Shown: positions 1-64,000 of the stretch, one piece after another
Layout of the letters: every line of letters begins with the position of its first letter
How positions within the stretch are numbered: position 1 is the stretch's first letter
NCBI GenBank assembly: GCA_947502145.1
Contig: CANMYO010000006.1
Location: 11,476-75,475 of the forward strand
From: an uncultured Rhodobacteraceae bacterium
GTDB taxonomy: Bacteria > Pseudomonadota > Alphaproteobacteria > Rhodobacterales > Rhodobacteraceae
Direction of reading: 5' to 3'
Length of the DNA stretch: 64,000 nt
Notes under the pieces: generated by a model
The model's database searches: none
What the model was told of the DNA's origin: nothing
What the model saw: the letters and a program-made list of their open reading frames with translations, nothing else
Made by a program: the position numbers and the translations under genes

Positions 1-72
1 TATCGAACTCTCTGGTATCAGCGACGATTGCTACGATCGGTTGCATTGCGGGGCCTTTCAATAGTGCAGGGT

Positions 73-855
73 TTAGTGACCCAAAATCTGGTTCAGAAAC
101 ATTTTGGTTCGGGGCGACTGAGGATCATCAAAGAACTGGTCAGGAGCGTTTTCTTCAATGATCTGTCCAGCATCCATGAAGATCACGCGGTCAGCTGCTT
201 GACGGGCAAACCCCATTTCATGGGTCACGCAAATCATCGTCATGCCATCTTCGGCCAGGGTGATCATGGTGTCCAAGACTTCTTTGATCATCTCTGGATC
301 AAGTGCAGACGTGGGTTCATCAAAGAGCATGATGCGAGGTTGCATACAAAGTGAACGTGCGATGGCCACGCGTTGTTGTTGACCGCCTGAAAGCTGACCA
401 GGATATTTGTGCGCCTGATCTGGAATCTTGACCCGTTCGAGGAAGTGCATCGCAATATCTTTGGCTTCTTTCTGAGGCATCTTGCGCACCCAGGTGGGCG
501 CTAGCACGCAGTTCTCGAGAATGCTGAGATGTGGAAAGAGATTGAAGTGTTGGAACACCATACCGACGTCAGAGCGTACTTTGTCGATGTCTTTCACATC
601 TGAGGACAGGAGGGTTCCATCGACGTGGATGGAGCCTTCCTGATAATCTTCAAGCCCATTGATGCAACGGATCATGGTTGATTTGCCCGACCCTGATGGA
701 CCGCAGACAACAAGGCGCTCTCCCTCTGCGACGACCAGATCGATGTCTTTGAGGGCGTGATAGTTCCCATACCACTTGTTCATCCCGACGATTTCTACGC
801 TCGGCTGAGGATCGATGGCACCTGAGGCCACCAGTACTTGAGATACGTCCGTCAA
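73..855 (-). CDS. aapP: General/polar amino-acid ABC transporter ATP-binding protein (AapP/GlnQ type)
   Basis: ORF 73..972 has Walker [10 protein letters not shown], signature [14 protein letters not shown] and Walker [12 protein letters not shown], and resembles Rhizobium AapP over its length as I remember it. The first ~39 tracked codons overlap the upstream permease, so I moved the start to TTG at 855 (TTGA overlap with the permease stop). The exact start is uncertain. Confidence 0.85.
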
Positions 856-2162
856 TTGTGACCCCTGCGCAGCTTGTTTTCGAGATGAAGTGAGTAGCGT
901 GCCATTGCGTAGCAAACGACAAAGAAGAGAAGCCCGATGAAGGTAAAGAGTTCCCAGTAGATGCCGTTCCATTCCGGTGTCGCCTGGATCGCGCGTGCGA
1001 CGCCAATTGGATCCAGCAGCCCAATAAATACCACGAGGGTTGTGTCTTTGAACAAGCCAATGAACTCATTCACGATAGCGGGGATCGAAATCTTCAGCGC
1101 CTGCGGCAGGATGATCATTCGGGTTGCTTGCCAGTAACTCAGACCGAGACTGTCTGCTCCTTCGTATTGGCCCTTTGGCAGGGCGGCCAAACCGCCCCGG
1201 ATAACCTCCGCGATATATGCAGCGGCAAAGAGGGTGACCATGATGATGACCCGCAAAGTTAGATCAAAGCTGGTTCCGGGGGGCAGGAAATAATTCAGCA
1301 AGAGCTGGGCTGTGAAGAGCCATACGATCAGGGGCACACCGCGTACCACTTCGATAAACACAATCGCACACCACTTGATCAGCGGCAGATCTGATTGCCG
1401 GGCTAGTGCCAACAGAATACCAAGAGGCAGCGAGAGGACGATGGCGGACAACCCGATGGTTGCGGCCAACATGAAGCCTCCAAACTCACGCGACGCGACC
1501 TGTTGGATTGATAGGGGAAAGATGCCCTCGGCGAAGGAAACGAATGAGGAAAAACCAATGAGGTAGAAGATCAATCCTATCGCGATACCTCCGCAAACCG
1601 CCAATGTGGAGGACAACCATTTGCTTAGGACGCGGATTGCTAGGCCTGCAATAACCAAGCCACCGATTGCAGCCAATGGCACCCAGGCAGAGCCACCCCA
1701 AAGCAGCCAAAAACAGGCAAATGGCGCCAGACATGAGAACGTCAGTAGTGATCTTGGCAAAGAGAAAAACAAGATCGGAGCCAAGCCGCCAAGGAACAGG
1801 ATCATCGCGAGGATTGGACGCCAATACAGCTCTGATGGATAGAATCCGAAGAGCAGTTGGTGCCAACGGTCGTTGATCACTGCAAAGCAAGCGCCGTCAG
1901 TCGGTCCGAGTCCCGAGGCGGCCAAAATCTCCCGACAGTGCGCGAGTGAATCCGCTTCCCAGACGCCGTTGGCCAACCATGGCCAAAGACCATATGTTAT
2001 TCGGATCAACGCATAGAGGACGAGAGACGTCAGAATGACGTTTAGCCAACTCGACAATAGGTTCTTGCGTACCCACAAGGTGATACCGGTTGCACGCACC
2101 GGCGGTGCCTTGGCTGGAAGGATTTCAGTGCGAACGAAAGCTGGTTTGTTCGGAACGGTCAT
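852..2162 (-). CDS. aapM: Amino-acid ABC transporter permease (AapM type)
   Basis: ORF 852..2195 is multi-TM and carries the EAA-like loop of polar amino-acid permeases ([24 protein letters not shown]). Start placed at [13 protein letters not shown] (2162), two nt after the upstream gene's stop codon (2164-2166). Confidence 0.8.
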
Positions 2163-2163
2163 C

Positions 2164-3441
2164 TTATCGCTCCTGTATCTGCTTTGAGCGATCATAAAAG
2201 TTGATCACGCTGGCGATCAGCAACGATAGGACCAGATAAAAGAGACCAAGGAGCAGCATTGCCTCTAGCTCGCGGCCCGTTTGGTTGATTGTGATCCCGC
2301 CAAGCGTTGCACGAACGTCCATGTAGCCGACGGCGAGGGCAAGCGATGAGTTTTTGGCGAGGCTCAGGTAATTCGAGATCAACGGCGGGATGATGACCCG
2401 CATAGCCTGAGGCAAGATGATCAGACGCATCACCTTGTCAGGCCGCAATCCAAGCGCAAGTGCAGCTTCTCGTTGTCCGTTGTCGACCGACATGATGCCG
2501 CCGCGAACAATCTCGGCAATGAAGGCTCCAGTGTAGAGCGACAACGCCAGCCACAAGGCCAGCAAGGACTTGCGGATGAAGGTGCCTTCGGCGAAATTGA
2601 ACCCCTTTAGATAAGGCTGGACCATCGTTGCACCCAAGAACCAAAGTATCAGGGCTGTCGGAACGACCACGACCATGATCTGTAAGGGTAGGGTGAGCGG
2701 CCTCTGCCCAGTTTGCGATTGCATACGATCGGCGCGTCTTTTCAACCAATAGGCGGTGGTGCTGCCCATCAAGAGCGCTGCGAAAATGAGCGCCCAATCA
2801 GCGCCACCGGATGCAACCTCAACTATTCCATCTTTGACAGCAACAACCTCATTTCCGCTGATCGAGTTAGTGAAGGCAACGCGCGGGACGTAAGCGCCGC
2901 GTGCTGTAATGGCTACCGAGTCAAAGAGCTGCATCGAGGCCGTCGCATCTTCGCCGCGAAAATCGCGTGGTTGCGGCAAAGCTTCGGATAGGATCGCGAA
3001 GATAAATACGATCCACAAAAGAAGCGGGACACTTCGAAATGCTTCGACGTAGACAGCCGCAAGCCGGTTGATGACCCAATTGTCCGAAAGGCGAAGAACG
3101 CCGACAAAGACACCTATGAATGTCGCTGCGATGCATCCTAAGACGGACACAAGTAGCGTATTCATGATGCCGACCAACGCAGCGCGCCCGTGGGACATCT
3201 TGCTGTCATACTCGATCAGCTTTTGATTGATATCATAGCCCGCAGGGTTCGACAGAAAGGCGAGGTTAAAGTCTTTTCCGAGCGCACTGAGATTGCCGGC
3301 GATATTCGCGCCGAGCCACCAAATGGAACTAAGAATGATAAAGCCCGCGATGACTTGGATCGTTTTCGCGCGGTAGCGCGTATCGTAGATCAGTTGACCG
3401 ATCCGAAACTTTGGCGCTGATGATTGTGTTTCGGCAGACAT
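2164..3441 (-). CDS. aapQ: Amino-acid ABC transporter permease (AapQ type)
   Basis: ORF 2164..3456 is multi-TM with the permease loop EIVRGGIMSVDNGQREAALALGL. Start chosen at MSAETQS (3441). Confidence 0.8.
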   Translation of the reverse strand: MSAETQSSAPKFRIGQLIYDTRYRAKTIQVIAGFIILSSIWWLGANIAGNLSALGKDFNLAFLSNPAGYDINQKLIEYDSKMSHGRAALVGIMNTLLVSVLGCIAATFIGVFVGVLRLSDNWVINRLAAVYVEAFRSVPLLLWIVFIFAILSEALPQPRDFRGEDATASMQLFDSVAITARGAYVPRVAFTNSISGNEVVAVKDGIVEVASGGADWALIFAALLMGSTTAYWLKRRADRMQSQTGQRPLTLPLQIMVVVVPTALILWFLGATMVQPYLKGFNFAEGTFIRKSLLALWLALSLYTGAFIAEIVRGGIMSVDNGQREAALALGLRPDKVMRLIILPQAMRVIIPPLISNYLSLAKNSSLALAVGYMDVRATLGGITINQTGRELEAMLLLGLFYLVLSLLIASVINFYDRSKQIQER

Positions 3442-3523
3442 GACGGAACGCCCCAAGGCTCGCCGCTACGCCTCAAAGCGCAACGTTAGGCATGAAAATG
3501 AGATGAAAAAAGACATGGGCCCG

Positions 3524-3556
3524 GCGAAGAGGTGTCCGGGCCCATGCAGGAGAAAG
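3524..3556 (-). promoter_or_regulatory. Intra-operon stem-loop between the binding-protein gene and the first permease gene
   Basis: Perfect 11-bp arms CATGGGCCCGG (3524-3534) and CCGGGCCCATG (3546-3556) with an 11-nt loop, in the 120-nt aapJ-aapQ spacer. This is the usual position of hairpins that raise binding-protein mRNA relative to permease mRNA. Confidence 0.55.
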
Positions 3557-3561
3557 CGGTC

Positions 3562-4596
3562 TTACCTGAAGGGAGGACTGTACAGTAGGCCGCCTTGCGT
3601 CCAGAGCGCGTTCACACCCCGCTCCAAACCAATCGGAGTGTTCACACCAACATGGCGCTCAAACACTTCGCTATAGTTGCCAACCGACATGATGATCGTC
3701 TTGGCCCAATCCGCTTCGACGCCGATCATCGCACCAAGGTCACCTTCGGTGCCAAGCAGGCGGTTGATTTCTGCGTTTGCCTGCGGTTCTGAAGCAAGCG
3801 CTTCCGCGTTCGCAGATGTCACACCAAGCTCTTCAGCAGTGATGAGCGCGTTCAAAGACCAGCGCACAATGTCTTCCCATTCGCTGTCGCCGTGACGCAC
3901 TGCTGGCCCAAGCGGCTCTTTGGAAACGATCTCGGGGAGGACAACGTAGTCGTCAGGGTTCGGGAATGTCGCGCGGTTTGCTGCCAGACCTGAGCTGTCG
4001 CCCGTAAACACGTCGCAAGACCCGGATAGGAACTGCTGCTGTGCTTCTGCGCCGGTTTCAATTGGCACTGGCTCATAGCTCATGCCATTTGCGCTGAAGT
4101 AGTCAGCCAGGTTCAGTTCAGTGGTCGTGCCGGTATTCACGCAGACGGTTGTGCCATCAAGTTCGAGAGCGGAGGTAACGCCGAGAGCGGTGGGCACCAT
4201 AAAGCCCTGACCATCGTAGAAGTTGATGCCCACAAACTCGTTCTTCAGATCGGTGTCTCGCGAGAACGTCCAGGTTGTGGTCCGTGCCAGCATGTCGATC
4301 TCGCCTGAGGCAAGAGCGGTAAAACGTGTCGAGCCGGTCACCGGGATATATTCGACAGCCTCGGAGTCGCCGAAGACTGCAGCGGCGACGGCGCGGCAGA
4401 TATCGACATCGAGACCTTCCCATTGGCCTTCCGCGTTGGGTGCTGCAAAACCAGCCAGACCTTCGTGGATACCGCATTTCAGCTTACCTGCTTCACGCAC
4501 CTCATCCAAGGTTGCAGCGGCCGCACCCGTCGCCATCACGGCAAGCGGCGCTGCAGCGGCGAGCAGGTATTTCGTTGTCTTTGTTTGTGTCATCAC
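3562..4596 (-). CDS. aapJ: Periplasmic general amino-acid-binding protein (AapJ type)
   Basis: 344 aa with signal peptide (LLAAAAPLAVMATGAAAA) and type 3 solute-binding family character. First gene of the J-Q-M-P operon order. Confidence 0.8.
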   Translation of the reverse strand: MMTQTKTTKYLLAAAAPLAVMATGAAAATLDEVREAGKLKCGIHEGLAGFAAPNAEGQWEGLDVDICRAVAAAVFGDSEAVEYIPVTGSTRFTALASGEIDMLARTTTWTFSRDTDLKNEFVGINFYDGQGFMVPTALGVTSALELDGTTVCVNTGTTTELNLADYFSANGMSYEPVPIETGAEAQQQFLSGSCDVFTGDSSGLAANRATFPNPDDYVVLPEIVSKEPLGPAVRHGDSEWEDIVRWSLNALITAEELGVTSANAEALASEPQANAEINRLLGTEGDLGAMIGVEADWAKTIIMSVGNYSEVFERHVGVNTPIGLERGVNALWTQGGLLYSPPFR

Positions 4597-4634
4597 AGAC
4601 TCCCTGTTTGTTGTGACACCACCGAAGCAAGTTG

Positions 4635-4648
4635 ACTAAACCGGTTCT
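4635..4648. promoter_or_regulatory. Candidate LacI-type operator (third copy of the AAACCGGTT core)
   Basis: ACTAAACCGGTTCT lies in the divergent aapJ/AraC intergenic region. The same core occurs twice at 6639-6677. Confidence 0.35.
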
Positions 4649-4726
4649 TCCTGAAATACGCAATTTGCTTCCATTTTTTTGCAAAGCGCCAAATTTGCGA
4701 GGATCTAACTGTTAGGAAACAACTTC

Positions 4727-5608
4727 ATGGCGAGCCCGAAAGACCAATACCATCCCGATCTGCTTGACTGGGATTTGCCAACGCCCGCGCCGAAGATTGC
4801 ATTGCAGCGTCGCGTGCCGACAGCTGGTCCCGAGCCTGCGCACTTTCATCCATCTATTGAGATCAATTTCCTCAGAGGTTGTGATCTCACCTACTCGTTC
4901 TCAGATGCAGAGTTCGAAGTGCCCCAGGGCCGTTTCTGCGTCTTTTGGGGTGCCCATCCTCACCGCAAGCTCCGTGCTGTCGGCGGGGGAGAGATGACCA
5001 ACATCTATGTGGCTCTGGCGGAGTTTCTTCAGTGGTCGCTTCCCTCAGAATTCTCGAATGCGGTTCTCGCGGGATCAGTTGTGATGACAAAGCAAGAGAT
5101 GGACGGAGACATGACCTTGGCCACACGGCTTGCTGATGAGGCCGAGCAAGCAGGAGCGGAGTGGCAAAAACTGCATTGTCATGAAGTCCAAACCCGGCTT
5201 CTGAGAATGGGTATGGAGGGGTGGGACACCATCTATCAACCTCAAGATGGTCAGGCAGAAAAATCGGTTGGCGGGCGCTCAATCCAGCATTTCGAAGTCA
5301 TGCTCCGGTTCATTGCGACCAACTTTGTAGGCAAACTTTCCGTTGGTGATGTTGCTGAAGCAGCCAACGTCTCCGAACGATATGCCGTAGCACTATTCCA
5401 TCAGATCCTTGGCAAATCGATTATGCAGCATGTTCGGGAAATCCGGATCGTCCATGCCAAGATGCTTCTTGTTGAAACGGAAAGGAAAATCGTCAGCATT
5501 GCCATGGATTGTGGGTTTGCGTCGTTGTCGGCATTTTACAAGGCCTTCCACGACTCTGTTGGGATGTCACCTGCAGCGTTTCGCAAATCTCCCAGATCGC
5601 AACGCTAG
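4727..5608 (+). CDS. AraC family transcriptional regulator (cupin-like N-terminus)
   Basis: 293 aa. C-terminal double HTH typical of AraC/XylS (SVGDVAEAANVSERYAVALF ... IAMDCGFASLSAFYKAFHDSVGMSPAAFR). Confidence 0.8.
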   Translation: MASPKDQYHPDLLDWDLPTPAPKIALQRRVPTAGPEPAHFHPSIEINFLRGCDLTYSFSDAEFEVPQGRFCVFWGAHPHRKLRAVGGGEMTNIYVALAEFLQWSLPSEFSNAVLAGSVVMTKQEMDGDMTLATRLADEAEQAGAEWQKLHCHEVQTRLLRMGMEGWDTIYQPQDGQAEKSVGGRSIQHFEVMLRFIATNFVGKLSVGDVAEAANVSERYAVALFHQILGKSIMQHVREIRIVHAKMLLVETERKIVSIAMDCGFASLSAFYKAFHDSVGMSPAAFRKSPRSQR

Positions 5609-6600
5609 AGCTGAGCAACTGACCCACGTTCAATCAGCTCTACCCGAACTCGTTCTATTTCGTCGGCAGAACCGCCTTCCAAGACGCGCAACAACGCCCT
5701 TACACCCTCTCGTCCAAAGGCGTGTGCATCCTGCCGTATTGTGGTTAGTGGCGGATCGAGTAGTTCACCGTAACTCACATCATCAAAGCCAACGAGTGAC
5801 AGGTCATCGGGTACACCAATACCTGCAGAACGCGCGCCCTTCAGGATACCAACCGCGATGTTGTCCGCTCCGGCAAACACTGCAGTCGGCCTGGGTCCAG
5901 CAGACATCATCTCTGTCAGTGTCGTCGATCCGAATGCCTCCGAATAATCTCCACATCTGATCAGGGCCTCGTTTAGCTCAACGCCATCTTCTTCGAGACG
6001 TTCGACAAAACCTGCGAGACGCTCTTCGACGCTGATCATGCCACGCGGTCCTGACACGAATGCAATTTCTGTGTGTCCGTGTCTAAGAAGGCATTCTGCC
6101 GCCAACCGTCCGCCGTGCCGATTATCTGCAAAAACACGTGGTGCTGTCGCACCAGAAACATCCTCATCGATGAGAACCACTTTACCAGATTTGGTAATCT
6201 GCTCGGCGAGACCCCCAGTGTCCGTATGATTGGTAAGAACAATCAGACCGTCGATCTGCCGTCTCTCAACGGCATGAAGAATTTCAAGTTCCTTTTCAGT
6301 GCTGTTGCGTGAGTTGAAGACAGCAAGCTGATACCCTGATGCACTTGCCTCTGCTTCAGCGGCGCTCGCGATTGCAGCAAAAAACGGGTATTCAATGTCG
6401 GTCGTCATCAAACCGAGCGTTTCGCTCGATCCAGATGCCAACCGTCGCGCCATAACGTTCGGCTGATAGCCGAGTTCTGCGATCGCATCATCGATCCGTT
6501 TTTTTGTCTCTGGTCGGAGTGTGATTTGGCCGTTCAGGTAGCGAGAAACCGTGGCAACAGCCGATCCCGAGGTTTTGGCTACGTCTCGTATTCCAACCAT
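5605..6600 (-). CDS. LacI family transcriptional regulator
   Basis: 331 aa. N-terminal HTH IRDVAKTSGSAVATVSRYLNG followed by a periplasmic-binding-protein-like sugar-binding fold. Its 3' end overlaps the AraC gene by 4 nt (convergent). Confidence 0.85.
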   Translation of the reverse strand: MVGIRDVAKTSGSAVATVSRYLNGQITLRPETKKRIDDAIAELGYQPNVMARRLASGSSETLGLMTTDIEYPFFAAIASAAEAEASASGYQLAVFNSRNSTEKELEILHAVERRQIDGLIVLTNHTDTGGLAEQITKSGKVVLIDEDVSGATAPRVFADNRHGGRLAAECLLRHGHTEIAFVSGPRGMISVEERLAGFVERLEEDGVELNEALIRCGDYSEAFGSTTLTEMMSAGPRPTAVFAGADNIAVGILKGARSAGIGVPDDLSLVGFDDVSYGELLDPPLTTIRQDAHAFGREGVRALLRVLEGGSADEIERVRVELIERGSVAQL

Positions 6601-6638
6601 CTTCGCCTCCCGCTTACCCTTGCCGGTTTACATTAGCG

Positions 6639-6677
6639 CTAAACCGGTTTAATCATCAAGTTAGTAAACCGGTTTAG
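6639..6677. promoter_or_regulatory. Two palindromic LacI-type operator candidates
   Basis: CTAAACCGGTTTAA (6639-6652) and GTAAACCGGTTTAG (6664-6677) each contain the perfect palindrome AAACCGGTTT. A half site GCCGGTTTAC sits at 6622-6631. They lie between the LacI gene and the divergent 6701 gene. Confidence 0.55.
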
Positions 6678-6700
6678 TAATCACGCAATGAGAGAGCAAG

Positions 6701-7507
6701 ATGACGTCACAGGCCACAGACTACACAGCGCAAAAGATCAATGAACGCCTTGAAATCAATGGTGACCTGACCAAGAGAGCTTGGCAAAACGCGACCAAAT
6801 CGCAGCGCTTTGTGGACATGGCAACAGGCGGGCCGGCCTTTTACGATACACGGTCGGCCTGTATCTGGACGGATGAACATCTCTATATTGGGTTTTGGGT
6901 CGAGGAACCGTTTGTTTCCGGAGAACTAAAGAATCGCGACGACATCATTTTCCAAGAGAACGACGTCGAGATCTTCATTGATGGCGGCGATTGTTACTAC
7001 GAACTTGAGCTGAACGCTCTCGGGACCATCTACGAGATGATGTTCGTCTGGCGCGACGCTTACAAACGAGGAGGCAAATTCGACCTTCCGGAGTTCGATG
7101 TCATCGCCGATGGATGCTATACGTTCGGTGGTGATTTCGACAGAAACCCTGAGTCATTTTGGGATGGGACGCACCCCCGTGGAACACGCTGGGCCTTCCG
7201 AAATTGGGATATGGCGGGTCTTGAAGTTGGCGTCCAGGTTCAAGGCAAGATCAATGACGACAGTCATATTGACGACGGCTGGACGGCCGAGATTGCCATC
7301 CCGTGGGCCAGCATGAATGCTCTGGCCGATGGGCGTTCACTTCCCCCAAAGGATGGCGATGAATGGAAGATCTTCTTTGGCCGGTTCCAAAAACTGATGA
7401 ACGCGGGACAGGAAGTTAGTCCGCATCCGGCTTGGGTGTTGAAACCGCACGGTAAATACGACACCCACCAGCCAGAACAGTTTCCGACAGTGACGTTTGC
7501 CGACTAA
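6701..7507 (+). CDS. Carbohydrate-binding family 9-like (DOMON-like) protein
   Basis: 268 aa. Pattern AW..A......F.D........P...T...IWTDEHLYIGF.VEEP followed by ENDVEIFIDG ... YYELELNALGT is as I recall for CBM9-like proteins. Preceded by the LacI operators. Confidence 0.5.
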   Translation: MTSQATDYTAQKINERLEINGDLTKRAWQNATKSQRFVDMATGGPAFYDTRSACIWTDEHLYIGFWVEEPFVSGELKNRDDIIFQENDVEIFIDGGDCYYELELNALGTIYEMMFVWRDAYKRGGKFDLPEFDVIADGCYTFGGDFDRNPESFWDGTHPRGTRWAFRNWDMAGLEVGVQVQGKINDDSHIDDGWTAEIAIPWASMNALADGRSLPPKDGDEWKIFFGRFQKLMNAGQEVSPHPAWVLKPHGKYDTHQPEQFPTVTFAD

Positions 7508-7692
7508 GCTAGCTGCAAAACTGCTCGAAGAACGCCTTGAATCGAAGCAATTAAAGTCATTGATACCTTTTGACTTAACATAATAAACCTTACGCGACAA
7601 AAGTCAATGTAGCGGCAAAGCTAAAATGTCACCCATCTGCAATTCAGGAATGTCACTCTCGCCCGCAACGATAACAGGCAGAGAGATCGGGC

Positions 7693-9066
7693 ATGGGATG
7701 GGTGATTATGAGCGAGCGCGAGCTGAACCGCGTAGAAGTATTGGCACAGGTTGATGATGGACGGCTGTCTGTGGACAATGCTGCCAACGTATTGGACCTG
7801 ACACGTCGTCAGATTTTCCGGCTGTTGAAGCGATATCGACAAGACGGCGCATCAGCGGTCCGACATAAGGCGCGCGGCAAACCTCCGAACAATCGTATCC
7901 ATCTTGCCAAGCGAGATTATGCTCTGGCGTTGGTTAAGGAGAACTATGCCGACTTCGGGCCGACCTTGGCGGCTGAGATGTTGGCTTAACATCATGGCTT
8001 CAAAGTGTCGCGTGAGACGATCCGCAAATGGATGCAGGAAGATGGCATCTGGCTCTCGCGCAAACAGCGGCGCACCTTCCATCAACCGCGTCTGCGTCGG
8101 GAATGCTTCGGCGAACTGGTCCAGATCGACGGCTCCGATCACCGATGGTTTGAAGATCGGGGCGATCCATGCACCCTGCTTGTCTTCATTGACGATGCGA
8201 CCAGCACCTTGATGGAACTGCGGTTTGTCACGTCTGAGAGCACGTTCAGCTATTTCGAGGCACTGGAAAGCTATCTGCTCAAACACGGTCGCCCTGTCGC
8301 TTTCTACAGCGACAAGCACACCGTCTTCCGTGTTCCAAAGCCCAATGAGCACATGACAGGCATGACGCAATTCGGCCGCGCTCTGGCGGAGCTGAACATT
8401 GAGATCATCTGCGCCAATTCGTCCCAGGCCAAAGGCCGTGTCGAACGCGCAAACCGGACGCTGCAAGATCGGCTCGTCAAAGAGCTACGGATCGCAGGCG
8501 TTTCCAATATGGAAGACGGCAACGCGTTCCTTGATGGGTTCGTGGAGCGCTATAATGCCAAGTTCGCAAAGGCTCCGGCCAAACCGGACAACCTGCACCG
8601 GGCCTTGAACATCGAGCCAGATCGCCTCGCCGAAGTCTTCTGCCTGCGTGACAAACGCTATGTCACCAAGGATTTGACTCTGAAGTACGACCGCAAGCGC
8701 ATCCGGCTAGAGGTCAATGATCTGACGCGCGGCTTGGTTGGCAAATACGTGGACGTGTACGAGATGCCAGACGGACGCATCCAGGTGCGCGCAAAAGGCG
8801 TCGCCCTGCCCTGCAGCATCTTCGATCCGCACCAACAGCGCGTCACACACGCTGCCATCACGGAGTACAAGCACCTCAGCGCCGTCCTCGCCCACATCAA
8901 AGAGGAACAAGAGAAGGCCGTGCCGCCGCCCAAGGTCAAACCTGTCAGTGCCAAGAATGGTTACAAAAAGACCGGACGCCGCCCGCCGGGACGACCGTCA
9001 AAGATGGAAGCATACTACGAACGAAGGCGCGCAGAACGGGCAGCTGAGGCTTCATCCGAAGCATGA
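7693..9066 (+). pseudogene. ISNCY-family (IS1202-group-like) transposase interrupted by a single in-frame TAA
   Basis: ORFs 7693..7989 and 8005..9066 are in the same frame. The read-through is ...TLAAEMLA-TAA-HHGFKVSRETIRKWMQEDG.... N-terminal HTH (LDLTRRQIFRLLKRYRQDG) followed by a DDE integrase core (LVQIDGSDHRWFE ... VFIDDATS ... YSDKHTVF ... QAKGRVERANRTLQDRL). Confidence 0.75.
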
Positions 9067-9071
9067 ACTTC

Positions 9072-9410
9072 TCAAAACAAATGCGGAGCTATACCTGCCA
9101 GTTTAGCCAACTGGCCTTCCCCGTCAAAACCTTCTGGAAGTCGGTGTCGTTGTCCTTGCCACTGTTTGGTGGCCGACCATCCGGCGCGATAGGCAATGAC
9201 CGATTGAAGGATCGTATCTTTTGCCTTTGCAGATGCCAAAGGATTGTCATCAAAGCCTGGCTCCCACATGCAACACGGACAAATAGTCATTCCGATCTCA
9301 CCACCATGCTCTGAATAAGCGGGCTGATGAGAATAATCTGGAAACCCGCAAACAGGGCAAAGCAAACACCCATCTGGCGCAACAACGTTGAAAGACAAAT
9401 TCGACATCAT
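9072..9410 (-). CDS. Cysteine-rich CPCC-domain protein
   Basis: 112 aa with CPVCGFPD ... ICPCCMWE, the two-CxxC arrangement I associate with the Cys_rich_CPCC family. Lies inside the tentative IS boundaries. Confidence 0.55.
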   Translation of the reverse strand: MMSNLSFNVVAPDGCLLCPVCGFPDYSHQPAYSEHGGEIGMTICPCCMWEPGFDDNPLASAKAKDTILQSVIAYRAGWSATKQWQGQRHRLPEGFDGEGQLAKLAGIAPHLF

Positions 9411-9640
9411 GACCAGCAGGCTAACTGTTCACGATGTTCCCGCAAGGCTTTTCAGCCCTGCGATATTTGAGGTCTCCGGGCTGCTAAGCCTTGCTCCCGT
9501 CAGCTCTCTTGATGACACTTCTGCTTTGCAAACTCGGTGACATTTCTACTTGGTTGCAACACGTCAAAGATATATTGTGAGTTGCAAAAATATACTAACG
9601 ACGGCATGCTGTATGCACCCTACCTAATGGGACGCTTCAC

Positions 9641-10387
9641 ATGCTTCGTACAATTCGAACGTACACAACTTTGATTATTCTTGCACTGTTTGGCTCGTTC
9701 ATTGGCACCTCTAATCGTGTGCAAGCCCAGACTTACCAGATCGACTGCGCCATACTGCTGTGCTTGTCCGGCGGTTGGCCCGCATCCGCACCTTGCGCCC
9801 GAGCTCGCGCCGAATTCATTCGCCGAATCACTCCTTGGCCGATTGAACCACCATTGCAGATCTGGCGGTGTCCGATGGGCGCATCTTATGGTCCAGCTGC
9901 ACCGTCGGATGGTCGCATTCGACTCTACGATATCTTGTTCACCACGAAGGATCGCCGGCGGCCGCTTTTGCCGCCCGCAATCGAACCCCTGGTTTCTGAA
10001 AATGCCGTTCTGAAACTTGCCGGACCAAATCCGAACCTGCTTCCGGAAGGATTTGCGCTCCAGTTGGTCCAAGATCGCGCTGACATCGATATCAGCGGCC
10101 CAGAGTTCAACTTTGTGCGTTCCATTCGCGTTTATGATGTCCGATATGCCCGCCAGCATGAGTCCGACCGTGACGGTGATTGCAACCGTTCAGCTACCGT
10201 TTACCTGGGCACCTACGGAACCCAGGGCGACTTTTCGTGGGCGCGCTCGTCACCGCCTGCCCTCCCAGAGGCGCATACAGGTCTAGAGCGATGGGGATAC
10301 AACTGTCCAAGCATTTATCATCGATCTGTATTCGTCGATTGGCGTGATTATGAAGGAAATTACGGTTTTGAGCAGGTCAACTACTGA
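9641..10387 (+). CDS. Exported hypothetical protein (TrbM/KikA-like Cys motif)
   Basis: 248 aa with signal peptide (TTLIILALFGSFIGTSNRVQA). DCAILLCLSGGWPASAPC resembles the C.ILCLSG...C motif of TrbM-type conjugation accessory proteins. The remainder is unrecognised. Confidence 0.5.
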   Translation: MLRTIRTYTTLIILALFGSFIGTSNRVQAQTYQIDCAILLCLSGGWPASAPCARARAEFIRRITPWPIEPPLQIWRCPMGASYGPAAPSDGRIRLYDILFTTKDRRRPLLPPAIEPLVSENAVLKLAGPNPNLLPEGFALQLVQDRADIDISGPEFNFVRSIRVYDVRYARQHESDRDGDCNRSATVYLGTYGTQGDFSWARSSPPALPEAHTGLERWGYNCPSIYHRSVFVDWRDYEGNYGFEQVNY

Positions 10388-10609
10388 CCATACTGATTCA
10401 AAAACGCACCAGACCCGAAGCTCTTACGGCCCATACCGGACGCTGAGTGTGAGGTTCGATGCTGCGTTGCAGCTTCCCGAAAGCAGACATTGACAGATGG
10501 TTGTGGAGGCCCCTCCTCAACCGAAAAAGAAACCTGCCAAAACTACAAGGGTTTTGCCGGGGGTTTTTGTCCTAGTTAAGCGGTTGATCCGGGGTAAGGC
10601 GAGGCGTCC

Positions 10610-10648
10610 GGACAAAAACGACCGTTTTTGGCCTATAGATATTGGCAA
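10610..10648 (-). repeat. Left copy of an inverted ~39-bp repeat bracketing the 8.4-kb accessory module
   Basis: The reverse complement TTGCCAATATCTATAGGCCAAAAACGGTCGTTTTTGTCC aligns with 19061-19099 (TTGCCAATACCTATAGGCCAGAAACGGTTGTTTTTGTCA) at 35 of 39 positions. Weaker similarity continues ~70 bp further (GGCAAAACCCTTGTAGTTTTG vs GGCAAAACTGCCTTTGATTTTG). It contains the internal near-palindrome GGACAAAAACG-AC-CGTTTTTGGCC. Confidence 0.7.
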
Positions 10649-10964
10649 GGAGCTTTTTCTTGGACCGCAATCGAAATGGCTCCCAATCGAATTCAAGCGT
10701 GGTTTCGGTCCGTTTGCGACGAATTCGGTCGATCCACGAATTGGCTGGTGAACCGGTGTAGCTTTCAGCCGCAAGAATGACGTTCCGCTGATTAAGAACG
10801 TATGACCGAAGCTCAGCAAACATTCATCAGAAGTTTATTGTCAAAATTCCTTACGATCCGTCACGAAAGGCAGGATTCCGCTCATTTCTTCTATCTATGA
10901 TTGTACTTTCCCTGCAAAAAATTCTAGATGCTGACAAGTTCCCAGTGAATCCTAAGTAGTTGTA

Positions 10965-12092
10965 ATGAAAGATATTATTATTATTGGTGGCGGTGTCGCT
11001 GGACTAATGGCCGCGTATAAGTTGTCCAAAATTGGTTTGTCAGTTGCAGTTGTAGAGCATCATCAATTCTTGGCTTCGGGTCCATCGACCAGAAATGAAG
11101 GCTGGTTACATCGAGGCACCTATCATGCAGCATCAATTGCGTCGCGAGAAACGGCTGTCGAGGTGGCCAAGCGGTGCATTTACGGGCATGAACAATTGAA
11201 GAGTTTTTGTCCAGAAGCCATCGAAGATATGGACAAGAGTCCGATCGCTATGCTCAAAGACGGTGATCGGGCGGAAGAAGTTAAATCTCGTTGGAAGGAA
11301 GCCAAGGTCAGCTTCCGAGAAATCAGCCGCCGTGAGGCAAAGGTGAGCTGCCCAGAAGCCGATCTTTCAAGGCCCGCGGCGCTCTTCGAAGTTAATGACG
11401 TCAGTATCAACACGCGCCTACTGTACCGTAAGCTCGTGTCGGAAGCGAAGCGCTCCGGATGCGAGTTCTTCCTAGATCGGAAGATCACAAAAATAGATGG
11501 AACTTGTCTTGAGCTATGCACCAGCACCGGCCAGCGTGAAAGGATCGTAGGCCGGAAGGTCGTTTATGCCGCTGGTGGTGGTGCAGCCGATTTAATGAAA
11601 AAGCACCACGGGATCAATGTTCCAATCAGATATTGGAAAAGCCACCTGGTTGTCACCAAGAGGCTCGCATCGATGGGTGTATTCTATCTCGATCCGCAAG
11701 AAGCCGCGATGATGCACCATGGACAGGTAAGTGTTGTGGGTTTCAATGAGGATGCGCTTCTGAGCGAATATCCAGATTATGGGGTAATCAAGGAGAGAGC
11801 GCGTAACTTGCGTGAGGGCATCAAGCGGATTTTCCCGAACTGGCGCGCGAATGAAGCTCTGGATGTGGCTTGTGTGAAGGTAGATCTGGCCGATCAGCAA
11901 GAGGACGCCCGATCACTCAACATAGCCATCAGGGAACCAATACCTGATCACATTTTGGCGCTTCCAGGGAAGCTCACTGAAGCCCCTTATCTCACAGACA
12001 TTCTAGTTGCACGAATTCACGAGGGCATCGATGACGGAATAGTGTCACACAGGCCTTGCGATACTTTCCAGTCAGTGGCTGAGGGAGTGTAA
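10965..12092 (+). CDS. FAD-dependent oxidoreductase (DAO-like)
   Basis: 375 aa. N-terminal Rossmann dinucleotide motif IIIIGGGVAGLMAAYKLSKIGLSVAVVE. First gene of a tight + strand operon in a visibly AT-richer stretch. Confidence 0.75.
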   Translation: MKDIIIIGGGVAGLMAAYKLSKIGLSVAVVEHHQFLASGPSTRNEGWLHRGTYHAASIASRETAVEVAKRCIYGHEQLKSFCPEAIEDMDKSPIAMLKDGDRAEEVKSRWKEAKVSFREISRREAKVSCPEADLSRPAALFEVNDVSINTRLLYRKLVSEAKRSGCEFFLDRKITKIDGTCLELCTSTGQRERIVGRKVVYAAGGGAADLMKKHHGINVPIRYWKSHLVVTKRLASMGVFYLDPQEAAMMHHGQVSVVGFNEDALLSEYPDYGVIKERARNLREGIKRIFPNWRANEALDVACVKVDLADQQEDARSLNIAIREPIPDHILALPGKLTEAPYLTDILVARIHEGIDDGIVSHRPCDTFQSVAEGV

Positions 12093-12097
12093 AAACC

Positions 12098-12709
12098 ATG
12101 GACTTGGAAAAGCTTAATGCGATCCGACGTAATGGAGGATTCCTCTCAATAGAGGATACGATCAACCTGAGCGAAACGGAAAATCATGTGTACGACCCGT
12201 TCTCAACGCTGATCGCAACGCACCTCGAAATTGGTGCCGGAAATGTGTTCTTTCCTGGTACGATCTTGCATCGGTCAGGCGAAAGCTCGATCACTATCGG
12301 CAATCGAAATATCTTCTATGCTGGCTGCCTGCTGGAAGCCACCCAAGGCAAAATCTGGATAGGCGACGAGAACCAATTCGGTGAGGGTGGCTTTACCGCA
12401 AAAGCAAATCGACCAGGTGCTGATATTCGGTTTGGCAACCAAGGACGATACCTGAATAACCCCTTAATCTTTGGCGAGACATATCTGGGCAATGGCTCCC
12501 AGGTTCTCGGCAACATTCAGGTCGATAGCTGCCAACTGGATTCTGGCGACAGTTTCAGGGGACCAGACCCAGACAAGCGCGGCGGACTCCTGAAGGGTTC
12601 TGGTATTGCTAAGAACCTTCATGTTCTGGGGGGCCATGTCATTGCCGCCCAGGGCGACTTCTCCGAAAGCGAAATGCTGCCCCAATCCCACTTTCATCCA
12701 AAGAGATAG
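12098..12709 (+). CDS. Hypothetical protein with left-handed beta-helix-like (hexapeptide-type) repeats
   Basis: 203 aa with repeated [IV]G..N.F short periodicity (IGAGNVFFPGTIL, ITIGNRNIFYAGCLL, IWIGDENQFGEGG, IRFGNQGRYLNN, TYLGNGSQVLGNIQV). Starts 5 nt after the previous gene. Confidence 0.5.
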   Translation: MDLEKLNAIRRNGGFLSIEDTINLSETENHVYDPFSTLIATHLEIGAGNVFFPGTILHRSGESSITIGNRNIFYAGCLLEATQGKIWIGDENQFGEGGFTAKANRPGADIRFGNQGRYLNNPLIFGETYLGNGSQVLGNIQVDSCQLDSGDSFRGPDPDKRGGLLKGSGIAKNLHVLGGHVIAAQGDFSESEMLPQSHFHPKR

Positions 12710-12713
12710 CCCA

Positions 12714-13517
12714 ATGGAAAAAGTTGAACTTGGCCTGGGCCTTCTATCACTTGGTCGAACTTGGGGCGTACGCGATGTGTCCCCCCCAACTGAGCCCAAG
12801 GCGCTGCAATTAATTTCTTTGGCACGATCCAAAGGGATCCGATTCTTTGATACTGCGCCCGCCTATGGAAAAAGCGAGGACCGTCTTGGACTTGCGCTCT
12901 CGTCAAGTGCGAGTGGCTTCAAAGAAGCAATTGTTGCTACAAAAGCTGGCGAGCACTGGCAAGACGCAAGGGAAACGACATTTGTGGATCACAGTTTCGA
13001 TGCACTTTGTGCAAGCTTGGATAGGAGTCTTGATCGCCTAGGCCGCGTTGACATCCTACAAATTCACAAGGCGACAGAAGATGTTGTGTGCGCACCTGCC
13101 GTGGCAAAATTCCTCTTATATGCCGAAAGCCTTGGTGTTCGTGAGTTTGGTGCATCCGTCAGTTCTGTGGCAGCGGCTGAAAGAGCCATCGATACAGGCT
13201 TGTTCCAATGGCTCCAGTATCCGCTGAACGAAAGTAACGGTTCCTTTGCTCACTTGGGCGGGCGACTTCGAAAGAGCAACATGAAGTCGATCATTAACAG
13301 GCCGTTCGAGATGGGCAAGCTTGCGACCATGGGCTCGGAGAGGCGCATCGCGGCGTTCAGACATCTGCTACACGCCGGACTGCCGAACGGGTCTGTCATA
13401 TTGTCAGGGACGTCATCGGCAGACCATCTAATTGAAAATATTGTCAACTTCGAGAGTGCGAGTGTTGAGTTGGATAGCTTTTGGAATTCTGGCCGGGATC
13501 ACACTTGGCTTCTATGA
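12714..13517 (+). CDS. Aldo/keto reductase family oxidoreductase
   Basis: Tracked ORF 12606..13517. Start moved to MEKVELGLGLLSLG (12714), just after the previous stop. Motifs FFDTAPAYGKSE and LDILQIHK are AKR-like. Confidence 0.7.
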   Translation: MEKVELGLGLLSLGRTWGVRDVSPPTEPKALQLISLARSKGIRFFDTAPAYGKSEDRLGLALSSSASGFKEAIVATKAGEHWQDARETTFVDHSFDALCASLDRSLDRLGRVDILQIHKATEDVVCAPAVAKFLLYAESLGVREFGASVSSVAAAERAIDTGLFQWLQYPLNESNGSFAHLGGRLRKSNMKSIINRPFEMGKLATMGSERRIAAFRHLLHAGLPNGSVILSGTSSADHLIENIVNFESASVELDSFWNSGRDHTWLL

Positions 13518-14355
13518 CTATTGGACCAAACGAGCAATGGCTGGGAACACTGTGTTCCCAGTTGTCTTCTGGTCTGCACTATTTGGGGCCGTAGCTTGGT
13601 TGCCATTCTTCACCCCGATCACTAGTGCAACGGGCTTTCGGGTCTTTGTGTCAAATACGAGTATCGTCGATCAGCTGGTAATCCTGGTCAAGGGCCTCGC
13701 GATGACGGGTTCGTGGTTGTTTGCCTACTACTCTGTCCGCGAGCTGCCGATGTCATATTCTGGCGTGGTCCGGGCATCTGGCCCCCTTTGGACATTGGTT
13801 GGAGGAATGCTCGTTTTCGGCGAGTTTCTGACACCGCTGCAGCTGACTGCTGTTTTGGTTTCAGTCTGCGCGTATTTTCTGCTTTCCAGGATTGGAAAAT
13901 CCGAGGGGATAGTTACGCTACGGAATGCGCCGATGGCAATGATGCTTGTCGCAACTATATTATCAGCAGTTACAACGGTTTATGATAAATATATTGTCCA
14001 GAATCTTAGTCTTCCGATTGCTGATGTACAGGCTTGGTCGGCCATCCATAGGCTTCTGCTCGCAGCAGTCATGTTGTTTATCGTCTCGTTTGGGTCCGCT
14101 AGCGCGAGACAGGTTCGGTGGTCAATCTGGATACCGTTGACAGGCCTATCTTGGGTTTTTGCTGAGTGGCTGTATTTCTTGGCAATCGCAGACCCAATTG
14201 CCAACGTAACTTACCTGTCGATTTTCCGGAGGATGAGTTTGGTCGTGGGCTTCGTGCTGTCTGTGCTCCTGATTGGAGAAAAAAACGTGCACAGAAAAAG
14301 CTTGATCATCGGCCTGATCTTGATCTCAACCATTACATTAGTTCTTGAGCAGTAG
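13432..14355 (+). CDS. EamA/DMT family transporter
   Basis: 307 aa with ~10 hydrophobic segments in two halves. Overlaps the AKR 3' end by up to 86 nt, so a downstream GTG/TTG start (13456-13465) is possible. Confidence 0.7.
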   Translation: MKILSTSRVRVLSWIAFGILAGITLGFYDYWTKRAMAGNTVFPVVFWSALFGAVAWLPFFTPITSATGFRVFVSNTSIVDQLVILVKGLAMTGSWLFAYYSVRELPMSYSGVVRASGPLWTLVGGMLVFGEFLTPLQLTAVLVSVCAYFLLSRIGKSEGIVTLRNAPMAMMLVATILSAVTTVYDKYIVQNLSLPIADVQAWSAIHRLLLAAVMLFIVSFGSASARQVRWSIWIPLTGLSWVFAEWLYFLAIADPIANVTYLSIFRRMSLVVGFVLSVLLIGEKNVHRKSLIIGLILISTITLVLEQ

Positions 14356-14623
14356 TTCTTGGTTCCGCAGCTAGCTTATCCACATGCACCGCCTTCATCC
14401 CTGCCTCACGGGGCCCGTCGATGTCGGCTTTTACGGTATCTCCAACAAACAGCACCTTGCCTGACTCAAGCGCCAGACCATTCAGCACCCACCGGTAGAT
14501 CTCCGGCTCTGGCTTGGTGACTCCGGCTTCATAGGAGAACACCACCAGGTCGGGCTCATCGGGCAAGTGTAGACCTCCCAACGCGCGTTGTCGGGCCGAG
14601 AATGCAAGTTTGAATTCTGCCAA
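14333..14623 (-). pseudogene. C-terminal fragment of a HAD-superfamily hydrolase
   Basis: 96 aa retain only HAD motifs III/IV (SYEAGVTKPEPEIY ... VLFVGDTVKADIDGPREAGM). No DxDxT/V motif I in any frame upstream. The upstream 350 bp is non-coding and carries a dispersed repeat. Confidence 0.6.
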
Positions 14624-14791
14624 CCGTGCTTAGAGTAGAACGTCAACTTCTGAAATCTCGTCTGGATCGGCCCATTCCGGACCTTCGACCTGCCGTCACG
14701 ATGCTGCGGTGCGGCCCGCCAGAGGAGACATTCGCTGCAACTGCAAATTCGGAGCAATGGCGAATTCACAGATCGCGGGACTAAGGGTGAA

Positions 14792-14818
14792 TTCGCTGCG
14801 GCTGCGCCAGTGTCCGCT
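14792..14818 (+). repeat. Dispersed 27-nt repeat (copy 1)
   Basis: TTCGCTGCGGCTGCGCCAGTGTCCGCT matches 19428-19454 (TTCGCTGCAGCTGCGCCAATGTCCGCT) at 25 of 27 positions, in the same orientation. Confidence 0.7.
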
Positions 14819-14968
14819 ACCGAAATTCTGTGATTGCCTAAAACGGTCGTTATCGCCGGTGACAGAAACGTACGATTTTTGGCAAATGTGGTGGGGCTAT
14901 GGAGCGTTGGCGAAGACCCGAAAAATGAACGCGGCGAGATTAGGGAATGTCAACAAGGACATTTCCAC

Positions 14969-15280
14969 TCACGCGACCTGCACAAAAACTCGTCCTTCGC
15001 GAATTTCGACCGGGTAAGTCTTCAGGTCTTCATATACGGGCGCTGACAAGGCTTTCCCTGAACAGATGTCAAACCGCCCGCCATGCAATGGGCATTCGAT
15101 CACACAGTCGATGACTAGCCCGTCCTCAAGACTTTGCTCTTCGTGCGTGCACATCAATTCGGTCGCGAAAAAGCCTTTTTCAGTGTTGTAGATCGCAATT
15201 TTCTGGCCCTTGTGTTCCCAGGCGATCAGGTCTTCTTCATCGATGTCGTCAGTAGCGCAAGCGTCTATCCATTGGCTCAT
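14969..15280 (-). CDS. Rieske [2Fe-2S] ferredoxin
   Basis: CTHEEQSL...CPLHGGRF is the CxH...CxxH Rieske ligand set. Start set at MSQWIDACATDDI (15280), giving the usual ~103 aa. The tracked ORF starts at 15334. Confidence 0.8.
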   Translation of the reverse strand: MSQWIDACATDDIDEEDLIAWEHKGQKIAIYNTEKGFFATELMCTHEEQSLEDGLVIDCVIECPLHGGRFDICSGKALSAPVYEDLKTYPVEIREGRVFVQVA

Positions 15281-15340
15281 TGTTTCGTCCAGAGTTTGAG
15301 GTGGGAGGGACAAGAGCGTTGTAACGCTCGGCATCTATTT

Positions 15341-16189
15341 TTATTGATGTGTGGGCGTCCATTTATCGAGGGCTTCAAGGAACTTGTCCTTCTCGCCTTC
15401 ATGCATCGCAATATTGGTCGGTGGGTAGGGGAAGTTGCCCGCAGTCACTTCACGGTGGAATTCGCCAAGCGCGGCCACGCGTTCCGTATGAACTTGCTTG
15501 TGCAACCGCCCAACCTGCCCAAAGGTATGGGCGTGTTTGGGGGGTTTTTCTTCCTCGCTTGCCTCACCGCAGATGTCGGCGAGGAAGGAGAAGATCGCGT
15601 CACCATGCGGGCCGGAGCCGAGTGAAAAGGTTACGACGCTGGTCTTGTTGTTGACGGCCTCCAGTACCTCCTCGGCGAGGCATTCGACCTCGACGGCAAA
15701 AACACCTGCATCTTCCATCCGCTTGAGCGTGGTCCAGATCTGCAACGCTTCTTCCGCCTTGCGGCCAAAGGCGCGCAACCCGCCATAATGATGACTGAAT
15801 GTCGGGATCAGGCCGATATGGCTTTGCACCGGGATGCCATCGCTTGCCATACGCTCCATCACGTCGAATGACCGCAGAGTATAGTACATATCGGCCCCGC
15901 GCCTCATGGCTTCGAATGCATGGGCGACAATCTCATCATCCGAACCGAACTGGGCCCAACTGGACCCCGCGCCGGTGAAATTCGTCGGGGCGAGTTCCCG
16001 GACATCTTCCATCTGTTCGGTGCCCACAACGAACAGGTCGATCCCAGCCTCGACACAAGCGACGATCTGATCGCGGTCCGCCGGGTTGGCCATGGACAGT
16101 TTTCGGCCCGACACTTTCAGAGACTTGAGGTCAGAGACCGTAAAGTTTCGCTTCGCCGGGTTGCGGCTGAAATCATATATACGCTTCAT
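15341..16189 (-). CDS. PanB-like (3-methyl-2-oxobutanoate hydroxymethyltransferase family / PEP-mutase superfamily) protein
   Basis: 282 aa. N-terminal region (TVSDLKSLKVSGRKLSMANPADRDQIVACVEAGIDLFVVG) resembles the PanB pattern T...L...K..G.K..MLTAYD......D.AG.D..LVGDS, but the canonical DS after the LVG equivalent is TE in this protein. Confidence 0.5.
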   Translation of the reverse strand: MKRIYDFSRNPAKRNFTVSDLKSLKVSGRKLSMANPADRDQIVACVEAGIDLFVVGTEQMEDVRELAPTNFTGAGSSWAQFGSDDEIVAHAFEAMRRGADMYYTLRSFDVMERMASDGIPVQSHIGLIPTFSHHYGGLRAFGRKAEEALQIWTTLKRMEDAGVFAVEVECLAEEVLEAVNNKTSVVTFSLGSGPHGDAIFSFLADICGEASEEEKPPKHAHTFGQVGRLHKQVHTERVAALGEFHREVTAGNFPYPPTNIAMHEGEKDKFLEALDKWTPTHQ

Positions 16190-16192
16190 CGC

Positions 16193-17221
16193 TCACATGG
16201 TCCTTTGCGCGACACGCTTGACCGGGCCACCGGCGGTAATCATATGCGGGGCCTGCCGAATGCTGGGGGCCTTGGTCGACAATCCCAGAGACCGGCGCAG
16301 CGTGACCACAAGCACCTCCCAATTTGTTCGCAAGAAACCGGGATCGGGTGCGGGAACCTGACTTTTCACAGCCTCAGCCAGATCGGGTAGCGCGTGGAAG
16401 GGCACATTGGGATAGAGGTGATGCTCTACATGGTTGCTCATGTTCATATAGAGAAAATTCGCCAGCCAGCTGCCACGGAATGATCGGGTGCTTTCCAGGA
16501 TGGACTGGGAGTTCTCCAGCAGTTCGACATGCTGGATCAGAGTAAACAGCAGCATCACGGGCGCACCCAGCACACGGGGAATGACGATGAACCAGATGGG
16601 CCACCAGACGCCAGCAAAAGGCGTCACGGCAATCAATGCGTAGATCGCCAGCATGATCCGTGCGTTGCGGGTCATCTTGGGAAACTCATTTTCCGGCGTG
16701 ACCATTTTCATCGTGTCGGAATACTGACGTGTGGCCAGATGCCAGAACACGGCCATGTGAAACCTGAGCAGTCCAAAGCCTGTGATTTCGGTCAGCCAGC
16801 CGCCAAAGCCCATCGGGGTGTCGAACGGCATCTGGCTGTCTTTGCCCACATGCCAGGTATGGGTGTGGTGATTGGTATGGGTGTAACGGCGATGCAGCGG
16901 TTCTTCCATATACAGCAGCGAGGTCACCCAAAGCACTGTTTCGTTCAGCCAACGGGTACGGAACGCCGTGCCATGGGCGCATTCATGACTGAAGCTGTAG
17001 GAGGGCACGGTAAGAAACACGCCCAGAATGAACATTGCCGGCCACATCCACAGCGCACCCAATGTCGCCCAGACCAGCGCTCCGCTGAGGACAAGCGACA
17101 GGCCCCATTGCGCCAGATAGGTCAGGCCGGGTCGATCCGAGCGCGCGGCAATGGATTTCAGGGTTTTCTTGTCGAGTTTCACACCGGAAGAAGCGGCATT
17201 TGTCGGGATGTAATCTGGCAT
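16193..17221 (-). CDS. Membrane fatty-acid-desaturase-family di-iron oxygenase
   Basis: 342 aa with three His boxes HECAH, HRRYTHTNHHTH and HVEHH, and hydrophobic segments. 3-nt gaps to both neighbours. Confidence 0.8.
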   Translation of the reverse strand: MPDYIPTNAASSGVKLDKKTLKSIAARSDRPGLTYLAQWGLSLVLSGALVWATLGALWMWPAMFILGVFLTVPSYSFSHECAHGTAFRTRWLNETVLWVTSLLYMEEPLHRRYTHTNHHTHTWHVGKDSQMPFDTPMGFGGWLTEITGFGLLRFHMAVFWHLATRQYSDTMKMVTPENEFPKMTRNARIMLAIYALIAVTPFAGVWWPIWFIVIPRVLGAPVMLLFTLIQHVELLENSQSILESTRSFRGSWLANFLYMNMSNHVEHHLYPNVPFHALPDLAEAVKSQVPAPDPGFLRTNWEVLVVTLRRSLGLSTKAPSIRQAPHMITAGGPVKRVAQRTM

Positions 17222-17224
17222 AGA

Positions 17225-17983
17225 TCAGCTCGCATAGTCTGAGTTTTCGTGATCGAGGATGGCTTTGAGCTCGTTCAGATGACGCTCGGCCTGACCCGGG
17301 TAATCGGCCAGTTCCTGCGCTGTCTTTTCTGCAATCTCATCGCTGAGAATGCGCAGGGGCTGCCCGGTTTGCAGGGCGCGGATATAAGTCTCTGCGGCCC
17401 GCTCGAAATAGTAAAGCCGGTTGAACGTGTCCGCGACGCTGTCCCCGATCACCAGAACGCCGTGATTACCCATGATCATCACTTTGATCTTCGGGTCCGA
17501 CAACATGGAAGCGCAGCGTGCGCCTTCGTCTTCAAACGCCAGCCCGCCAAAGGAGTTGTCGATCACATAGCGATTGAAGAAGGTGGCCGTGTTCTGGTCG
17601 ATGGGCGGCAGCGTGCTGTCAGCCAGCGAGGCCAGAACCGTCGCGTGGATCGAATGCACATGCATGACACAGCGCGCATGCGGGCAGGCCCGGTGTACCG
17701 ACCCATGCAGCCCCCATGCCGTTGAATCCGGCGCTTCGGGGTGATCCATGGTCGTGCCATCATTGGCATCCAGGAGCAACAGGTCTGACGCTTTGATCCG
17801 GTTGAAATGGCGCTGGTTCGGGTTCATCAGGAATTGCGGGCCATCATCATTGACGGCCAGGCTGAAGTGGTTCGCAACTGCTTCATACATGTTCAGCCGA
17901 ACGGTCCAGCGAAACGCCGCCGCCATATCAACGCGCTCGGCCCAATGGGTCAGGTTCTGAGAATGTACCGGCTTGAGCATCAA
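17225..17983 (-). CDS. Class II aldolase/adducin-domain protein
   Basis: 252 aa with His-rich metal-site region (AWGLHGSVHRACPHARCVMHVHSIHATVLA) and NHGVLVIGDSV, typical of the family. Confidence 0.75.
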   Translation of the reverse strand: MMLKPVHSQNLTHWAERVDMAAAFRWTVRLNMYEAVANHFSLAVNDDGPQFLMNPNQRHFNRIKASDLLLLDANDGTTMDHPEAPDSTAWGLHGSVHRACPHARCVMHVHSIHATVLASLADSTLPPIDQNTATFFNRYVIDNSFGGLAFEDEGARCASMLSDPKIKVMIMGNHGVLVIGDSVADTFNRLYYFERAAETYIRALQTGQPLRILSDEIAEKTAQELADYPGQAERHLNELKAILDHENSDYAS

Positions 17984-18070
17984 TGCCTCCCAAATAGCTG
18001 TATGGGAGTTTCCAGAATTGGGGTTTATATGACAAACGATGAATCCAGGGTATAACCATTAAGAATATTA

Positions 18071-18970
18071 ATGGATAAATCGCAGATGACAGACTTGCCC
18101 TCACAATTGCCTCCGCTCACGTGGTTGCGCGCGTTCGAAGAAAGCGCTCGGCATTTGAATTTTACCCGTGCGGCGGCGGAATTGAACCTGACCCAATCGG
18201 CGGTCAGCCAGCATGTGCGCAGTCTGGAGTCCTTTCTGGGTCGCGATCTGTTCGTTCGAAAGACCCGCGTCTTGGAACTCACAGAGGATGGTGCGAACTA
18301 TCTGCCAAGTATTCGTGAAGCCTTCGCCCTGATCGCCACGAGCACCAAAGCTTTTACCGGTGGTGCGCAGGGTCACGTCCTGAGTATTCAGTGCAATATG
18401 GCATTTTCTGTCTTTTGGCTCGCGCCTCGCCTGCATCGACTTTATGAACGCCACCCGTGGTTGGTTCTCAATATTGTCACACCCATTTGGGATCCCGCGC
18501 GCCACGCCGCCCACGCCGCGTTGGAGATCCGGTTTGGCAGGTCGGAAGAAATCTCCGGGACAGCAGAGCGCTTGCCCATTGATAATTTCTACCCGGTCTG
18601 CGCGCCTGGCTATCAGAATGGCGATTTTGATTTGGCCACAGCTACCCTTTTTGACTGCGCGGGTACGACCGGGACATGGGAAGCTTGGTGCGCCGCGACT
18701 AGACGGGACTTCGGCAACGCCAGAAAAATCAATCTTGTGTCGACATATGTCATCGCCATCACGGCAGCGCTGAACGGTGCAGGAATCACGATGGCACATG
18801 ACACATTGGTGCGTGACCTTCTGGAAACAGGGCAACTGGTCCGCCCCTTCGCAGGCGTGGCTCCGCTAAGTGAAGCGTATTTCCTTTTGCCACCATCGCC
18901 CCACGCTAAGACGCCTGCGAGTGAAGCTTTTCTCGCCTGGTTGGGAGAGGAGGTGGCAGCGTCACATTGA
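18071..18970 (+). CDS. LysR family transcriptional regulator (GcvA-like)
   Basis: 299 aa. N-terminal HTH LRAFEESARHLNFTRAAAELNLTQSAVSQHVRSLE. Divergent from the aldolase operon. Confidence 0.85.
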   Translation: MDKSQMTDLPSQLPPLTWLRAFEESARHLNFTRAAAELNLTQSAVSQHVRSLESFLGRDLFVRKTRVLELTEDGANYLPSIREAFALIATSTKAFTGGAQGHVLSIQCNMAFSVFWLAPRLHRLYERHPWLVLNIVTPIWDPARHAAHAALEIRFGRSEEISGTAERLPIDNFYPVCAPGYQNGDFDLATATLFDCAGTTGTWEAWCAATRRDFGNARKINLVSTYVIAITAALNGAGITMAHDTLVRDLLETGQLVRPFAGVAPLSEAYFLLPPSPHAKTPASEAFLAWLGEEVAASH

Positions 18971-19060
18971 CCGTCGAGGAAACGTTAAGTCTCGGTGCGG
19001 GTTTTCTCATCGACAGTTACTCGCTTGCCATGAGAAAACCCAACGATGGGCAAAAACCCT

Positions 19061-19099
19061 TTGCCAATACCTATAGGCCAGAAACGGTTGTTTTTGTCA
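19061..19099 (+). repeat. Right copy of the inverted ~39-bp repeat
   Basis: See 10610-10648. Confidence 0.7.
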
Positions 19100-19427
19100 C
19101 ACACGGCACCATCACCGAGAGTATTGAAAAATCTTGCGCCTCATACCCTTGGCAAAACTGCCTTTGATTTTGTCACGCTTTTGGCAACACCACGAGAGGG
19201 CAGACATTCGTGCATCGTGCAGCATCGGTGACTAAGGGCTCTCTACCGCCGTTAGATCGGGCGCAGCATCTTTGCCCATCAGATGCTGTAGCCTACAGAA
19301 AGGACGGCCCAGAGCCGACATCCGACCCTGTCTCTTGATGCTGCAGCCGCAGCCCGCATACCTGCCATTCGCTGCGACACCTCGATTTGATGGGAGCTGG
19401 ACGACCGGTCTGCGGGAAAAGCACCAT

Positions 19428-19485
19428 TTCGCTGCAGCTGCGCCAATGTCCGCTTTGACCGCCGCCGACAGCGGACACCACTGCA
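19428..19485 (+). repeat. Dispersed repeat (copy 2) with an adjacent GTCCGC...GCGGAC hairpin
   Basis: 19428-19454 matches 14792-14818. It is followed by TGTCCGCTTTGACCGCCGCCGACAGCGGACA (arms TGTCCGC and GCGGACA). Related cores occur at 26610-26623 and 26781-26795. Confidence 0.65.
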
Positions 19486-19487
19486 AC

Positions 19488-20078
19488 TCAATCAGCCGCT
19501 CCTGGCCGCAGAGCCAAGCGGCACAGGACCTCGATATGCCCATCTAACCAATCGTAGTCCAAAGGAAGTCCTGCGACGAGTTTTCGGTGATATGGAACAG
19601 AAATCGCCATTTCGATCAGGTTCTCGACGGGAGCATCTGGCGCGAGCTCTCCCCTTTGTTCGGCAGCCTCGAAGACGGACATCATATCTCTTTTACGATC
19701 TGCCATGAAGCCGTTGATGGCTGATTTTGCGTCTTCGTCAGTTGCTGCAGTGGCAATCATCTGTGGGGCAATTTTCCCCCAAGGCGTTTCATTCAGAGCG
19801 GCCATCAAGAGCCCCAGCATCCAATTCAGATCAGCTTTGAGCGGTCCATTTGTCCTTGGCGCAATAACTGGTGGTCTTGCGACCCGTAGCATCGCGTCTT
19901 TGCGAAGTTGTTCAACATGCGGCCAATGACGGTACAGCGTGCTGCGGGAAATACCCGTTTCCGCACTCACTGATGCATGTGTAACTGCAAGGACGCTTTC
20001 GGAATGAAATATTTTGAATGCTGCATCCAAAGCCAGATTTCGGGTTGCGATGTAGCGCGGATCTTCAGTGGTTTTCAT
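19488..20078 (-). CDS. TetR family transcriptional regulator
   Basis: 196 aa. N-terminal HTH THASVSAETGISRSTLYRHWP. Confidence 0.8.
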   Translation of the reverse strand: MKTTEDPRYIATRNLALDAAFKIFHSESVLAVTHASVSAETGISRSTLYRHWPHVEQLRKDAMLRVARPPVIAPRTNGPLKADLNWMLGLLMAALNETPWGKIAPQMIATAATDEDAKSAINGFMADRKRDMMSVFEAAEQRGELAPDAPVENLIEMAISVPYHRKLVAGLPLDYDWLDGHIEVLCRLALRPGAAD

Positions 20079-20229
20079 TGATCAAAGCTTATAGAACATT
20101 TTGTTGCATAGTTGTAACTTGTGTACTAAAGACAAGTTATAGCAACAAGCGCCGCACAATGCGCTGCCAATCTCCCAGCAGTCGAGTTGTCCGCTTTTCC
20201 GACAGTAATTTGCGACCGGAGGATATCCC

Positions 20230-20643
20230 ATGAAGAAACTCGCCTTTGTCCTGCTCTTGGCATCGTTGGCTACACCAGCGCTTTCGCAAGAGGCAACGAG
20301 TATTGATCGAGACGAACACTTGCTGGATGGCGTGAGCTTCACATTCCAAAATCAAAATGCAGACGCAGCGGATATCGCGTTTGCGGATGGAGAGGTAATC
20401 TATAGCTGGACAGTGGGGCGGCAGGCGGGCAACCCAACGGTAACTGTCCCGTATAAGTCGCAGAAGATCGACACAGACATCTACCTTGTGGGTTGGAACG
20501 AACCAGCGAGCCAAACCTTTGTCACCATGGTCTATAACTTCAGGTCCAACACCAGCTCAGTCTCAGTTCTTGCAAGATACGGTGCAGAAACCCCCTTCTT
20601 TGGTTTTCAGGGCGGCGTCATCGAACATGTGGTGGGGAACTGA
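20230..20643 (+). CDS. Exported PadC/MoaF-like (calycin-fold) protein, paralog 1
   Basis: 137 aa with signal peptide (LAFVLLLASLATPALSQ). Pattern Y.W..G......V.Y..Q.I....YLV.W.EP......T.V.NF resembles the phenolic-acid-decarboxylase/MoaF N-domain pattern. Confidence 0.5.
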   Translation: MKKLAFVLLLASLATPALSQEATSIDRDEHLLDGVSFTFQNQNADAADIAFADGEVIYSWTVGRQAGNPTVTVPYKSQKIDTDIYLVGWNEPASQTFVTMVYNFRSNTSSVSVLARYGAETPFFGFQGGVIEHVVGN

Positions 20644-20644
20644 C

Positions 20645-21061
20645 ATGGGTTTCAGAGCCTTGATGACGATTGCGGCCGCGGCGCTGTTGTTGGGCAGCGT
20701 ATCCGTGACCACTGCTCAAGAGGCTGCGGACGAACACGTTCTTGACGGCACGACGATCAATTGGTCCTACACGGCCAATGGGGCAGCCATGGTTCTGACG
20801 TTTGAAGATGGGTTGGCCAGCTATGAATGGGTCAGAGGCCGACGGGCGGGCAATTCTGCAAAGGACATATCCTACCGCTCACGGGAAATGGCCAACGGTG
20901 TATTTCTTGTGAGCTGGGATCAGGCGGACCGACCGGACTTCATCACACTGGTATTCGACTTCAATGAAAACATCATGGCGTCGACGGGACTGATTGGATA
21001 CGGAACTGATGATCAGCGGAACCTGTTTCAAGACGGCATCGTCGAGAGTGTGGAACGCTGA
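20645..21061 (+). CDS. Exported PadC/MoaF-like protein, paralog 2
   Basis: Start at MGFRALMTIAAAALLLGSVSVTTAQE (20645, two nt after paralog 1's stop codon). Aligns by eye with paralog 1 (HLLDG/HVLDG, YSWTVGRQAGN/YEWVRGRRAGN, YLVGWNEP/FLVSWDQA, VTMVYNF/ITLVFDF). Confidence 0.55.
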   Translation: MGFRALMTIAAAALLLGSVSVTTAQEAADEHVLDGTTINWSYTANGAAMVLTFEDGLASYEWVRGRRAGNSAKDISYRSREMANGVFLVSWDQADRPDFITLVFDFNENIMASTGLIGYGTDDQRNLFQDGIVESVER

Positions 21062-21138
21062 TGTCCTCGGCTGGGCGAATACTGAGTTCGCGCAGTCTCT
21101 GCCTCAAGAGCTTCTGCCAATCGTGGCGCGAGACGCGT

Positions 21139-22023
21139 TCATGCTTTTCCATCGCCCACCAAGAACCGCACAAACAATGTCGTCAGATTTTCGCGGCGCG
21201 ACTGGTTTGGCCACACTGCGTAGAGGCCCAATGGTTGAAGCTTCCATTCGGGGAGAACATGCACCAGATCGCCCCGTTCAAACCCCAGGCACGCGAGATG
21301 TTCTGGGATGGCAGTTACGCCCAAACCTCGAGTCGCAAATTCGTAAAGAGCTTCGGCAGAGTTCACAGTTACATTCGATTGTCCGATGACCGAAGCGACT
21401 GTACCGTCGTTGGACGTCATGTCAGTCTGATCAGGCCGCATGGCAAACCTGATCCAGTCCCAGTCTTCAAGGTCACTCGGAGTAGTCGGGGCCGTTCTCG
21501 ATCCCGCGTATTCTGGACTGGCCACCAAGAACCGATCGGTGTGTCCGATGGTGCGCGACATGAGTTCACTGTCTTCCAGCCAACCAGCTCTGATCGCGAC
21601 ATCAAACCCATCTTTGATGATATCTGCGCGCCGATCCGAAAATTGGATATCTATATCCACGTGAGGATGTTCACGCGCGAATTTTGCGAAGGTTTCCATC
21701 AACTTTGTTTGAGATATGAAGGCTGGTGCAGACACCCTCAAAGACCCGGTTGGAACGCGTGCTGTTGGGCTGATCTGATCCAGCCCGGTTTCTGCCGCCG
21801 CCAACATATCTTGCGCTTTTTGATGCAGAAGGCGTCCTTCGTGGGTGAGCGACAATTGTCGGGTCGTTCGATAGAGCAACGTCACACCAAGGTCCACCTC
21901 AAGCTGCGACACGACCTCGCTGACACGCGACGGCGCAAGACCAAGATGCTGTGCTGCGCCACGAAAAGACCCTTGATCCACAACCGTTGCAAAGATCGCA
22001 ATGCTACGAAGTTTCTCAATCAT
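21139..22023 (-). CDS. LysR family transcriptional regulator
   Basis: 294 aa. HTH FATVVDQGSFRGAAQHLGLAPSRVSEVVSQLE. Confidence 0.85.
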   Translation of the reverse strand: MIEKLRSIAIFATVVDQGSFRGAAQHLGLAPSRVSEVVSQLEVDLGVTLLYRTTRQLSLTHEGRLLHQKAQDMLAAAETGLDQISPTARVPTGSLRVSAPAFISQTKLMETFAKFAREHPHVDIDIQFSDRRADIIKDGFDVAIRAGWLEDSELMSRTIGHTDRFLVASPEYAGSRTAPTTPSDLEDWDWIRFAMRPDQTDMTSNDGTVASVIGQSNVTVNSAEALYEFATRGLGVTAIPEHLACLGFERGDLVHVLPEWKLQPLGLYAVWPNQSRRENLTTLFVRFLVGDGKA

Positions 22024-22145
22024 TGTTCACCTCAGCCGATCAGTTCCATCTGCAAATACCCAGTTATTGAGAACAGACTCAAGCGGTATGTGAGTTGCGT
22101 GGGGGCCGTGATGTGGCCTCGGAACCAGATTTTGGAGGACTAATC

Positions 22146-22625
22146 ATGACTTTTAAGAACCTCGTCGGCGCCGCATCCTTGGCCGTTGTCGCAGCATCCG
22201 GCACAGCCGCTCTCGCAGACAACAAGGATACTGTTTCGGTATTTTACGACCTGTTGAGCGATCCGGGTAACGTTGAACTGGCCGAGGCATTCCGCAATGC
22301 GACGTCGGAAAACTGGGAAAGCATCGGGAACTATTCTGGTGAAAACGAAGGCCGCGACGGCTTTCTCGGCCAGATGGGTGGGTTTGCCCAACTGATGCCT
22401 GATCTGGACTGGGCTGTTCAAGACATGCACGAGGACGGCGACACAGTGATTGTGCGCAGCCGTGCGACTGGCACACCTGTTGCCCCCTTCTTTGGCGTTG
22501 ATGGTCAAGGCCGAAGCTTTGACATCATGACAATCGACATTCACCAGCTCGAAGACGGCAAGATCATTCGCACCTACCACGTCGAGGATTGGGCCACCGG
22601 GTTGCAGCAGCTCGCAGGCAAGTAG
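22146..22625 (+). CDS. Exported SnoaL-like (NTF2-fold, ester-cyclase-type) protein
   Basis: Start at MTFKNLVGAASLAVVAASGTAALA (22146). Later DLDWAVQDMHEDGDTVIVRSRATGT ... FDIMTIDIHQLEDGKI is typical of SnoaL polyketide-cyclase-like proteins. Confidence 0.6.
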   Translation: MTFKNLVGAASLAVVAASGTAALADNKDTVSVFYDLLSDPGNVELAEAFRNATSENWESIGNYSGENEGRDGFLGQMGGFAQLMPDLDWAVQDMHEDGDTVIVRSRATGTPVAPFFGVDGQGRSFDIMTIDIHQLEDGKIIRTYHVEDWATGLQQLAGK

Positions 22626-22680
22626 TCACAAACCTTGGCGCATCGGCAATCGGTGCGCCAATTCATTTGAGGAGAACGAA

Positions 22681-23172
22681 ATGCAACGTAGGACTGTTTT
22701 GAAGGCATCTGTCGCCGGTGCAATCGCCATGACATTGGCGAACCACGCGAGCGCACAGGAACTTGACGACACAAGCCAGGCGACACTGGATACTGTCATG
22801 GCTCTTATGGGGGCAATGGGATCTGGCGATATGGACACGCTCATTGCGCTGATGGACGACGATATGGTCTGGCACAACGAGGGGGACAGCAATATCCCCT
22901 GGATTGGACCATGGAATGGCAAGGATGAAATTCTAACGTTCCTCGGAATCTTTGGTCAGAACTTCCAAACAACGAAATGGGAAAATACGGACGTCTTGGC
23001 GTCTGGTGATACCGTCGCAGTCTTTGGCGACATGAACGGCATCACCACACATTCGGGCAAAGAGATCGGTGATTTCACCTTTGCCCTGCGGGCCAAAGTG
23101 CGGGATGGCAAAGTCGTTCTGTGGAACTGGTTCGAAGACAGCTATGCCGTCAGCCAAGCCTACAACGGCTGA
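22681..23172 (+). CDS. Tat-exported NTF2/SnoaL_2-like protein
   Basis: 163 aa. Twin-arginine leader MQRRTVLKASVAGAIAMTLANHASA. NTF2-like body (MDDDMVWHNEGD ... GDTVAVFGDM ... FALRAKVRDGKVVLWNWFEDS). Confidence 0.6.
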   Translation: MQRRTVLKASVAGAIAMTLANHASAQELDDTSQATLDTVMALMGAMGSGDMDTLIALMDDDMVWHNEGDSNIPWIGPWNGKDEILTFLGIFGQNFQTTKWENTDVLASGDTVAVFGDMNGITTHSGKEIGDFTFALRAKVRDGKVVLWNWFEDSYAVSQAYNG

Positions 23173-23239
23173 TTGCCACCACCCTGATTGAGACCGTGGG
23201 GCGGTATCATCCGTCCCGCGCCATGAGCGCCAACAGCAG

Positions 23240-23800
23240 ATGGGGATACCAATGGCCACGCTTTCGAGAGTTTCAGCCGCAATATGCTTTGTGCTGGTTT
23301 GCACACCGGCAGTCGCTAACAACATCGAACTTCCGATCAGAGACGCAAAGCGGCCCGAGACGACAAGTGGTATTCCGCACGTCCAACTAGGTAGTATCAA
23401 AGCAGACCGAGGTCTTTCGGATGCTTTGCTTCAAAGTGTCAGTGAGCTGCCAGGTGTTGAGCTTGGCCCCACGAGGGTGTCTCTTCCCGGCGCCGTCGGT
23501 TTTCAACTGACCAGCGATATTGACTTGGCAAATCCAGACGCAATTGTCGGAGGCCGCGAGTTCGCGCATCTGCATCCAGATGGCAGTCTGCATGCCTCAT
23601 TGGAGCCAGACCTTGCTCGGGCCGCAGTTTCTGCAGGTTGGGCAACGCCACATCCGTGGGCCAAACAGCGTGCGAATTTTGCCGGTTTCGTCATGATTTA
23701 CACACCACAAACGCAAGAAGAGCTGGAAGTCGTGATCGAGTTGGTGCGGGCGTCCTACACCTTTGTCACCGGGCAGGTCGCGCCAGGCCAAACTCAGTAA
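23240..23800 (+). CDS. Exported luciferase-domain/DUF5519-like protein
   Basis: 186 aa with a signal peptide. The REFAHLHPDGSLHASLEPDLARAAVSAGWATPHP block is what I recall for that family. Start could be M5 (23252). Confidence 0.45.
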   Translation: MGIPMATLSRVSAAICFVLVCTPAVANNIELPIRDAKRPETTSGIPHVQLGSIKADRGLSDALLQSVSELPGVELGPTRVSLPGAVGFQLTSDIDLANPDAIVGGREFAHLHPDGSLHASLEPDLARAAVSAGWATPHPWAKQRANFAGFVMIYTPQTQEELEVVIELVRASYTFVTGQVAPGQTQ

Positions 23801-23910
23801 GGCTTGGCGGATCACGTAAATGATGGGACTGGCGCGACGGAAAGCGCTGACTGGCCCGTTCAATTCTCGTCGCTCCATTCAGCGCGCACTATTTCGGAAA
23901 GGGTTCTGCC

Positions 23911-24507
23911 GTGTCTCGTCTATCCCCATATTGGCTTTGGCTCCTCCTCGCACTTCCAGCCTTAGGATTTTCCGCCCAACTTGCGACGACCGATGATCCA
24001 CGAGTTGTGCACCAGCTACTGCATCCAACCGGGGAGTTTTCAGCACGTTTCATGATCATCGCGATGCTGGCATCCCCGTTGGTGTTGCTCTTGCGCGGAT
24101 GGCGCGGACCTCAGTGGCTCAAGAAAAACAGACGCTACTTTGGCGTGGCGGCGTTCGGTTATGCGGCAATGCATACAGTCCTCTACTTGGCGGACGAGGG
24201 TTCAGCGGCCCGCGTGTTGGCCGATCTACCCAAGCTCTACATCTGGACGGGTTGGCTTGCCTTCGTGATCTTCATCCCATTGGCAGTCACGTCGATGGAC
24301 TACTTCGTGCGTCGCATGGGACCAGCCTGGAAGACTTTGCAACGTACGACCTACGCTGCCGCCGTCTTAACGCTGGTTCATTGGGCTGCATTGCACAATT
24401 GGAACGGTATTGGCCCGGCACTTGTTCATTTTGGTCCGTTGGCTGTGCTTGAGGCCTATCGAGTTTGGTATTGGTACCTACGACCGAAGAGCGCTGTGGC
24501 GTCCTAA
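23911..24507 (+). CDS. Ferric-reductase-like transmembrane heme-b protein (MsrQ/YedZ family)
   Basis: 198 aa with GTG start, ~5-6 TM segments and conserved His residues in TMs (AAMHTVLY, LVHWAALH). No MsrP partner is adjacent. Confidence 0.6.
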   Translation: MSRLSPYWLWLLLALPALGFSAQLATTDDPRVVHQLLHPTGEFSARFMIIAMLASPLVLLLRGWRGPQWLKKNRRYFGVAAFGYAAMHTVLYLADEGSAARVLADLPKLYIWTGWLAFVIFIPLAVTSMDYFVRRMGPAWKTLQRTTYAAAVLTLVHWAALHNWNGIGPALVHFGPLAVLEAYRVWYWYLRPKSAVAS

Positions 24508-24565
24508 AGGCGTACATTCGCGCAGGCATTTCGCTTTCATCATTGTTCAGCCAAATCGCAAATCC

Positions 24566-25459
24566 TCACATTGCCCCCACCGGAAGTTGCTGTGCCTCAG
24601 ACCATTGCCGTGGCGACTGCCCATACATCCGCTTGAACTCTCGGCTGAACTGCGACGGGCTGACGTAGCCTACGTCCATTGCCGCCTCGTTCACGGTCAT
24701 GCCCCCTGCAATCTTCATGGCTGCGTTGTTGAGGCGCATTGATTTCACGAACTGGATCGGGGCCATTGTTGTGACCTGTTTGAACTTGCGATGAAATACG
24801 GCGCGGCTCATGCCTGCGCGAGCCGCCATATCATCAATAGAGATTGGCGCATCCAAATGGGACGACACATGCGCAATGGACCGTGCAATGGCGTTACCAG
24901 CACCAAAGGCTTGTCGTGCAAACAAGCCAGCCTCGCCTTGCAGGATCGCATAGTAGAGTTCACGTAGCCGGGCATCGCCAAGAACAGCGGCGTCGGTTGG
25001 ATTTGCGCCAAGCTGCAACAGTCGCTGCAACGCATCGGTGAAACCTTCATCCCACTCTGCCAGTTTGATCCCCTGCGCGCGCAAGTCACTTTTGAGCGCA
25101 GGAAGCGCGCCACCGACATTTTCCATCTCTAACGTCAGTTCCGTCATGACCCGTTGGTTCAGGGAAATAAAAACACCGTAAAGAGGGTCATCAACGGATG
25201 CGTTAGGTGTCCCGGCTTTCACCGGCATCGACATCGGGCAGCACAAATACTTGCTATCGTCGTAGGTGTATCTGTGGCCATCCAGAACGGCCTCCTTGGA
25301 ACCACTCACAATGGCAACGACGCTGGGTTCATACACCGCCGGGACACAAGGGATCGCTTGCGTTGCCCGAAACAGGCGCACGCCCGGAATGCCGGTTTCC
25401 GTCAGGCCGTCTTGGTCAATGCGTGCTTCGATAAGCTGTTTGATACGTTGTTTGCTCAT
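24566..25459 (-). CDS. AraC family transcriptional regulator (AraC_N-type sensor domain)
   Basis: 297 aa. C-terminal HTH pair (ISIDDMAARAGMSRAVFHRKFKQVT ... NEAAMDVGYVSPSQFSREFKRMYGQSPRQW). Confidence 0.8.
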   Translation of the reverse strand: MSKQRIKQLIEARIDQDGLTETGIPGVRLFRATQAIPCVPAVYEPSVVAIVSGSKEAVLDGHRYTYDDSKYLCCPMSMPVKAGTPNASVDDPLYGVFISLNQRVMTELTLEMENVGGALPALKSDLRAQGIKLAEWDEGFTDALQRLLQLGANPTDAAVLGDARLRELYYAILQGEAGLFARQAFGAGNAIARSIAHVSSHLDAPISIDDMAARAGMSRAVFHRKFKQVTTMAPIQFVKSMRLNNAAMKIAGGMTVNEAAMDVGYVSPSQFSREFKRMYGQSPRQWSEAQQLPVGAM

Positions 25460-25628
25460 GCAGCCAATTTAGTGCGGCAGAATCCGCCCTGACAACCCGA
25501 CTGATACAATCAGGCAAGTATTCGCGACGATCCCGCCTATTTCACGGAGCTAGCGAGAGTTATCTACACCTTTAAGACGCGAACAGGCACCGCGCGGCTG
25601 ATGTGCCGACATCATAAGGAGCAACACG

Positions 25629-26576
25629 ATGGCAGATACGACATTCGGACCCAAAGGCTGGACGCCAGAACGCCTCGGCTCACTCGCAGGGAAAACCTAT
25701 GTGATCACCGGCGCCAACGCGGGTGCTGGTTTCCAAGCTTCGCGCACCTTTCTATCAAAAGGCGCAAAGATTGTGATGCTGAACCGCAGCGCAGAGAAAT
25801 CAGCCGCCGCGGTGAAAGACCTGAAAGACGAATTCGGTGCGGAGGCCGATGTCAGCTTTGTACGAATGGACCTGTCTGATTTGGCAAGCGTTCGGGCTGC
25901 CGCAGAAGAGGTGAAGAAAACCGTTCCGCAAATTGATGCGCTGATCTGCAACGCGGCTATCGCACAGGTGCCTACCCAGAAGTTCACAGTTGATGGGTTT
26001 GAAAGCCAGATTGGCACAAATCATTATGGCCATTTCGTGCTGTGCGGAATGTTGTTTGACCGGATCGAAGCCAGCAAAGGCCGCATCGTCGTTGTCGCCA
26101 GCCTTGGCTACAACCTGGGGATCAAGACCATCCAGTTCGATGACATGAATTGGGACAAAAATTACAGCGCCAATCCTGTTTATAGCCAAAGCAAGCTGGC
26201 GCAGATGATGTTTGCATACGAGTTGCAGGATCGCCTTGAAGGGAGCGGCAAAGATGTCAAAGTCTACGTCTGCCATCCGGGTGCCTCCGCGACATCACTG
26301 ATCAGCACCAGTGGAGGTTTCCTGACGCGGATGACCTGGTGGCTGATGAGCAAGACGCCGATGGTTCAAACGGCCGAAAAAGGGGCTTACCCCGAGATCA
26401 TGTGCGCGACCGAGGACGGGCTGGAGCAGCGTGCGTTTTACGGCCCGACCGGGTTGATGCAAACAGGCGGACCTGTTGGCAAGGGCACGCTCAATCCTCA
26501 TGCCTATGACAAGGCGGTCATGGAAAAGCTGTGGGAAGTGTCGGAAGAGGCGACGGGGTTCAGCTGGGTACTCTGA
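25629..26576 (+). CDS. Short-chain dehydrogenase/reductase (retinol-dehydrogenase-like)
   Basis: 315 aa. Motifs VITGANAGAGF (TGxxxGxG), NAA and YSQSKLA (YxxxK). Confidence 0.8.
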   Translation: MADTTFGPKGWTPERLGSLAGKTYVITGANAGAGFQASRTFLSKGAKIVMLNRSAEKSAAAVKDLKDEFGAEADVSFVRMDLSDLASVRAAAEEVKKTVPQIDALICNAAIAQVPTQKFTVDGFESQIGTNHYGHFVLCGMLFDRIEASKGRIVVVASLGYNLGIKTIQFDDMNWDKNYSANPVYSQSKLAQMMFAYELQDRLEGSGKDVKVYVCHPGASATSLISTSGGFLTRMTWWLMSKTPMVQTAEKGAYPEIMCATEDGLEQRAFYGPTGLMQTGGPVGKGTLNPHAYDKAVMEKLWEVSEEATGFSWVL

Positions 26577-26805
26577 TCGTCGCACTGGCCGATTGAATCA
26601 CCGTACCTTCGTCAAAGCGGACCTTCGTGCTGACCGCAGCATCCGGTGAAATGGGCTCTTCGCGGTCATCAGCCGCATCGTAGAAATTCAAGTGGGGTTG
26701 GAGCGGTCGCTCTAAGTGACGGCCCTTAGCGGACCTTGAGCACGAAGCTCGAATGCCGCGAACGCAGCCCGCATTGCGGACATTCGTACATCACGAACCG
26801 GTCAA

Positions 26806-27696
26806 TCAATAACCTGCAGAGACAAAACAATCGCGATGATGTCCCAGGAACCGTTCTGAAGGATACAATCGCTTGTCTTGCGGGAGGTGAACCCTAGTAA
26901 GAGATGGCTCGAGCAAATGATGGAAATCTGATGGAATGCGGTTATGAGCAACAATCAACCTGAACGCCGGGTCGATCGTTATGAGGTGGCGGTCAAAGAG
27001 CCAGTGAGCTGTCGCCGATAACGCGAGCCCGTTTTGAACGACGTCGGGTCCATCGCTCTCAACGGGTTGAATATGGGCGGCTTGTACTTCGGATCGACCG
27101 CCCCCATTCACAATCCGAAGGCGCGTTACAGCACATCGATCATCATATGCTTCGCAAACGATCTTTCGAAACGACGCATCGCGCACTGCTCGATTGGTAA
27201 GCCGTTCTTCTCGCGACCTAGAAATCGCTGTGTTTTCCGCTTGAGCATCTCCTTTTGGCCACCATCTGGACGCGCCTTCCGGATCTAAGATTTCGCGAAG
27301 CCCAAGATCGACGATCGCATTGAAGTCAGCATCCTCAAGCATGCGCACGGACCGCCCACGAAGGTATATACCAACTTGAGAGACATCGCGTATCTCGCGT
27401 AGTGCCCGCTCAGCATATCCTCCGCCAGGTTTCCACGGCACAGGACTGGGGAACTGTAGATAGTCCGCGATAATCGCATAATAGAATCCATCGCTCTCTT
27501 CATCTGGCAGAATGTCGATGACTCTTGCTACGGCAAAATATGCAATGCCTTCGCCACCATCGCGAGGTCGGCGAAAAACAATCCAATCGTTTAGTGCCTT
27601 CTCTATTTGTCGCAAGTACCTCGAAGGAAAATGATAATGTGAAGCGACTTCGTCGTCGTATGCCGACCCTCGTTTTGCGTCGAGAACGATTTTCAT
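26806..27696 (-). CDS. HNH (HNH_2-type) endonuclease with an N-terminal reader-like domain
   Basis: 296 aa. C-terminal motif CAVTRLRIVNGGGRSEVQAAHIQPVESDGPDVVQNGLALSATAHWLFDRHLITIDP. N-terminal ~170 aa (YDDEVASHYHFPSRYL ... IVFRRPRDGGEGIAYFAVARV) resembles the domain commonly fused to this HNH in putative modification-dependent enzymes. Last gene of the four-gene operon, with a 13-nt gap to dcm. Confidence 0.75.
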   Translation of the reverse strand: MKIVLDAKRGSAYDDEVASHYHFPSRYLRQIEKALNDWIVFRRPRDGGEGIAYFAVARVIDILPDEESDGFYYAIIADYLQFPSPVPWKPGGGYAERALREIRDVSQVGIYLRGRSVRMLEDADFNAIVDLGLREILDPEGASRWWPKGDAQAENTAISRSREERLTNRAVRDASFRKIVCEAYDDRCAVTRLRIVNGGGRSEVQAAHIQPVESDGPDVVQNGLALSATAHWLFDRHLITIDPAFRLIVAHNRIPSDFHHLLEPSLTRVHLPQDKRLYPSERFLGHHRDCFVSAGY

Positions 27697-27709
27697 CGCT
27701 CTAGTCGAC

Positions 27710-28855
27710 TCAACAACTTGACGAGCGGAAGCATCCGACGTCGAGTGTTACGAGGCTCTCTCTGATTGTTCGGCAAAGAACTTCAGCGAGCAGAACAGGA
27801 ACCGCGTTGCCTATTTGGGCACCCGTCGCCATCAATCCTCCTTCAAAATCGAACGAGTCAGGGAAAGTTTGTAGCCGGGCGGCCTGCCGAGCCGTTATTC
27901 CATGATGCTCTGTTGGGTGGACAAAACGTCCTTTGGAAGGGTTGATGCAAGCTGTCGTCATCGTAGGCGAAGGTCGACTTGGATCGACTCTTCCATATAC
28001 GTCTTTATGGCCGTTGTGCCCCTTGTGGCATGGAAGTACTCGGTTGGATTGTGCTCGTGAGCCGCCATTGGCTGGCGTGCTTTTGAACACGTCTATCAAT
28101 GCTTGTGTATGGTTCATGTGGATTGCATTTGGGTCTTCATCCCGTTCAGTTTCAACAAACGCATCCGCTGCCGTCCGCCAAGCCGGCAAACCGATCTCGT
28201 TTGCTGTTTCAGGCTTCGCATGTGTGGGACTCGGCGGCCATTCTAACTCATCAAAGCTGAACTCAGACGACATCCCCAGGATGAAGACCCTCTTTCGATT
28301 TTGAGGAACCCCAAAGTCACGAGCGTTGAGAATTACTGGGCCAATCACATGATATTGGCTTTCTTCAGCGATCGTGAGAAAGCGATCCAGATATTCTGCA
28401 TGCTTTGAGTGCAGGAGACCTGGAACATTTTCCACTAGGAAGAACTTGGGTTTAAGAGCTTTGACGAACGCAAAGTAGCGCAAAAGCAACTCGTTGCGGG
28501 GATCATTGACTCCTGCTGAGCCAAGTCGATGCGATGAGAAACCTTGGCAAGGCGGCCCTCCGAGCAGCAAATCACATTCGCCAGATATCAGCCCGCACTC
28601 GGACATAAGTTCCGCTGGACCTACTTCGCTAATGTCGTTCTCGAAGACAGCAATTCGGCGATTACTGACGTTCTGAATGTTGTTTCTGTAAGTACGGCTC
28701 GCATGTCCGTCCTTCTCAATTGCGGCCCTCAGCTCGAAACCGGCATGGATTGCTCCTAGGGAAAACCCTCCCGCTCCAGCAAATAAATCTACTGCAAACA
28801 GCGGCTTGTTGCCACTTTCTAGGGTTACATGGATATCGCTCTTCTGATCTAACAT
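27710..28855 (-). CDS. dcm: DNA (cytosine-5)-methyltransferase
   Basis: 381 aa. Motif I DLFAGAGGFSLG, motif IV GGPPCQGFS, motif VI FLVENVPGL, motif VIII QNRKRVFILG, motif X GNAVPVLL. Confidence 0.9.
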   Translation of the reverse strand: MLDQKSDIHVTLESGNKPLFAVDLFAGAGGFSLGAIHAGFELRAAIEKDGHASRTYRNNIQNVSNRRIAVFENDISEVGPAELMSECGLISGECDLLLGGPPCQGFSSHRLGSAGVNDPRNELLLRYFAFVKALKPKFFLVENVPGLLHSKHAEYLDRFLTIAEESQYHVIGPVILNARDFGVPQNRKRVFILGMSSEFSFDELEWPPSPTHAKPETANEIGLPAWRTAADAFVETERDEDPNAIHMNHTQALIDVFKSTPANGGSRAQSNRVLPCHKGHNGHKDVYGRVDPSRPSPTMTTACINPSKGRFVHPTEHHGITARQAARLQTFPDSFDFEGGLMATGAQIGNAVPVLLAEVLCRTIRESLVTLDVGCFRSSSC

Positions 28856-28880
28856 TGCAATCGTCGTTAATGCTTAGTGG

Positions 28881-30719
28881 TTAATCGGAACCTTCAACTG
28901 GGATTTCCAGTTCGGCCTTTTCATATTCAAGGCCAATCCTGCCCAATGACCTATTCAGTCGTGCTTGTACTTCGAGAGCGTATTCGTACCGCAAATGCCC
29001 GCAAACCGTAGCAGATTTGCGGACCAAGGTGGGCTCAGCCGCTTGTCCGTCGTCGTCAGCGGCGGCATTTGACGCAACAAAACGCACCATGACCTCAGAC
29101 GTATCTCCAGCCAGTCTTCCATCATTTTCTGCATACATGGAGACCGCGGCGGGAGAGGCAGCTGGACTATCGACAACCGAAAACGCAACTGGCGTGGTCT
29201 CCCCTCCTTGTACTGCTGCGATGTTGGCGAACAGAAAACCACCTTGGGCGGGATCGTTTAACGCGGTCGCCTCCTTTGCTGCTTCAAGGGCCAAAGCATT
29301 GAATTTCTTATACCCACCTACGTTATCAGGACGACGTTCAATTCCGCGTTCACGGCCAGGAAACATGTCGCATGCGGGTGTCACGCACATCCAAAATTTG
29401 TCGTCGATCCTAAATATGTGGCCAAGCTCAAGATGACTGCTTCGAACGGGTTTGCTGCCCTTGAAGGCGTTGTGACCCATACGTGCCTTCATCAGCTCTT
29501 TGTCGTCGCGGAGATCGATCTCGAACCTTTCTTTCACGGCATTCAAAGGAACCGCATCAGCATCCAACGCGGCAATCCTTGCGGCGTATGCTCCGACCTC
29601 CGGAACAATATGATCCAGGAGCTGTTCTGCATGATTTCGCGCTATTCGCTCAACCGTGACAGCGGCGTCTTGAGAATTCGCGGAAAGAACCCCGTGATAC
29701 CAGGCCGCTCCCACTTGCCTGTCCCCAAGAGCATCATCCTGAACCTCGACACCCCGTTTGTTCATCTCTGCTCTGAGCTTTGTCAAAACAAGGCGGGACG
29801 GAAGTGGTTTCCAAGCTTCCAGCGCCTCAAGAAGCACCGGCAACAGTGGCTCTTTGCTCTTCCTCTTGAACGCGATAAAGCCTTGATCGCAGCGTATCCA
29901 AAAAGGCTCTCCTGCGCTCCAATCTCTTAATCCAATATCGTCGCTAGAAAAACGGTCTTCATTGTCCGCTTCGAATGTGGAAAGCAGTTCTTGGAACAAA
30001 GCCCGCCAGTGCTTTCGATGGAGATCTTCATTCTCCAAAAAGCTCGATAAATCACCCCAAGGCGCCTCACCCTTAATCAAACGCCTGAATGCGTTCGCAG
30101 ACCTCCGAGCATCCAAGTACTGTGGGACATCAAACCGATCTCGAAGGGCGTCGGCTTTCGTTTCCAGAATTGCTTCGACCTCATCCGCCAAATCGTTGGT
30201 TGCTTCGGCAGTGTCTTCGATAAGTGATGAGCAAGGCTGGAGAAGGCCCAAGGCGAAATGGCCAAACACAGCGTCGAGCTCTTTTTCCGTGTGGACGAGG
30301 ATAAGGTTGAAATGCCTATTGGTTAGCGCCCCTCGAGCAATCGCCAATGCGGCCTTACCAACGTTGGGACCTGTCTCGAGTTCATAGTCCAGAACGAGCA
30401 AGTCAGTTTGTTGAAGGCGGTGAACTTCGGCGAGGTCCTGCTTTTCCGGCGGCTGGCTTCCGTCATGTACGTCAAGCAGATAAGGTCCGTCTGGCTGGCG
30501 GAATTCGCCAAGAACTCTTCCTACAGCCTCCGGGTCTCTAGCCCAGGCTTTGGCGGTTTTGACCAATAACGCTCCATCCGCGTCAACGCTGGCGGACGCC
30601 GCCCCCAATATCTCATCCACTGTGGGATACTGATCGTCAACGATCAAAACTGACCGGATCGGCTCAATGAACGCCTCTCTAATCAATGCTCCGTAACTAA
30701 TGGGTAATTCTGCTGTCAT
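28881..30719 (-). CDS. Atypical receiver (REC)-like domain protein with an uncharacterised ~450-aa C-terminal region
   Basis: 612 aa. The N-terminal ~150 aa have REC-like landmarks: VLIVDDQ (acidic pair), DLLVLDYEL (candidate phospho-acceptor Asp) and NLILVHTE (Thr). Its ATG overlaps the upstream gene's TGA (ATGA at 30716-30719). Confidence 0.6.
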   Translation of the reverse strand: MTAELPISYGALIREAFIEPIRSVLIVDDQYPTVDEILGAASASVDADGALLVKTAKAWARDPEAVGRVLGEFRQPDGPYLLDVHDGSQPPEKQDLAEVHRLQQTDLLVLDYELETGPNVGKAALAIARGALTNRHFNLILVHTEKELDAVFGHFALGLLQPCSSLIEDTAEATNDLADEVEAILETKADALRDRFDVPQYLDARRSANAFRRLIKGEAPWGDLSSFLENEDLHRKHWRALFQELLSTFEADNEDRFSSDDIGLRDWSAGEPFWIRCDQGFIAFKRKSKEPLLPVLLEALEAWKPLPSRLVLTKLRAEMNKRGVEVQDDALGDRQVGAAWYHGVLSANSQDAAVTVERIARNHAEQLLDHIVPEVGAYAARIAALDADAVPLNAVKERFEIDLRDDKELMKARMGHNAFKGSKPVRSSHLELGHIFRIDDKFWMCVTPACDMFPGRERGIERRPDNVGGYKKFNALALEAAKEATALNDPAQGGFLFANIAAVQGGETTPVAFSVVDSPAASPAAVSMYAENDGRLAGDTSEVMVRFVASNAAADDDGQAAEPTLVRKSATVCGHLRYEYALEVQARLNRSLGRIGLEYEKAELEIPVEGSD

Positions 30720-33703
30720 TGATCTTGTGTCTCTAAACCACGGAATTCGATAAGAAATGTTGCGCCTTTCAAGGGCACATCGTCGTCCTCTGTCCGATAG
30801 CGTATCAAGTGCCCGCCAGCAGCCAAGTTCGCTCTAGCAAGGTAAAGCCCAACGCCACGGCCCGAACGCTGTTTGCGTGTAAAAAACAGGTCAAAAATTT
30901 GCTCAGTTTCTTCAGCATCCACACCAGGCCCTGTATCAGAAACGGCAACTAGGTCTCCGACGAGATCCAGTTGTATCCGCCGGTCGGCAGGTGGTTGGGT
31001 AGCAGTCCAGTAAATACTGTTGTTTACAAGATTCAAAAACACCGGGAAAACGCGGGATGGCCTTTCGAAGACCCTAGCGGCGCGGAACTCTTTGGAAGCG
31101 GCGAACGAGATGCCCGCACGCGCAAAGGATGGGGCAAAAAATTGCTCGACAAACGATGCGATTTCTTCTCCAGATATCCACTTCTGCACTTTCTCACCAG
31201 ACAGGCGCATTGGTGAAAGAAAGCGCAGCTGGTCTGTGAGACCTTCCACTCCCAGGCGTATGTCGTTCACGGCCCGATGGTCCTGGACCTCAGCTGGTAA
31301 CCGTCGCAAACCTTGAGAGATCATTTCTTCAAAATCAGCTAGGTCGTGAGCGGCGATCTCAACTGCGATACCCAGTTGTGCTAGTGAGTTAAGGCGCTCT
31401 ACTTCTCTGTTCGCTTCGCCAAGTTCTCTCATACGGACACTTGCCAGTGTCTGGAGGTCAATCCGTTCCTGGACCGCTTCGAGCGCAGATTGATAAAGAC
31501 CAAAGGCAGCTCGGTTTTCTTTCGACCAGTCTTCTTCACGACGAGAAACACCCTCAAGCGCTTCTTCAAACGTTAAAAGCTCTGCTGAAAAACGCCGCGC
31601 GACATCGTTGAGCTCATCTTGAAACGCGTCCATTCGCGTTTCTGCCAGCTCGCGCACCGTCTTGTTTTGGTCACGTTGAAGGTTCTCAACGTTTGTTCGC
31701 AGTTCACCTATGCGTTTTCGCATCGAGGATATGGCCGCATCGGTGCGCTCTCGCAGGATGTCTTCCGGTTTATCTGGAATGGCCGTTTCGATCGCAGACC
31801 TCAGCGTTGCCTCATATCCAGAAATTGCGGCTGCGGCTTCCCTTGTTCGCTTTTGAACCTCATCAAAGCGCGTTGCCCAACGTCCACTTGGGGTTGACCT
31901 GGCGCGCACCAGCGCCTCCTCGTATCGCCTACGCATCTCGGCGAGTCGCGCTTCTTCGCGAACAATGCTAGGACCGGAAGTAACGTCGAGATCACCGGTT
32001 GCTTCTTCCACTTCGTCGATAAGACCCGGCAACATCTTTTCTGCACGCTCAACCTCGGCCCTGAAGGTTCGACGTTCTCGATCACGCAGTTTCTTCTCGC
32101 CTTCGGCTGCATTGGCGGATCGATTGTCCTCTTGAATCTGTGGAAGACGTTCTTTGCGAAGCTTTGAAGCGGATCCGAAGAAACGTCGTGCCGCTGTTTC
32201 GAGCACGTTGATAACTAACTCTCGAAAAACACGGGATGCAGCATTGTCGATAACACCTTCGCGCCCAGCTTTATCCTTCAAGTTAGGGTTACCCTTTCGC
32301 GTCAAGGCAATGCGACCAAACATTCGGCGGTGGTTCCAGAAATGCCTGCCCGCGTTTTTTGACCGGCGTTTCTCAATCTCATAGAAGTCGTTGTCTTCTC
32401 TGCCATAAGGAAGCACTCGTAGCCCATCACGAAAGATCATTAGGCCGCCGTAGTCCGAAGCCAGATCTTGATATGCTTTGTGCTGCCCTGTTGGATGCGT
32501 CGAGCTCTTGTCCTCCCACTCCATGGTCGCGATGAATAGTTCGAAACTACCCACCCTGCTGTTGGTCCGATTTGGTACCTTGAGTTCTGCGGGTGGTTCG
32601 AAAACTACAACTTCGTCAATCGAATTTCCGAAGGCCCGTACGCGGCCCCTGAATACGCCATTCTCATCTACGGTCCCTTCAATCTGGTGTTCCAGACCAG
32701 ACACCCTAGCTCGATCTATTCCACGCTCCGCGCCGACGATCAGCCGTGGGGTTCGATCCAAGTCCCTAGTGTCGACAACGTCAGCTCTATAATCAAACTC
32801 TGGCTTTGCTTGTCCTTCTGCATATGGATCGACAAAGCTGGCCAACGTCTGCTCAAAACGATCGCGCGCGCTTTGCGCCGCAATATCAGTGTCCTTCGGT
32901 CTGCCCAGTGCTTGTAGAGCCTCGTCTACTTCACTTACCAACAGTGCCGTCCCAAAACCGGACCATTCTTCCAGGTGTTCAATCGTAAACGGCAACCGCT
33001 TGAGCGCTTCGAGTGTTCTCGCAGAAGGGGCAAGGCCCGGCTCGTCGGAGCGATCTTTCGTCCAATCATCATCAAACCTCTTCCACACATCTAGCAGTAC
33101 GGGCTTTTTTTCACGCCAACTGGCTAAATCCTTTTGCGCGACTAATCCGGCTGCAAGCTTGTCCGACATATCATCCAAAGCCGCAAAAACATCCTCGATC
33201 TGCTCAAACTCACCAGCTGCTACAGGAACATCGTCCAAATCGATGTATGGATTTTCGAACAACCGCCAATCCAAAAGCGCAGCAATCAGGAAACCATCTC
33301 GGCGGCGAGACAGCATTAAGAGAATAGGGCCAAGTTTGGCGCTAGAAAGGCGGCCAATTCCCTTCTGACCTTGCTTTGGTCTAACTGGTAGACCATTGCG
33401 GTCTTCTTTCGGGACCGGCAGATTGAACGAAGTTTTGCTTTCTGTTCCTATTACCAACCACTTTTCAAACAAGTCGTCCAAGGACATGCCATGTCCGTCA
33501 TCCGCCAGGAGGGTCACAGCCGCATCGCTTGAGTAGACACGCAAAGTAACTTTGCGGGCATAGGCATCCCAGGAATTTTTCCAAAGCTCTGAGACCGCCG
33601 TCGGACTGTCAGCGATTTGCTCACGTCCAAGGTGATCAACCGTTCGCGCTCGCGTACGAAATTTTCTAGTCTCTAAAGACCTTGGAATAGCGGTGTCACT
33701 CAT
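30716..33703 (-). CDS. Fusion of an N-terminal MORC/Hsp90-like GHKL ATPase, a coiled-coil linker and a C-terminal histidine-kinase core (DHp + CA)
   Basis: Tracked ORF 30716..33730 starts at TTG; ATG at 33703 preferred. N-terminal Bergerat motifs are SELWKNSWDA (N box), DDGHGM (G1) and GQKGIGRLS (G2). Residues ~540-800 are Arg/Glu-rich helical. An H-box-like VEIAAHDLADF is followed by a second ATPase with LNLVNNSIYW (N), SDTGPGV (G1) and GRGVGLYLA (G2). Confidence 0.7.
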   Translation of the reverse strand: MSDTAIPRSLETRKFRTRARTVDHLGREQIADSPTAVSELWKNSWDAYARKVTLRVYSSDAAVTLLADDGHGMSLDDLFEKWLVIGTESKTSFNLPVPKEDRNGLPVRPKQGQKGIGRLSSAKLGPILLMLSRRRDGFLIAALLDWRLFENPYIDLDDVPVAAGEFEQIEDVFAALDDMSDKLAAGLVAQKDLASWREKKPVLLDVWKRFDDDWTKDRSDEPGLAPSARTLEALKRLPFTIEHLEEWSGFGTALLVSEVDEALQALGRPKDTDIAAQSARDRFEQTLASFVDPYAEGQAKPEFDYRADVVDTRDLDRTPRLIVGAERGIDRARVSGLEHQIEGTVDENGVFRGRVRAFGNSIDEVVVFEPPAELKVPNRTNSRVGSFELFIATMEWEDKSSTHPTGQHKAYQDLASDYGGLMIFRDGLRVLPYGREDNDFYEIEKRRSKNAGRHFWNHRRMFGRIALTRKGNPNLKDKAGREGVIDNAASRVFRELVINVLETAARRFFGSASKLRKERLPQIQEDNRSANAAEGEKKLRDRERRTFRAEVERAEKMLPGLIDEVEEATGDLDVTSGPSIVREEARLAEMRRRYEEALVRARSTPSGRWATRFDEVQKRTREAAAAISGYEATLRSAIETAIPDKPEDILRERTDAAISSMRKRIGELRTNVENLQRDQNKTVRELAETRMDAFQDELNDVARRFSAELLTFEEALEGVSRREEDWSKENRAAFGLYQSALEAVQERIDLQTLASVRMRELGEANREVERLNSLAQLGIAVEIAAHDLADFEEMISQGLRRLPAEVQDHRAVNDIRLGVEGLTDQLRFLSPMRLSGEKVQKWISGEEIASFVEQFFAPSFARAGISFAASKEFRAARVFERPSRVFPVFLNLVNNSIYWTATQPPADRRIQLDLVGDLVAVSDTGPGVDAEETEQIFDLFFTRKQRSGRGVGLYLARANLAAGGHLIRYRTEDDDVPLKGATFLIEFRGLETQDQ

Positions 33704-33805
33704 AAGTCCACGCACCCCCGGCTTGTGCAATGGCGGTGCATGAGACCGCGTGCGAACACTCGTAGTGAGGGAGCATCGCAGTCTCCAAAGTGGTTTGCCT
33801 CACCG

Positions 33806-34027
33806 TCAATCATTATCGCTCGAGTCCCGTCCACGCCGATCAACTAAATCCTCATCTTCAACGTCTATTCCGTAAGCGCGGAGGGCACGAAGTACAGACA
33901 TCCGAATGGTCTCACCATCTTGGGCCGCTCGAACGCGCAAGGATGTTCGAACTCTCTCCGGTACTTCGATTTGCAGCGCTACGTCACGGTGGGGCATCAC
34001 TAACTCTTCGCTTAGGTTCGCTAGCAT
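33806..34027 (-). CDS. Ribbon-helix-helix (CopG/Arc/ParG-like) small DNA-binding protein
   Basis: The tracked ORF starts at TTG 34054; ATG at 34027 gives MLANLSEELVMPHRDVALQIEVPERVRTSLRVRAAQDGETIRMSVLRALRAYG, which has a beta-alpha-alpha layout. An 8-bp inverted repeat GGTTTCTT/AAGAAACC (34038-34060) lies immediately upstream. Confidence 0.5.
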   Translation of the reverse strand: MLANLSEELVMPHRDVALQIEVPERVRTSLRVRAAQDGETIRMSVLRALRAYGIDVEDEDLVDRRGRDSSDND

Positions 34028-34473
34028 AACACCATTGGTTTCTTTAATTTTCAAGAAACCATGACTTAGTTGATAATGAAACGTCGAGATCGTTGCTGCA
34101 ATGCCCGTCGTTTGTCCAGCCTGCCGCCGGTTCCCTTCTGTTGCGCATCGTGATGTACAAAGCCGATGTGATACTTTGGGTTCTTCGGACGTGGCAGCAA
34201 ATAATTCAAAGTATAGCTTGCACTTTCAGCTGCGGTGCGGGGATGTTCAGCCCAACTACATAGTCAGTAAACGAGTAGGTCGGCTTTCAACTACACCGCA
34301 TGATAGTTTCGCAACCGCAGCAAAGGTCAGCTTTCCGCCCTTTCTTACCGTCCAGCTGGGCGGCCCAAGTTATCGAACCTAACCTAGCATTGTGTCTATT
34401 GCACGGGCCGCTACGCGTACATGGAACGTCTCAATGATCCTTGGTTCTTAAATTCGATAGCCTCACGTCGTTT

Positions 34474-35022
34474 TCAGCCCACCCAATCTATAATGCCGTG
34501 ATCATTAAATGCGCTCTCGTGAAGCGTTTCGACTTTGTCGCAGAAGACGACCAGGTTCTGCGTATCTGATCGGGCAGATGGAACAATCAACCCATCAAAG
34601 TCCAAGAAATGAGCAACCTCGCCGATCTCTTGTGTTCTAGGATACTCGTCATTCTTTTGCTGATAAGACAATCGGCCAAAGGTATCCGTCTTCAAGCCAA
34701 CTTCGCCGAGCGCGGCCAGGTCCAGAAACTGGAGTGCGCGCTCGAGCGCTAGGTCAACTTGGAACATCCGGTATTTGACACGGCTTGGTATGACGGGTTG
34801 GCCGCGCATTAGGTGGAAGCGCATTTCTTCGAGAGCACCCATCTGTGACATCGACGTGTAGAGCACATCGAAGCTGCCGTCATCCCACCGACCACCGGAA
34901 GCGCTGCATTGCAATGGATCTCTCCCATCGCGCACCAACCTCCAGACAGGACCGGAGAAAGCCACGGGCTCGATTGCTTCAAGAGCGTCAATAAGAGCGT
35001 TGTCGCGCCGGGCTTTGATCAT
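34474..35022 (-). CDS. RES-domain toxin (MbcT/ParT family)
   Basis: 182 aa. The R-E-S landmarks are GGRW, YTS...GALEE and LIVPSARS. Confidence 0.8.
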   Translation of the reverse strand: MIKARRDNALIDALEAIEPVAFSGPVWRLVRDGRDPLQCSASGGRWDDGSFDVLYTSMSQMGALEEMRFHLMRGQPVIPSRVKYRMFQVDLALERALQFLDLAALGEVGLKTDTFGRLSYQQKNDEYPRTQEIGEVAHFLDFDGLIVPSARSDTQNLVVFCDKVETLHESAFNDHGIIDWVG

Positions 35023-35030
35023 TGCGGACT

Positions 35031-35369
35031 CTATACGAAGACATCGTTGTCGAGACGATCAATTACCGCCAAGACTTCGAGACTACGGTCATTATGGATC
35101 AAATCCATTGCACGTTCACCACCAAGCTGAGGATGTCTTGCATAAAGCCACGCACGCACTTCTTCAGGAGCATAGTACTCGTTGAGGCGACCAACGATGT
35201 AATAGAGATCTGAAAGGATGAGTTCATTGCGCGGCTGGGGTTTAAAATCGCCAGCTTTCCAACGGGAGACAGTTGCCTTGGACACATCAGTTATGTTGGC
35301 AATGTCGGTCCCTTTCAGACCCCCGATTTCGGCAAGTTCGCCAATGTATCTTGTTACAGCACTTTGCAT
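35031..35369 (-). CDS. Xre-type antitoxin with C-terminal DUF2384 (MbcA/ParS family)
   Basis: 112 aa. HTH GTDIANITDVSKATVSRWKAG, then WLYARHPQLGGERAMDLI. 8-nt gap to the RES gene. Confidence 0.8.
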   Translation of the reverse strand: MQSAVTRYIGELAEIGGLKGTDIANITDVSKATVSRWKAGDFKPQPRNELILSDLYYIVGRLNEYYAPEEVRAWLYARHPQLGGERAMDLIHNDRSLEVLAVIDRLDNDVFV

Positions 35370-35374
35370 ATCTA

Positions 35375-36709
35375 TTACCTTTGGTCGCCAAGCAGCGATG
35401 GTTGCGCGATGTTAAGATCGCAGGCCCGCGCACGAGGCGACTCTGTTCCGCGCTCCTCATGGAGTTTTTCAAGGGCATCCGCAACCTTGCCCATGGTTTC
35501 TGCATGTGTTCGCGTGCGTTTTAGCAAGCTTTCCAAATCCACGTCTGCGGCGAGGGCCTGCGCCTCGGTTGGCTTCAAAAAACTGATGTCCTTCGCGCGA
35601 CGCTCCGCCGGCGCAACCGTCTTCGACAAGAAATGGCCGGCTCTATTTAGGTCCGGAACATCATCTAGCGCCGATTGTGAGCGCGCGATGTGGAGCGCTT
35701 GAACTTGCTTTCGGGTCCTTACCATCTCGTCAATGCTGGGTGCGCTCACATGTTCGCTTTGCAACAGTAGCTTGCGCCCTCCCCTCGCCCGCGCCAAAAG
35801 CTCGAACTCATGAGCCCGAAATCCTCTCCCCAATCCGGGAACCTGAACGATGCGCGGTCGACCAAACTTAGCATCCGGATCGCGCTCTTCAGGTGGTTTG
35901 TGCCAATCACGTGCGTTGAACTGATCAAGTTCAAGAATGCCGCCTGCCGCCCCTGAAGCAACACCAAAAGCCTCTGCCGCTTCGGCGTTCAAGCCAGAGC
36001 AATAGTCAAGAATGATGGGTTTGCCCAAATTATGCAGCCCGCCCAACATCCGGATGAGCGTCCGGACTTTCTGAGGACCCGGATCTTTACCGAGCCCAGA
36101 CAAGCGCATCCACAAGGCATCAATTGGTAGGTTGGATAACGTTTCAACAAGTGCTTTTCGGGAGGTCGAGTCGATCAAGCCTTGAACGGTTTGCATTACG
36201 GGATAGTCGATCTGGATATGTTTGCCGCCTAGGGTGTCCAACGCACGGCGCAATCTGGTGCAAGAAGCGGCATCAACAGAAAGCCAGCCGTCAAAACGCC
36301 GATCACCGAGGAAATGCGTGGGCGCTAGAATGCGATCTGCGCCAAGCTTGATGGCTGTTTCAGCTATGCGCTCGATGGTGTTTCCATTGAAATCAGAAGG
36401 TCCAAGCGGCTTGTCCGGTACGTCTACGAGCCAATCCGCATGACGCACAAATGTTCCAAACCGTGCGAGGCTGGATAGCTCGGCAGCGCCTGTATCGAGC
36501 GTAATTTCAACATTTTCGCTTTTGAGCTGCGTCGCAAGTCCGCTTTGACGCTTGAGACGCCCTGCTTCAAAGACGACCCGTGTCAGGGGCAGATGTCCTG
36601 AAGCATGCATTTCTCCGAATTTCACATGTGAATCGCCGATACGGAAGAACTGCGCCAGCGGCGTGCGGAGCTTCTGACCTTTTGGAAATGGGACGACAAC
36701 TGTGTTCAT
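35375..36709 (-). CDS. Uncharacterised 444-aa protein co-transcribed with the Xre-RES pair
   Basis: Long clean ORF with an ATG start. Its stop (35375-35377) is 5 nt from the Xre start codon. No family motif recognised by eye. Alternating beta/alpha-like composition over ~300 aa, then a helical Arg/Glu-rich tail. Confidence 0.6.
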   Translation of the reverse strand: MNTVVVPFPKGQKLRTPLAQFFRIGDSHVKFGEMHASGHLPLTRVVFEAGRLKRQSGLATQLKSENVEITLDTGAAELSSLARFGTFVRHADWLVDVPDKPLGPSDFNGNTIERIAETAIKLGADRILAPTHFLGDRRFDGWLSVDAASCTRLRRALDTLGGKHIQIDYPVMQTVQGLIDSTSRKALVETLSNLPIDALWMRLSGLGKDPGPQKVRTLIRMLGGLHNLGKPIILDYCSGLNAEAAEAFGVASGAAGGILELDQFNARDWHKPPEERDPDAKFGRPRIVQVPGLGRGFRAHEFELLARARGGRKLLLQSEHVSAPSIDEMVRTRKQVQALHIARSQSALDDVPDLNRAGHFLSKTVAPAERRAKDISFLKPTEAQALAADVDLESLLKRTRTHAETMGKVADALEKLHEERGTESPRARACDLNIAQPSLLGDQR

Positions 36710-37315
36710 CTGACTTGTTCCATATGTGTTTCATAGATGCAGATAGTGAAACCGAAGTGGAATGTCAATCTTTGCAACAATAGGTTGGCCCCCCAGCGCC
36801 TCTTGCGCTGACCAGGCTCTCGGCTGCGCCCGAAGCCGCCCAAAACGCGTCTTCGCCCATGCGGGATTCAATCCTTCGTGCATTTGGCATCTGAGAACAC
36901 GGGCAGGACCGCGCTCGTTTGAATCAGACGTCAGCCAAGTCTCCGCTCCGCTCTAACCAGGCTGGCAGCTTCCTATTGTGAATATCCGCCTGCCATCCGA
37001 CCGGCGCCCTGAACAGGGGCTCAGGTGCCGCTTACGCGTCAGCCTTCACGCAGAATTCCGGTTCCTCCCGCGCTCCGGCGCGGGTCCCTCCCAAATTCAA
37101 CGCTCCGGCCCCCAGTGTCAGGCCGCCGTTCGGCCGCAGGTCGGGCTGTGCCCTCTCCTGCTCTGCCCTTCGGAAGACGCGGGGGTCTTCCAAACGTCAG
37201 AGACAGGGAGGCCTTCGCCCAATGGCGGAAAGCAAGGCCAAGCCGCAGACCACAACTTGAGGTCGGCAAAACGAGCCAAGCACCGCTCCAACCACGAAGG
37301 AAAGGAGCCTCAAAC

Positions 37316-37684
37316 ATGGGCCTCGACCAATACGCATACATCAAGACCGCCGATAGCGGCGAAGAAGGCGAAAGCGCCAAGTTCACATGGCGAAAGCACT
37401 CTCAACTGCAAACTTTTATGGAAGGCCTCTACACTGAGCGCACGGGGCTAGATGCTACTGACCTCAACTGTGGTGAGTTGGTGCTGCAAGCGTCCGACAT
37501 CGACAGCTTGGAAAAGGCCGTCAAAGACAGCGCTCTGCCCCATTGCGAGGGCGGCTTTTTCTACGGGCATCAGTTCCAAGACGAACAAGCCAGTGAATAT
37601 CGCGACTACGATCTCGAGTTCTGCGCATGGGCACGGACCCAGATGCAAGCAGGATCGACCGTGATCTATTCCTGCTGGTGGTAG
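37316..37684 (+). CDS. Conserved plasmid/phage hypothetical protein (122 aa)
   Basis: ATG at 37316 preceded by AAGGAAAGGAG. The tracked 37025 start adds a Pro/Arg-rich non-coding-looking extension. Sequence MGLDQYAYIKT ... IYSCWW. Confidence 0.6.
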   Translation: MGLDQYAYIKTADSGEEGESAKFTWRKHSQLQTFMEGLYTERTGLDATDLNCGELVLQASDIDSLEKAVKDSALPHCEGGFFYGHQFQDEQASEYRDYDLEFCAWARTQMQAGSTVIYSCWW

Positions 37685-37808
37685 CCAGCGCCGCAGAGGC
37701 GCGTCAGCGCGCCTCTGCGGTCCGTTCCCCATAATTCCACTCAAATGACCGCCCCACGCCTTCTCAGGCGCGCTGAGCGGCTCCACAAGACATCAAAGGA
37801 CGAATCTC

Positions 37809-39674
37809 ATGACCAAACAGCAACCCATCACCCAAAACACCGCCAGCGCCGTGATCCAGCAAATCCCGTTGGACGCGCTGTCCATCTCTGATTTGAACCC
37901 ACGCACAACGGTTTCAGAGGCGCATATCGAAAGCCTCGCCGACAGCATCGAGCGCTTTGGCCTCATTCATAACCTTGCAGGCTTCATGGATGCGGACGGT
38001 AATGTCGGCATCGTTGCTGGTGGGTGCCGTCTTCGCGCCCTTGAACGGATTGCAGAGCGTTCCAAAAACCATTCCTTCGAAACTGTGCCTGTAAAGCTGG
38101 CCTCCAGCGCCGAAGAGGCCGAAGATTGGGCCAGCGCCGAAAACGCGGTCCGTGAAGACATGGCCCCAGCGGACGAAATCCGCGCCTTTGGCCGAATGAA
38201 GGCCCGCAATGCAACGGTGCCGGAGATTGCACTCGCGTTTGCCGTTACAGAGGCGCGCGTTTATCAACGGCTGGCGCTTGCGGGTCTGCCAGACGCTGTG
38301 TTGGACGCGCTCGCGGCGAGTGAGATTGGCCTGGGTACTGCCAAAGCGTTCACACTTTCCGATGATGAAGCACTCACCCTGAGCCTCTTGGATCAAGTTA
38401 AGGGGCAAGCCGTGTCGGAGGCGGCGATCAAAAACGCGCTACATCCCGATGCCATAAAGGCCAGTGATCGTCGTGCGAAGTTCGTGGGCGTTGAGAGATA
38501 CGAAGCCGAAGGTGGCAGTGTTACTCGTGACCTCTTCTCCGACGAAGTCTTCCTCGCCTCCCCTGCCCTTCTGGAACGTCTCTTCGGTGAGGCGCTGGAC
38601 ACGGCCCGCAATGAACTGGTCGAAGCGCAAGGCTGGGCTTGGGCCGAAGCGCGCACCGAGGCGTGGCTCAACTACTATGATCTCGATCAGATGAAACTGG
38701 AACGGGTCTATCCAATTGAGGGCGAACTGACCGAAGCAGAAGCCGAGGAATACGACGCACTCGCGGACCTCGCCAATGGCGGCGTCTTGGACGAAGATGG
38801 CGAGGCTCGGTTGTCCGAGTTGCAAACCATTCTGGACGGCGACTACTCAGCAGATCAGAAGGCCCATGCGGGATGCATTCTGCTTGTAAATTCATCTGGC
38901 AAAGTCGAAGTGACGGCGGGTTTGGTGCGCCACGATGACAAGAAGGCGGCGATCGAAGCAGGAATCTTGAAACCCCCGCAAAGCACAAAGTCCGATGTGC
39001 CGAAATCTCCTTACTCGCAGAAACTGACGGCAGACATGCAAGCCATCCGTCTGGCATCCGTGCAGGCCGCAATCCTGACGAAGCCCGAACTTGTCCTTGA
39101 TCTTTTGGGATTTGGGTTGTCCGACGCCTCTGGCAGTTTTGAGCGTATCTTTGGTATGCGTATGGATCGCCCAAACAACGCTCCGAGCATCGAAGATGGC
39201 TTTGAAGCGGAACCACGTTTGAACCATGGGATCGATGCAAGCGAGTATTGGCAGCAAGGGACCCGCGTTGAAGACCTCTGCGCTGCCTTTGCCACCTATC
39301 GCGACGGCTCCAAGAAGTCGCGTAACGTCACAATCACGGAAGCCATTGCGCGCACCCTGCCCTATCAGGCTGGCGGTCAAGAATTCTTCGCGCTCATTGA
39401 GACAGAGGCGGGTGCCGATATCCGCAGGCACTGGACGCCCACTGCACAGAACTTCTTTTCGCGCGTGTCAGCAGGCTATCCTGTTGAATTAATGTGTGAA
39501 TTCTTGGAGTGCAGCGCCAATGATGAACGCTTGACCGCCTTTGCCAAACTCAAGAAAGGCGAAAAGGCCGAGAAGATGGAAAACCTGATGACGAATGCAA
39601 CGACGCAAAAGCTGATGGGGCTGACGGCAGATCAAAAAGCCAAACTCGACAAATGGGTGCCTGACTGCACCTAA
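37809..39674 (+). CDS. ParB/Srx-like nuclease-domain protein (large conjugative-element ParB-like protein)
   Basis: 621 aa. N-terminal ParB box region (IPLDALSISDLNPR ... LADSIERFGLIHNL ... IVAGGCRLRAL), then a long C-terminal extension as seen in ICE/plasmid leading-region ParB-like proteins. Confidence 0.75.
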   Translation: MTKQQPITQNTASAVIQQIPLDALSISDLNPRTTVSEAHIESLADSIERFGLIHNLAGFMDADGNVGIVAGGCRLRALERIAERSKNHSFETVPVKLASSAEEAEDWASAENAVREDMAPADEIRAFGRMKARNATVPEIALAFAVTEARVYQRLALAGLPDAVLDALAASEIGLGTAKAFTLSDDEALTLSLLDQVKGQAVSEAAIKNALHPDAIKASDRRAKFVGVERYEAEGGSVTRDLFSDEVFLASPALLERLFGEALDTARNELVEAQGWAWAEARTEAWLNYYDLDQMKLERVYPIEGELTEAEAEEYDALADLANGGVLDEDGEARLSELQTILDGDYSADQKAHAGCILLVNSSGKVEVTAGLVRHDDKKAAIEAGILKPPQSTKSDVPKSPYSQKLTADMQAIRLASVQAAILTKPELVLDLLGFGLSDASGSFERIFGMRMDRPNNAPSIEDGFEAEPRLNHGIDASEYWQQGTRVEDLCAAFATYRDGSKKSRNVTITEAIARTLPYQAGGQEFFALIETEAGADIRRHWTPTAQNFFSRVSAGYPVELMCEFLECSANDERLTAFAKLKKGEKAEKMENLMTNATTQKLMGLTADQKAKLDKWVPDCT

Positions 39675-39700
39675 CGGCTCCTTCGTGGGAAGGATCAACT

Positions 39701-39730
39701 GGTCCCGCTTCGGCGGGGCCTTTTTTGTGG
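39701..39730 (+). terminator. Rho-independent terminator after the ParB-like gene
   Basis: GGTCCCGC-TTCG-GCGGGGCC (one G-U pair) followed by TTTTTTGTGG. Confidence 0.75.
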
Positions 39731-40044
39731 CTGGTTGGAGGTTCTGTTGAAAATCTCAAAATTGTCCGGCGGCGGGGCAAGAGGACAAGCCCCCTGCCCT
39801 GCCACCGGACCGGCGCTGTCCGCGCGGGAGCATCGTGTGAACGATGCATGTCGATCTCAGTTTATTGCTGACCTGTATCTTGACGATCACGATATGAAAC
39901 CCGATGTTAGTGTTGGCCTTCCGCACAGGCCTGTGTGTCCGCGACCCAAAGCTATGCAGTGCTTTAATTCTTTTTCACCGTTCCCTTCGAAGCGGATCGA
40001 TTAGTAGCGGGCACCTAGTCAGATCCGGAATTTGGAATGGATCA

Positions 40045-40782
40045 ATGGCACTAGACCAGCAAATCAAAGACCTTAAGAAACTCGCAAAGAAAATTGCGAG
40101 GTCGAAACGCATCGAACATCACGATGCGCTCAATATCGTGGCGCAAGAGCTCGGACATACCCATTGGTATTCAGCAATGACGGCTTGCAAGAACGGTTGG
40201 CTTCCGACACCTGACGACTTTGCCAAAGTCGGAGACCTTCTCAAGCAGGCTCATCCTGATGAAACCGTCGAGATGTTTGGCGACCCTGGTGGAGAAAGTC
40301 AGGGGCAGATAGGGCCACATGACTATTCTATCGAAGTCTCCATGGACGAAGTCTTCGTTCGTGGACGAGGTTGGATGGTTCATGTGCCTGAGGCACCATC
40401 CAAAGAACCTTGTGTTCGCGTGACCGATAAGCGCTTCAAAATGAACCCGATCCACGATCCTGGTTTCGTCACGCGTGCACTAGAAATTGCGAATACCAAG
40501 GCGGAACAGGTGCGAGCGCGGATTGCTTCGGATTGGCCGAGACGGTCCACAATGCCAGATGCAAATGGCTTCGCGGTTCATCCGATCAATGGCAGTTCGA
40601 GCGACACATGGTTCTGTTTGCATTGCGATGAAAGACTGCCAGCCAAATCTGTCGCTGAAAATCTTTGGCACTGCCCTCACTGTAGTGCTTCACCGATGGA
40701 TATCTTCAGTTCTGCGTGGTGGCTCGAGGATGCATCAGATGAACATGCTGGTTCTGTCCATAGAAGCCGTCTGAAAGGGTAG
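40045..40782 (+). CDS. Hypothetical protein with a C-terminal zinc ribbon
   Basis: Start at MALDQQIKDLKK (40045). C-terminal CLHCDERL...HCPHC. The tracked 39904 start looks like a non-coding extension. Confidence 0.5.
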   Translation: MALDQQIKDLKKLAKKIARSKRIEHHDALNIVAQELGHTHWYSAMTACKNGWLPTPDDFAKVGDLLKQAHPDETVEMFGDPGGESQGQIGPHDYSIEVSMDEVFVRGRGWMVHVPEAPSKEPCVRVTDKRFKMNPIHDPGFVTRALEIANTKAEQVRARIASDWPRRSTMPDANGFAVHPINGSSSDTWFCLHCDERLPAKSVAENLWHCPHCSASPMDIFSSAWWLEDASDEHAGSVHRSRLKG

Positions 40783-41197
40783 GCACGAATGAGGCCGGTG
40801 GTGTTTTACCATCGGCCTCTTCCTTGCGAGCTCAGATCTATGGCGTCGGCGGTACACTGACGGCCTCAGTTTTTCATTTTATAGGCTTAAGAGCGGTGCC
40901 CTACGTTCAGCGCCAAAGCCTCACATGATATCTGCCTTGGGACTCAATGCCGGAGTTCGAAGTTGCTGCGTGGTCCGATTTGCACCTTGCGTCGGAGTTG
41001 CAAAAAAATGTTGGTCGCAGAGGCCGACCCGAACACAAAGGGCGTTTGCCAGAATTGTCCCCTGCCCTTTGGGCATTCCTCGCGCGGCAAAATTCTGTCC
41101 CCCTGCCCTTCTCCGCTTAGCTGCGCCGATGGTGTGTTCGGCTCTTAGGCCTCTGCAAGGTGACCATCATTGCAACACCAACCAAAGGAGCAAAGCA

Positions 41198-41533
41198 ATG
41201 ACCACCAACTGCATCAAATTCGAAAGCACCGACATCGAGACCGCCAAAGGGTCCGGCTCAATTTCAACTCTGACCTTCGATCTCGATATCACCGTGGAGC
41301 CCATCATCAGCGACAACCCTATGGCACCGACGCACCGCGTCCTTGGCCGTTCACCACGTGGTCGCCTCGTTGAGTGTGGCGGCATCTGGAAGAAACAAAA
41401 CCGCGACACCGGCGCAGATTACTTTTCGATGACGGTCCGGGACTATGCGTTCAATGCAAACCTTGGCAAAGCCGCGAACCAAGATGATGATACGTTGCAA
41501 GCGATCATCCCTTGGGGTCCTAAGGAGGTTTAG
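41198..41533 (+). CDS. DUF736 family protein
   Basis: ATG 41198 after AAAGGAG. GSISTLTFDLDITVEPI ... THRVLG ... ECGGIWKKQNRDTGADYFSMTV matches the DUF736 pattern as I recall it. Confidence 0.7.
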   Translation: MTTNCIKFESTDIETAKGSGSISTLTFDLDITVEPIISDNPMAPTHRVLGRSPRGRLVECGGIWKKQNRDTGADYFSMTVRDYAFNANLGKAANQDDDTLQAIIPWGPKEV

Positions 41534-41541
41534 TAGGCCCA

Positions 41542-41580
41542 GTTGCTGGCCGGTTCTCCGGCCAGCAACACTTACATTTT
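41542..41580 (+). terminator. Stem-loop after the DUF736 gene (terminator; alternatively a partition or operator site)
   Basis: Perfect 12-bp arms GTTGCTGGCCGG (41542-41553) and CCGGCCAGCAAC (41558-41569) with loop TTCT, then ACTTACATTTT. Confidence 0.5.
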
Positions 41581-41606
41581 GGCATTTTGCACGCGTGCAA
41601 AATGCC
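41581..41606. promoter_or_regulatory. Perfect 26-bp palindrome upstream of repA (candidate RepA/RepB operator or parS)
   Basis: GGCATTTTGCACG|CGTGCAAAATGCC, 158 bp upstream of the repA ATG. Confidence 0.45.
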
Positions 41607-41763
41607 AGAGGTCATTGCCAAACGTTGTTCACTTTTTCTATTAGTATGGTCCATATTGTGCGTCAGATATCGGGTAGGCGTACAATATCTATACAAAACC
41701 TTCAAAACCGTGCTATTAACTTGCGGAATCGGTTCCATAAGAGAATCGAATGAGGACGGTGTT

Positions 41764-43119
41764 ATGAGCGGCAGCATAGAACAATTTCTTCAGGAGCTTG
41801 AGCGAGGCCTTGGCCGGACCATGGTTTCGGTGAACAAGGAACTTACAATGCGAGAGCGCATCAAGCGCTCTTGGTCAATGCGCCAATGCGCACGCTTCCT
41901 CGATATCAGCCATCAGCATCTGACAAAGTTTGCCAAGGACAATGAAGATTTCCCGGCGGGCAAACATGTTGGTCGTGAACGTGTCTTCACGCTCACTGAA
42001 CTGATGCATATCCGCGCACTTATGGCAGCCTCTGCCAAACGGCCGGAGCACTTCTTAGCATGGCGCAAGCCAGACGACCCTTTGCCGGTTATCTCCTTTG
42101 CGAGCCAGAAAGGTGGAACTGCGAAATCATTGAGCGCGGCTCACTTTGCGCAGTACTTGAGCCTCAACTATGGAATGCGGGTTGGTGTCATGGATGCTGA
42201 CCCACAAAGTACAATTACGCTCTACTTTGTTGGCGGCGAAGAGATGCCGACTTTGCCCGACCCCGAAACACCAACAATGGTCGATTTTGCCGGGTTGTTT
42301 CAAACGGATGAAACTATCCCTTACACAGACTATGACGCTGGGACTTTAGACGGGTTCTTCAAGAAAACATCGTGGCCAGGCGTAAGGCTGGTTCCTGCAC
42401 ATGGTGAGACTTCTGAAGGCGAGATCCAAATTGCCCGTCTTTTACGTGCCGGGACGCCTGAGAAACGGTTCTATAGGTTTTTGCGAGACTCCATTGATCG
42501 CTGGAAAGAAGGCCATCTTCCCGTCACGCGACCAAATGAGCTGGTGAGAGACAATAGAGTCGATCGATCGAAGTTGGATCAGGCTCTAAACGAGACGTTA
42601 GACTGCATAATCATTGATTATCAGCCTGCCTTGACGCTCTTCCAGCTAAACAACGTGATGGCGTCTACATCACTGATTATTCCTCAGACGATGAAGGGCT
42701 TTGACATCGCAACGTTGTCGACCTTCGTAACCGGTCTACTAACAATGTTGCGCCATATTTTTGCGACTGATCGTATCGATATGGGCGGTGCGGCGCATAT
42801 GCTCCTTCCGACTATCGTACAGCGCACAAATGAACAGGACCTCACGCAAGTTGGAAACTTGCTTGAAAACTGTCCGGATGAGGTTCTCCCCGTCTTCTAT
42901 TTGCGCTCCGATGCAATCTCAAATGCTTCGGATGTTTATCAATCTGTCTATGAATACGAGCCAGATACTCCGGGCAAGAAGAAGGGTATCAACCGTTTCA
43001 TAGAAAACGCAGATGCCGTGAACGACGCCATTGTTTCTCGTTTGTGGCCGGGTCTAGAGCGTGGTTATGCGGATGCGTGGATGAAGAATTTCTATGATTT
43101 TGAGGAGGAAACTGAATGA
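41764..43119 (+). CDS. repA: Partition ATPase RepA (ParA family) of a repABC cassette
   Basis: Start MSGSIEQF (41764) after GAGGA. N-terminal HTH region (MRQCARFLDISHQHLTKF) and deviant Walker A FASQKGGTAKSLSA. Followed by repB and repC. Confidence 0.85.
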   Translation: MSGSIEQFLQELERGLGRTMVSVNKELTMRERIKRSWSMRQCARFLDISHQHLTKFAKDNEDFPAGKHVGRERVFTLTELMHIRALMAASAKRPEHFLAWRKPDDPLPVISFASQKGGTAKSLSAAHFAQYLSLNYGMRVGVMDADPQSTITLYFVGGEEMPTLPDPETPTMVDFAGLFQTDETIPYTDYDAGTLDGFFKKTSWPGVRLVPAHGETSEGEIQIARLLRAGTPEKRFYRFLRDSIDRWKEGHLPVTRPNELVRDNRVDRSKLDQALNETLDCIIIDYQPALTLFQLNNVMASTSLIIPQTMKGFDIATLSTFVTGLLTMLRHIFATDRIDMGGAAHMLLPTIVQRTNEQDLTQVGNLLENCPDEVLPVFYLRSDAISNASDVYQSVYEYEPDTPGKKKGINRFIENADAVNDAIVSRLWPGLERGYADAWMKNFYDFEEETE

Positions 43120-44153
43120 AAAGAACATTGAGCAGCTCGGTCCTCAAGAAAAAGAGAGTTGATGAGGCAGTGGTCGAAGCTGGAGACGAAATTGAGCTTG
43201 AGAGCACTGTTGAAGGAACGTCGCCCGTTGTTGCTGGCGTAAAACCGCGCCTAGGCGGCTCTGGAAGTGCATGGAAAGCGGGCGCGTTGTCGGACGCGGA
43301 ACAGATTTTGCAGACCGAACGTACGCAGGTCGTTGAGCGGATCCTTTCTGGCCGTCAGGAGTTGCGTATCGACCCATCTCAGATCATCGACGTGATTGGG
43401 ACGGACCGCCGAGATGACTGGCGCGATCAAGATGCTTTTGAAGCGCTAAAGGATAGTATTGCCAAGAATGGCCAGGATACACCAATCCATGTTTGGCCTG
43501 CAGATCCCAATTGGCGTCCAGACGAACGTGAGCCGGAGAACCTTGAGGGCGTGAAGTTTCAATTGATTGTTGGACGCCGCCGTCACGCAATCTTGGCAGC
43601 GCTTGGCTTGCCACTGCGGGCGTTGCTTGTCCCTCAATCACAACGCGGCTCGAAGGAAGAACAGTTTGAGATGCTGTTCATGCGCTTTCGTGAAAACGAA
43701 GAGCGTGAAAACCTCAGTGCATTCGAGCGTCTCGTATCCATTGGGGAGATGTTTGATCAACTTCAGGGCACGACACCCGATGGGAAGCTTTCAGCTACTG
43801 AGTTTTCGCACCGAGTTGGCGTTCACAACAGCGCTGTGTCGCGGGGTAGGGCTGTTTTTGCGGCGAAAGATCAGATTTTGCACACGTGCAAAAATGTCTA
43901 CGATCTCAGTCATCGCGACCTAGAAAAGGTCCTCAATGACCTTTCTGGCAAGATTGACAAGTCAGTAAAAAAGAAACCGACGAAACCCAAAAAGCTGACA
44001 GTTAAACGTAAGGTTGGGTCGCGAAAACTCAGCGTGACAGGGCAGGGGGGGCGGCTGTCTGTTGCTGCCACCGGCTTGGCACTGGATGAGGATATCCTCA
44101 ATGGGTTGGGAGATGTCATCGCGGAGTTCTTAGAGAAACATGGATCGAAGTAA
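43116..44153 (+). CDS. repB: Partition protein RepB (ParB family)
   Basis: 345 aa with ATGA overlap with repA. ParB-box region (IDPSQIIDVIGTDRRDD ... LKDSIAKNGQDTPIHVW ... LIVGRRRHAIL). Confidence 0.8.
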   Translation: MKRTLSSSVLKKKRVDEAVVEAGDEIELESTVEGTSPVVAGVKPRLGGSGSAWKAGALSDAEQILQTERTQVVERILSGRQELRIDPSQIIDVIGTDRRDDWRDQDAFEALKDSIAKNGQDTPIHVWPADPNWRPDEREPENLEGVKFQLIVGRRRHAILAALGLPLRALLVPQSQRGSKEEQFEMLFMRFRENEERENLSAFERLVSIGEMFDQLQGTTPDGKLSATEFSHRVGVHNSAVSRGRAVFAAKDQILHTCKNVYDLSHRDLEKVLNDLSGKIDKSVKKKPTKPKKLTVKRKVGSRKLSVTGQGGRLSVAATGLALDEDILNGLGDVIAEFLEKHGSK

Positions 44154-44233
44154 GAGGCAGGAGCCGCGAAGACGGTGCTCTTCGATCCCAAACGAGGCAA
44201 GAAACAGGATCATGTATGAAGTGATTTAACGGC

Positions 44234-44300
44234 AAAAGAAAAGCCCTCCACCTTGCGGTAAGAGAGCCATTCTATCTGTGTTGCAACTGATAGTTAGCAC
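44234..44300 (-). ncRNA. Candidate antisense counter-transcribed RNA (ctRNA) of the repB-repC spacer
   Basis: On the minus strand, GCUCUCUUACC-GCAA-GGUGGAGGGC (44243-44268; several G-U pairs that work only on this strand) is followed by UUUUCUUUU (44234-44242). A ctRNA in this spacer is the established repABC arrangement. The 5' end is not determined. Confidence 0.4.
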
Positions 44301-44387
44301 TCCACGCAAATCGTTGTCAACGAAACACCGATTCGGTGAACGGATTTCTTTTGTCTCCAATCAAGCAGAGGAGGCGAAGAAGGACTC

Positions 44388-45689
44388 ATGAAAAACACAG
44401 GTTGGCGCAAGCCGACACCGGGTCTTGGGGTTGCAGAGCAACTTGCCCAAGCCGGTGAACGGGTAGCTATACCCAAAACACGAGCATTTGTTGCGGTTAA
44501 GCGCGTTGGAGCACATATCGGCCTCAAGGCTGGTGATATGATGCTCCTGGACACGTTAGGAGCCTTCACACAGGCTCAGGACTGGGAAGAGGGCAGGCGG
44601 CCCATCGTTTGGGCATCCAACGCCTATCTGATGGAACAGACAGGTTTCTCGCTCTCCGCCCTGAAGCGCCATGCGCGACGCTTAGCGGAGGCAGGGGCCA
44701 TTGCTTTCAAAGACAGCCCCAATGGGAAGCGATGGGGCAAGAGGGACGCTGAGGGCGTCATCGTCGAGGCTTACGGCTTTGATTTGTCGCCATTGTCGGC
44801 CCGTGTGGACGAGTTTGAGCAGCTGCATGCCCAGTTGCAGGCGGAACGAGAGCTGTGCCAGCGGCTGAAACGCCAAATCACGGTCGCGCGGCGCATGATC
44901 CGCGCACGGATCGAAGCAGCCGTCAGCGGGGCGCTCAGCGGCCCGTGGGTGCAGTTTACGAGTCTGTTCGAGGACCTTCTTGGCCGTCTGCCACGCCGAA
45001 ACGAAGGATCGGACCGGCTTATGGGCCTGCTGACATGGTTCAAAGAGCTTCAGGAGCGTGTGGAAGCTGCCTACCTCAAGGCTCTACAGGGGGAAGAAGT
45101 TGTGGAAAACAGCCCTGGTGATGTTGAACAAGTGTCTAACAAGACTCAACAAATGGACCCCAGGGAGGTCATTTCCGACCCTCATATACTAATTACAAAA
45201 CAACTCATTCCTGTAATTAGTAATTCCTCAGAAAAAGAGGAAGCGGCGGACGTGGTGCCCAATCCGCCACCGGAGGAGCGTGTTGATAGCGCGTTAGAGG
45301 ATTGGGTTGTTGAGGTTCGCAAAAAACGGACAGCGGTCGATTTGCCAACAATCATGCAAGCTTGTCCTGAGTTTGCGTCCTGGGCGCGCAGTATGGGCGG
45401 ATTCCTGAAGGATTGGGGCGATTTGCACCGGGTCGCAGGGCAACTCAGGCCTATGATAGGTATTTCTGAGCATGCGTGGAACAGTGCGCAGGAAATGCTG
45501 GGCAAACAGGTGGCAACGGCCGCTTTGGTCTTGGTCTTTGAAAAACACAGCACGGGTGAAGTCACCTCTCCAGGTGGATATCTGCGCGGTATGGTCGAGA
45601 AGGCCGGGGCAGGGGAGTTGCATCTCGAACGCAGTTTCTTTGGCCGATTGAGCGGGGCCGCAGCGCGATATGGGGCGACGGCCATTTGA
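44388..45689 (+). CDS. repC: Replication initiator RepC
   Basis: 433 aa. N-terminal WRKPTPGL ... LLDTLGAFT ... VWASNAYL ... LKRHARRLAEAGAIAFKDSPNGKRWGKRD ... AYGFDLSPL matches the RepC N-domain as I recall it. RBS GAGGAGG upstream. Confidence 0.85.
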   Translation: MKNTGWRKPTPGLGVAEQLAQAGERVAIPKTRAFVAVKRVGAHIGLKAGDMMLLDTLGAFTQAQDWEEGRRPIVWASNAYLMEQTGFSLSALKRHARRLAEAGAIAFKDSPNGKRWGKRDAEGVIVEAYGFDLSPLSARVDEFEQLHAQLQAERELCQRLKRQITVARRMIRARIEAAVSGALSGPWVQFTSLFEDLLGRLPRRNEGSDRLMGLLTWFKELQERVEAAYLKALQGEEVVENSPGDVEQVSNKTQQMDPREVISDPHILITKQLIPVISNSSEKEEAADVVPNPPPEERVDSALEDWVVEVRKKRTAVDLPTIMQACPEFASWARSMGGFLKDWGDLHRVAGQLRPMIGISEHAWNSAQEMLGKQVATAALVLVFEKHSTGEVTSPGGYLRGMVEKAGAGELHLERSFFGRLSGAAARYGATAI

Positions 45690-45989
45690 TATCCACGGCT
45701 TTGCTGGACAGTGAATCTGCGGCACTGGTTGAAGATGGACCGGAGCTAGTCAAGAGGACGCCCGAGGGCTATGCGATCGATCATAGGGCAGGGGAAGGAG
45801 CGAAGCCTCAGTCAGTCATACATTTCTAGGATGGAGTTACTAAGCCGGAGTATAATTCTTCTTATATATCTTAGATCGGAGTTTTGGCGGATTTAAGACG
45901 GAAAGCCTTGATTTTTTGAAGGCTACGCCTTATGCCGGACAAAAGTCCGCTTTAACAACTATAAATCGGAACAAAATCCGATGTAAATC

Positions 45990-46406
45990 TTGGAGAGTGT
46001 TGTGAAGTCGTTACAAGTTAAATCCGCTTTGTCGCAGCTTGGTCGCGATATCCAGACCGCGCGCAAAAGGCGTCTCATGTCGGTTGCGGATTTCTGTAGC
46101 CGGATTGGCGTCAGCGATAAGACCCTTGCGAAGCTGGAGCGAGGTGATGGCGGTGTCCGGCTTGAGACCTTTGCCATGGCGCTTCTGGCTTTGGGCATGC
46201 TGGACCGTCTGGCTGAGATCGCCGATCCTGCCTCAGATTCGACTGGCATCGGGCTGGACCGTGAGAAACTCCCGGAGCGCATCCGGCAGCGCGGCTCATC
46301 GGCATCCATGCGGACCGGTAAAGGAATAGAGACCATTCCCGATCACCTAAGAGACCCGTCAAAGGGATCAACCGAGCTTGATGACGACGAAGGGACAGCA
46401 TTCTGA
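45990..46406 (+). CDS. hipB: HipB-like Xre-family antitoxin
   Basis: 138 aa (TTG start tracked; GTG at 46002 possible). HTH RRLMSVADFCSRIGVSDKTLAKLERG. Its stop overlaps the hipA ATG (TGATG). Confidence 0.7.
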   Translation: MESVVKSLQVKSALSQLGRDIQTARKRRLMSVADFCSRIGVSDKTLAKLERGDGGVRLETFAMALLALGMLDRLAEIADPASDSTGIGLDREKLPERIRQRGSSASMRTGKGIETIPDHLRDPSKGSTELDDDEGTAF

Positions 46407-47638
46407 TGGCTGAAGCTTCTGTGGTCCTTGGGAATGCCTGTATCCCAATCGGACGTTTGATTTTTGAAACCGACGGTCGGCGGTCACATTCCACGTTCAT
46501 CTATGACGAGAGATGGCTTGAAAACCCGATAGGATTTGATCTTGCCCCGGACATGCCGCGCAGCCGTGCGCCATTTCATTTCTCTGCAGAGGGGCGCGAA
46601 AGCCGTCGACGAGATGTCCTTGCTGGGCCCTTCACGGACACATCGCCTGATAGTTGGGGACGCAAGCTTATTCGTCGCGTGCGTGGAGAGGGGGCTACGG
46701 AATTCGACTATCTGGTTGCGGCCGAAGACAAGGCCCGCCACGGGGCGTTGCGGTTCTTTAACGAGAAAGGAGAGTTGTTCCATCCGGATCAACCTCCTGT
46801 GCCACGCTTGGCCAACATCGAAGAACTGCGCGCGATCGCAGCGCGGTATGAACGGGATCCGGAAGGCGCGGAAGCCGAAGCGCGTGATCTTGTCGGTGCG
46901 GCAGGTTCCCTTGGAGGTGCGCGTCCCAAGGCCAATGTCGAGGATGGTGCGGACCTTTGGATTGCGAAGTTCACCTCAATTGACGACACATGGCCAGTAG
47001 AACGGTTGGAAATCGCCACACTTGCAATGGCCCGCGCGGTAGGAATTCGGACACCGGAGGCGCGGCTTGAGCTGGCAGCTAGCCAGCATCCAGTTGGCCT
47101 CATCAAGCGCTTTGATCGTCGCGAAAGTGGCCGCTTTCCCTACATGTCGGCCCGGACGGCCTTGGGCAAGAAAGGGTCCGCCCACGGCTACTACACCGAC
47201 ATCGTGGATGCTTTGCGGCAAATGTCCGTCTTGCCGGAAAAGGACATTCGGGAACTGTGGCAACGCCTGTTGTTCACCGTGCTAATCACAAACACAGATG
47301 ACCATCTAAAAAACCATGGTCTTCTCTATGTCCGTGACAACCGCTGGCGTCTGTCACCGATGTTTGACGTCAACCCGCAGCCGCGCAGGCAACCTACTCT
47401 CGAAACGGGGATCAGCGATGTTCACGGTTTTGAGCCCTCCGTGGAAGCGGTGATCGATGCGGCACCTTTCTTTGACATCTCAAATGCCGATGCCAAGGAT
47501 ATGGCGAGAAACATCGCCAACACGATTGCTACGATATGGACCGAAACACTCCGTCAGCATGGCATAACCGGCGCTGCGCTGAGGCGATGTGCACCTGCAT
47601 TTGAACATGAGAGAATGGAGACGGCACTCGCCTTGTAG
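46406..47638 (+). CDS. hipA: HipA-family serine/threonine kinase toxin
   Basis: 410 aa. GSLGGARPKA (P-loop-like) and TNTDDHLKNHG (catalytic loop). Confidence 0.85.
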   Translation: MAEASVVLGNACIPIGRLIFETDGRRSHSTFIYDERWLENPIGFDLAPDMPRSRAPFHFSAEGRESRRRDVLAGPFTDTSPDSWGRKLIRRVRGEGATEFDYLVAAEDKARHGALRFFNEKGELFHPDQPPVPRLANIEELRAIAARYERDPEGAEAEARDLVGAAGSLGGARPKANVEDGADLWIAKFTSIDDTWPVERLEIATLAMARAVGIRTPEARLELAASQHPVGLIKRFDRRESGRFPYMSARTALGKKGSAHGYYTDIVDALRQMSVLPEKDIRELWQRLLFTVLITNTDDHLKNHGLLYVRDNRWRLSPMFDVNPQPRRQPTLETGISDVHGFEPSVEAVIDAAPFFDISNADAKDMARNIANTIATIWTETLRQHGITGAALRRCAPAFEHERMETALAL

Positions 47639-48128
47639 GGAACGCTCGTGACATTGATGTCGCCACTTGTCGGAAGGAACTCATAGTTTTTCCGCTGCAG
47701 ATGTTTTGTAGTCTTCGTCGGGATGCAATTCCGGCCCGTCTATTCTGCGGGCTGAAGGTCTTTTCCTGTACAAATCGGCGTTCGCCAACGGATCGGGGCT
47801 CGAACATCTGCCAAATAGCCAGGTCGCAGGTACGAGTTTCATTCCTGACAGGCACAACTCGCGGATCAACGATCGCCGTTATGAACCACGCCCAAACCAT
47901 CATGCCGATTGGGTGGTGTCGTGGCCATGGTTTGCTCAGTAGGTTTCTTCTCGTTTTCTTCCTTATGCAATCTCCGTGACCTAACCTGTCCGTCGGTCGC
48001 AGGCTCCCTTTAAGCAGAACTTTCCCCTGTCCGCTGCGCGTCCATTCCGCGCGGAGCAAAGTTCTGCGTGACAGCCAGTCCCACCGGTCTCGGTTTCTCG
48101 TTTGCATCGAAAACGAAAGGAACCCGAC

Positions 48129-48329
48129 ATGACCAAATACTACACAGTCACAACCCCAGACACCGGCAAAGACGGCAAGACGCGCTTTCACAAAGTTGGC
48201 GTCGCCTTCCCTCAAAACGAAGGGGCCAAATCCTTCATGACCATCCAGCTCTTCGCAAATCCGATCAACGGCGAATTGGTTCTCTTCGAGCCGAAGGCGG
48301 ACCCCGACGATGCACCGGTCGTCGAGTGA
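48129..48329 (+). CDS. Small conserved hypothetical protein (66 aa)
   Basis: MTKYYTVTTPDTGKDGKTRFHKVGVAFPQNEGAKSFMTIQLFANPINGELVLFEPK. ATG 48129 after AAAGGAA. Typical small gene of ICE/plasmid leading regions. Confidence 0.5.
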   Translation: MTKYYTVTTPDTGKDGKTRFHKVGVAFPQNEGAKSFMTIQLFANPINGELVLFEPKADPDDAPVVE

Positions 48330-48397
48330 ACGCCGACCTCACGAGAGGGCTGCTGGCCCTCTCGAACTTCACAACCAAATGCCCGAAGGACAGTCTC

Positions 48398-48757
48398 ATG
48401 AACCTCTTGCCACAGAAAATTCTCGATCAACTTGCCGCCAATGGCCACGCAAATTTCACCCGCATCCAAGCTGGCGAAGACACCATCGACCACGCGCCAG
48501 TAGTCAAACTCTTCACACCTGACGGAGGTGCGACCTGGCTCCTCTCTGAGACCGAACCCGATGATCCAGATATCGCGTTTGGTCTTTGTGATCTCGGCCT
48601 TGGATTTCCCGAACTTGGCTCTGTCCGGATCAGTATACTTTTGGCTCATCGCGGTCGCCTTGGCTTGCCGATCGAACGCGACTTGCACTTCCAAGCAGAT
48701 GCCCCTCTCAGCGTATACGCTGAACGTGCCCGCGATGCCGGAGGAATCCTGGCATGA
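48398..48757 (+). CDS. DUF2958 family protein
   Basis: Start MNLLPQKIL (48398). VVKLFTPDGGATWLLSETEPDDPDIAFGLCDLGLGFPELGSV is the DUF2958 signature as I recall it. Confidence 0.7.
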   Translation: MNLLPQKILDQLAANGHANFTRIQAGEDTIDHAPVVKLFTPDGGATWLLSETEPDDPDIAFGLCDLGLGFPELGSVRISILLAHRGRLGLPIERDLHFQADAPLSVYAERARDAGGILA

Positions 48758-48990
48758 GTACAAATATCCGCCCTGATCATGTCAGCGCCTTCGAGGCGCT
48801 GACATCAGGAGACCATGATAACTTTGCTTTGTTCTCGTGCTTTCTAGATTGTGAACCTGTATCCGCCATCGCCGCCATCGTTGCTGTCACACCGCCAAAT
48901 GTGCCAGGTGGTGAGTACTTAATCACTCCTCTGTTCGTCAGCGTCACAGAGGCAATGTCTCTTACTGATCACGATGGCGACGCTGCCTGA
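48754..48990 (+). CDS. Hypothetical protein (78 aa), translationally coupled to DUF2958
   Basis: ATGA overlap at 48754-48757. No recognisable motif. Confidence 0.4.
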   Translation: MSTNIRPDHVSAFEALTSGDHDNFALFSCFLDCEPVSAIAAIVAVTPPNVPGGEYLITPLFVSVTEAMSLTDHDGDAA

Positions 48991-49379
48991 ATTTACCTGA
49001 AATCTAAGCAGCCGTCAGACATGGCGGGTGCTTCTATATGTCGGTGTTTGCGACCGAGGCAATGGTGCTGTCACAGGTTTCTTTGACGAACTTGTGCGGC
49101 CTCTCAAAGTGTCCGCTCGGGGCTGCGGTCCAAGTCAGATTAGCCCTGCGAGGCCATGGTTGGTCATTTGGCGGATGTCAAATGATGTCCGCAACAAAAT
49201 GCTTCCTGTGGCACCCTTTCGGGTGCGACCTCGCACCTGCGGTGCTTGGCGTGAAACGGAATACAAGGCTGCCTGCGCCCCAATTCACCGTAAGTATAGT
49301 ATTGACATTTTAGTATATTTTCGTATGGTAGGTGCAGCCTTGTATGAAGTTGGCAGGAAATAGGGGGTCTTTCTTCCGC

Positions 49380-49961
49380 ATGTCCCGATCGAAACGCCTG
49401 ACAGAGACAGAGAAGATGCAGATCGTCCGCGAGGCCTCGGAGGGTGTGTCGACGTCAGAGCTAGCGGAGCGCTTTGCGGTTACCTCGCGGGCCGTGCGCT
49501 ACGTTGTGAAAGCGGATGCGGAGCGCCAAAAGGACACGGCCGTCGCGACAGCTGCTGTCACCGTGAAGCTCACACCTGAGGAGCTTCATGCGTTCGATGA
49601 AGTGCTGGCGTCAGCGGGGATCGAGACGCGCTCGGAAGGGCTGCGGCGGCTCATTCAAACGGCAGGTGGCACCTTTGTTCCGGACGTCCAATTGGCTGCT
49701 GAGATGGCGCGCTATCGGGCTTCTCTAAATGACGTCGGGAATGCTGTCGCACAGATCGCAAAGCAGATGACGCAAGCGAACCGGATAGGGCAGGGGGCTG
49801 GTCCCGAGTTCTCCGAGCTTCGTCTCGCCCAGATGCGCGGGCTGGCACGCTTCATTCTCGACAGTGCCGATGAGATCGACCTGCTCGTTCGGCGCCGTCG
49901 GGACGCGATGCAGCTTGAGGCTATTACCGCCTTGAAGGAGTTTGCACATGCGGCTGAATGA
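49380..49961 (+). CDS. mobC: Relaxosome accessory protein (HTH + MobC-like domain)
   Basis: Start MSRSKRLTETEK (49380). N-terminal HTH (GVSTSELAERFAVTSRAVRYV). MobC-like LNDVGNAVAQIAKQMTQAN. Overlaps the relaxase start. Confidence 0.65.
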   Translation: MSRSKRLTETEKMQIVREASEGVSTSELAERFAVTSRAVRYVVKADAERQKDTAVATAAVTVKLTPEELHAFDEVLASAGIETRSEGLRRLIQTAGGTFVPDVQLAAEMARYRASLNDVGNAVAQIAKQMTQANRIGQGAGPEFSELRLAQMRGLARFILDSADEIDLLVRRRRDAMQLEAITALKEFAHAAE

Positions 49962-51804
49962 TGCTGTCGACGCGGTTACCGGTGAAGTCTTCCAGGATGG
50001 CTGGAGCCGTATTCGGGGCTCGATGCAAGGGCTGCACGTGTCCAAGCAGCGGCAGCTTGTTCGGGCTGCAGCCGGGCACCGTGCGGCGGTCTTCAAAGCG
50101 ATCCGAGGTGGAGGCACAAACTCCAAATCAGAACTGTCGAACCAGCTTGGATATCTGACCACCAAGTCTACCCATATCGTCGATAGCAGCGGGTTTCTGG
50201 ATGGGAAATCCAAGCTCAACAATCGCGAAATCAAAGACCTGACAGAGCGCTTTGCCAAGCGGTGGAGCGCGGGGTTCAAACCCAAGCTCGGACAGACGAC
50301 GCATATGCTGATGTCGTTTCCGATTGGGACAGATGGAGAGGACGTACGCGACATCGCTTCAGACGTTGCTGAACGCTTTCTCCAGACGGACGAAGGACAC
50401 TTTGATTACATCATTGCTGTTCATGAAGACCGCGATCACCCTCATGCGCATATCGTTTTGAACCGCCGGTCGCAGGAGGGAGAGTTCTTCTATTTGGCGC
50501 GCAACCATCGCTTCAACTACGACGACTTCCGCCTGGCGATGGTCGAGGAAGCCGAGAAATACGGTGTCCGTCTTGAAGCCACCCGCCGCATTGATCGTGG
50601 TGTAATTCATTATTCGCCGAGAACACGCGAGGTCTATGCCGCCAAGAGCGAGGGCCGTGAGGCGGAGCAACGAGAGCGCGTTGGTGCGGACTTGGAGCGA
50701 GCCTTGGCCGAGATCGCAAACACCCGTGAGATTTACCAGTCGCTGGCGGCAGAGGCTTCGCGCGAGAACCGGGACGATATCGCGGACGCCCTGTTCCGCG
50801 CAGGCGAAGTGTTGGCGCGGGGCGGGCGGCTCAATTTGGAAGGAGGCATCTACATGGCCGAAGAGCAGAGCTTTGATGATCTGAAGACCCGCTATGCGGA
50901 TCAGGTTGCGCGGATCCAAGGCATGATCGCAGAGACGCCAGAAGTTCAGCGTCCTAAGTTGGAGAAGAGTCTAAATGAGATTCAGGCGCGTCTGGCACAT
51001 ATGCAGCCGCTGGGGCTTCGGTCGGTCACACTGACAGAGCGACCGTCAGAGGGTGGGGTCTATTCTGAGGAGAACATCGAACGCCAGCAACTGGATCGCT
51101 TGCAAGACCCAGATGTACGGGCACAAGTCGTTACGGCCCTGCAGGGGACTGGGATCAGCACTGGCGTCGTCGTGGCCCGCATGGAGGCAGGTGCGCAAAA
51201 TGCAGCGCTCGAGCGCCAGTGGATCGCGGACGATCTGGCGCGGGTGGCGGAGACCGAAGGGCTCAATTTGGAACGTCGTGCGGATCTTGAGCAGGCGCGA
51301 GAAACACTCAATCGCGTCCATGTTCAGTTGGGGATCACTCTGGAGCGCGAGGAGGTCTTGCGTGAAGACGGTGTGATTGAGGAGTTCCGCGAGGACTTGT
51401 TTGATCGCAACAGCGTCACGGCACGAGAGGTCGGGCGGGAGACCGCGGCCGGACCCAATGCCAATGAAGAATTTCAACGTATCATTGCACACGAGAGGGA
51501 CGGTAGTCTGTCATCGCTCTTCGCCGATGACGACGCACGCCAGGACTACCGCGACGCGGTTGAGCGGGAGTTGGATGACGCGCAAGTGGCTGCATTGCGA
51601 GACGGCGATGCGGATGTCTTCAAAGCCCAGATCGAAGATCGCCTTGATCGTCTCTATGCAGCAAAAGCCTATCTGCAATCAGACGCAGCGACGGCCAACA
51701 GCGATGCCGCGCGAACCGTGGTCGAAGAAATCGCAGACCGCGAGTATGAGCGCGACCGCGCTGATCTTGTCGATGGTGAAACCGACCGCGGCCAGACGCA
51801 CTGA
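49942..51804 (+). CDS. VirD2-type conjugative relaxase (Relaxase/mobilisation nuclease family)
   Basis: 620 aa. Candidate catalytic Tyr region SNQLGYLTTKS and His triad HEDRDHPHAHIVLNR (HxDxDxxHxH). Long acidic C-terminal tail. Confidence 0.85.
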   Translation: MHMRLNDAVDAVTGEVFQDGWSRIRGSMQGLHVSKQRQLVRAAAGHRAAVFKAIRGGGTNSKSELSNQLGYLTTKSTHIVDSSGFLDGKSKLNNREIKDLTERFAKRWSAGFKPKLGQTTHMLMSFPIGTDGEDVRDIASDVAERFLQTDEGHFDYIIAVHEDRDHPHAHIVLNRRSQEGEFFYLARNHRFNYDDFRLAMVEEAEKYGVRLEATRRIDRGVIHYSPRTREVYAAKSEGREAEQRERVGADLERALAEIANTREIYQSLAAEASRENRDDIADALFRAGEVLARGGRLNLEGGIYMAEEQSFDDLKTRYADQVARIQGMIAETPEVQRPKLEKSLNEIQARLAHMQPLGLRSVTLTERPSEGGVYSEENIERQQLDRLQDPDVRAQVVTALQGTGISTGVVVARMEAGAQNAALERQWIADDLARVAETEGLNLERRADLEQARETLNRVHVQLGITLEREEVLREDGVIEEFREDLFDRNSVTAREVGRETAAGPNANEEFQRIIAHERDGSLSSLFADDDARQDYRDAVERELDDAQVAALRDGDADVFKAQIEDRLDRLYAAKAYLQSDAATANSDAARTVVEEIADREYERDRADLVDGETDRGQTH

Positions 51805-53828
51805 TGGGGACCATAGGCAAAACCCGGCTCGCGATCGGGGTAGTCTTGGTCACGCTGGTCGCCATCGCCATCGGCTATGTGATCGCATCGGCGGCGCTGA
51901 CATTCCGGGACATAGGCTTCGGGGCGGAGATCGACTTCTTCTACATCGCCAAGAACTATCTGGCGCTGCGGGCGTTCCGGCCGGACGATTTCCAACTGAT
52001 CAACCTGATCATGGGCGGGGCAGGGGTGGCAGGCTTTTTGATGAGCCTTGCCATGTCCGGTTCGGCGCTCACCCGCTTTGGATACACCCATTGGCAAACG
52101 CGCCGCGAAATGAAGCGCAACGGTTTCTTCGGAAAGCCCGGCACCGGCTTTGTGATCGGCAAACTTGGAAAGCCAAAATCCAAGGCACCGTTTCTCTGCT
52201 CAACGACGTTCCCCCATGCGCTGATCGTGGCCCCGACGGGGCGAGGTAAGACGACAGGCTTTGTCATCCCGAACCTGCTGATGTGGCAAGGATCAGCTGT
52301 GACCCTGGACGTGAAGGGTGAATGCTATGAGGCGACAGCGCGCCACCGGGCTGCACAGGGTGACAAGGTCTTCCGGTTTGCACCGACCGATTGGGAGGGC
52401 AAGCGGACGCATCGCTACAACCCGCTTTTGCGGATTAACGATCTTGAAGATCCAGCGCGTCAGCAGATGGAGTTGCAGCTCTTGGCAACGCTATTTCTGC
52501 AGAACGATAATGATCGTGTCCAAGGCTTGCTGAAGGGTGGCATTGATCTGTTCGTCGCAGCAGGTCTTTTGGCCTTCCAGCGCAAGAAGCCAACCTTAGG
52601 AGAAATCTACCGCATCTCAGCTTCGGGCGGGAACAAGCAGAAGGAATATTTGGCAAGGTCTCATGAGGTCGAGAACAAAGCCGCAAAACTGATATTTACG
52701 CGGCTGGCCTCGACCAACAACGATACGCTGACATCCTATGTGTCCCTCCTAATGACGTCTGGCTTGGATCAATGGCAGAACCCGGCGATTGACGAGGCGA
52801 CGGCAGTGTCTGACTTTGACTTGCGCACGATCCGCAGGAAGCCGTTCAGCGTCTATCTGGTCGTTCAGCCCCTGATGGTGAAACCATTGGCACCGCTCAT
52901 CCGGTTGCTGTTTTCTGACCTGTTGTCTGCCCTGCAAGACAAAGAGCCGGGTCCAGACGAGCCATGGCCGGTGATGATCATGCTCGATGAGTTCAACCGG
53001 TTGGGCAAAATGCCGATTGTAGCGGAAAGTATTGAGGTGCTTCGGCACTACCGAGGGCACCTTGCTGTCGTCACCCAAACTATCCCCGCCATTGATGAAA
53101 TTTATGGGGAGAACACGCGACGCGCTTTGCAGGGCAACGCGGGTGTTAAACTCTATCTGACCCCTTCAGACGAAAAGACGGTCGAGGAACTCAGCAAGGC
53201 TGTTGGGAAGACCACGAAGACAGTCGTCACCAAGTCGCGGTCGATCGGGAAGAACCCATTTGAAGGCAGGAGTCAGTCGACGAGGACCGAGGAGACATCG
53301 TTGTTGCCAGAGGATGAGGCGCGCCGGTTGCCGCTGGATGAGATCGTCTTAGTGGTAGATGCGCAGATGCCTGTGCGGGCAAAGCGGATACAGTATTTCG
53401 ATGATCCCTTCTTCAAGAGTATTCATGGAGCGCAAAAGGGGGAGATGCCGTTTCCCGTTGGCCCAGAGGACAGACCGAGTGGCGATGCTCCAAACCGTAA
53501 GAGAGCAGCAGCGTCAGACACTGTGGGGTCTCAATTTACGTCTGAGGTAAAAGCTGGCGAGGCCTCGTCATGGAGCCATAGACCCACTTCGACAACGACA
53601 AAACGACGACGTGACATACCCCAAGGGCGCGCAGCCGTGATTGCAAACGATCAACGGCAATTCGAAATGGATTTCGACGCGCAGGCGCACTTGGAGTTCG
53701 ACAGTCCGTCCGAAGAAGACGTGAGTCAGGTCGAACTCGCTCTAAGCGATCTCGAGCAGTTAGAAGGCGAGGTCACTAAGATGGCGGAGGGCACCGACAC
53801 GGCAAGCGAAAACGCCAGAGTTGGCTAA
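51804..53828 (+). CDS. virD4: Type IV coupling protein VirD4/TraG
   Basis: 674 aa. Two N-terminal TM segments, Walker A VAPTGRGKTTGFVIPN and Walker B MIMLDEFNRLG. Its start overlaps the relaxase stop. Confidence 0.9.
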   Translation: MGTIGKTRLAIGVVLVTLVAIAIGYVIASAALTFRDIGFGAEIDFFYIAKNYLALRAFRPDDFQLINLIMGGAGVAGFLMSLAMSGSALTRFGYTHWQTRREMKRNGFFGKPGTGFVIGKLGKPKSKAPFLCSTTFPHALIVAPTGRGKTTGFVIPNLLMWQGSAVTLDVKGECYEATARHRAAQGDKVFRFAPTDWEGKRTHRYNPLLRINDLEDPARQQMELQLLATLFLQNDNDRVQGLLKGGIDLFVAAGLLAFQRKKPTLGEIYRISASGGNKQKEYLARSHEVENKAAKLIFTRLASTNNDTLTSYVSLLMTSGLDQWQNPAIDEATAVSDFDLRTIRRKPFSVYLVVQPLMVKPLAPLIRLLFSDLLSALQDKEPGPDEPWPVMIMLDEFNRLGKMPIVAESIEVLRHYRGHLAVVTQTIPAIDEIYGENTRRALQGNAGVKLYLTPSDEKTVEELSKAVGKTTKTVVTKSRSIGKNPFEGRSQSTRTEETSLLPEDEARRLPLDEIVLVVDAQMPVRAKRIQYFDDPFFKSIHGAQKGEMPFPVGPEDRPSGDAPNRKRAAASDTVGSQFTSEVKAGEASSWSHRPTSTTTKRRRDIPQGRAAVIANDQRQFEMDFDAQAHLEFDSPSEEDVSQVELALSDLEQLEGEVTKMAEGTDTASENARVG

Positions 53829-53945
53829 GCAGTCATTGGGGATAGGCGCAGCAAAGGTCCTGAACGAGCCATAGTCACTGATGCTGCAGTTAGAATGAAT
53901 GTCTGAGAAACTCAGTTGAGCAGACATTGAAATAATCACCCAAAA

Positions 53946-54887
53946 TCAGGGTGAGATAACGGCGTCAGCACCCAGCAGTTCACTGAATTCGCTAGTTACA
54001 AGCCTGGAGGACCAGCCGATGACAACCAATTGGGGCAATAAGTCTTCCCCTTCTGGAACTGTCGTCAAATCCACATGCCGGCCAACCAATTGGATACGAC
54101 AGCCCAATGGCTGAGGGTCATCGACCCTTAGGGAGCCTTTGGCGCGCAAGCAGGTATCTTTCATAAGGTCGATTACCGCATCCAGCCGGGTTTTTGAAAG
54201 CGGCGGGACGTTCTTGAAAGCGGCGGTGGTGAACCGAGAGTTCACGTCGTGGCGAGATACTTGCCCGACATTCTCCCATGGTGATCTCGAATGAAGCGCC
54301 AAGGCATCGGCCCAGGACAATTCTGCTTGCGAGGTGGTCCTGCGACGGGCGTTTGGTGCGCTTCTGGCCAAGAGTTGGGCGATCTCTTCAATGCGGGATT
54401 TTGGAACCAGGTCGCTTTTGTTGATCAGGATCAGGTCGCTTGCTGCGGCATGGTCGATCAGGTCTTCGGAGTCTGCATAGTCCAGACCGCCGAATTGCGC
54501 GGCATCCATCACATAGATGCGGCATTGCAGATGCGCTTGTCCTGCCTGCTGTAGGGTCTGCAGCGTTGCGGACAATGCTTTGGGGTCGGCAACACCGCTG
54601 GCCTCAATGGCAAAGAGGTCCGGGCGGTCATTCTCACAGAATGTGACCATGGCACGGAGCAGATCATCGTTGAGGCTGCAGCATACACACCCGTTGGACA
54701 GGGCGATGCGATCCTCTTCTACGGTTTCGATCAGGTCGTGGTCGATGTTGATCGCACCAAAATCATTGACGAAGACCACCACGCGCTTCCCGTCTGCTTG
54801 AGTCAGGAGATGATTGACCAGCGTTGTCTTCCCGGCCCCCAGAAAGCCGCCGATTGTGAGGGTGGGGACTGAGTTAGATGCGGGCAT
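53946..54887 (-). CDS. CobW/G3E-family metallochaperone GTPase
   Basis: Start MPASNSVPTL (54887). GGFLGAGKTTLVNHLL (P-loop), CVCCSL (CxCC) and LINKSDL (NKxD). Overlaps the amidohydrolase 3' end by 14 nt. Confidence 0.8.
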   Translation of the reverse strand: MPASNSVPTLTIGGFLGAGKTTLVNHLLTQADGKRVVVFVNDFGAINIDHDLIETVEEDRIALSNGCVCCSLNDDLLRAMVTFCENDRPDLFAIEASGVADPKALSATLQTLQQAGQAHLQCRIYVMDAAQFGGLDYADSEDLIDHAAASDLILINKSDLVPKSRIEEIAQLLARSAPNARRRTTSQAELSWADALALHSRSPWENVGQVSRHDVNSRFTTAAFKNVPPLSKTRLDAVIDLMKDTCLRAKGSLRVDDPQPLGCRIQLVGRHVDLTTVPEGEDLLPQLVVIGWSSRLVTSEFSELLGADAVISP

Positions 54888-56505
54888 TGGTCCAGACTTT
54901 CTTACCAGCGAGCCAAGTCTGCTGAATCTCGATTGTTCGCAAGGCATCGGCAGCGACATTCAGTGGGTTTTCAGCCAGAATGACAAAATCCGCATGTTTG
55001 CCGGGTGTGATTGAGCCGAGAACGTTTTCTTTCTTAATCTGGTAGGCTGCGTCGATGGTGATGGCTTTCAGGGCATCCATAGCTTGCATGCGCTGGCCGG
55101 GTCCAACGCACCGACCGTCTGCCGCGCGCCGTGTCATCGCGGCTTGCATAAGTTCCAAGCACGACGGATCGGTCATGGGTGTGTCCGCGTGGAGAGAAAT
55201 GCGCATGCCCGCCTGCGCAGCACCACCTGCTGGCACGTAATGCGCCGCGCGTTCGGGGCCGAAGAGGACATCCTCAATAGGGCCGCCCCAATGGGTTATG
55301 TGGTTAATGAAGAAACTGCCGATCACTCCCAGCTCCAAGCAGCGGGTGATCTGATCATCGCGCATCAGGGCGCAGTGCTCCAACCGGAACCGGTGATCAG
55401 GGCGAGGCTGTTCGGCCAGAACCGTCTCGAGCAGGTCGAGAACCATGTCGATTGTGCGGTCCCCTTGCGTGTGGATCGTCATTTGCCAGCCTTGGCCAAC
55501 ATAGTTGCGCACCATGGCTTCAAAGAACTCCATGGGATAGTTCACCCCGCCCGTGTGCCCAGACCCAAGGCCCATGCGCGCCCGCGTGATGTCGTTTTCC
55601 AAATAGGGTTCGGTCAACCAGATATTGCCAATGAAGGGCGAGCCATCCGCGTGAATCTTGACGCCAGCCATCCAAAGGCGGTCCGGCCCGATATTCATGT
55701 CTTCCACCGCCATGTCAGGCGTAACGGCTTGCTGGTAGGCGGCGATGCGCGGCATGGGCCAGCCTTGTTTCAGAGCGGCGTCATAATACGCGCGGTAGAA
55801 CGGTAAATAGAGGTGTTCGGTTGTCGTGGTGATCCCGTTGGCAATGAAATCATCTATCGTGGCTTTGAACTCGGCATTCAGACGATCATCGCCCCAAGCT
55901 TCATAAAAGGTCTCGAGCGCTTTCCAGGTGATGGCTTCAGCGATCTTGCCGTTAGGCCTGCCGCTGGGGTCACGTTCGATCACCGAGCCTGTGGGGGTGG
56001 GCGTGTCGGCTGCAATCCCGCAAGCCGCAAATCCCGCAGAGTTCATATAAAGCGCGTGACAGTTCGAGGTCTGCACACCCAGCGGGTTATCGGGGGCAAT
56101 CTGATCGAGCCAGTCGCGTGTCAGCGCCTGAAACCCGTCATGCAACTGCGCGTCGAGCCCAAAGAACAGGAGATGCTCACCGGGTGTGGCTGCTGCAACG
56201 CGGCGTTCGATTTTGGCCAGAACGGCGTCAAAGGTGGGCACCGTTTCGGCCCGGATATCAACGACGGGCGCACCGCGCGTCTTGGCGGCCCAGAGCGGAT
56301 GGGAATGCGCGTCGATGAATCCAGGCAGCAGAACTGCGCCGTTTAAATCGACGCGTTCGGTGTTTTCGTCAGCCATTGCTTCGGCGTCGCTCAGGCGTCC
56401 GACGTGCACAATCGTGCCGTCATCAACAAATACCGCGTCCGCGCTTGGCCTCTCAGGATCGACGGTTACGATTTCACCACCAAAGAAGAGCGTGCTTGCG
56501 CTCAT
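54874..56505 (-). CDS. Amidohydrolase-3 family metal-dependent hydrolase
   Basis: 543 aa. N-terminal GFIDAHSHP (HxH), C-terminal GSITPGKHADFVIL. Confidence 0.8.
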   Translation of the reverse strand: MSASTLFFGGEIVTVDPERPSADAVFVDDGTIVHVGRLSDAEAMADENTERVDLNGAVLLPGFIDAHSHPLWAAKTRGAPVVDIRAETVPTFDAVLAKIERRVAAATPGEHLLFFGLDAQLHDGFQALTRDWLDQIAPDNPLGVQTSNCHALYMNSAGFAACGIAADTPTPTGSVIERDPSGRPNGKIAEAITWKALETFYEAWGDDRLNAEFKATIDDFIANGITTTTEHLYLPFYRAYYDAALKQGWPMPRIAAYQQAVTPDMAVEDMNIGPDRLWMAGVKIHADGSPFIGNIWLTEPYLENDITRARMGLGSGHTGGVNYPMEFFEAMVRNYVGQGWQMTIHTQGDRTIDMVLDLLETVLAEQPRPDHRFRLEHCALMRDDQITRCLELGVIGSFFINHITHWGGPIEDVLFGPERAAHYVPAGGAAQAGMRISLHADTPMTDPSCLELMQAAMTRRAADGRCVGPGQRMQAMDALKAITIDAAYQIKKENVLGSITPGKHADFVILAENPLNVAADALRTIEIQQTWLAGKKVWTNARI

Positions 56506-56837
56506 TCGCCTGCGACCGCGTATGTGTCGGTCATTTGCCCTGCACGCGCTTGGGCCTGCATGAACTCATCATTGGAAAACAAAGGGACAATTTTGTGATG
56601 TTTCGACATGCCACTGGCATCCGCCAGCATCATATTGGCCGCGACCGCAGCCATATCGGGCAGCTCATAGATAAACATCATGTCGAACTCACCGCAGGTG
56701 CCATAGGCGTGCAACAGTTTGCCACCCATGGCCCCAACCGCTTTGCGGGACACCTCTGCTCGATCACTCGGGCTTTGGATCATTTCGGCTTTCTTATCGT
56801 TCTCGTACTTGATGAACATGGCGACTGTGACGGTCAT
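56502..56837 (-). CDS. GYD-domain protein
   Basis: 111 aa. MFIKYENDKKAEMIQSPSDR ... GGKLLHAYGTCGEFDMMFIYELPD follows the GYD family pattern. 4-nt overlap with the amidohydrolase start. Confidence 0.65.
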   Translation of the reverse strand: MTVTVAMFIKYENDKKAEMIQSPSDRAEVSRKAVGAMGGKLLHAYGTCGEFDMMFIYELPDMAAVAANMMLADASGMSKHHKIVPLFSNDEFMQAQARAGQMTDTYAVAGE

Positions 56838-56841
56838 GGGT

Positions 56842-58356
56842 TTACCTCCGTTTGCCTTGAATAATGCGGTCCAGGATCATTGCGCAGAACAAGATCGCGA
56901 GACCGGCGAGAATGCCTTGGCCCTCAGAGGCGTATTGCAGCGCTTCCAACACGTCCTCGCCCAAGCCCTTGGCACCGATAAGTGAGGCGATCACCACCAT
57001 AGCGAGGCTGAGAAGAATGGTCTGGTTGATCCCGGCCATGATCGACGGCATGGCCAAGGGGATATCCACCTTCCACAGCAGGTAGCGTTTGTTTGCCCCA
57101 AAGGCCATTGCGGCTTCGCGCACGCTTTCTGGGACGCCGCGTAAGCCGAGAACAGTCAAACGCACCACAGGCGATCCACCAAAGATCATGGTTGCGATGA
57201 CAGCAGCAGGCTTGCCCGTGCCAAAGAACGCGATGATGGGTATGAGATAAACGAAGGCAGGCATCGTCTGCATGAAGTCCAGGATCGGTCTCACAACCGA
57301 GTACAGACGCGGCGTTCGTGCACAGGCGATCCCAAGGGGAATACCCAGCGATATGGAAATGCATGCGGCGGTGCCAAGCAGGGCCAGCGTCTGCATGCTC
57401 TTGTCCCAGAACCCGAGATACCCAAGATAGGCCAAACCCGCGCCCGTGAAGATCGCGGCACGCCACCCCGCGCTAAGCCCGGTCAGAAGCAGTATGAAGC
57501 CGCACATCACCGGCCACGGGGTTTCGACAAAGATCGTCTCAAGCGTGTCGAGGACGGAGCGAATACCGTAAACAAGGCCGTCAAAGAACCATTCAGACTT
57601 AAGGGAGGCATTGGTGATCCAATCCTTGATTGCCTGTGCGACCCCGGACTGGACAGACGGATCAGCCGGGAAACCTTGCAGTGCAGGCACGACATCGGGA
57701 AAGCCGAATTTGAGCGAACACGTCACATAGGTGATGATCGTCAGGGTGGCGGCCAAGCCCGTCTTGGGCCAGCTCAACCCGTGTCCCAGTGTCCGGTCGG
57801 ACAGCCATTTGGAATAACGCGCTTGTAGGGCCGGATTGGCCAGCACGGCTTGGATTGACTTGATAACAAGCAAAGCCACGATACCCGATAAGATCAGGGT
57901 CAGCGCTTGTGCATTCGCTGCTGCAGCATCAGCTTTGATGCCTTCGATGGCACCCTCAAGAGAGGTGATCGTGTTTTCAAATCCGGCCACACGATCCGGC
58001 GCGTTTTCCTTGGCATCCGCCAGCTGCTCGTAGCGCCGGGCCAAAGTCGTCTCGATGCCGGGCAATCGCGCCAGGATAGGTGCACCCAGATCACCCCAAA
58101 TGCCGCGAGCAAGTTGCACGACAGCCAGCGTTTCAAGTGCTACAAATGGCAAGAAGAGGCTCCAAAGGCTCCGCATGCCGAACCAGATGGACCCCAAAAG
58201 GAACGCCGCCCAGTTCCATGTGAAGGAAAAGCCGCGTTTGTCGCCAATGGCCTGAAACTGACCTGCGTAGTAGATCTCGTTCGCTGTCACGAATGTTTCA
58301 ACATCTGAGCCGGTTTTGTCAGCCCCAGCCGGTATATGATCTGCCACTGCGCTCAT
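56842..58356 (-). CDS. Glycine-betaine/proline-type ABC transporter permease (ProW-like, extended N-terminus)
   Basis: 504 aa, multi-TM. The C-terminal half carries the BPD permease loop (VRLTVLGLRGVPESVREAAMAFGA). Confidence 0.75.
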   Translation of the reverse strand: MSAVADHIPAGADKTGSDVETFVTANEIYYAGQFQAIGDKRGFSFTWNWAAFLLGSIWFGMRSLWSLFLPFVALETLAVVQLARGIWGDLGAPILARLPGIETTLARRYEQLADAKENAPDRVAGFENTITSLEGAIEGIKADAAAANAQALTLILSGIVALLVIKSIQAVLANPALQARYSKWLSDRTLGHGLSWPKTGLAATLTIITYVTCSLKFGFPDVVPALQGFPADPSVQSGVAQAIKDWITNASLKSEWFFDGLVYGIRSVLDTLETIFVETPWPVMCGFILLLTGLSAGWRAAIFTGAGLAYLGYLGFWDKSMQTLALLGTAACISISLGIPLGIACARTPRLYSVVRPILDFMQTMPAFVYLIPIIAFFGTGKPAAVIATMIFGGSPVVRLTVLGLRGVPESVREAAMAFGANKRYLLWKVDIPLAMPSIMAGINQTILLSLAMVVIASLIGAKGLGEDVLEALQYASEGQGILAGLAILFCAMILDRIIQGKRR

Positions 58357-59435
58357 GAATCTTCTGTCCCCAGGATCACCCCGTTCAGGATGTCGTTCTT
58401 TGTAATGACCCCATCAGTGCCGAGGTCTTCGTCTTTCACTAGGATTGGTCCGGTGCTGTCTGCGGCTTTCACGATCACTTGCCGCAAGGTATCGTTGCCA
58501 GAGACAACGGCTTCATTGCCGGACAATGAACCGTGCTCCGCCTCGAACTCGGCCCTTGGTCTGGCCAGCGAGTGCGCCCGGATCAGGTTGATGCGAGATA
58601 TGCCACCCACAAAATCCATCACGTAATCATCAGCGGGGTTCATGATGATCTCTTCGGGTGTGCCGGTTTGGACAATCACGCCGTCCTTCATGATGGCGAT
58701 GCGGTCGCCGATGCGGACGGCTTCCTCCAGATCATGCGTGATAAACAGCGTCGTTTTGTTCATTTGTGAGGCCAGTCGCATGAACTCTTCCTGCAACTGC
58801 CGACGGATCAGCGGGTCAAGCGCACTGAATGGCTCATCCATCAGCAGGACTTCTGCATCTGCGGCAATCGCGCGGGCGAGGCCAACGCGTTGCTGCATCC
58901 CGCCCGACAGCTCGTGAGCGAATTTGTCTTTCCACTCTGAGAGATCAACGAGAGCCAGTGCGTCTTCTGCGGCCTTCCAGCGGGCATTCTGTGAGTACCC
59001 ACGGATTTCAAGCGGCATGGCCACGTTGTCGCGCACCGAGCGGTGCGGCATCAGGCCGAAATTCTGGAACACCATCGCGATATGTTCATTGCGAACCTTG
59101 AGGAGGTCTTGATCGTTCAGGGCCATAATGTCAGTGCCGTTGACGGTGACCGATCCGGCAGTAGGCGTGAGAAGACGGTTTACATGACGGACCAGTGTCG
59201 ACTTACCGCTGCCCGACAGCCCCATGATGCAAAATATCTCGCCTTTGTGGACCTGAAAGCTGGCGTCGGCGACGCCAACCACACAGTTGAATTCCTCGAG
59301 CACCTCAGGCTTGGTCAGACCGCGTGTACGGATCGCCTCCATTGCGTCATCCTGTCGAGCACCGAAAATCTTCCATACCCCCTGCAAGTCGATGACCGCA
59401 TCGCCTGCTTTGCTATTGTTAAGTATGCCGTCCAC
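58353..59435 (-). CDS. Glycine-betaine/proline-type ABC transporter ATPase (ProV-like, C-terminal CBS pair)
   Basis: 360 aa. GLSGSGKST, LSGGMQQRVGLARA and LLMDEPFSALD, then a CBS-like tail. Confidence 0.85.
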   Translation of the reverse strand: MDGILNNSKAGDAVIDLQGVWKIFGARQDDAMEAIRTRGLTKPEVLEEFNCVVGVADASFQVHKGEIFCIMGLSGSGKSTLVRHVNRLLTPTAGSVTVNGTDIMALNDQDLLKVRNEHIAMVFQNFGLMPHRSVRDNVAMPLEIRGYSQNARWKAAEDALALVDLSEWKDKFAHELSGGMQQRVGLARAIAADAEVLLMDEPFSALDPLIRRQLQEEFMRLASQMNKTTLFITHDLEEAVRIGDRIAIMKDGVIVQTGTPEEIIMNPADDYVMDFVGGISRINLIRAHSLARPRAEFEAEHGSLSGNEAVVSGNDTLRQVIVKAADSTGPILVKDEDLGTDGVITKNDILNGVILGTEDS

Positions 59436-59553
59436 GGGGCCTCCTCCACCGCGCAGTTTGCTCGGCGATAGTTTTTATCATGTTTTGCAGAAGTCCGGAT
59501 TGCCGCCGCCGACAGGGAGAATGAGTTGGCGGCAACCCGGGATCAATCGAGGA

Positions 59554-60522
59554 TCAGTTTAGGCCAAGCCATCCATCGACGATATCTGAGTTTGCCTCGA
59601 CCCACTCGCGCGCAACTTCTTCGCTCGAACGCTGTTTCACGACGATTTCATGGGTGAAATTGTTCACTGTTTCAGTATCCATGTCGATATTCGCCAGGAA
59701 GGACGCAACAGTTGGTGTGCGTGTCTCAAGCGAACGAGAGTAACCGACGTGAATGGTCTTGGGTTCGTCAGCAGTTTCGACACGCGAGTTCTCGAACCAG
59801 TTGGCATCCTCTGCGGGTTGCTTCATGTCGTAATTCGCCGGGTCATATTCTGGCTCTTCCAGGCGCACCATATCGAACACAAACCAGTTATAGTGCGGCG
59901 CGTAGCAATAGAATGCATAGCCTTCACCCTTGTTCAGAGCATCTGAGATCGACGCCGTTGCCACTTCTTCTTCTGCCTCAATTGGAGAGAAGAAGTTGGT
60001 GATACCATAGTCGCGGACCTTTACCGAATTGATCTTGGTAGACGCCCAACCCGGCGCGCCGACCCAAATGTCGCCCATGCCATCGCCATCGCGATCCATA
60101 AGTGCAGCGACTTCTGGCGTTGCGAGATCGAACACAGTCGTGATGTTGTTGGCCTCAGCAAACTCGCGTGGGGCGCAGAAGGCCGAGAACCCTTCATAGC
60201 TTCCGCCGCTCAGTGCGACCGTGCCATTGGCATCGACATATTCGTCAGTAAAGTTGGATTGGTTTGGCAGCCATACATCAGGATGGACATCAATCTCGCC
60301 TTTGCCCCGGTCCATGCCTGCAAATATGACGGCGTTGGTTCCGGGAACAAGTTCGGCTTGTCCTCCCAGCTTGTCTTCCACGATCACCTTGATGAGGCCG
60401 GCCATAGCGCGGCCACTTGCCCAGTTTGGTTCTGCGATACGAACCAGCTCCTGAGCATAGGCACCGACGGCTGTGGTCAATGCGAGTGTCGTTGAGATTG
60501 CAAGTGTCTTGAATGGTCGCAT
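59554..60522 (-). CDS. Glycine-betaine-type ABC substrate-binding protein
   Basis: 322 aa with signal peptide (LAISTTLALTTAVGAYA). First gene of the binding protein/ATPase/permease operon. Confidence 0.7.
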   Translation of the reverse strand: MRPFKTLAISTTLALTTAVGAYAQELVRIAEPNWASGRAMAGLIKVIVEDKLGGQAELVPGTNAVIFAGMDRGKGEIDVHPDVWLPNQSNFTDEYVDANGTVALSGGSYEGFSAFCAPREFAEANNITTVFDLATPEVAALMDRDGDGMGDIWVGAPGWASTKINSVKVRDYGITNFFSPIEAEEEVATASISDALNKGEGYAFYCYAPHYNWFVFDMVRLEEPEYDPANYDMKQPAEDANWFENSRVETADEPKTIHVGYSRSLETRTPTVASFLANIDMDTETVNNFTHEIVVKQRSSEEVAREWVEANSDIVDGWLGLN

Positions 60523-60551
60523 GTCGACCTCCCCATTTTCTGATTTTGTTG

Positions 60552-60618
60552 TGACATGTCAGCAAGTATTTAATAACATGTCAACATAGAAATGTCAGAT
60601 GCGCTTGCTAACATGTCA
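60552..60618. promoter_or_regulatory. Four ACATGTCA-type repeats in the divergent promoter region (candidate GntR/FCD operators)
   Basis: TGACATGTCA (60552-60561, a perfect palindrome), ACATGTCA (60576-60583), AAATGTCA (60590-60597) and ACATGTCA (60611-60618). Confidence 0.5.
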
Positions 60619-60667
60619 GATACTGCCATATGGTTGTTCAACGTTTGCACCGACACGTGAGATAGAG

Positions 60668-61348
60668 ATGCCCGACACAGCGACCGCGAAAATTACACCG
60701 ATGCCGTTGAAAGATGAGGCATTTCGAGACTTGGAACGTATGATCGTGAACGGAGAATTGGAGCCGGGCAGATGGGTGTCTGAAACCGACTTGGTTGAGG
60801 CATCCGGCCATACCCGCGCACCGATCCGCTCTGCGATACAAAGGCTCTCAGACGAGGGCTTGCTGAGAATCGTCGCCCGCCGAGGGGCGCAAGTCTGTCC
60901 AATCGACCATACCGAGCAGTTCAGATCGCTTGAACTTCGCCGCGCTGTGGAACGGCTGGTTGCGCGCTCGGCCGCTCAACGCGCAACCAATGCTCAAAAA
61001 GCAGAGTTGTTGGAGATCGCAGGCGGCTTCGAAGACGTCAGCGAAACCGGAAACCAAGTCGAAATGACGGAGTTGGATGCCAGAAGTTTTGCTGTCTTAG
61101 TCAGCGCAGCCGACAACCAATTCGCCGGAAGATCGTTGACCTCAGTGAAGGGCCTCTCACGACGGTTTTGGGTCCTCAATCAAGAGCGCTATGGCGACAT
61201 CAAACGGATGGCAAAGGCGCATGCCGATGTCGCAAAAGCTGTTGGGCAAGGTGATGCCGACCTCGCCGAGAATGCAGTGAATTCGCTGATCGACTACGTC
61301 GAGGAGTTTACCCTTGCAGTGGTTGGGTTTCGATCCCCAAAGTCATGA
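60668..61348 (+). CDS. GntR family (FCD subfamily) transcriptional regulator
   Basis: Start MPDTATAKI (60668). wHTH (RWVSETDLVEASGHTRAPIRSAIQRLSDEGLL) and an all-helical FCD-like C-terminus. Confidence 0.8.
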   Translation: MPDTATAKITPMPLKDEAFRDLERMIVNGELEPGRWVSETDLVEASGHTRAPIRSAIQRLSDEGLLRIVARRGAQVCPIDHTEQFRSLELRRAVERLVARSAAQRATNAQKAELLEIAGGFEDVSETGNQVEMTELDARSFAVLVSAADNQFAGRSLTSVKGLSRRFWVLNQERYGDIKRMAKAHADVAKAVGQGDADLAENAVNSLIDYVEEFTLAVVGFRSPKS

Positions 61349-61532
61349 ACATCGCTTAACTTTCGAGTCCTGTGCTTGGCTGTTTTCAATCATCTCCGAT
61401 CGGATGAAGGCAAAGCGATAGAAGCGGACATCAAAACAAATTCGCGGATGTCGGTTTAGTCCGCAGAGTGATCATCGTTTACTCGAGAATGAATGACCTC
61501 TTTCGGTGTGCCTGGCCTACTGAGAAAAAGCC

Positions 61533-61838
61533 TTAAGCTTCAGGGAAACCGTTGATGTCTGGATGATCTGGTAGAGCTGGTACCAAACACCAATGGCTCG
61601 GCCTGACAGGTTCGTAGTTGAATTGGCCCGGAGCAGTCAGGCGTAACGCATTGCAGAATATTTCAATCGCCCAAGTTTGTTCTTCTTCGACCCAAAACAG
61701 CTTGCCAAAGTGATCCGTTGTCACTTCGCCAGAGAGGTTTTGGATGCTGAAGTAGCCAACCACTCTATCAGATTGGAGTTCCTCGTGGGTCGGTACGCGG
61801 TCTTCAAACTTGATCCACGATGTAGTTGGATCATTCAT
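61533..61838 (-). CDS. Hypothetical protein (DUF551-like N-terminus)
   Basis: 101 aa. WIKFEDRVPTHEE resembles the W-I-x-V-x-D-x-L-P opening of DUF551. Starts 2 nt after the VirB6 gene's stop codon. Confidence 0.4.
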   Translation of the reverse strand: MNDPTTSWIKFEDRVPTHEELQSDRVVGYFSIQNLSGEVTTDHFGKLFWVEEEQTWAIEIFCNALRLTAPGQFNYEPVRPSHWCLVPALPDHPDINGFPEA

Positions 61839-61840
61839 TT

Positions 61841-62917
61841 CTATCGCCTCCCTAGTCTGCCTAACCTTGCCAACTGCGCCAACATTCGCGACCCCGTTCC
61901 TGTGGATGGATTATTCGCGGCGGGCGAGACTTGCGCCATGCCCGGTCGCTGAGGCATCTGTTGTGCCCCGAAGAATTGCCTTGCACGAAGAGCGGCGTAT
62001 TCTGCCCCAGTTGCTCCACCGACAAGGAAGCGATTGTAGGCCTGCTGGCTTCCCATGGCAGCGCGGGCGAAGCCATAGCTGCCAGCCAGTCCTCCCGACA
62101 ACGCCGGCATCATGATGTTTCCGGAGATTGCTCGTATGATAAACGGCGTTGCGATGATGAACCCCTTTGCCATCAGCACCATCATAAAAAACGGAATGAG
62201 GGCCCCGATGTTCGTAGCACCCTCGGGATCACCAAGCTCGCCGATGAGTGTTGAGGACACCCCCGTGATTGTCGCAAATACGCCTGCGACAACAATCGGG
62301 TAAATCGCAAAAGAAACCAAAGCGGATAGCCACCGGGCAAAGTAGTCCTTGGTGACATCAAAGAGTGTCAGAAAGATCATCACGGGCGCGATCCCGATCA
62401 GCAGGGCAATCATTAAGCGCGATGCCACTAGGATGAAGGCCGCGAGCCCGCCGAGTATCGAGAGCATCAATACCCCGACAATGTCGAGCATGGCGCCAGC
62501 CATCCAGTTGAGCTCTGATCCGGCGGCATTGAGGTATTCACCGAGTTCAGAAATCAGACGATCAAATTCTTCGGCGAAGGTGCCGGATGGGCCGGGGGCA
62601 CCACCGCCGACGGAGGCCACAAGCGCTCCGGCGATGCTGTCGATCCCGTTCAAAATGGCTGACGAGAGGGCGTTGAACTGCACCCAGTTGGTCGCGAATA
62701 TCCCGATGAGCCCGATTTTGACCGCAAGCCAAAAGGCGGTGCGCCCGTCCATGGCTTTGTATTGGTAGATCATGTTCAGGAAGACGAAGATCACGACCAG
62801 CGTCGTTCCTAGGACCAAAAGGGTACCGACTGTTGCTGCGACCGAGCCAAACTGCGTTTCGGCGGCGGTGTCGAGATAGCCTTGGGAGGTTTCAACGAAA
62901 TATGTGACAACGCTCAT
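61841..62917 (-). CDS. virB6: Type IV secretion protein VirB6/TrbL family
   Basis: 358 aa polytopic membrane protein with a Gly/Ala-rich hydrophilic C-terminal tail and TrbL/VirB6-like central region (LIGIAPVMIFLTLFDVTKDYFARWL). Confidence 0.7.
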   Translation of the reverse strand: MSVVTYFVETSQGYLDTAAETQFGSVAATVGTLLVLGTTLVVIFVFLNMIYQYKAMDGRTAFWLAVKIGLIGIFATNWVQFNALSSAILNGIDSIAGALVASVGGGAPGPSGTFAEEFDRLISELGEYLNAAGSELNWMAGAMLDIVGVLMLSILGGLAAFILVASRLMIALLIGIAPVMIFLTLFDVTKDYFARWLSALVSFAIYPIVVAGVFATITGVSSTLIGELGDPEGATNIGALIPFFMMVLMAKGFIIATPFIIRAISGNIMMPALSGGLAGSYGFARAAMGSQQAYNRFLVGGATGAEYAALRARQFFGAQQMPQRPGMAQVSPAANNPSTGTGSRMLAQLARLGRLGRR

Positions 62918-62929
62918 CTCTCAAAGACC

Positions 62930-63346
62930 TCACCAATTTCCAGAAGCTTCACAGATAGTCATAGCCTCGAGGCGTAGGTCGTTGGCGCGTCGGTTGTAGG
63001 TGTCTGAGGCTTCCAACATGTCCCACCGTTCCACATCCGCGTAGTTGTCATGGAACGTGCTTACGGCTTCATCCCAAGCCGGAAAGCGAATGGCGCAGGT
63101 GCACTTGCCTGTCGCTACGACCCTTTCCATGTTTTGTGCACGATAAATGTCTTGTACCAGAACACGCTGATAGGTTTCGCGGAGCGGGATCTGCTGCATC
63201 CACTCGGGTTCAAGCGGTCGATTTGGACAGATGTCGTAGTCTCGCTCCATGCTTGGGATGAGGTTGTTCTCCGCAAGAGAGGGTTGGGCAATCAAACCCA
63301 GCAACAGCGCAGTGACGATAGTTTGGGACCTGAAACGCATCATCAC
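62930..63346 (-). CDS. Exported hypothetical protein within the T4SS cluster
   Basis: 138 aa with signal peptide (TIVTALLLGLIAQPSLA) and four Cys. Confidence 0.5.
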   Translation of the reverse strand: MMMRFRSQTIVTALLLGLIAQPSLAENNLIPSMERDYDICPNRPLEPEWMQQIPLRETYQRVLVQDIYRAQNMERVVATGKCTCAIRFPAWDEAVSTFHDNYADVERWDMLEASDTYNRRANDLRLEAMTICEASGNW

Positions 63347-63543
63347 GCGGTCTTTGAAGGCTGTTCGCTTGTGATCTCACGCTTCAAAAACGCGGTATGC
63401 CCGATGTTGGCGAACTCAGAGCTGCTGATCGAAACAACGTCCCAGCCATCCGCGCCTTTGTCGTTGAGGGTGGCCTGCATCTCGATCAGCGCAGTCTTGT
63501 GAACCATTGGAAAGGAGAGGATTTCATATTCAAATGTCTTCAT
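63343..63543 (-). CDS. DUF4177-like small protein
   Basis: 66 aa. MKTFEYEIL ... LNDKGADGWDVVSI follows the DUF4177 pattern. 4-nt overlaps on both sides. Confidence 0.5.
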   Translation of the reverse strand: MKTFEYEILSFPMVHKTALIEMQATLNDKGADGWDVVSISSSEFANIGHTAFLKREITSEQPSKTA

Positions 63544-64000
63544 TGGGAAGCTCCAATCTCGGTTGCGCCGGGGAGGTAGAATTCTGTGATGCCGCGTTTG
63601 CCGTCGTGACGTCCGGCTTGGATGATCACATCGATGGAATTTTCGATGTATCGAACCATGTCGGCGTAAGTCATCGGGATCTCGGTCTTGAGCGCGGCGA
63701 TGGCGAGGCGCTGCACGGCGAGCTGCGGGGTTTCGGCATGGAGGGTGGTCATGGACCCGCCGTGGCCGGTGTTGATCGCCTCGAGGAACGTCATGGCCTC
63801 CTTGCCGCGCACCTCGCCGAGGATGATCCGGTCAGGGCGCATGCGCAGCGTCGCGGTGAGCAAGACATCGGCGGTCTGGAATTCCGCGTCGCGATTGGCG
63901 ATGAGGGTCACGGCATTTGGCTGGGTCGGCAGAAGCTCGGCGGCTTCTTCGATGGTGACGATGCGTTCTTCGGCAGGCACATGTGAGAGGATCTTACGCG
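63540..64000 (-). CDS. virB11: VirB11-family secretion ATPase (C-terminal part; gene continues beyond the window)
   Basis: ERIVTIEEAAEL ... LRMRPDRIILGEVRGKEA ... GHGGSMTTLHA are the Asp box, Walker B and His box. The frame stays open upstream of the tracked GTG (…RKILSHVPAEE) to position 64000. Confidence 0.8.
   Translation of the reverse strand, partial: RKILSHVPAEERIVTIEEAAELLPTQPNAVTLIANRDAEFQTADVLLTATLRMRPDRIILGEVRGKEAMTFLEAINTGHGGSMTTLHAETPQLAVQRLAIAALKTEIPMTYADMVRYIENSIDVIIQAGRHDGKRGITEFYLPGATEIGASQ

Follow-up and report, generated by a model that had tools for sequence, protein, structure and literature searches.

A plasmid-borne member of the HEF_HK/Response_reg_2 cassette family, with an accessory reader-plus-HNH nuclease

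The Rhodobacteraceae operon analysed here is, on its domain matches, a divergent member of the HEF_HK/Response_reg_2 cassette described in 2021, with an extra reader-plus-HNH nuclease. We assign it to the cassette because its products match Response_reg_2 (PF19192), HATPase_c_3 (PF13589) and HATPase_c (PF02518), together with a near-threshold match to HEF_HK (PF19191). The cassette has a three-gene core of a two-component-like soluble pair and a cytosine methylase (Dcm), to which two accessories are added here. Whether it acts as a defence-type switch we consider evenly balanced, on its sequence features and on analogy with Ambrosia, a validated anti-phage system that the cassette resembles.

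The genes lie on the minus strand of the window, the 64,000-nucleotide stretch of DNA that was analysed, and encode an ATPase-kinase (HK-like) protein (30716-33703; 995 aa from an ATG, 1004 aa from an upstream TTG), a receiver (RR-like) protein (28881-30719; 612 aa), the C5-cytosine DNA methyltransferase Dcm (dcm, 27710-28855; 381 aa) and the reader-plus-HNH nuclease (26806-27696; 296 aa), an accessory of the cassette. All four open reading frames are intact and closely packed in the window sequence. The kinase and receiver genes overlap by 4 nt (ATGA, 30716-30719), the receiver gene and dcm are 25 nt apart, and the HNH gene follows 13 nt downstream of dcm. These junctions uphold the initial annotation's reading of a single operon, in which the search for internal promoters and terminators gave nothing convincing, with candidate counts at or below those expected from shuffling. 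The same annotation had placed the genes on a plasmid. The window also encodes repABC, a relaxase and a coupling protein, which supports this location; the replicon is a mobilisable repABC plasmid of the Roseobacter type, and plasmid maintenance and toxin-antitoxin genes surround the locus.

The HK-like protein, a member of the HEF_HK family, joins a GHKL ATPase of the paraMORC type to a histidine-kinase core. Its N-terminal Bergerat ATPase (HATPase_c_3; 33266-33601, minus strand, aa 35-146; PF13589, 53.6 bits) contains the motifs E39/N43, D68-G70-G72 and G112-G117, with N43 in the motif ELWKNSWDA, and gives a weak match to MutL in the PDB. Over aa 20-120 only, the protein scores 54.9 bits against the NCBIfam BbrUII/HgiDII restriction enzymes, far below the family cut-off of 550 bits. 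In PADLOC it matches REase_II and, weakly, ZorA, and nothing else; the REase_II and BbrUII/HgiDII matches are both confined to the ATPase region. A central block (32234-32446, minus strand, aa 420-490; ...FRDGLRVLPYG...NPNLKDKAGREG...) has no Pfam match and is highly conserved among 72 kinase homologues. The DHp/H-box region (31205-31378, minus strand, aa 776-833) scores 22.5 bits against HEF_HK (PF19191), slightly under the Pfam cut-off of 24.1 bits, and the protein is homologous over its full length (E down to 0) to proteins carrying PF19191. Within this region lies the candidate phospho-accepting histidine, H786 (EIAAHDL; encoded at 31346-31348), followed by D787. The catalytic ATP-binding domain (HATPase_c; 30743-31060, minus strand, aa 882-987; PF02518, 54.7 bits) contains N, G1 and G2 boxes, and the kinase-family profile aligns through the DHp and CA of the kinase ThkA (PDB 3a0r). 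Across the 72 homologues 164 positions are at least 97% conserved, and both ATPase modules and H786 reach this level. paraMORC ATPases have been reported with HNH nucleases, cytosine methylases and Vsr (Iyer, Abhiman and Aravind 2008). The paraMORC/MORC restriction-modification ATPases and the BbrUII/HgiDII enzymes share the N-terminal HATPase_c_3 module with the kinase here, but lack its C-terminal DHp and CA core and have no receiver partner.

In the receiver protein, a receiver domain is followed by a long helical stretch and then by a beta-rich module at the C-terminus. The receiver domain (30237-30659, minus strand, aa 21-161) scores 47.8 bits against Response_reg_2 (PF19192), above the cut-off of 27 bits, and nearly all of the 120 full-length homologues carry PF19192. 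DD28-29, D111 (LLVLDYEL; codon at 30387-30389) and T144 are invariant in an alignment of 32 receiver proteins. Judged by the AF2 model (pLDDT 81.8, pTM 0.80), the domain is atypical; a clear fifth strand is absent from the model, and the receivers of RcsB, NarL and FrzS are weak structural matches (E at least 0.09). The family-specific C-terminal module (28884-29939, minus strand, aa 261-612), a candidate output or effector, is found only in the ~600-aa receiver architecture (352 clusters), and G433, W443, P448-x-C450-D451 and R577-Y578..Y580 are invariant in the receiver alignment. It has no Pfam match and no significant fold match in the structure search, which revealed no recognisable nuclease or other effector fold; nor did structure search and Pfam reveal a recognisable DNA-binding output domain in the receiver protein. 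The Pfam search likewise found no recognisable nuclease or other effector fold in the middle region of the kinase protein, so that no effector was recognised in the three-gene core.

Dcm scores 209.7 bits against DNA_methylase (PF00145) and 172 bits against TIGR00675, and its FAGAGG, PPCQ, ENV and GNAVP motifs are all present. Thus, Pfam matches and motif inspection agree with the domains first assigned to the four products.

Gene linkage was counted over 80 species-level loci, treated as independent, with a neighbour window of 5 kb for Dcm. The receiver gene has the kinase gene as its neighbour in 79 of the 80 loci and dcm no more than 5 kb away in 76, so the combination recurs beyond chance. 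In contrast, the HNH gene is present in only four (95% of cassettes lack it). Thus, the conserved unit is three genes with the nuclease as an accessory, and the fixed four-gene system that had been proposed does not hold, the small upstream gene also being found in only one other locus. The bare three-gene core occurs in 26 of 64 loci, and no further recurrent neighbour gene was found. Cassette neighbourhoods contain toxin-antitoxin pairs, GmrSD, Shedu, integrases, an ICE and a prophage. The kinase gene is split in 6 of the 80 loci while dcm there is intact, as would be expected if a costly restriction-like component were decaying. Vsr is found with the cassette in 42 of the 80 species-level loci and, in Jannaschia, shares an operon with the HNH gene; so frequent a partner implies long-term methylation of host DNA by Dcm.

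The initial annotation recognised no named system in this gene combination and thought it possibly undescribed. The kinase/receiver pair and its link to a C5-methylase and HNH_2 had, however, been described by Bellieny-Rabelo, Pretorius and Moleleki (2021, Genome Biol Evol; PMC8011034), who defined PF19191 and PF19192 from it and reported 91.6% linkage over 644 regions as well as an association with C5-methylases and specifically HNH_2 nucleases. The operon here has in common with that cassette its protein families, the 'group 1' kinase architecture (HATPase_c_3 + HEF_HK + HATPase_c), the adjacency of kinase and receiver, a linked C5-methylase, an HNH_2 neighbour, and likewise conserved His, Asp, acidic pair and Thr. 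It is a new and fairly divergent member: the closest receiver protein is 48% identical to the one here, and the host is a Roseobacter-group plasmid, whereas the 2021 paper listed HNH_2 neighbours only in Enterobacterales and Bacteroidetes. That paper drew no line between the three-gene core and its accessories, and the reader domain and type IV character of the HNH_2 protein went unrecognised in it.

By its model and family profile, the nuclease is built like the modification-dependent (type IV/IIM) reader-plus-HNH enzymes, and its specificity is presumably of that kind. Its N-terminal PUA-superfamily (EVE/YTH-like) domain (27292-27696, minus strand, aa 1-135) is a candidate modified-base reader. 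This domain has no sequence-level match in Pfam or the PDB; its Foldseek matches are VcaM4I (E=5e-5), PH1033 (TM 0.64), THYN1 with 5mC DNA, McrB-N and YTH domains, most with probabilities of ~0.7 to 1.0. In the HNH_2 catalytic core (26971-27135, minus strand, aa 188-242; Pfam, 43 bits), H208, N222 and H231 are invariant in the HNH-family alignment. The model, with pLDDT mostly 80-94 in the N-terminal domain and below 50 at aa 187-219 in the HNH core, matches VcaM4I (Foldseek 5e-5) and TagI (1.3e-3), and the HNH-family profile matches only TagI (3e-7), VcaM4I (3e-3) and ScoMcrA (9e-3) in the PDB. These closest structural and profile relatives (Lutz et al. 2019, Pastor et al. 2021) are, like the nuclease here, ~300 aa long and carry a PUA-superfamily reader-like domain at the N-terminus, joined by a linker to an HNH at the C-terminus; the reader domain here has no detectable sequence similarity to theirs.

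The HNH family also stands alone in some loci with no methylase nearby, and in one ICE and one prophage it occurs with Dcm and a short GHKL ATPase. Given the matches to VcaM4I, TagI and ScoMcrA and the family's solitary occurrence, the nuclease is probably not a classical methylase partner, nor the methyltransferase/nuclease pair that had been annotated a standard one. As regards a classical type II restriction-modification system, no nuclease fold was found in the core proteins, and the HNH protein looks modification-dependent. Co-transcription with a C5-methylase, with dcm 13 nt upstream on the same strand, is rare among EVE-HNH/SRA-HNH enzymes; fewer than 6% of these nucleases have a DNA methylase within 3 kb (Lutz et al. 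2019). A 5mC-type reader nuclease beside a 5mC writer is unusual and would require a putative difference in specificity between the two.

A kinase-to-receiver switch tied to a methylase/nuclease module, as originally suggested, is plausible because the catalytic and phospho-acceptor residues are conserved (at least 97% in the kinase, invariant in the receiver alignment) and because defence by the analogous Ambrosia system depends on its receiver Asp and ATPase Asn. For a defence role we infer the following course. Dcm would mark resident DNA, and the MORC/MutL-like N-terminal ATPase of the kinase protein would sense infection or incoming DNA. The kinase would then autophosphorylate at H786 and transfer the phosphate to D111 of the receiver. 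The C-terminal module of the receiver would be the output, either acting on DNA itself or switching on the cassette enzymes in an Ambrosia-like manner. Where present, the reader-plus-HNH nuclease could restrict foreign cytosine-modified DNA whose context or modification type is unlike that of Dcm.

This proposed relay has in common with Detocs (DtcA/DtcB/DtcC) a kinase-to-receiver phosphorelay proposed to drive an immune output. The cassette here, however, has no buffer receiver (no second receiver gene) and no PNP domain or effector, its sensor is a MORC-like ATPase, and it includes a DNA methylase. PADLOC, which matched no family to the receiver protein and only REase_II and ZorA to the kinase, likewise agrees with the earlier view that this is not Detocs.

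Ambrosia (AbrR-AbrA-AbrB-AbrC-AbrD) is a validated anti-phage system in which N40A in AbrB and D60A in AbrC abolish defence, infection induces the methylase and the HNH, and phage gain no protection from AbrA methylation; its authors set a threshold of 500 bits on their own AbrB HMM (van den Berg et al., preprint, bioRxiv 10.1101/2025.09.30.679545). Residues 1-400 of AbrB (747 aa, against 995 aa for the kinase here) score 95.9 bits with the kinase-family profile built here, with 66.6 bits for the HATPase_c_3 module and 27.8 bits for the central block corresponding to aa 420-490. By this profile comparison, AbrB and the kinase family are homologous in the N-terminal ATPase and central block. 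The AbrB N40 motif ELVKNAYDA matches ELWKNSWDA around the invariant N43, and AbrC D60 (AIILDEQL) resembles D111 (LLVLDYEL) by motif inspection only. Both systems follow a five-part logic of small regulator, DNA methylase, kinase-like protein with HATPase_c_3 and HATPase_c, receiver and HNH. The remaining parts differ. AbrA is an N6-adenine methylase (N6_Mtase/MmeI_Mtase) whereas the methylase here is a C5-cytosine enzyme (PF00145), and the regulator is XRE in Ambrosia and RHH-like here. AbrC has 209 aa, compared with 612 aa and a large unique C-terminal module in the receiver here; it has no match to the Response_reg_2-family profile and in Pfam matches only Response_reg (13.7 bits). AbrD (213 aa, PF01844/HNH_4) lacks a reader domain, whereas the nuclease here joins a PUA-like reader to HNH_2, and the family profile built from this nuclease gives no match to AbrD. 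On these comparisons the Ambrosia receiver, methylase and HNH are not homologous to their counterparts. Ambrosia occurs in Gammaproteobacteria, mostly Pseudomonadales, and the host here belongs to the Rhodobacteraceae.

The same layout could point to a 'write then cut' course, in which a cassette silenced by the small regulator and the kinase/receiver pair is switched on by infection, Dcm methylates de novo and the 5mC-reading HNH nuclease cuts Dcm-marked DNA, the methylase making the target and giving no self-protection. The infection-induced methylase and HNH of Ambrosia and the non-protective AbrA methylation are in its favour, as are the 5mC/5hmC-dependent architecture of a nuclease encoded 13 nt downstream of a 5mC writer, the co-divergence of receiver and HNH proteins over 12 loci (Spearman 0.86, Mantel p ~2e-4) and a small-regulator homologue in the same position in the HNH-bearing locus L057. 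We nevertheless regard it as unlikely. The HNH gene is absent from 76 of the 80 loci and is thus not a general effector, and Vsr, present in 42 loci and sharing the Jannaschia operon with HNH, suggests a lasting host 5mC that a Dcm-site nuclease could not tolerate. Moreover, the receiver lacks a recognisable DNA-binding output domain, three of the Ambrosia proteins are not homologous to those here, and the co-divergence could reflect shared host phylogeny.

It is improbable that the cassette is non-immune, that is, a signalling or epigenetic module, or a plasmid-stabilising selfish addiction module, whose kinase/receiver pair tunes cytosine methylation or gene expression to a cellular cue. The lack of an effector in the structure and Pfam searches of the receiver and the plasmid maintenance and toxin-antitoxin genes around the locus would fit such a role. 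Yet the cassette is patchy, mobile and repeatedly found in GmrSD, Shedu, toxin-antitoxin and integrase neighbourhoods, it shares a homologous kinase chassis with a validated anti-phage system, and its N-terminal ATPase is similar to that found in restriction enzymes. The founding Pectobacterium genes drew attention through their induction during plant infection (PMC8011034), which favours a non-immune role and counts against a firm defence role; a non-defence regulatory role is kept as a candidate.

At least as improbable is that Dcm and the HNH protein form a type II-like pair, the latter being a cognate restriction enzyme blocked by methylation, which the kinase and receiver only regulate or assist in MORC-like style. 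The adjacent same-strand genes, a match to the PADLOC type II HNH model PDLC03546 (E=2e-6), the reported paraMORC associations and the occurrence of this HNH family beside Dcm and a short GHKL ATPase, once in an ICE and once in a prophage, speak for it. Against it, all solved structural and sequence relatives are modification-dependent, the N-terminal domain looks like a modified-base reader, members of the family are found without a neighbouring methylase, and Dcm, which has no HNH in 95% of cassettes, needs no such partner, leaving those cassettes without a nuclease.

Finally, a small open reading frame (33806-34054, minus strand; 82 aa), whose true start is probably an internal ATG, may encode an RHH regulator and is an occasional accessory. 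A homologue lies directly upstream of Dcm-HK-RR in L057, and none was found in the other loci. The initial annotation had described a small RHH gene with its own palindrome; the frame and the repeat are both present, while the RHH assignment comes down to a sub-threshold match to FitA-like_RHH (E=0.044). The 12-nt inverted repeat (TGGTTTCTTTAA / TTCAAGAAACCA, 34036-34047/34050-34061), an operator-like palindrome, overlaps the start of this frame.

The cassette occupies the minus strand and comprises four intact ORFs, which encode an HK-like protein (30716-33703; 995 aa from ATG, or 1004 aa from an upstream TTG), an RR-like protein (28881-30719; 612 aa), Dcm (27710-28855; 381 aa) and an HNH protein (26806-27696; 296 aa). 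The HK-like and RR-like ORFs overlap by 4 nt (ATGA), 25 nt separate the latter from Dcm and 13 nt lie between Dcm and the HNH ORF, and consensus scans detected no convincing internal promoter or terminator in the four-gene run. The layout and junctions are as the initial annotation described them, an observation well beyond chance, and the residues that it named (the H-box EIAAHDL, LLVLDYEL and PPCQ) are present. Pfam assigns HATPase_c_3, a near-threshold HEF_HK and HATPase_c to the HK-like protein, Response_reg_2 to the RR-like protein, DNA_methylase to Dcm and HNH_2 to the nuclease.

The families HEF_HK (PF19191) and Response_reg_2 (PF19192) were created by Bellieny-Rabelo, Pretorius and Moleleki (Genome Biol Evol 2021, PMC8011034), who started from Pectobacterium genes induced in planta. 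They found the two families linked at 91.6% over 644 regions from 628 strains, with HATPase_c_3 + HEF_HK + HATPase_c as the dominant kinase architecture, conserved His and Asp, strong enrichment of C5-cytosine methylases, and Vsr in 20 genera. Without experiments, these authors proposed a cytoplasmic two-component-like system that is mechanistically tied to restriction-modification (R-M) and derived from paraMORC ATPases (Iyer et al. 2008). The searchable literature yielded no experimental follow-up of the HEF_HK/Response_reg_2 family. The claim that the combination is undescribed therefore falls; the earlier interpretation was right in spirit, but its novelty fails by the first of the refuting cases that it set itself, an already named system. 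The locus is a divergent new member of a published family, not itself a discovery.

PADLOC names no system for the kinase or the receiver protein, and Detocs, a phosphorelay defence system, was rejected on this ground. The PADLOC and NCBIfam matches of the kinase are confined to its ATPase region and are to type II restriction-enzyme models of the BbrUII/HgiDII kind, so standard automated annotation would probably call the cassette an ordinary type II R-M system. A HATPase + REC prediction, unvalidated and listed in a figure legend of DefensePredictor (Science 2026), could not be linked to the HEF_HK/Response_reg_2 family. A Vibrio cholerae paraMORC paper was set aside because it concerns a GHKL-Shedu fusion of a different family.

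To define the conserved unit, we surveyed 80 loci encoding receiver relatives (one genome per species) and scored their neighbours with phmmer; 156 receiver relatives were confirmed as species-level genomic copies. The cassette is widespread, ranging from Alphaproteobacteria to Verrucomicrobia, Desulfobacterota and Bacteroidales. The kinase gene is directly adjacent to the receiver gene in 79 of the 80 loci, the exception being truncated, and Dcm lies within 5 kb of the receiver gene in 76 (62 of the 64 with full context). Vsr is nearby in 42/80 loci. The HNH family of the window occurs in only four (Jannaschia, Caulobacter, Falsochrobactrum and Rubritalea), and 26 of the 64 loci with full context have the three-gene core only. 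Gene order is variable: about two thirds of the loci have Dcm on the upstream side. When the remaining flanking ORFs were all clustered, no further recurrent partner gene emerged, only integrases (8 loci). The possibility that an unrecognised nuclease gene travels with the bare core was rejected, since the flanking ORFs are antisense vsr shadows, integrases and sporadic genes. These counts reduce the four-gene system of the initial annotation to a three-gene core with an accessory nuclease and an occasional regulator.

The HK-like gene is split into two or three ORFs in six of the 80 species-level loci (L010, L019, L049, L067, L076 and L078), with the adjacent Dcm intact. It is also broken in one of two near-identical Rhizobium records (L002 versus L001), again with an intact Dcm. 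This pattern fits decay of a costly restriction-like component, as in R-M systems, and assembly errors in metagenome-assembled genomes are possible.

Conservation in the kinase was scored over 72 intact homologues with a threshold of at least 97%. The residues that reach it include the N-terminal Bergerat motifs (E39/N43, D68-G70-G72 and G112-G117), a central block (aa 420-490), H786, and the kinase N, G1 and G2 boxes. The central block, FRDGLRVLPYG...NPNLKDKAGREG (32234-32446), is near-invariant, belongs to no Pfam family and may act as a transducer-like coupling of the N-terminal ATPase to the remaining protein. The family profile aligns to solved kinases through DHp+CA (ThkA 3a0r, E=6e-12), and its N-terminus aligns weakly to MutL.

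The receiver family is conserved over its full ~600 aa, with invariant D28-D29, D111 and T144 and, in the C-terminal part, invariant G433, W443, P448, C450, D451, R577 and Y580 and nearly invariant H434 and Y578. The AF2 model is good (pLDDT 81.8, pTM 0.80) and has a receiver-like domain, an extended helical stretch and, at the C-terminus, a domain rich in beta structure. In Foldseek searches against the PDB, the receiver domain has weak matches only and the rest of the protein nothing significant, the avidin- and START-like matches of the C-terminal module being noise. Pfam searches at E up to 5 gave nothing usable for this module, the middle region of the kinase or the N-terminal domain of the nuclease. 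The module was also considered as a shuffled effector domain, which was rejected: an exhaustive search of 1.84 billion representatives recovered only this architecture, in the 352 clusters (50% identity) of the receiver family. Having no significant fold or Pfam match and being confined to one architecture, the module leaves the core without an assignable nuclease or effector fold.

By sequence, the closest solved relative of the nuclease is TagI, and its family profile matches only TagI, VcaM4I and ScoMcrA. The AF2 model (pLDDT 72; reader domain well predicted, HNH core poorly) matches VcaM4I (E=5e-5) and TagI, and its N-terminal domain has matches among readers of the EVE/YTH/PUA-like type, one of them THYN1 in complex with 5mC DNA; the reader domain had no phmmer match in the PDB. 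From these relatives and the model, the nuclease is predicted to be of the modification-dependent kind. In VcaM4I, P24, W82 and Y130 form the pocket into which 5mC or 5hmC is flipped; the nuclease family has invariant P24 and F82 as candidate pocket residues. A DNA methylase adjoins fewer than 6% of such enzymes (Lutz et al. 2019), and the contexts of the present family are mixed, its members standing alone, in defence islands near methylases, or with the HK/RR core. Where the two co-occur, HNH divergence tracks receiver divergence (Spearman 0.86, Mantel p about 2e-4, 12 loci), which suggests that they are inherited together, though shared host phylogeny may contribute. A role of the HNH gene as a functional Vsr substitute in the same slot was rejected, as Jannaschia has both in one operon. 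The same HNH family is also found in a separate mobile cassette, Dcm-(Vsr)-reader-HNH-HATPase_c_3 (449 aa)-Methyltransf_35 (L008:5434-10314 and L090:5434-10230), where a short stand-alone GHKL ATPase replaces the kinase/receiver pair. This cassette occurs in an ICE in Sphingopyxis and, in another genome, in a prophage, where it is flanked by the head-tail connector and capsid genes.

The closest validated comparison is Ambrosia, a five-gene Pseudomonas system (van den Berg et al., bioRxiv, 30 Sep 2025) that comprises an XRE regulator, an N6-adenine methylase, AbrB (HATPase_c_3 + HATPase_c, 747 aa), the receiver AbrC (209 aa) and the HNH protein AbrD (213 aa). Defence requires all five genes and is lost when conserved residues are mutated in any of the predicted domains (the mutants include N40A in AbrB, D60A in AbrC and H60A in AbrD). 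Infection induces the methylase and HNH positions, and methylation leaves the phage unprotected; the authors of the preprint propose that two-component control acts on an R-M-like module whose target is the modification that it makes itself. When the Table S1 sequences were compared with our family profiles, AbrB residues 1-400 scored 95.9 bits against the kinase family, a score that comes from the N-terminal ATPase plus the central block, whereas AbrC and AbrD did not match the receiver and HNH families, respectively; Pfam agrees. Thus, Ambrosia shares the sensor chassis and overall logic, but the locus does not belong to it. AbrB N40 and the invariant N43 of the kinase share a motif, and AbrC D60 resembles receiver D111 only by inspection of the motifs.

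A defence role is credible because the partly homologous Ambrosia has recently been validated. The reading that we favour, at about even chances, is that of a defence or exclusion cassette, carried on a plasmid and based on methylation. Dcm would mark resident DNA, and because Vsr is a frequent partner, 5mC would be lasting in the host. The MORC-like ATPase-kinase would sense infection or foreign DNA and signal from H786 to D111, and the unique C-terminal module of the receiver would provide or control the output. The reader-HNH nuclease would be an accessory through which restriction also reaches DNA that bears foreign cytosine modifications.

An Ambrosia-like mark-and-cut mechanism is unlikely; the rarity of the HNH gene and the frequent Vsr partner weigh against it. 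Quite unlikely is its full cytosine-methylation form, in which an ATP-driven MORC-like sensor fused to the histidine kinase would detect infection and phosphorylate a receiver whose output domain is entirely new, unleashing the 5mC writer and the 5mC-reading HNH so that the self-written mark destroys the invader. In a weaker form, the C-terminal module of the receiver may be a new phosphorylation-activated DNA-targeting effector, which, if true, would explain how the three-gene core works without a recognisable nuclease. A non-immune signalling or addiction role seems distinctly improbable. About as improbable is the reading that the HNH protein is a classical cognate enzyme of Dcm, which is weakened by its relatives and by the stand-alone members of its family.

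On the favoured reading of a defence or exclusion cassette, a MORC/MutL-like ATPase and a proposed His-Asp phosphorelay, rarely found together in immunity, are combined. The interest lies at the level of the family, not of the locus: in the effector of the core, the coupling of MORC to a phosphorelay, and the presence of a 5mC-type reader nuclease beside a 5mC writer. The validation of Ambrosia makes the cytosine-methylation variant a convenient test case, and since genome-wide mapping of 5mC is feasible and structures are available for relatives of the accessory nuclease, whether the methylase is self-protecting or target-creating can be answered directly.

Upstream of the kinase gene, an 82-aa ORF with a 12-nt inverted repeat at its start (34036-34061) is real; it is a putative RHH protein, by a sub-threshold Pfam match (E=0.044) only. 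Its sole homologue (45% identity over 67 aa) lies directly upstream of Dcm-HK-RR in Falsochrobactrum tianjinense (L057:5626-5871). With one homologue in about 90 other loci, the small gene was rejected as a core component. L057 is also among the four species-level loci with the reader-HNH gene, which hints that the regulator-like ORF and the nuclease may go together (n=2).

The description of the locus as plasmid-borne was correct, the window being a repABC plasmid of the Roseobacter group that is mobilisable. The operon had no megablast match among PLSDB plasmids, and its exact receiver protein is present in NCBI. The backbone (37809-53828) includes a 621-aa ParB_N protein, a DUF736 protein and repABC, with a ParA-like RepA and a RepC (44388-45689) that has 80.6% DNA identity to a Phaeobacter inhibens plasmid. 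It also carries a HipA toxin (46406-47638), a MobA/VirD2 relaxase (49942-51804) and a TraG/VirD4 coupling protein (51804-53828). The minus strand further encodes a RES toxin (34474-35022) and an Xre-type antitoxin (35031-35369), preceded on the same strand, after a 5-nt gap, by a 444-aa ORF (35375-36709). This ORF is without a match in Pfam, PADLOC and NCBIfam and is a possible third component. A RES-Xre pair is also found near the same cassette in Caulobacter segnis (L007). In several genomes the cassette or its HNH family has other defence genes beside it: L007 has GmrSD and Fic, L089 a Shedu SduA_C gene, and L092, on a Roseomonas plasmid, a DUF262 + HEPN pair together with a second Dcm.

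Follow-up and report, generated by a model that had tools for sequence, protein, structure and literature searches.

The HNH_2 gene described here lies within a window of 64,000 nucleotides (the whole stretch of DNA analysed), as the last member of a predicted four-gene operon on the minus strand in which a paraMORC-type kinase, a receiver-like protein and a Dcm-type cytosine methylase precede it in order of transcription. The features are listed in Table 1. The kinase and receiver genes overlap by 4 nt, the end of the receiver-like gene is separated from the start of the Dcm gene by 25 nt, and the ATG of the HNH gene follows the Dcm stop codon after 13 nt. No promoter- or terminator-like site was found at the junctions of the operon in a scan whose counts were at or below shuffled expectation and are hence uninformative. 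Both reading frames reported in a first-pass annotation of this DNA are present, with the HNH_2 protein of 296 residues encoded directly after an intact Dcm, and the peptides quoted there (YHFPSRYL and FRRPRDGGEGIAYFAVARV) were located at residues 21–58 of the HNH protein. The window contains no tRNA genes. Four congeneric genomes lack the HNH gene; one of its flanking genes is matched in a single one of them at 74% identity, and the other by weak fragments only. Synteny of either flanking gene is lost in all four. The region as a whole is variable, and an island boundary could not be placed.

Table 1. Features of the predicted operon, in window coordinates
Feature	Coordinates	Strand	Details or basis
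paraMORC-type GHKL ATPase fused to histidine-kinase core	30716..33730	minus	Pfam domains
Response_reg_2 receiver-like protein	28881..30719	minus	PF19192, E=2.5e-12
C5 cytosine DNA methyltransferase (Dcm-type)	27710-28855	minus	381 aa; all catalytic motifs intact
HNH_2 protein, whole gene	26806-27696	minus	296 aa
EVE-like (PUA-superfamily) predicted modified-base reader domain, residues 1-140	27277..27696	minus	AF2 and Foldseek
Helical linker, reader to nuclease, residues 141-183	27148..27276	minus	Secondary structure and pLDDT
HNH_2 (beta-beta-alpha-Me) nuclease domain, residues 184-296 and stop codon	26806..27147	minus	PF13391

The methylase matches PF00145 (E=9.4e-62), aligns over its full length with M.HaeIII and retains each of the motifs FAGAGG, GPPCQGFS, ENV, QNRKR and GNAVP intact. 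The nearest solved structures are 3g7u and M.HaeIII, with the similarity lying mainly in the catalytic core. It is the sole C5 methylase of a genome that is 99.99% complete, and no vsr gene adjoins it or occurs anywhere in that genome, which bears out the initial remark that the partner of this Dcm is not Vsr.

In the kinase protein, HATPase_c_3 (residues 44–155) and HATPase_c (residues 891–996) both score above their cut-offs, and HEF_HK (residues 785–842; 22.5 bits) falls slightly below its cut-off of 24.1. The receiver-like protein matches Response_reg_2 with 47.8 bits against a cut-off of 27, and its C-terminal region of about 450 residues gives no match in Pfam. With Response_reg_2 and GHKL/HEF_HK-like neighbours, and a linked C5 methylase with HNH_2, the locus belongs to the kinase/receiver/C5 methylase cassette that has already been published, for which HNH_2 was named as the most frequent nuclease domain in the vicinity (Bellieny-Rabelo et al., 2021, PMC8011034); paraMORC operons with DCM, VSR and HNH have also been described (Iyer et al., 2008, PMC2292703). 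In both studies the HNH is treated as a type II restriction component. The operon type with its HNH_2 neighbour is known, and the reader domain and the coupling to Dcm and Vsr are undiscussed in the literature examined: term searches found no mention of a PUA domain in the former paper or of an SRA domain in the latter.

The AF2 model of the N-domain of the HNH protein (pLDDT 88.7) was used to search for structural homologues with Foldseek. The top PDB matches are all EVE proteins (2p5d, 2hd9, 2gbs, THYN1 5j3e and 2eve; TM 0.5–0.68), below which come mainly YTH and ASCH domains. In the comparison with SRA, EVE and YTH folds that had been proposed at first pass, the EVE fold is therefore the closest; the suggestion of a PUA/SRA-like domain holds for the PUA-superfamily, reader-type fold, but the domain is EVE-like and not SRA. 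Pfam gave no match to residues 1–169, PF01878 (EVE) included, even at E<=10, and a profile-to-PDB search with the N-domain returned a single marginal match, to the EVE protein 2p5d (E=0.066). With Pfam blank, and with phmmer and profile searches of the PDB returning EVE only marginally, the fold assignment rests on the AF2 model and Foldseek, which support residues 1–140 as an EVE-like domain of the PUA superfamily whose resemblance is structural. Residues Y13, D15, Y21, F23, P24, Y27, W38, R42, Y53, F82, E96 and R118 are invariant or nearly so; all but R42, E96 and R118 are candidate pocket residues. The N-domain is also found elsewhere, in a protein that joins Mrr_N, EVE-like and HNH_2 domains and in fusions to C-terminal regions that are not HNH.

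The linker is modelled with low confidence at residues 141–160, and its length differs among aligned homologues. In the nuclease domain the match to PF13391 spans residues 188–242 (E=4e-11), and the catalytic His...Asn...His of the HNH/beta-beta-alpha-Me fold is intact as H208, N222 and H231, all invariant across 38 homologues, as is C188 in the homologue alignment. TagI (6ghs) aligns with residues 147–252 (phmmer E=1.2e-3), the NCBIfam model PT-DNA_restrict covers the HNH half only (E=3.7e-21), and the PADLOC type II HNH model matches weakly (E=2e-6). For the full-length AF2 model (pLDDT 82) the best Foldseek matches are TagI, VcaM4I and ScoMcrA.

The HNH family, with over 1,300 members, is mostly alphaproteobacterial. 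Dcm and/or Vsr genes lie within 8 kb of the HNH gene at 28 of 80 loci, and within about 3.5 kb at 25; Dcm-Vsr-HNH triplets with overlapping genes recur, and the Vsr and HNH genes overlap by 4 bp at seven loci or more. On the HNH tree this linkage has been gained or lost at least 7–12 times. Solitary copies amid housekeeping genes, scored where at least 3 kb was available on each side, make up 31 of the 59 judgeable loci, and no DNA-methylase family is among the neighbour families listed for these 31. A C5 methylase is entirely absent from five of the 31 genomes, three isolates among them, and is encoded elsewhere in the remaining 26, as compared with 9 of 14 control genomes. The solitary occurrence means that a cognate methylase is unnecessary for the family, although the copy in the window is co-operonic with Dcm. 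In the subclade to which that copy belongs, 100% of the judgeable loci are Dcm/Vsr-linked, so a Dcm-dependent role may hold there. Conservation reaches at least 90% at 83 positions in linked and solitary copies alike, the candidate pocket residues are kept in both, and no alignment column separates Dcm-linked from solitary copies.

Further gene contexts are varied. Homologues adjoin a type I R-M system, and also occur in an island that encodes Vsr together with a HEPN-like nuclease and a DUF262 protein. The HNH protein as a substitute for Vsr is ruled out, as locus L002 and many others encode both. A search of 2.9 million viral contigs returned one match to the family, and with this single relative a phage origin of the gene is unsupported.

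Sequence comparison of the partners gives little sign of matching. Pairwise identity of HNH proteins is scarcely correlated with that of the neighbouring Dcm proteins (rho 0.14): the HNH proteins of L073 and L076 are 84% identical and their Dcm proteins 24%, and the corresponding values for L003 and L004 are 71% and 29%. On our reading of the alignment, the target-recognition regions of the partner methylases are of at least six types, which cannot be aligned to each other. Moreover, an Eco29kI-like nuclease is encoded at L024 as well, and SacI-like nucleases at L033 and L036. In the HNH family, contrary to what would be expected of a type II system, the methylase is not always present and specificity does not co-vary. 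Solitary copies, methylase-free genomes, unmatched specificity and complete type II systems next door together argue against the new HNH type II pair that the first-pass annotation had envisaged, and the HNH protein is most likely an optional add-on to the methylase cassette and not the matched restriction enzyme of Dcm.

The concern that a methyl-reading nuclease beside a methylase would be toxic to its own host is a real one. The authors of TagI explain host tolerance by the lack of a detectable C5 methylase (PMC6212794), and the host of ScoA3IV, according to its authors, carries only one such methylase, probably inactive (PMC4333417); in contrast, the window encodes an intact Dcm as the gene upstream of HNH. 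Gating by the kinase/receiver pair had been offered as a way out, and as a general mechanism it is not supported. The pair is present at only 3 of 80 HNH loci, cassettes of Pantoea and Pseudoalteromonas have no fourth gene, and that of Rhizobium TAL182 has Vsr as its only addition, which show that the HNH gene is optional in the cassette and mostly found outside it. It follows that the capacity to tolerate 5mC has to reside in the nuclease.

The explanation we favour, to which we would give an even chance, is that the HNH protein is a modification-dependent (type IV-like) nuclease of the 'reader-linker-HNH' class directed against modified phage DNA, capable of standing alone, an optional fourth gene of the cassette and not matched to Dcm. 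By analogy with VcaM4I and TagI, we infer that the N-terminal EVE-like domain would flip a modified base into its conserved aromatic pocket, that the enzyme would be kept in check by its helical linker, and that the C-terminal HNH_2 domain, probably as a dimer, would cut close to the modified base. The gene appears to have been recruited to the published three-gene cassette, where it would be co-transcribed with the methylase, and its product would be neither matched to nor dependent on the Dcm target sequence. The likeliest substrates would be densely modified or hyper-modified phage cytosines, namely 5hmC, glucosyl-5hmC and fully 5mC-substituted DNA, and the sparse Dcm sites of the host would be tolerated. 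In that case two arms, one based on methylation and one dependent on modification, would be joined at the locus. If the nuclease does ignore Dcm methylation, the strong Dcm/Vsr linkage is explained only as that of complementary defence arms.

An alternative that we regard as unlikely takes the host's own mark as the substrate: the EVE-like domain would bind the 5mC made by the resident methylase, perhaps when hemimethylated, and the HNH domain would nick the DNA under direction of the methyl mark together with the MutL-like paraMORC protein and Vsr, in repair or in discrimination of foreign DNA. Such a scheme would transfer a logic like that of MutH/MutL/Dam to methylated cytosine, and an analogy with MutL and Vsr was drawn by Iyer et al. 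(PMC2292703). It is consistent with a strong linkage to C5 methylases of whatever specificity, with HNH occupying the slot of Vsr in the cassette, and with HATPase_c_3 (MutL/paraMORC-type) proteins (10 ORFs) being the additional neighbours seen most often at Dcm-linked loci. However, most family members have no GHKL neighbour at all, and the presence of both Vsr and HNH at L002 means that the two are not simple alternatives. The C5 methylases found elsewhere in the solitary-copy genomes fit this scheme, but their frequency is barely above that in the control genomes, and the five genomes that encode none speak against it.

A classical type II R-M(-V) system, in which the HNH protein would be the cognate enzyme cutting the unmethylated Dcm site and the EVE-like domain would serve in DNA binding or in excluding methylated sites, is in our estimate quite improbable. 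The methylase-then-nuclease order within one operon, the short intergenic gap, the recurring triplets, the uniform linkage in the window's subclade, the classification of HNH_2 neighbours by Bellieny-Rabelo et al. (PMC8011034) and the weak PADLOC match all point in its direction. Against it stand the common solitary copies with their five methylase-free genomes, near-identical HNH proteins beside methylases with unrelated target-recognition regions, and the Eco29kI-like or SacI-like enzymes already in place at some loci; furthermore, the architecture as a whole and the nearest relatives that have been characterised are all of type IV.

A gated 'mark then cut' or addiction system, in which a nuclease cutting Dcm-methylated DNA would be held back by regulation, either until the kinase/receiver pair turns on methylase and nuclease upon infection and so causes suicide, or until loss of the locus brings killing, would account for the paradox of co-transcription and has precedents in the regulated coexistence of a Dcm-like methylase with a 5mC-dependent HNH (PcaRCI/PcaRCII; PMC8989522) and in the auto-inhibition of the VcaM4I nuclease by its EVE domain and linker (PMC7897488), but is very unlikely given the rarity of the kinase/receiver pair, the frequent Vsr in the cassette, which implies constitutive host methylation, and the predicted transcript shared with the methylase, which leaves no way for promoter silencing of the PcaRCII kind to affect the nuclease alone.

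Type IV reader-nucleases are regarded as incompatible with a resident cytosine methylase and as occurring separately from such enzymes; in contrast, the EVE-like-HNH family is coupled to Dcm and Vsr genes, often by overlap, in about one-third of loci. Should hyper-modified phage DNA be attacked and sparse 5mC be passed over, as we favour, such loci would be compact two-armed defence units, and to take the published paraMORC/kinase/Dcm cassettes for type II systems would have been a misreading. If the mark of the host is read, a new kind of methyl-directed nuclease would be at hand: it is conceivable, though improbable, that the EVE-HNH protein, the MutL-like paraMORC ATPase and Vsr form a portable system for nicking directed by cytosine methylation, irrespective of the target sequence of the resident methylase, by which strands, or self and non-self, would be told apart; this would explain the translational coupling of one conserved nuclease to C5 methylases of six or more unrelated kinds. 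In either case the enzyme, small and easily cloned, could find use as a mapping reagent for modified cytosines.

Among known systems, the EVE-HNH enzymes VcaM4I and TspA15I (Lutz 2019, PMC6765204; Pastor 2021, PMC7897488) share the layout of an EVE domain of about 140–147 residues, a helical linker and an HNH domain in some 300 residues. VcaM4I is divided into EVE (1–147), linker (148–178) and HNH (179–309), with pocket residues P24, W82 and Y130 (PMC7897488), and enzymes of this type favour 5hmC or densely modified DNA (PMC6765204; PMC7897488). The VcaM4I group matches the full-length model with a Foldseek E of 1.8e-6 and 12–13% identity in the structural alignment. However, the window protein has no EVE match at the sequence level, and with the N-domain alone as query the matches listed comprise free-standing EVE proteins and not VcaM4I. 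The families also differ in context, as the Dcm/Vsr linkage at 28 of 80 loci far exceeds the less than 6% of cases in which PUA-type nucleases are reported near DNA methylases (PMC6765204). The SRA-HNH type IV enzymes TagI and ScoA3IV (PMC6212794, PMC4333417) have the reader-plus-HNH logic in common with the window protein, and TagI is both the closest solved relative of its HNH domain and the top Foldseek match of the full-length model, but their reader is SRA where that of the window protein is EVE-like. The cassettes of Bellieny-Rabelo et al. (2021) and Iyer et al. (2008) have the identical gene set of paraMORC-type GHKL with kinase, Response_reg_2 and C5 methylase. In Pectobacterium carotovorum, PcaRCI and PcaRCII (Birkholz 2022, PMC8989522) likewise place a methylase of the Dcm type and an HNH nuclease that depends on methylation in one genome, and there the conflict was recognised and is resolved; the N-terminal domain of PcaRCII is helical, and its gene is not linked to that of the methylase and is shut off by silencing of its own promoter, whereas the window protein has an EVE-like domain and is encoded on a predicted transcript shared with its methylase.

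The operon is composed of four minus-strand open reading frames arranged head to tail, encoding a kinase-like protein (HK), a receiver-like protein (REC), a C5 cytosine methylase (Dcm) and an HNH_2 protein (hereafter, the HNH protein). The HK stop overlaps the REC start by 4 nt, the intergenic gaps amount to 25 nt (REC–Dcm) and 13 nt (Dcm–HNH), and no promoter- or terminator-like sites were found in a scan of the junctions. The HK gene starts with TTG, and the HEF_HK score of its product (22.5 bits) lies just below the Pfam cut-off of 24.1 bits. Dcm aligns end to end with M.HaeIII, has complete catalytic motifs (FAGAGG, GPPCQGFS, ENV, QNRKR and GNAVP) and is the sole C5 methylase of the 4.03-Mb, 99.99%-complete genome, in which vsr was nowhere found. 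The first-pass annotation, which described a Dcm with an HNH_2 partner instead of Vsr, is correct in every detail by ORF analysis, Pfam and genome search.

Genes of the operon and modelled segments of the HNH protein
Feature	Length	Position	Strand	Pfam match
HK	1004 aa	30716-33730	-	HATPase_c_3 (MutL/MORC type) + HEF_HK + HATPase_c
REC	612 aa	28881-30719	-	Response_reg_2
Dcm	381 aa	27710-28855	-	DNA_methylase, E=9e-62
HNH protein	296 aa	26806-27696	-	HNH_2 at residues 188-242
EVE-like domain (predicted)		residues 1-140 of HNH protein
Helical linker		residues 141-183 of HNH protein
HNH domain		residues 184-296 of HNH protein

Directly upstream on the same strand lies a RES-domain toxin gene (34474–35022; PF08808, E=2.5e-21), past which a 112-aa and a 444-aa ORF are found (window 34474–36709). 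The GC content dips to 0.50–0.53 over 27–35 kb, versus 0.55–0.58 in the flanks. Synteny of the flanking genes (25629–26576 and 37809–39674) was not found in four same-genus genomes: only one of the four has a copy of one gene (74% identity), and the other gene is represented by weak fragments alone. The variable region must thus far exceed the operon in size.

Residues 1–170 of the HNH protein returned no Pfam match, and PADLOC and NCBIfam matches are confined to its HNH half. A full-length AlphaFold2 model (pLDDT 82, pTM 0.80), calculated from an alignment of 38 full-length homologues, was compared with the PDB using Foldseek. The top three hits were all type IV enzymes: TagI (SRA-HNH, E=1e-6), VcaM4I (EVE-HNH, E=2e-6) and ScoMcrA. 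For residues 1–150 modelled alone (the N-domain; 46 sequences, pLDDT 88.7), the top structural matches were all EVE-domain proteins, namely 2p5d and 2hd9 (TM 0.66–0.68), 2gbs, THYN1 bound to 5mC DNA, and 2eve; the sole profile-level PDB match is the EVE protein MJECL36 (E=0.066). YTH and ASCH domains rank after the EVE proteins, and the reader-like N-domain proposed at first pass is supported by this modelling: the N-terminus is predicted to be of reader type, with an EVE-like fold. The EVE-linker-HNH layout is that of VcaM4I (EVE 1–147, linker 148–178, HNH 179–309), in which the pocket residues are P24, W82 and Y130 (PMC7897488). A modified-base pocket may also be present in the N-domain, whose conservation equals or exceeds that of the nuclease domain. 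Its invariant residues include Y13, D15, Y21, F23, P24, Y27, W38, R42, Y53, F82, E96 and R118; H208, N222 and H231 of the nuclease domain are invariant among the 38 homologues.

The protein family comprises more than 1,333 full-length relatives, mostly alphaproteobacterial, and the N-domain alone as query returned 1,174 clusters at 50% identity. The N-domain is modular: in one relative a Mrr_N winged-helix domain precedes EVE-like and HNH_2 domains, while others have non-HNH C-terminal regions with a weak sigma-70-region-4-like segment. These fusion proteins include P0199 (759 aa), P0200 (452 aa) and P0224 (410 aa). The HNH gene is missing from the four same-genus genomes and most of the bacterial family, and is essentially absent from the viral contigs searched. 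The nuclease decays occasionally, as seen in two broken homologues, one with a single in-frame stop beside intact Dcm and Vsr (L015:8001-8450) and one with three TAA stops in a same-family genome (G051:C67:2190-2936). Some homologues have a defence context: one on R. johnstonii pRL11 is immediately next to a type I R-M system, and one on a Roseomonas plasmid is grouped with Vsr, a HEPN-like nuclease, a DUF262 protein and a cytosine methylase.

At 28 of 80 genome loci of HNH homologues, a C5 methylase and/or Vsr lies within 8 kb (linked loci), and at 25 of these within ~3.5 kb. For PUA-type nucleases, proximity to DNA methylases is reported in <6% of cases (PMC6765204), a far lower share. At least seven loci (L004, L006–L009, L017 and L032) share the order Dcm-Vsr-HNH with a 4-nt Vsr-stop/HNH-start overlap; others show HNH-Vsr-Dcm, divergent arrangements or HK-REC-Dcm-HNH-Vsr (L002). 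At a Nitrosovibrio locus (L079:2137-8001) a 1955-aa ORF ends at the start of the homologue, whose other flank carries a Vsr gene. Another 31 loci, each with 3 kb or more on either side, are solitary: their neighbours are housekeeping genes, for example those for ribosomal protein S2, EF-P and transporters, with no DNA-methylase family among the families listed around them. Linked and solitary copies interleave in the HNH tree, where parsimony gives 12 changes and well-supported branches force at least 7. Some linked proteins are near-identical to solitary ones, no alignment columns separating the two groups were found, and conservation reaches at least 90% in each group at 83 positions.

The HNH protein could well be a type IV-like, NTP-independent reader-nuclease, a reading to which we give about even weight. 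It would tolerate sparse host 5mC and attack DNA whose cytosines are densely or hyper-modified, in line with what has been shown for the TspA15I/VcaM4I group (PMC6765204, PMC7897488), so that the operon would pair a methylation-based arm (Dcm) with a modification-dependent arm (HNH). The strong Dcm/Vsr coupling, independent of methylase specificity, is not explained by this reading and leaves room for a protein that uses 5mC itself, as a MutH-like methyl-directed nickase with a MutL-like paraMORC, which we consider rather improbable.

The first-pass suggestion of a new HNH type II R-M pair, with the HNH protein cognate to Dcm, is unlikely. A C5 methylase is absent genome-wide from 5 of the 31 solitary genomes, three of these five being isolates of 6–7.4 Mb. 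HNH identity does not track that of the neighbouring methylase (rho 0.14): the proteins are 84% identical at L073/L076 and 71% at L003/L004, versus 24% and 29% for the adjoining methylases. At least six mutually non-aligning target-recognition region types were read from the alignment of partner methylases. Second nucleases are also present, an Eco29kI-like enzyme between HNH and the Dcm-Vsr pair (L024) and SacI-like enzymes at L033 and L036. Together with the interleaving and shared conservation of linked and solitary copies, these findings are incompatible with a sequence-specific endonuclease reliant on its neighbour's protection.

A gated or addiction module has a precedent in PcaRCI/PcaRCII (PMC8989522), but fits poorly with the predicted common transcript of Dcm and HNH and with the frequent presence of Vsr in the cassette, and is very improbable. 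The gating by the upstream kinase/REC pair raised at first pass does not generalize, as this pair is present at only three of the 80 loci (L001–L003) and the cassette exists without HNH; kinase gating cannot be a general safeguard of the nuclease. The cassette core is three genes: plasmids of Pantoea dispersa (L091) and Pseudoalteromonas (L092) carry Dcm-HK-REC and nothing else, with no Vsr, HNH or other annotated nuclease, and an annotated Rhizobium TAL182 plasmid carries HK-REC-Dcm-Vsr. HNH is thus an optional addition, placed where Vsr also occurs in the cassette, and any effector activity at L091 and L092 would lie in the REC C-terminal region or the paraMORC module. ParaMORC-type GHKL ATPases are the commonest further neighbours in Dcm-linked loci (10 ORFs), several being 449–477 aa without a kinase part. 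Such a kinase-free HATPase_c_3 ATPase (449–477 aa) lies downstream of Dcm-Vsr-HNH operons at L007:8926-11227, L009:9014-11318, L004:3406-4836 and L008:1303-2649, followed at L007 and L009 by a 317-aa Methyltransf_35 protein (E=2.7e-91). Dcm-Vsr-HNH with a kinase-free GHKL ATPase looks like a second flavour of the same module.

The cassette of paraMORC-type kinase, Response_reg_2 protein and C5 methylase (Bellieny-Rabelo et al., PMC8011034), its HNH_2 neighbour and EVE-HNH type IV enzymes are already known, and paraMORC operons with DCM, VSR and HNH were drawn by Iyer et al. in 2008 (PMC2292703). What these accounts appear to leave unstated is that the HNH_2 partner probably carries an EVE-like reader domain, that its family seems indifferent to methylase specificity and that, unlike other PUA-type nucleases, it frequently forms operons with Dcm/Vsr.

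Follow-up and report, generated by a model that had tools for sequence, protein, structure and literature searches.

The window, that is, the whole 64,000-nucleotide stretch of DNA from an uncultured Rhodobacteraceae bacterium analysed in our study, carries an operon of three minus-strand genes, which encode a kinase-like (HK-like) protein, a receiver-domain (RR-like) protein and a C5 DNA cytosine methyltransferase. The HK-like gene (30716..33703, −) was delimited by its open reading frame and translation and encodes 995 aa from an ATG; the open frame extends over 30716..33730 (−), with an in-frame TTG at 33730 and the ATG at 33703 as possible starts. The RR-like gene (28881..30719, −) encodes a 612-aa protein with a Response_reg_2 domain. 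Its ATG overlaps the stop codon of the HK-like gene (ATGA), and the two genes are translationally coupled. The methyltransferase gene (27710..28855, −; 381 aa; DNA_methylase E 9.4e-62) completes the order HK-RR-MT, MT-HK-RR being commoner among related loci.

Two further minus-strand genes flank the operon. An HNH_2 endonuclease gene (26806..27696, −; 296 aa; HNH_2 E 4.1e-11) follows the methylase gene after 13 nt, and its product also gave a sub-threshold score of 75.5 bits to NF045808. Homologues of this gene adjoin the module in just 3 of 80 other loci, and the endonuclease is accessory, outside the conserved core. Upstream of the HK-like gene, at a distance of about 100 nt, a small ORF (33806..34027, −) encodes an apparent ribbon-helix-helix protein of 73 aa (weak FitA-like RHH match, E 0.066), a candidate controller or antitoxin. 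One homologue of this ORF is equally placed upstream of the module at another locus (L055). Similarity to plasmids suggests that the operon sits on a repABC-type, Rhodobacteraceae-like plasmid, amid toxin-antitoxin genes.

Anatomy of the HK-like protein

From N- to C-terminus, the HK-like protein comprises HATPase_c_3, a mid-domain, a helical linker, a DHp (HEF_HK) and HATPase_c, with Pfam domain matches well beyond chance. Two Bergerat-fold modules of different flavour and a genuine DHp lie in this one polypeptide. The sequence-only reading of this DNA had proposed two GHKL modules and a DHp-CA core in one chain, and domain parsing by Pfam, a ThkA profile match and Foldseek searches with the AF2 model recovered both ATPases and the DHp. 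The AF2 model has a pLDDT of 76.6, with low confidence at aa 434-454 and 742-787. All the motifs quoted in that reading were located in the 995-aa translation, at the residue positions given below. The Kyte-Doolittle maximum over 19 residues is 1.07, so the protein is soluble and has no TM segment, and the Pfam scan found no PAS, GAF or TPR domain, in agreement with the earlier view that TM segments and classical sensor domains are lacking.

Residue conservation was assessed across 81 species-level homologues of 38-54% identity. The N-terminal GHKL (Bergerat) ATPase (33206..33673, −; aa 11-166) matches HATPase_c_3 at aa 35-146 (E 3.1e-14, 53.6 bits against a cut-off of 25) and contains ELWKNSWDA (aa 39-47), DDGHGM (aa 68-73) and GQKGIGRLS (aa 112-120). 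These correspond to motif I (E39/N43/D46), motif II (D68-G-H-G72) and motif III (G112-QKGIG-117), whose residues are kept in 80-81 of the 81 species, with E39/N43/D46 and D68/G70/G72 conserved in 100%. The motifs indicate an ATPase of the hydrolase (MutL/paraMORC) flavour with a predicted catalytic Glu, and weak matches to the N-termini of MutL and BbrUII/HgiDII were seen.

Downstream of the ATPase lies a mid-region (32246..33199, −; aa 169-486), modelled by AF2 as a helical insert (aa 169-300) followed by a beta-rich domain (aa 304-470). Conservation within the protein peaks at aa 420-486 (RVLPYGR..NDF..E..RR...FWNHR...NLKDKAGREG), a block that includes K478, present in 81/81 species. The mid-region, which returned no match when searched alone in Pfam, probably completes the N-terminal ATPase as a transducer-like second half. 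Foldseek against BFVD aligned the N-terminal half with Topo II, Hsp83 and RIIA over 490-580 columns, and as modelled this half is similar to ATPases of GHKL-plus-transducer layout (Topo II, Hsp90, RIIA), including DNA-acting ones. The GHKL ATP-binding motifs I-III are intact and invariant, as in MORC ATPases. A beta-rich mid-domain with K478 follows the GHKL domain, where MORC proper would have an S5-fold transducer; Pfam gave no S5 or MORC match. The module is better described as a paraMORC/MutL-type GHKL than as MORC proper, and its family has likewise been grouped with paraMORCs, not with MORC proper (PMC8011034).

Between the ATPase half and the kinase core runs an Arg/Glu-rich linker (31463..32245, −; aa 487-747). 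AF2 with DSSP resolves it into six long helices, and its content of R (14.9%) and E (14.6%), 29.5% together, agrees with the roughly 250-residue Arg/Glu-rich helix described beforehand.

The kinase core begins with a DHp helical hairpin (31223..31423, −; aa 761-827) that carries the H-box-like motif VEIAAHDLADF (aa 781-791). Its Pfam match to HEF_HK (aa 776-833, E 1.6e-4) scored 22.5 bits, slightly under the cut-off of 24.1; homologues with 43-47% identity over 98-99% of the query carry PF19191. The candidate phospho-acceptor is His786 (codon 31346-31348), kept in 81/81 species and always followed by an acidic residue, H-D here and H-E in 70 of the 81. ThkA (3a0r_A) matches the family profile at positions 753-953, spanning DHp and CA (E 1.4e-10), and Foldseek of the AF2 model retrieved the cytoplasmic cores of CpxA and HK853 over ~240 columns (E about 4e-9). 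Because the single-sequence PDB alignment stops short of His786, its assignment rests on the HEF_HK match, the profile and fold matches and its invariance. The kinase-type catalytic (CA) domain (30746..31183, −; aa 841-986) matches HATPase_c at aa 882-987 (E 1.7e-14, 54.7 bits against a cut-off of 26.4) as well as histidine kinases in PDB. Its motifs NLVNNSIYW (aa 891-899; N box N891/N895), DTGPGV (aa 923-928; G1 D923-x-G-x-G927) and GRGVGLYLA (aa 948-956; G2 G948-x-G-x-G952) have box residues that are invariant across the 81 species. This degree of conservation among sequences of only 38-54% identity argues for selection on the two ATP sites and on the His-Asp pair.

HisKA-type class I kinases such as HK853, CpxA and ThkA share with this protein the DHp hairpin with H-[ED], a CA domain bearing N, G1 and G2 boxes, and a cognate receiver gene immediately downstream. 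However, the sensor position is here taken by a second, hydrolase-type GHKL ATPase and the mid-domain, without TM, PAS, HAMP or GAF, and the HK-like protein has neither T nor N at H+4 (AAHDLAD), the position of the HisKA phosphatase motif.

The RR-like partner

The RR-like protein matches Response_reg_2 with an E value of 2.5e-12 (47.8 bits against a cut-off of 27). Its receiver domain spans aa 21-290 and is interrupted by a large helical insertion of ~120 aa which, together with an output domain without a known fold, sets it apart from the receivers of the HK853, CpxA and ThkA systems. In the AF2 model (pLDDT 86.7) the receiver residues fall at the ends of beta1, beta3, beta4 and beta5, and D28, D29, D111, T144 and K287 are 100% conserved, position 144 being T or S. 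The conservation of these residues, of His786 and of the N, G1 and G2 boxes supports a predicted phosphorelay, with autophosphorylation on His786 and transfer to D111.

Beyond the receiver lie a long helical region (aa 292-421) and a beta-rich, family-specific C-terminal domain (28929..29447, −; aa 425-597), a putative output or effector domain. Its invariant residues are the TPxC450-D451 motif (TPxCD), W443 and R594, and LRYEYAL...RIGL is also conserved. The domain has no Pfam match. Pfam searches of 66 RR-like proteins at E values up to 1 found the receiver and no HTH, nuclease or other output domain, a profile search of PDB found no known output or nuclease domain, and whole-chain Foldseek against PDB gave flavodoxin/receiver-like matches only (best E 0.24). 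PD-(D/E)xK, HNH, GIY-YIG, sortase, clan-CD protease and YkuD motif patterns did not fit the protein in spacing or conservation; K477, for instance, is not conserved and is Ala in the window protein. A profile of the C-terminal domain matched 614 of 1.84e9 representatives, and all 150 matches listed had the same architecture or were shorter proteins, which argues that the domain is not a promiscuous effector module.

Family membership, linkage and spread

We are highly confident that the HK-like gene is the kinase-like part of the published HEF_HK / Response_reg_2 family, within a self-contained, horizontally mobile operon that also encodes the receiver protein and a C5 methyltransferase. This family (PF19191/PF19192) has been described as 'two-component-system-like' (Bellieny-Rabelo, Pretorius & Moleleki 2021, PMC8011034), and its group 1, with HATPase_c_3, HEF_HK and HATPase_c, was the dominant form at 174 of 222 (PMC8011034). 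The same analysis associated the family with R-M systems, with linked C5 methylases, Vsr and HNH_2 (PMC8011034). The window protein has both HATPase domains, the DHp with its His-acidic pair, the Response_reg_2 neighbour and the C5 methylase context, and is likewise soluble and of group 1; across the loci surveyed, the linkage to C5 methylases, Vsr and HNH_2 is shared as well. It differs in its HEF_HK score just under the cut-off and in the order HK-RR-MT, and no functional difference is evident.

Our searches returned >2,000 scoring homologues of the HK-like protein, the best 120 listed covering at least 96% of the query, and relatives occur in at least 185 GTDB species. The sequence-only reading had called the coupling of DNA sensing to a phosphorelay in this protein unusual, a judgement that does not stand given these figures, the dominance of group 1, the earlier sensor proposal for HATPase_c_3 (PMC8011034) and the 2008 listing of a relative as a putative REase (PMC2441816). 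As a published and widespread Pfam family, the architecture largely amounts to a common annotated sensor-kinase class.

Neighbourhoods were surveyed at 80 related loci, one per species. In 79 of these the HK-like gene is followed directly by the RR-like gene, the two overlapping, and a C5 methyltransferase directly adjoins the pair in about 75. Three intact HK/RR pairs have no adjacent methylase (L033, L021 and L073); L033 adjoins an AspBHI-like enzyme, presumably methyl-dependent. Flank clustering recovered Vsr in 36 of the 80 loci, integrases in 10 and other genes sporadically, with no fourth conserved gene besides Vsr and no conserved helicase, linkage to SF-II helicases being a trait of MORC proper (PMC2292703). 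A Vsr gene also adjoins the module on Rhizobium plasmid H1, and a Pantoea cassette stands alone between housekeeping genes. The module is patchily distributed, on plasmids and on islands near integrases and TA genes.

Furthermore, a compact sister family, with a ~740-aa kinase and a ~370-aa regulator, repeats the same three-gene layout in the order Dcm-HK-RR. Its ATPase half is homologous to aa 15-488 of the HK-like protein (hhalign 99.5%), and its regulator bears the same invariant TPxCD C-terminal domain (hhalign 92.5%, E 5e-7). One compact cassette was found alone between dnaE and thioredoxin; at locus L085 an HTH_26 gene, read as controller-like, lies upstream.

Related enzymes have been treated as restriction endonucleases. 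R.EcoUTORF4938P, with GHKL and histidine-kinase domains, was listed in 2008 as a putative REase in REBASE (Orlowski & Bujnicki 2008, PMC2441816), and HgiDII and BbrUII are GHKL-bearing Type II restriction enzymes with an m5C methylase as partner (PMC2441816). ParaMORC ATPases of R-M systems have also been described (Iyer 2008, PMC2292703). All share with the HK-like protein the N-terminal MutL/paraMORC-type GHKL and an m5C methyltransferase partner. Compared with R.HgiDII and BbrUII, however, the HK-like protein adds a kinase core and a receiver partner, and no nuclease domain was identified. Assignment as a BbrUII/HgiDII enzyme (NF050001) was rejected, at 54.9 bits against 550, the alignment covering only aa 20-120 and profile positions 8-102 of 659. 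A recognisable nuclease partner for the methylase, as in generic R-M systems, was likewise not found: no nuclease family was detected in either protein, and the HNH gene of the window is present in only 4 of 81 loci. Across Pfam, PADLOC, NCBIfam, PDB sequence searches and Foldseek, neither protein matched a nuclease or other known effector domain. PADLOC 2.0 yielded no catalogued defence system, only a generic REase_II N-terminal match (8.7e-9) and methylase models, and the NCBIfam scan for a named enzyme returned only generic N-terminal GHKL and kinase matches.

Detocs (defensive two-component system, DtcABC) is an anti-phage system based on a His-Asp phosphorelay with a receiver-domain effector. 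Its sensor is of TPR type, a buffer receiver is present and the effector is a PNP-type ATP nucleosidase; it is not known to include a methylase. No Detocs model matched in PADLOC 2.0, where the RR-like protein had no match at all. Both are His-Asp relay designs, predicted in our case. GHKL control of immunity, gated by DNA or ATP, has precedents in CapK/CapS and VcSduA. CapK resembles anti-sigma-factor kinases and is of Ser/Thr type with a STAS substrate (Chambers et al. 2026, PMC13373217), without a His-Asp relay; in VcSduA/paraMORC3 (Shedu), a GHKL ATPase and a nuclease domain of the same protein are both needed for anti-phage defence (PMC12137116), the nuclease being a recognisable PD-(D/E)xK and a kinase core being absent.

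Function of the three-gene operon

The use of HATPase_c_3 as a sensor has already been proposed (PMC8011034). For the window protein, sensing by the MORC-like module, and DNA-related sensing in particular, is plausible: the receiver gene is coupled, a C5 methylase lies in the operon here and at about 75 of the 80 related loci, and the N-terminal half is like DNA-acting ATPases. As a whole, the locus is best explained as a three-gene operon of a known family that works as a methylation-linked defence or addiction module, an explanation that we hold tentatively, at somewhat less than an even chance. In such an R-M-like system, the restriction arm would be a His-Asp phosphorelay. The methylase would mark self DNA, while the N-terminal ATPase and mid-domain of an HK-like dimer would engage unmarked DNA through ATP binding and hydrolysis. 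The resulting conformational change would be relayed along the ~260-aa helical linker to the DHp-CA core, which would autophosphorylate on His786 and pass the phosphoryl group to Asp111 of the partner receiver. Phosphorylation would then release or activate the C-terminal domain (Cys450-Asp451, Arg594) of the RR-like protein, which would execute the response. Taking all steps together (DNA sensing, phosphotransfer, effector activity and a defence phenotype, each of which we infer), this mechanism is possible but somewhat doubtful.

The methylation-linked module is supported by the distinct GHKL modules with a DHp, the likeness of the N-terminal half to GHKL-plus-transducer ATPases, the invariant ATPase, His-box and receiver residues, the ATGA overlap, the linkage to the RR-like and methylase genes, the self-contained cassette with Vsr as the only other recurrent neighbour, and the parallels in the compact family, as well as by the REBASE relative regarded as a putative REase, the HgiDII/BbrUII precedent, the HTH_26 gene at L085 and the published association with R-M systems (PMC8011034). 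Counting against it are the lack of a detected effector domain, the absence of the module from PADLOC 2.0 and the low confidence of the AF2 model at aa 434-454 and 742-787. The methylase-less pairs also sit uneasily with a lethal restriction arm from which methylation alone would protect.

An ordinary regulatory two-component system, in which an intracellular cue alters how the neighbouring methylase or R-M genes are transcribed, as a controller-like or epigenetic switch, is unlikely. It corresponds to the cautious published reading of a regulatory pair sensing an intracellular cue, NTP levels being suggested (PMC8011034). The intact phosphotransfer residues are consistent with it, as are the long helical region of the RR-like protein and the use of dedicated regulators by R-M systems, with the HTH_26 gene at L085 and the RHH-like ORF in the window as examples. 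However, neither the 66 RR-like proteins nor the fold search revealed an HTH or other DNA-binding output, and where controller-like genes are present they are additional to the HK/RR pair. In most loci the self-contained cassette leaves nothing but a single methylase as a target of regulation, for which ~1,600 aa of conserved, mobile protein would be a heavy cost.

A device for methylation-associated DNA repair or maintenance, with the MutL-like ATPase, Dcm and Vsr acting on T:G mismatches from 5mC deamination and the kinase and receiver tuning the process, is improbable. The MutL-like motif I, the weak MutL matches and the Vsr linkage described above favour it, and E. coli Vsr is stimulated by MutL. 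However, Vsr accompanies C5 methylases in general and is missing from the window and from 44 of the 80 loci, and the patchy spread on plasmids and islands with integrases and TA genes is typical of conflict systems and not of repair. Also very unlikely is a heteromeric ATP-dependent restriction complex without phosphorelay, with the kinase and receiver parts as dimerisation or docking scaffolds or a second ATPase and a nuclease hidden in aa 300-486 of the HK-like protein: REBASE treats a relative as an R gene, the conserved block at aa 420-486, the most conserved of the protein, holds many invariant D, E, H, K and R residues, and HgiDII-type GHKL REases likewise have unassigned C-terminal parts (PMC2441816), but the set of invariant residues across the 81 species (the His with its acidic neighbour, the CA boxes and the receiver residues) is hard to explain other than by phosphoryl chemistry.

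Returning to the methylation-linked module, its three genes alone may constitute a novel kind of immune or addiction system based on methylation, with a His-Asp phosphorelay as its restriction arm, in two size classes (~1000+600 and ~740+370 aa) and many phyla. A paraMORC/MutL clamp would read DNA methylation state or the presence of foreign DNA and drive the fused kinase, and the phosphorylated receiver protein would unleash an unseen effector fold with an invariant Cys-Asp/Arg site. We regard this extension as rather doubtful.

In summary, the locus is categorically nothing new as a sequence feature, its architecture, partner and methylase context being already in Pfam and the 2021 paper. 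Its importance comes from the very wide distribution of the family and its carriage by plasmids and genomic islands, from its absence from PADLOC 2.0 and from the fact that our literature searches found no experimental study of HEF_HK / Response_reg_2. If the phosphorelay reading is true, the module would be the first known case of two-component signalling gating a restriction-like system, would offer a direct example of a MORC/MutL-type ATPase as a kinase input and would reveal a new effector domain.

Domain architecture of the kinase-like protein and its receiver partner

The minus strand of the window carries a single open reading frame at 30716–33730, which, from the ATG at 33703, encodes a 995 aa dual-ATPase kinase-like protein (HK-like protein, 30716–33703). 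A sequence-only reading had placed a MORC-like ATPase and a complete DHp–CA kinase core on this one polypeptide, and our analysis confirmed the feature as real and correctly described in every particular, including all seven quoted motif strings in their order and positions. Pfam returned HATPase_c_3 (aa 35–146, E 3.1e-14), HATPase_c (aa 882–987, E 1.7e-14) and the DHp family HEF_HK (aa 776–833, E 1.6e-4), the last at 22.5 bits, slightly below its cut-off of 24.1 bits. The two GHKL modules differ in flavour, as in NCBIfam the N-terminus matched the N-termini of MutL and of BbrUII/HgiDII restriction enzymes, and the C-terminus matched numerous sensor kinases. The DHp–CA core was further supported by a 51-homologue profile, which matched the ThkA DHp+CA structure 3a0r (profile positions 753–953, E 1.4e-10), and by Foldseek alignment of the AF2 model to the cytoplasmic cores of CpxA and HK853 (~240 columns, E ~4e-9). 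At its N-terminus, the profile gave no more than a weak match to MutL.

The AF2 model (pLDDT 76.6, with low confidence near aa 434–454 and 742–787) comprises a GHKL fold (aa 11–166), a helical insert (aa 169–300), a beta-rich domain (aa 304–470), six long helices (aa 487–747), a DHp hairpin (aa 761–827) and a CA domain (aa 841–986). The six helices are 29.5 % Arg+Glu and correspond to the Arg/Glu-rich stretch of the earlier reading. Against viral structures, 490–580 columns of the model aligned to Topo II, Hsp83 and RIIA, which suggests that the N-terminal half looks like a GHKL-plus-transducer ATPase. The N-terminus is predicted to work like a GHL ATPase and the C-terminus like a class I histidine kinase. 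The protein is probably not a MORC proper, a family marked by an S5 domain and a MORC-specific motif; a BbrUII/HgiDII-type enzyme was rejected on score (54.9 bits against the 550 required).

The stop codon overlaps, as ATGA, the start of the gene for a 612 aa partner (28881–30719, minus strand), a Response_reg_2 receiver protein (Pfam, E 2.5e-12). As had been noted for the HK-like protein, no TM-like segment was found in either protein. AF2 modelled the partner at pLDDT 86.7 and placed the receiver residues at the ends of beta1, beta3, beta4 and beta5, with a helical insertion of ~120 aa ahead of beta5. Its C-terminal domain (aa 425–597) is beta-rich, with invariant W443, P448, C450, D451 (79/80) and R594; no Pfam family matched this domain, nor did a PDB fold search. 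The domain forms 614 representative clusters at 50 % identity and, among the matches listed, is confined to this architecture.

A published family and its conserved three-gene unit

The claim that the architecture is unusual did not hold. The HK-like protein has all defining features of the HEF_HK/Response_reg_2 family (PF19191 and PF19192), described by Bellieny-Rabelo et al. 2021 (PMC8011034), in which its exact layout is the predominant 'group 1' architecture (174/222 proteins). That study reported soluble proteins of paraMORC ATPase ancestry, linked in 91.6 % of cases to a Response_reg_2 gene, in neighbourhoods enriched in C5 methylases, Vsr and HNH_2; it also suggested that HATPase_c_3 holds the sensor position, so that this idea, too, is already in the literature. 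The paraMORC concept and its association with restriction–modification (R–M) go back to Iyer et al. 2008 (PMC2292703), and a putative REBASE restriction enzyme, R.EcoUTORF4938P, combines an N-terminal GHKL with a C-terminal histidine-kinase domain (Orlowski and Bujnicki 2008, PMC2441816). We found no experimental characterization of the family in the literature, and the module is not represented in PADLOC 2.0.

Our homologue search returned >2000 scoring proteins, of which the best 120 listed align over 96 % or more of the query. At least 185 GTDB species representatives carry relatives, among them members of the Proteobacteria, Desulfobacterota, Chlorobiota, Bacteroidota, Verrucomicrobiota and Acidobacteriota. 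The receiver gene lies directly downstream of the kinase gene, mostly overlapping it, in 79/80 loci, and ~75/80 have a C5 methylase gene immediately beside the pair. The order is usually methylase–kinase–receiver, with kinase–receiver–methylase in the clade of the window. Clustering of flanking ORFs found Vsr to be the sole further recurrent gene (36/80 loci), and in Pantoea the cassette stands alone amid transporter genes. The conserved unit is three genes, encoding the methylase, the dual-ATPase kinase and the receiver-plus-C-terminal-domain protein, and it is mobile and self-contained.

Across 81 species (38–54 % identity), conservation was 100 % for the N-terminal ATPase in its hydrolase-type motifs (E39, N43, D46, D68, G70, G72), mid-domain K478, H786 with its acidic neighbour, and the N, G1 and G2 boxes of the kinase part. 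The full receiver set of the partner (D28, D29, D111, T/S144, K287) was likewise 100 % conserved. Both ATP sites and the His–Asp pair are held under strict selection.

A compact sister family has the same layout, with Dcm, a dual-GHKL kinase (732–742 aa) and a regulator (340–370 aa), and is found on Campylobacter conjugative plasmids, in Flavobacteriia and in other groups, including on chromosomes (locus-internal coordinates L083 4986–9439, L085 2323–7110 and L086 2554–7113). Its ATPase half is homologous to that of the long family (hhalign 99.5 %, aa 15–488), and the regulators share a TPxCD core (92.5 %, E 5e-7); in our scans, neither PF19191 nor PF19192 picked up the Campylobacter pair. In L085, an HTH_26 gene, read as controller-like, precedes the methylase.

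In E. coli 1639/77, a 614 aa 'group 2' relative (HEF_HK and HATPase_c, without the N-terminal ATPase) is paired with a Response_reg_2 protein beside prophage CP-1639 (L084, 2738–6332). The annotation labels the surrounding stretch a remnant integrative element and, in the part shown, includes no methylase.

Genomic neighbourhood in the window

The methylase, HNH_2, ribbon-helix-helix-like and RES–Xre genes described below lie on the minus strand. The C5 DNA methyltransferase gene (27710–28855; Pfam, E 9.4e-62) follows the receiver gene, and a 296 aa HNH_2 endonuclease (Pfam; 26806–27696) begins 13 nt past it. The phosphorothioate-DNA restriction enzyme model NF045808 matched only the HNH half of this protein, with a sub-threshold score of 75.5 bits, leaving its N-terminal 160 aa without an assignment, and HNH homologues adjoin the module in 3/80 other loci (L002, L046, L055). 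It may be the cognate nuclease of the methylase or an independent modification-dependent enzyme.

Approximately 100 nt upstream of the HK-like gene, a 73 aa ORF (33806–34027) has a weak FitA-like ribbon-helix-helix match (E 0.066) and may encode a controller protein for this module sub-type. A homologue lies directly upstream of methylase–kinase–receiver in L055 (6604–6849), which also has the HNH homologue. Immediately upstream of the module is a RES–Xre toxin–antitoxin pair (34474–35369), in which a RES-domain toxin (34474–35022, E 2.5e-21) adjoins a Xre/MbcA/ParS-type antitoxin (35031–35369, E 6.4e-5); a 444 aa ORF (35375–36709) had no Pfam match.

ParB/repABC plasmid genes also lie upstream. 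Positions ~36800–48900 are ~77 % identical to repABC replication/partition regions of Rhodobacteraceae plasmids, annotated with ParB/RepB, RepC, RepA and HipA toxin, and on this similarity the window is probably part of an 85 kb roseobacter-type plasmid. A segment at ~7600–9560 is 86 % identical to a transposase of the ISNCY family that several Roseovarius and Leisingera plasmids carry.

Proposed function and alternative explanations

The most economical explanation of the module is a methylation-linked defence or addiction system. Our results show the anatomy, the conservation and the linkage; DNA sensing, phosphotransfer and effector chemistry are inferred. The MutL/paraMORC-type ATPase half would be the input, probably engaging DNA without the methylation mark; the signal would then pass via the helical linker to the DHp–CA core, and phosphotransfer from His786 to Asp111 would activate the partner's C-terminal domain. 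Functional analogues include Detocs, which uses a phosphorelay in defence, and the Pgl/BREX type 2 system, which contains a kinase. A DNA-activated kinase also controls immunity in CapK/CapS (PMC13373217), and VcSduA is a GHKL-regulated Shedu (PMC12137116).

This explanation has three weak points: no nuclease was identifiable in the two large proteins, the AF2 model of the HK-like protein is of low confidence in the two segments given above, and three intact kinase–receiver pairs have no adjacent methylase. One of these pairs (L033, 6491–12718, Brevundimonas sp. MYb52), with no methylase within 8 kb, abuts an AspBHI-like restriction enzyme (RE_AspBHI_N and Mrr_cat), taken to be methyl-dependent, and is an exception needing explanation under any R–M-type model.

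The unit could instead be a two-component system whose sole task is to regulate the methylase; however, the search for a DNA-binding output domain found none, and most loci offer little to regulate. A MutL-like accessory role in Dcm/Vsr repair would fit the recurrence of Vsr, yet over half of the loci, that of the window among them, lack Vsr. The invariance of the His, the Asp and the kinase boxes is hard to reconcile with an ATP-dependent restriction complex independent of phosphorelay. The function of the HEF_HK/Response_reg_2 family may turn out to be restriction-like immunity of a new type.
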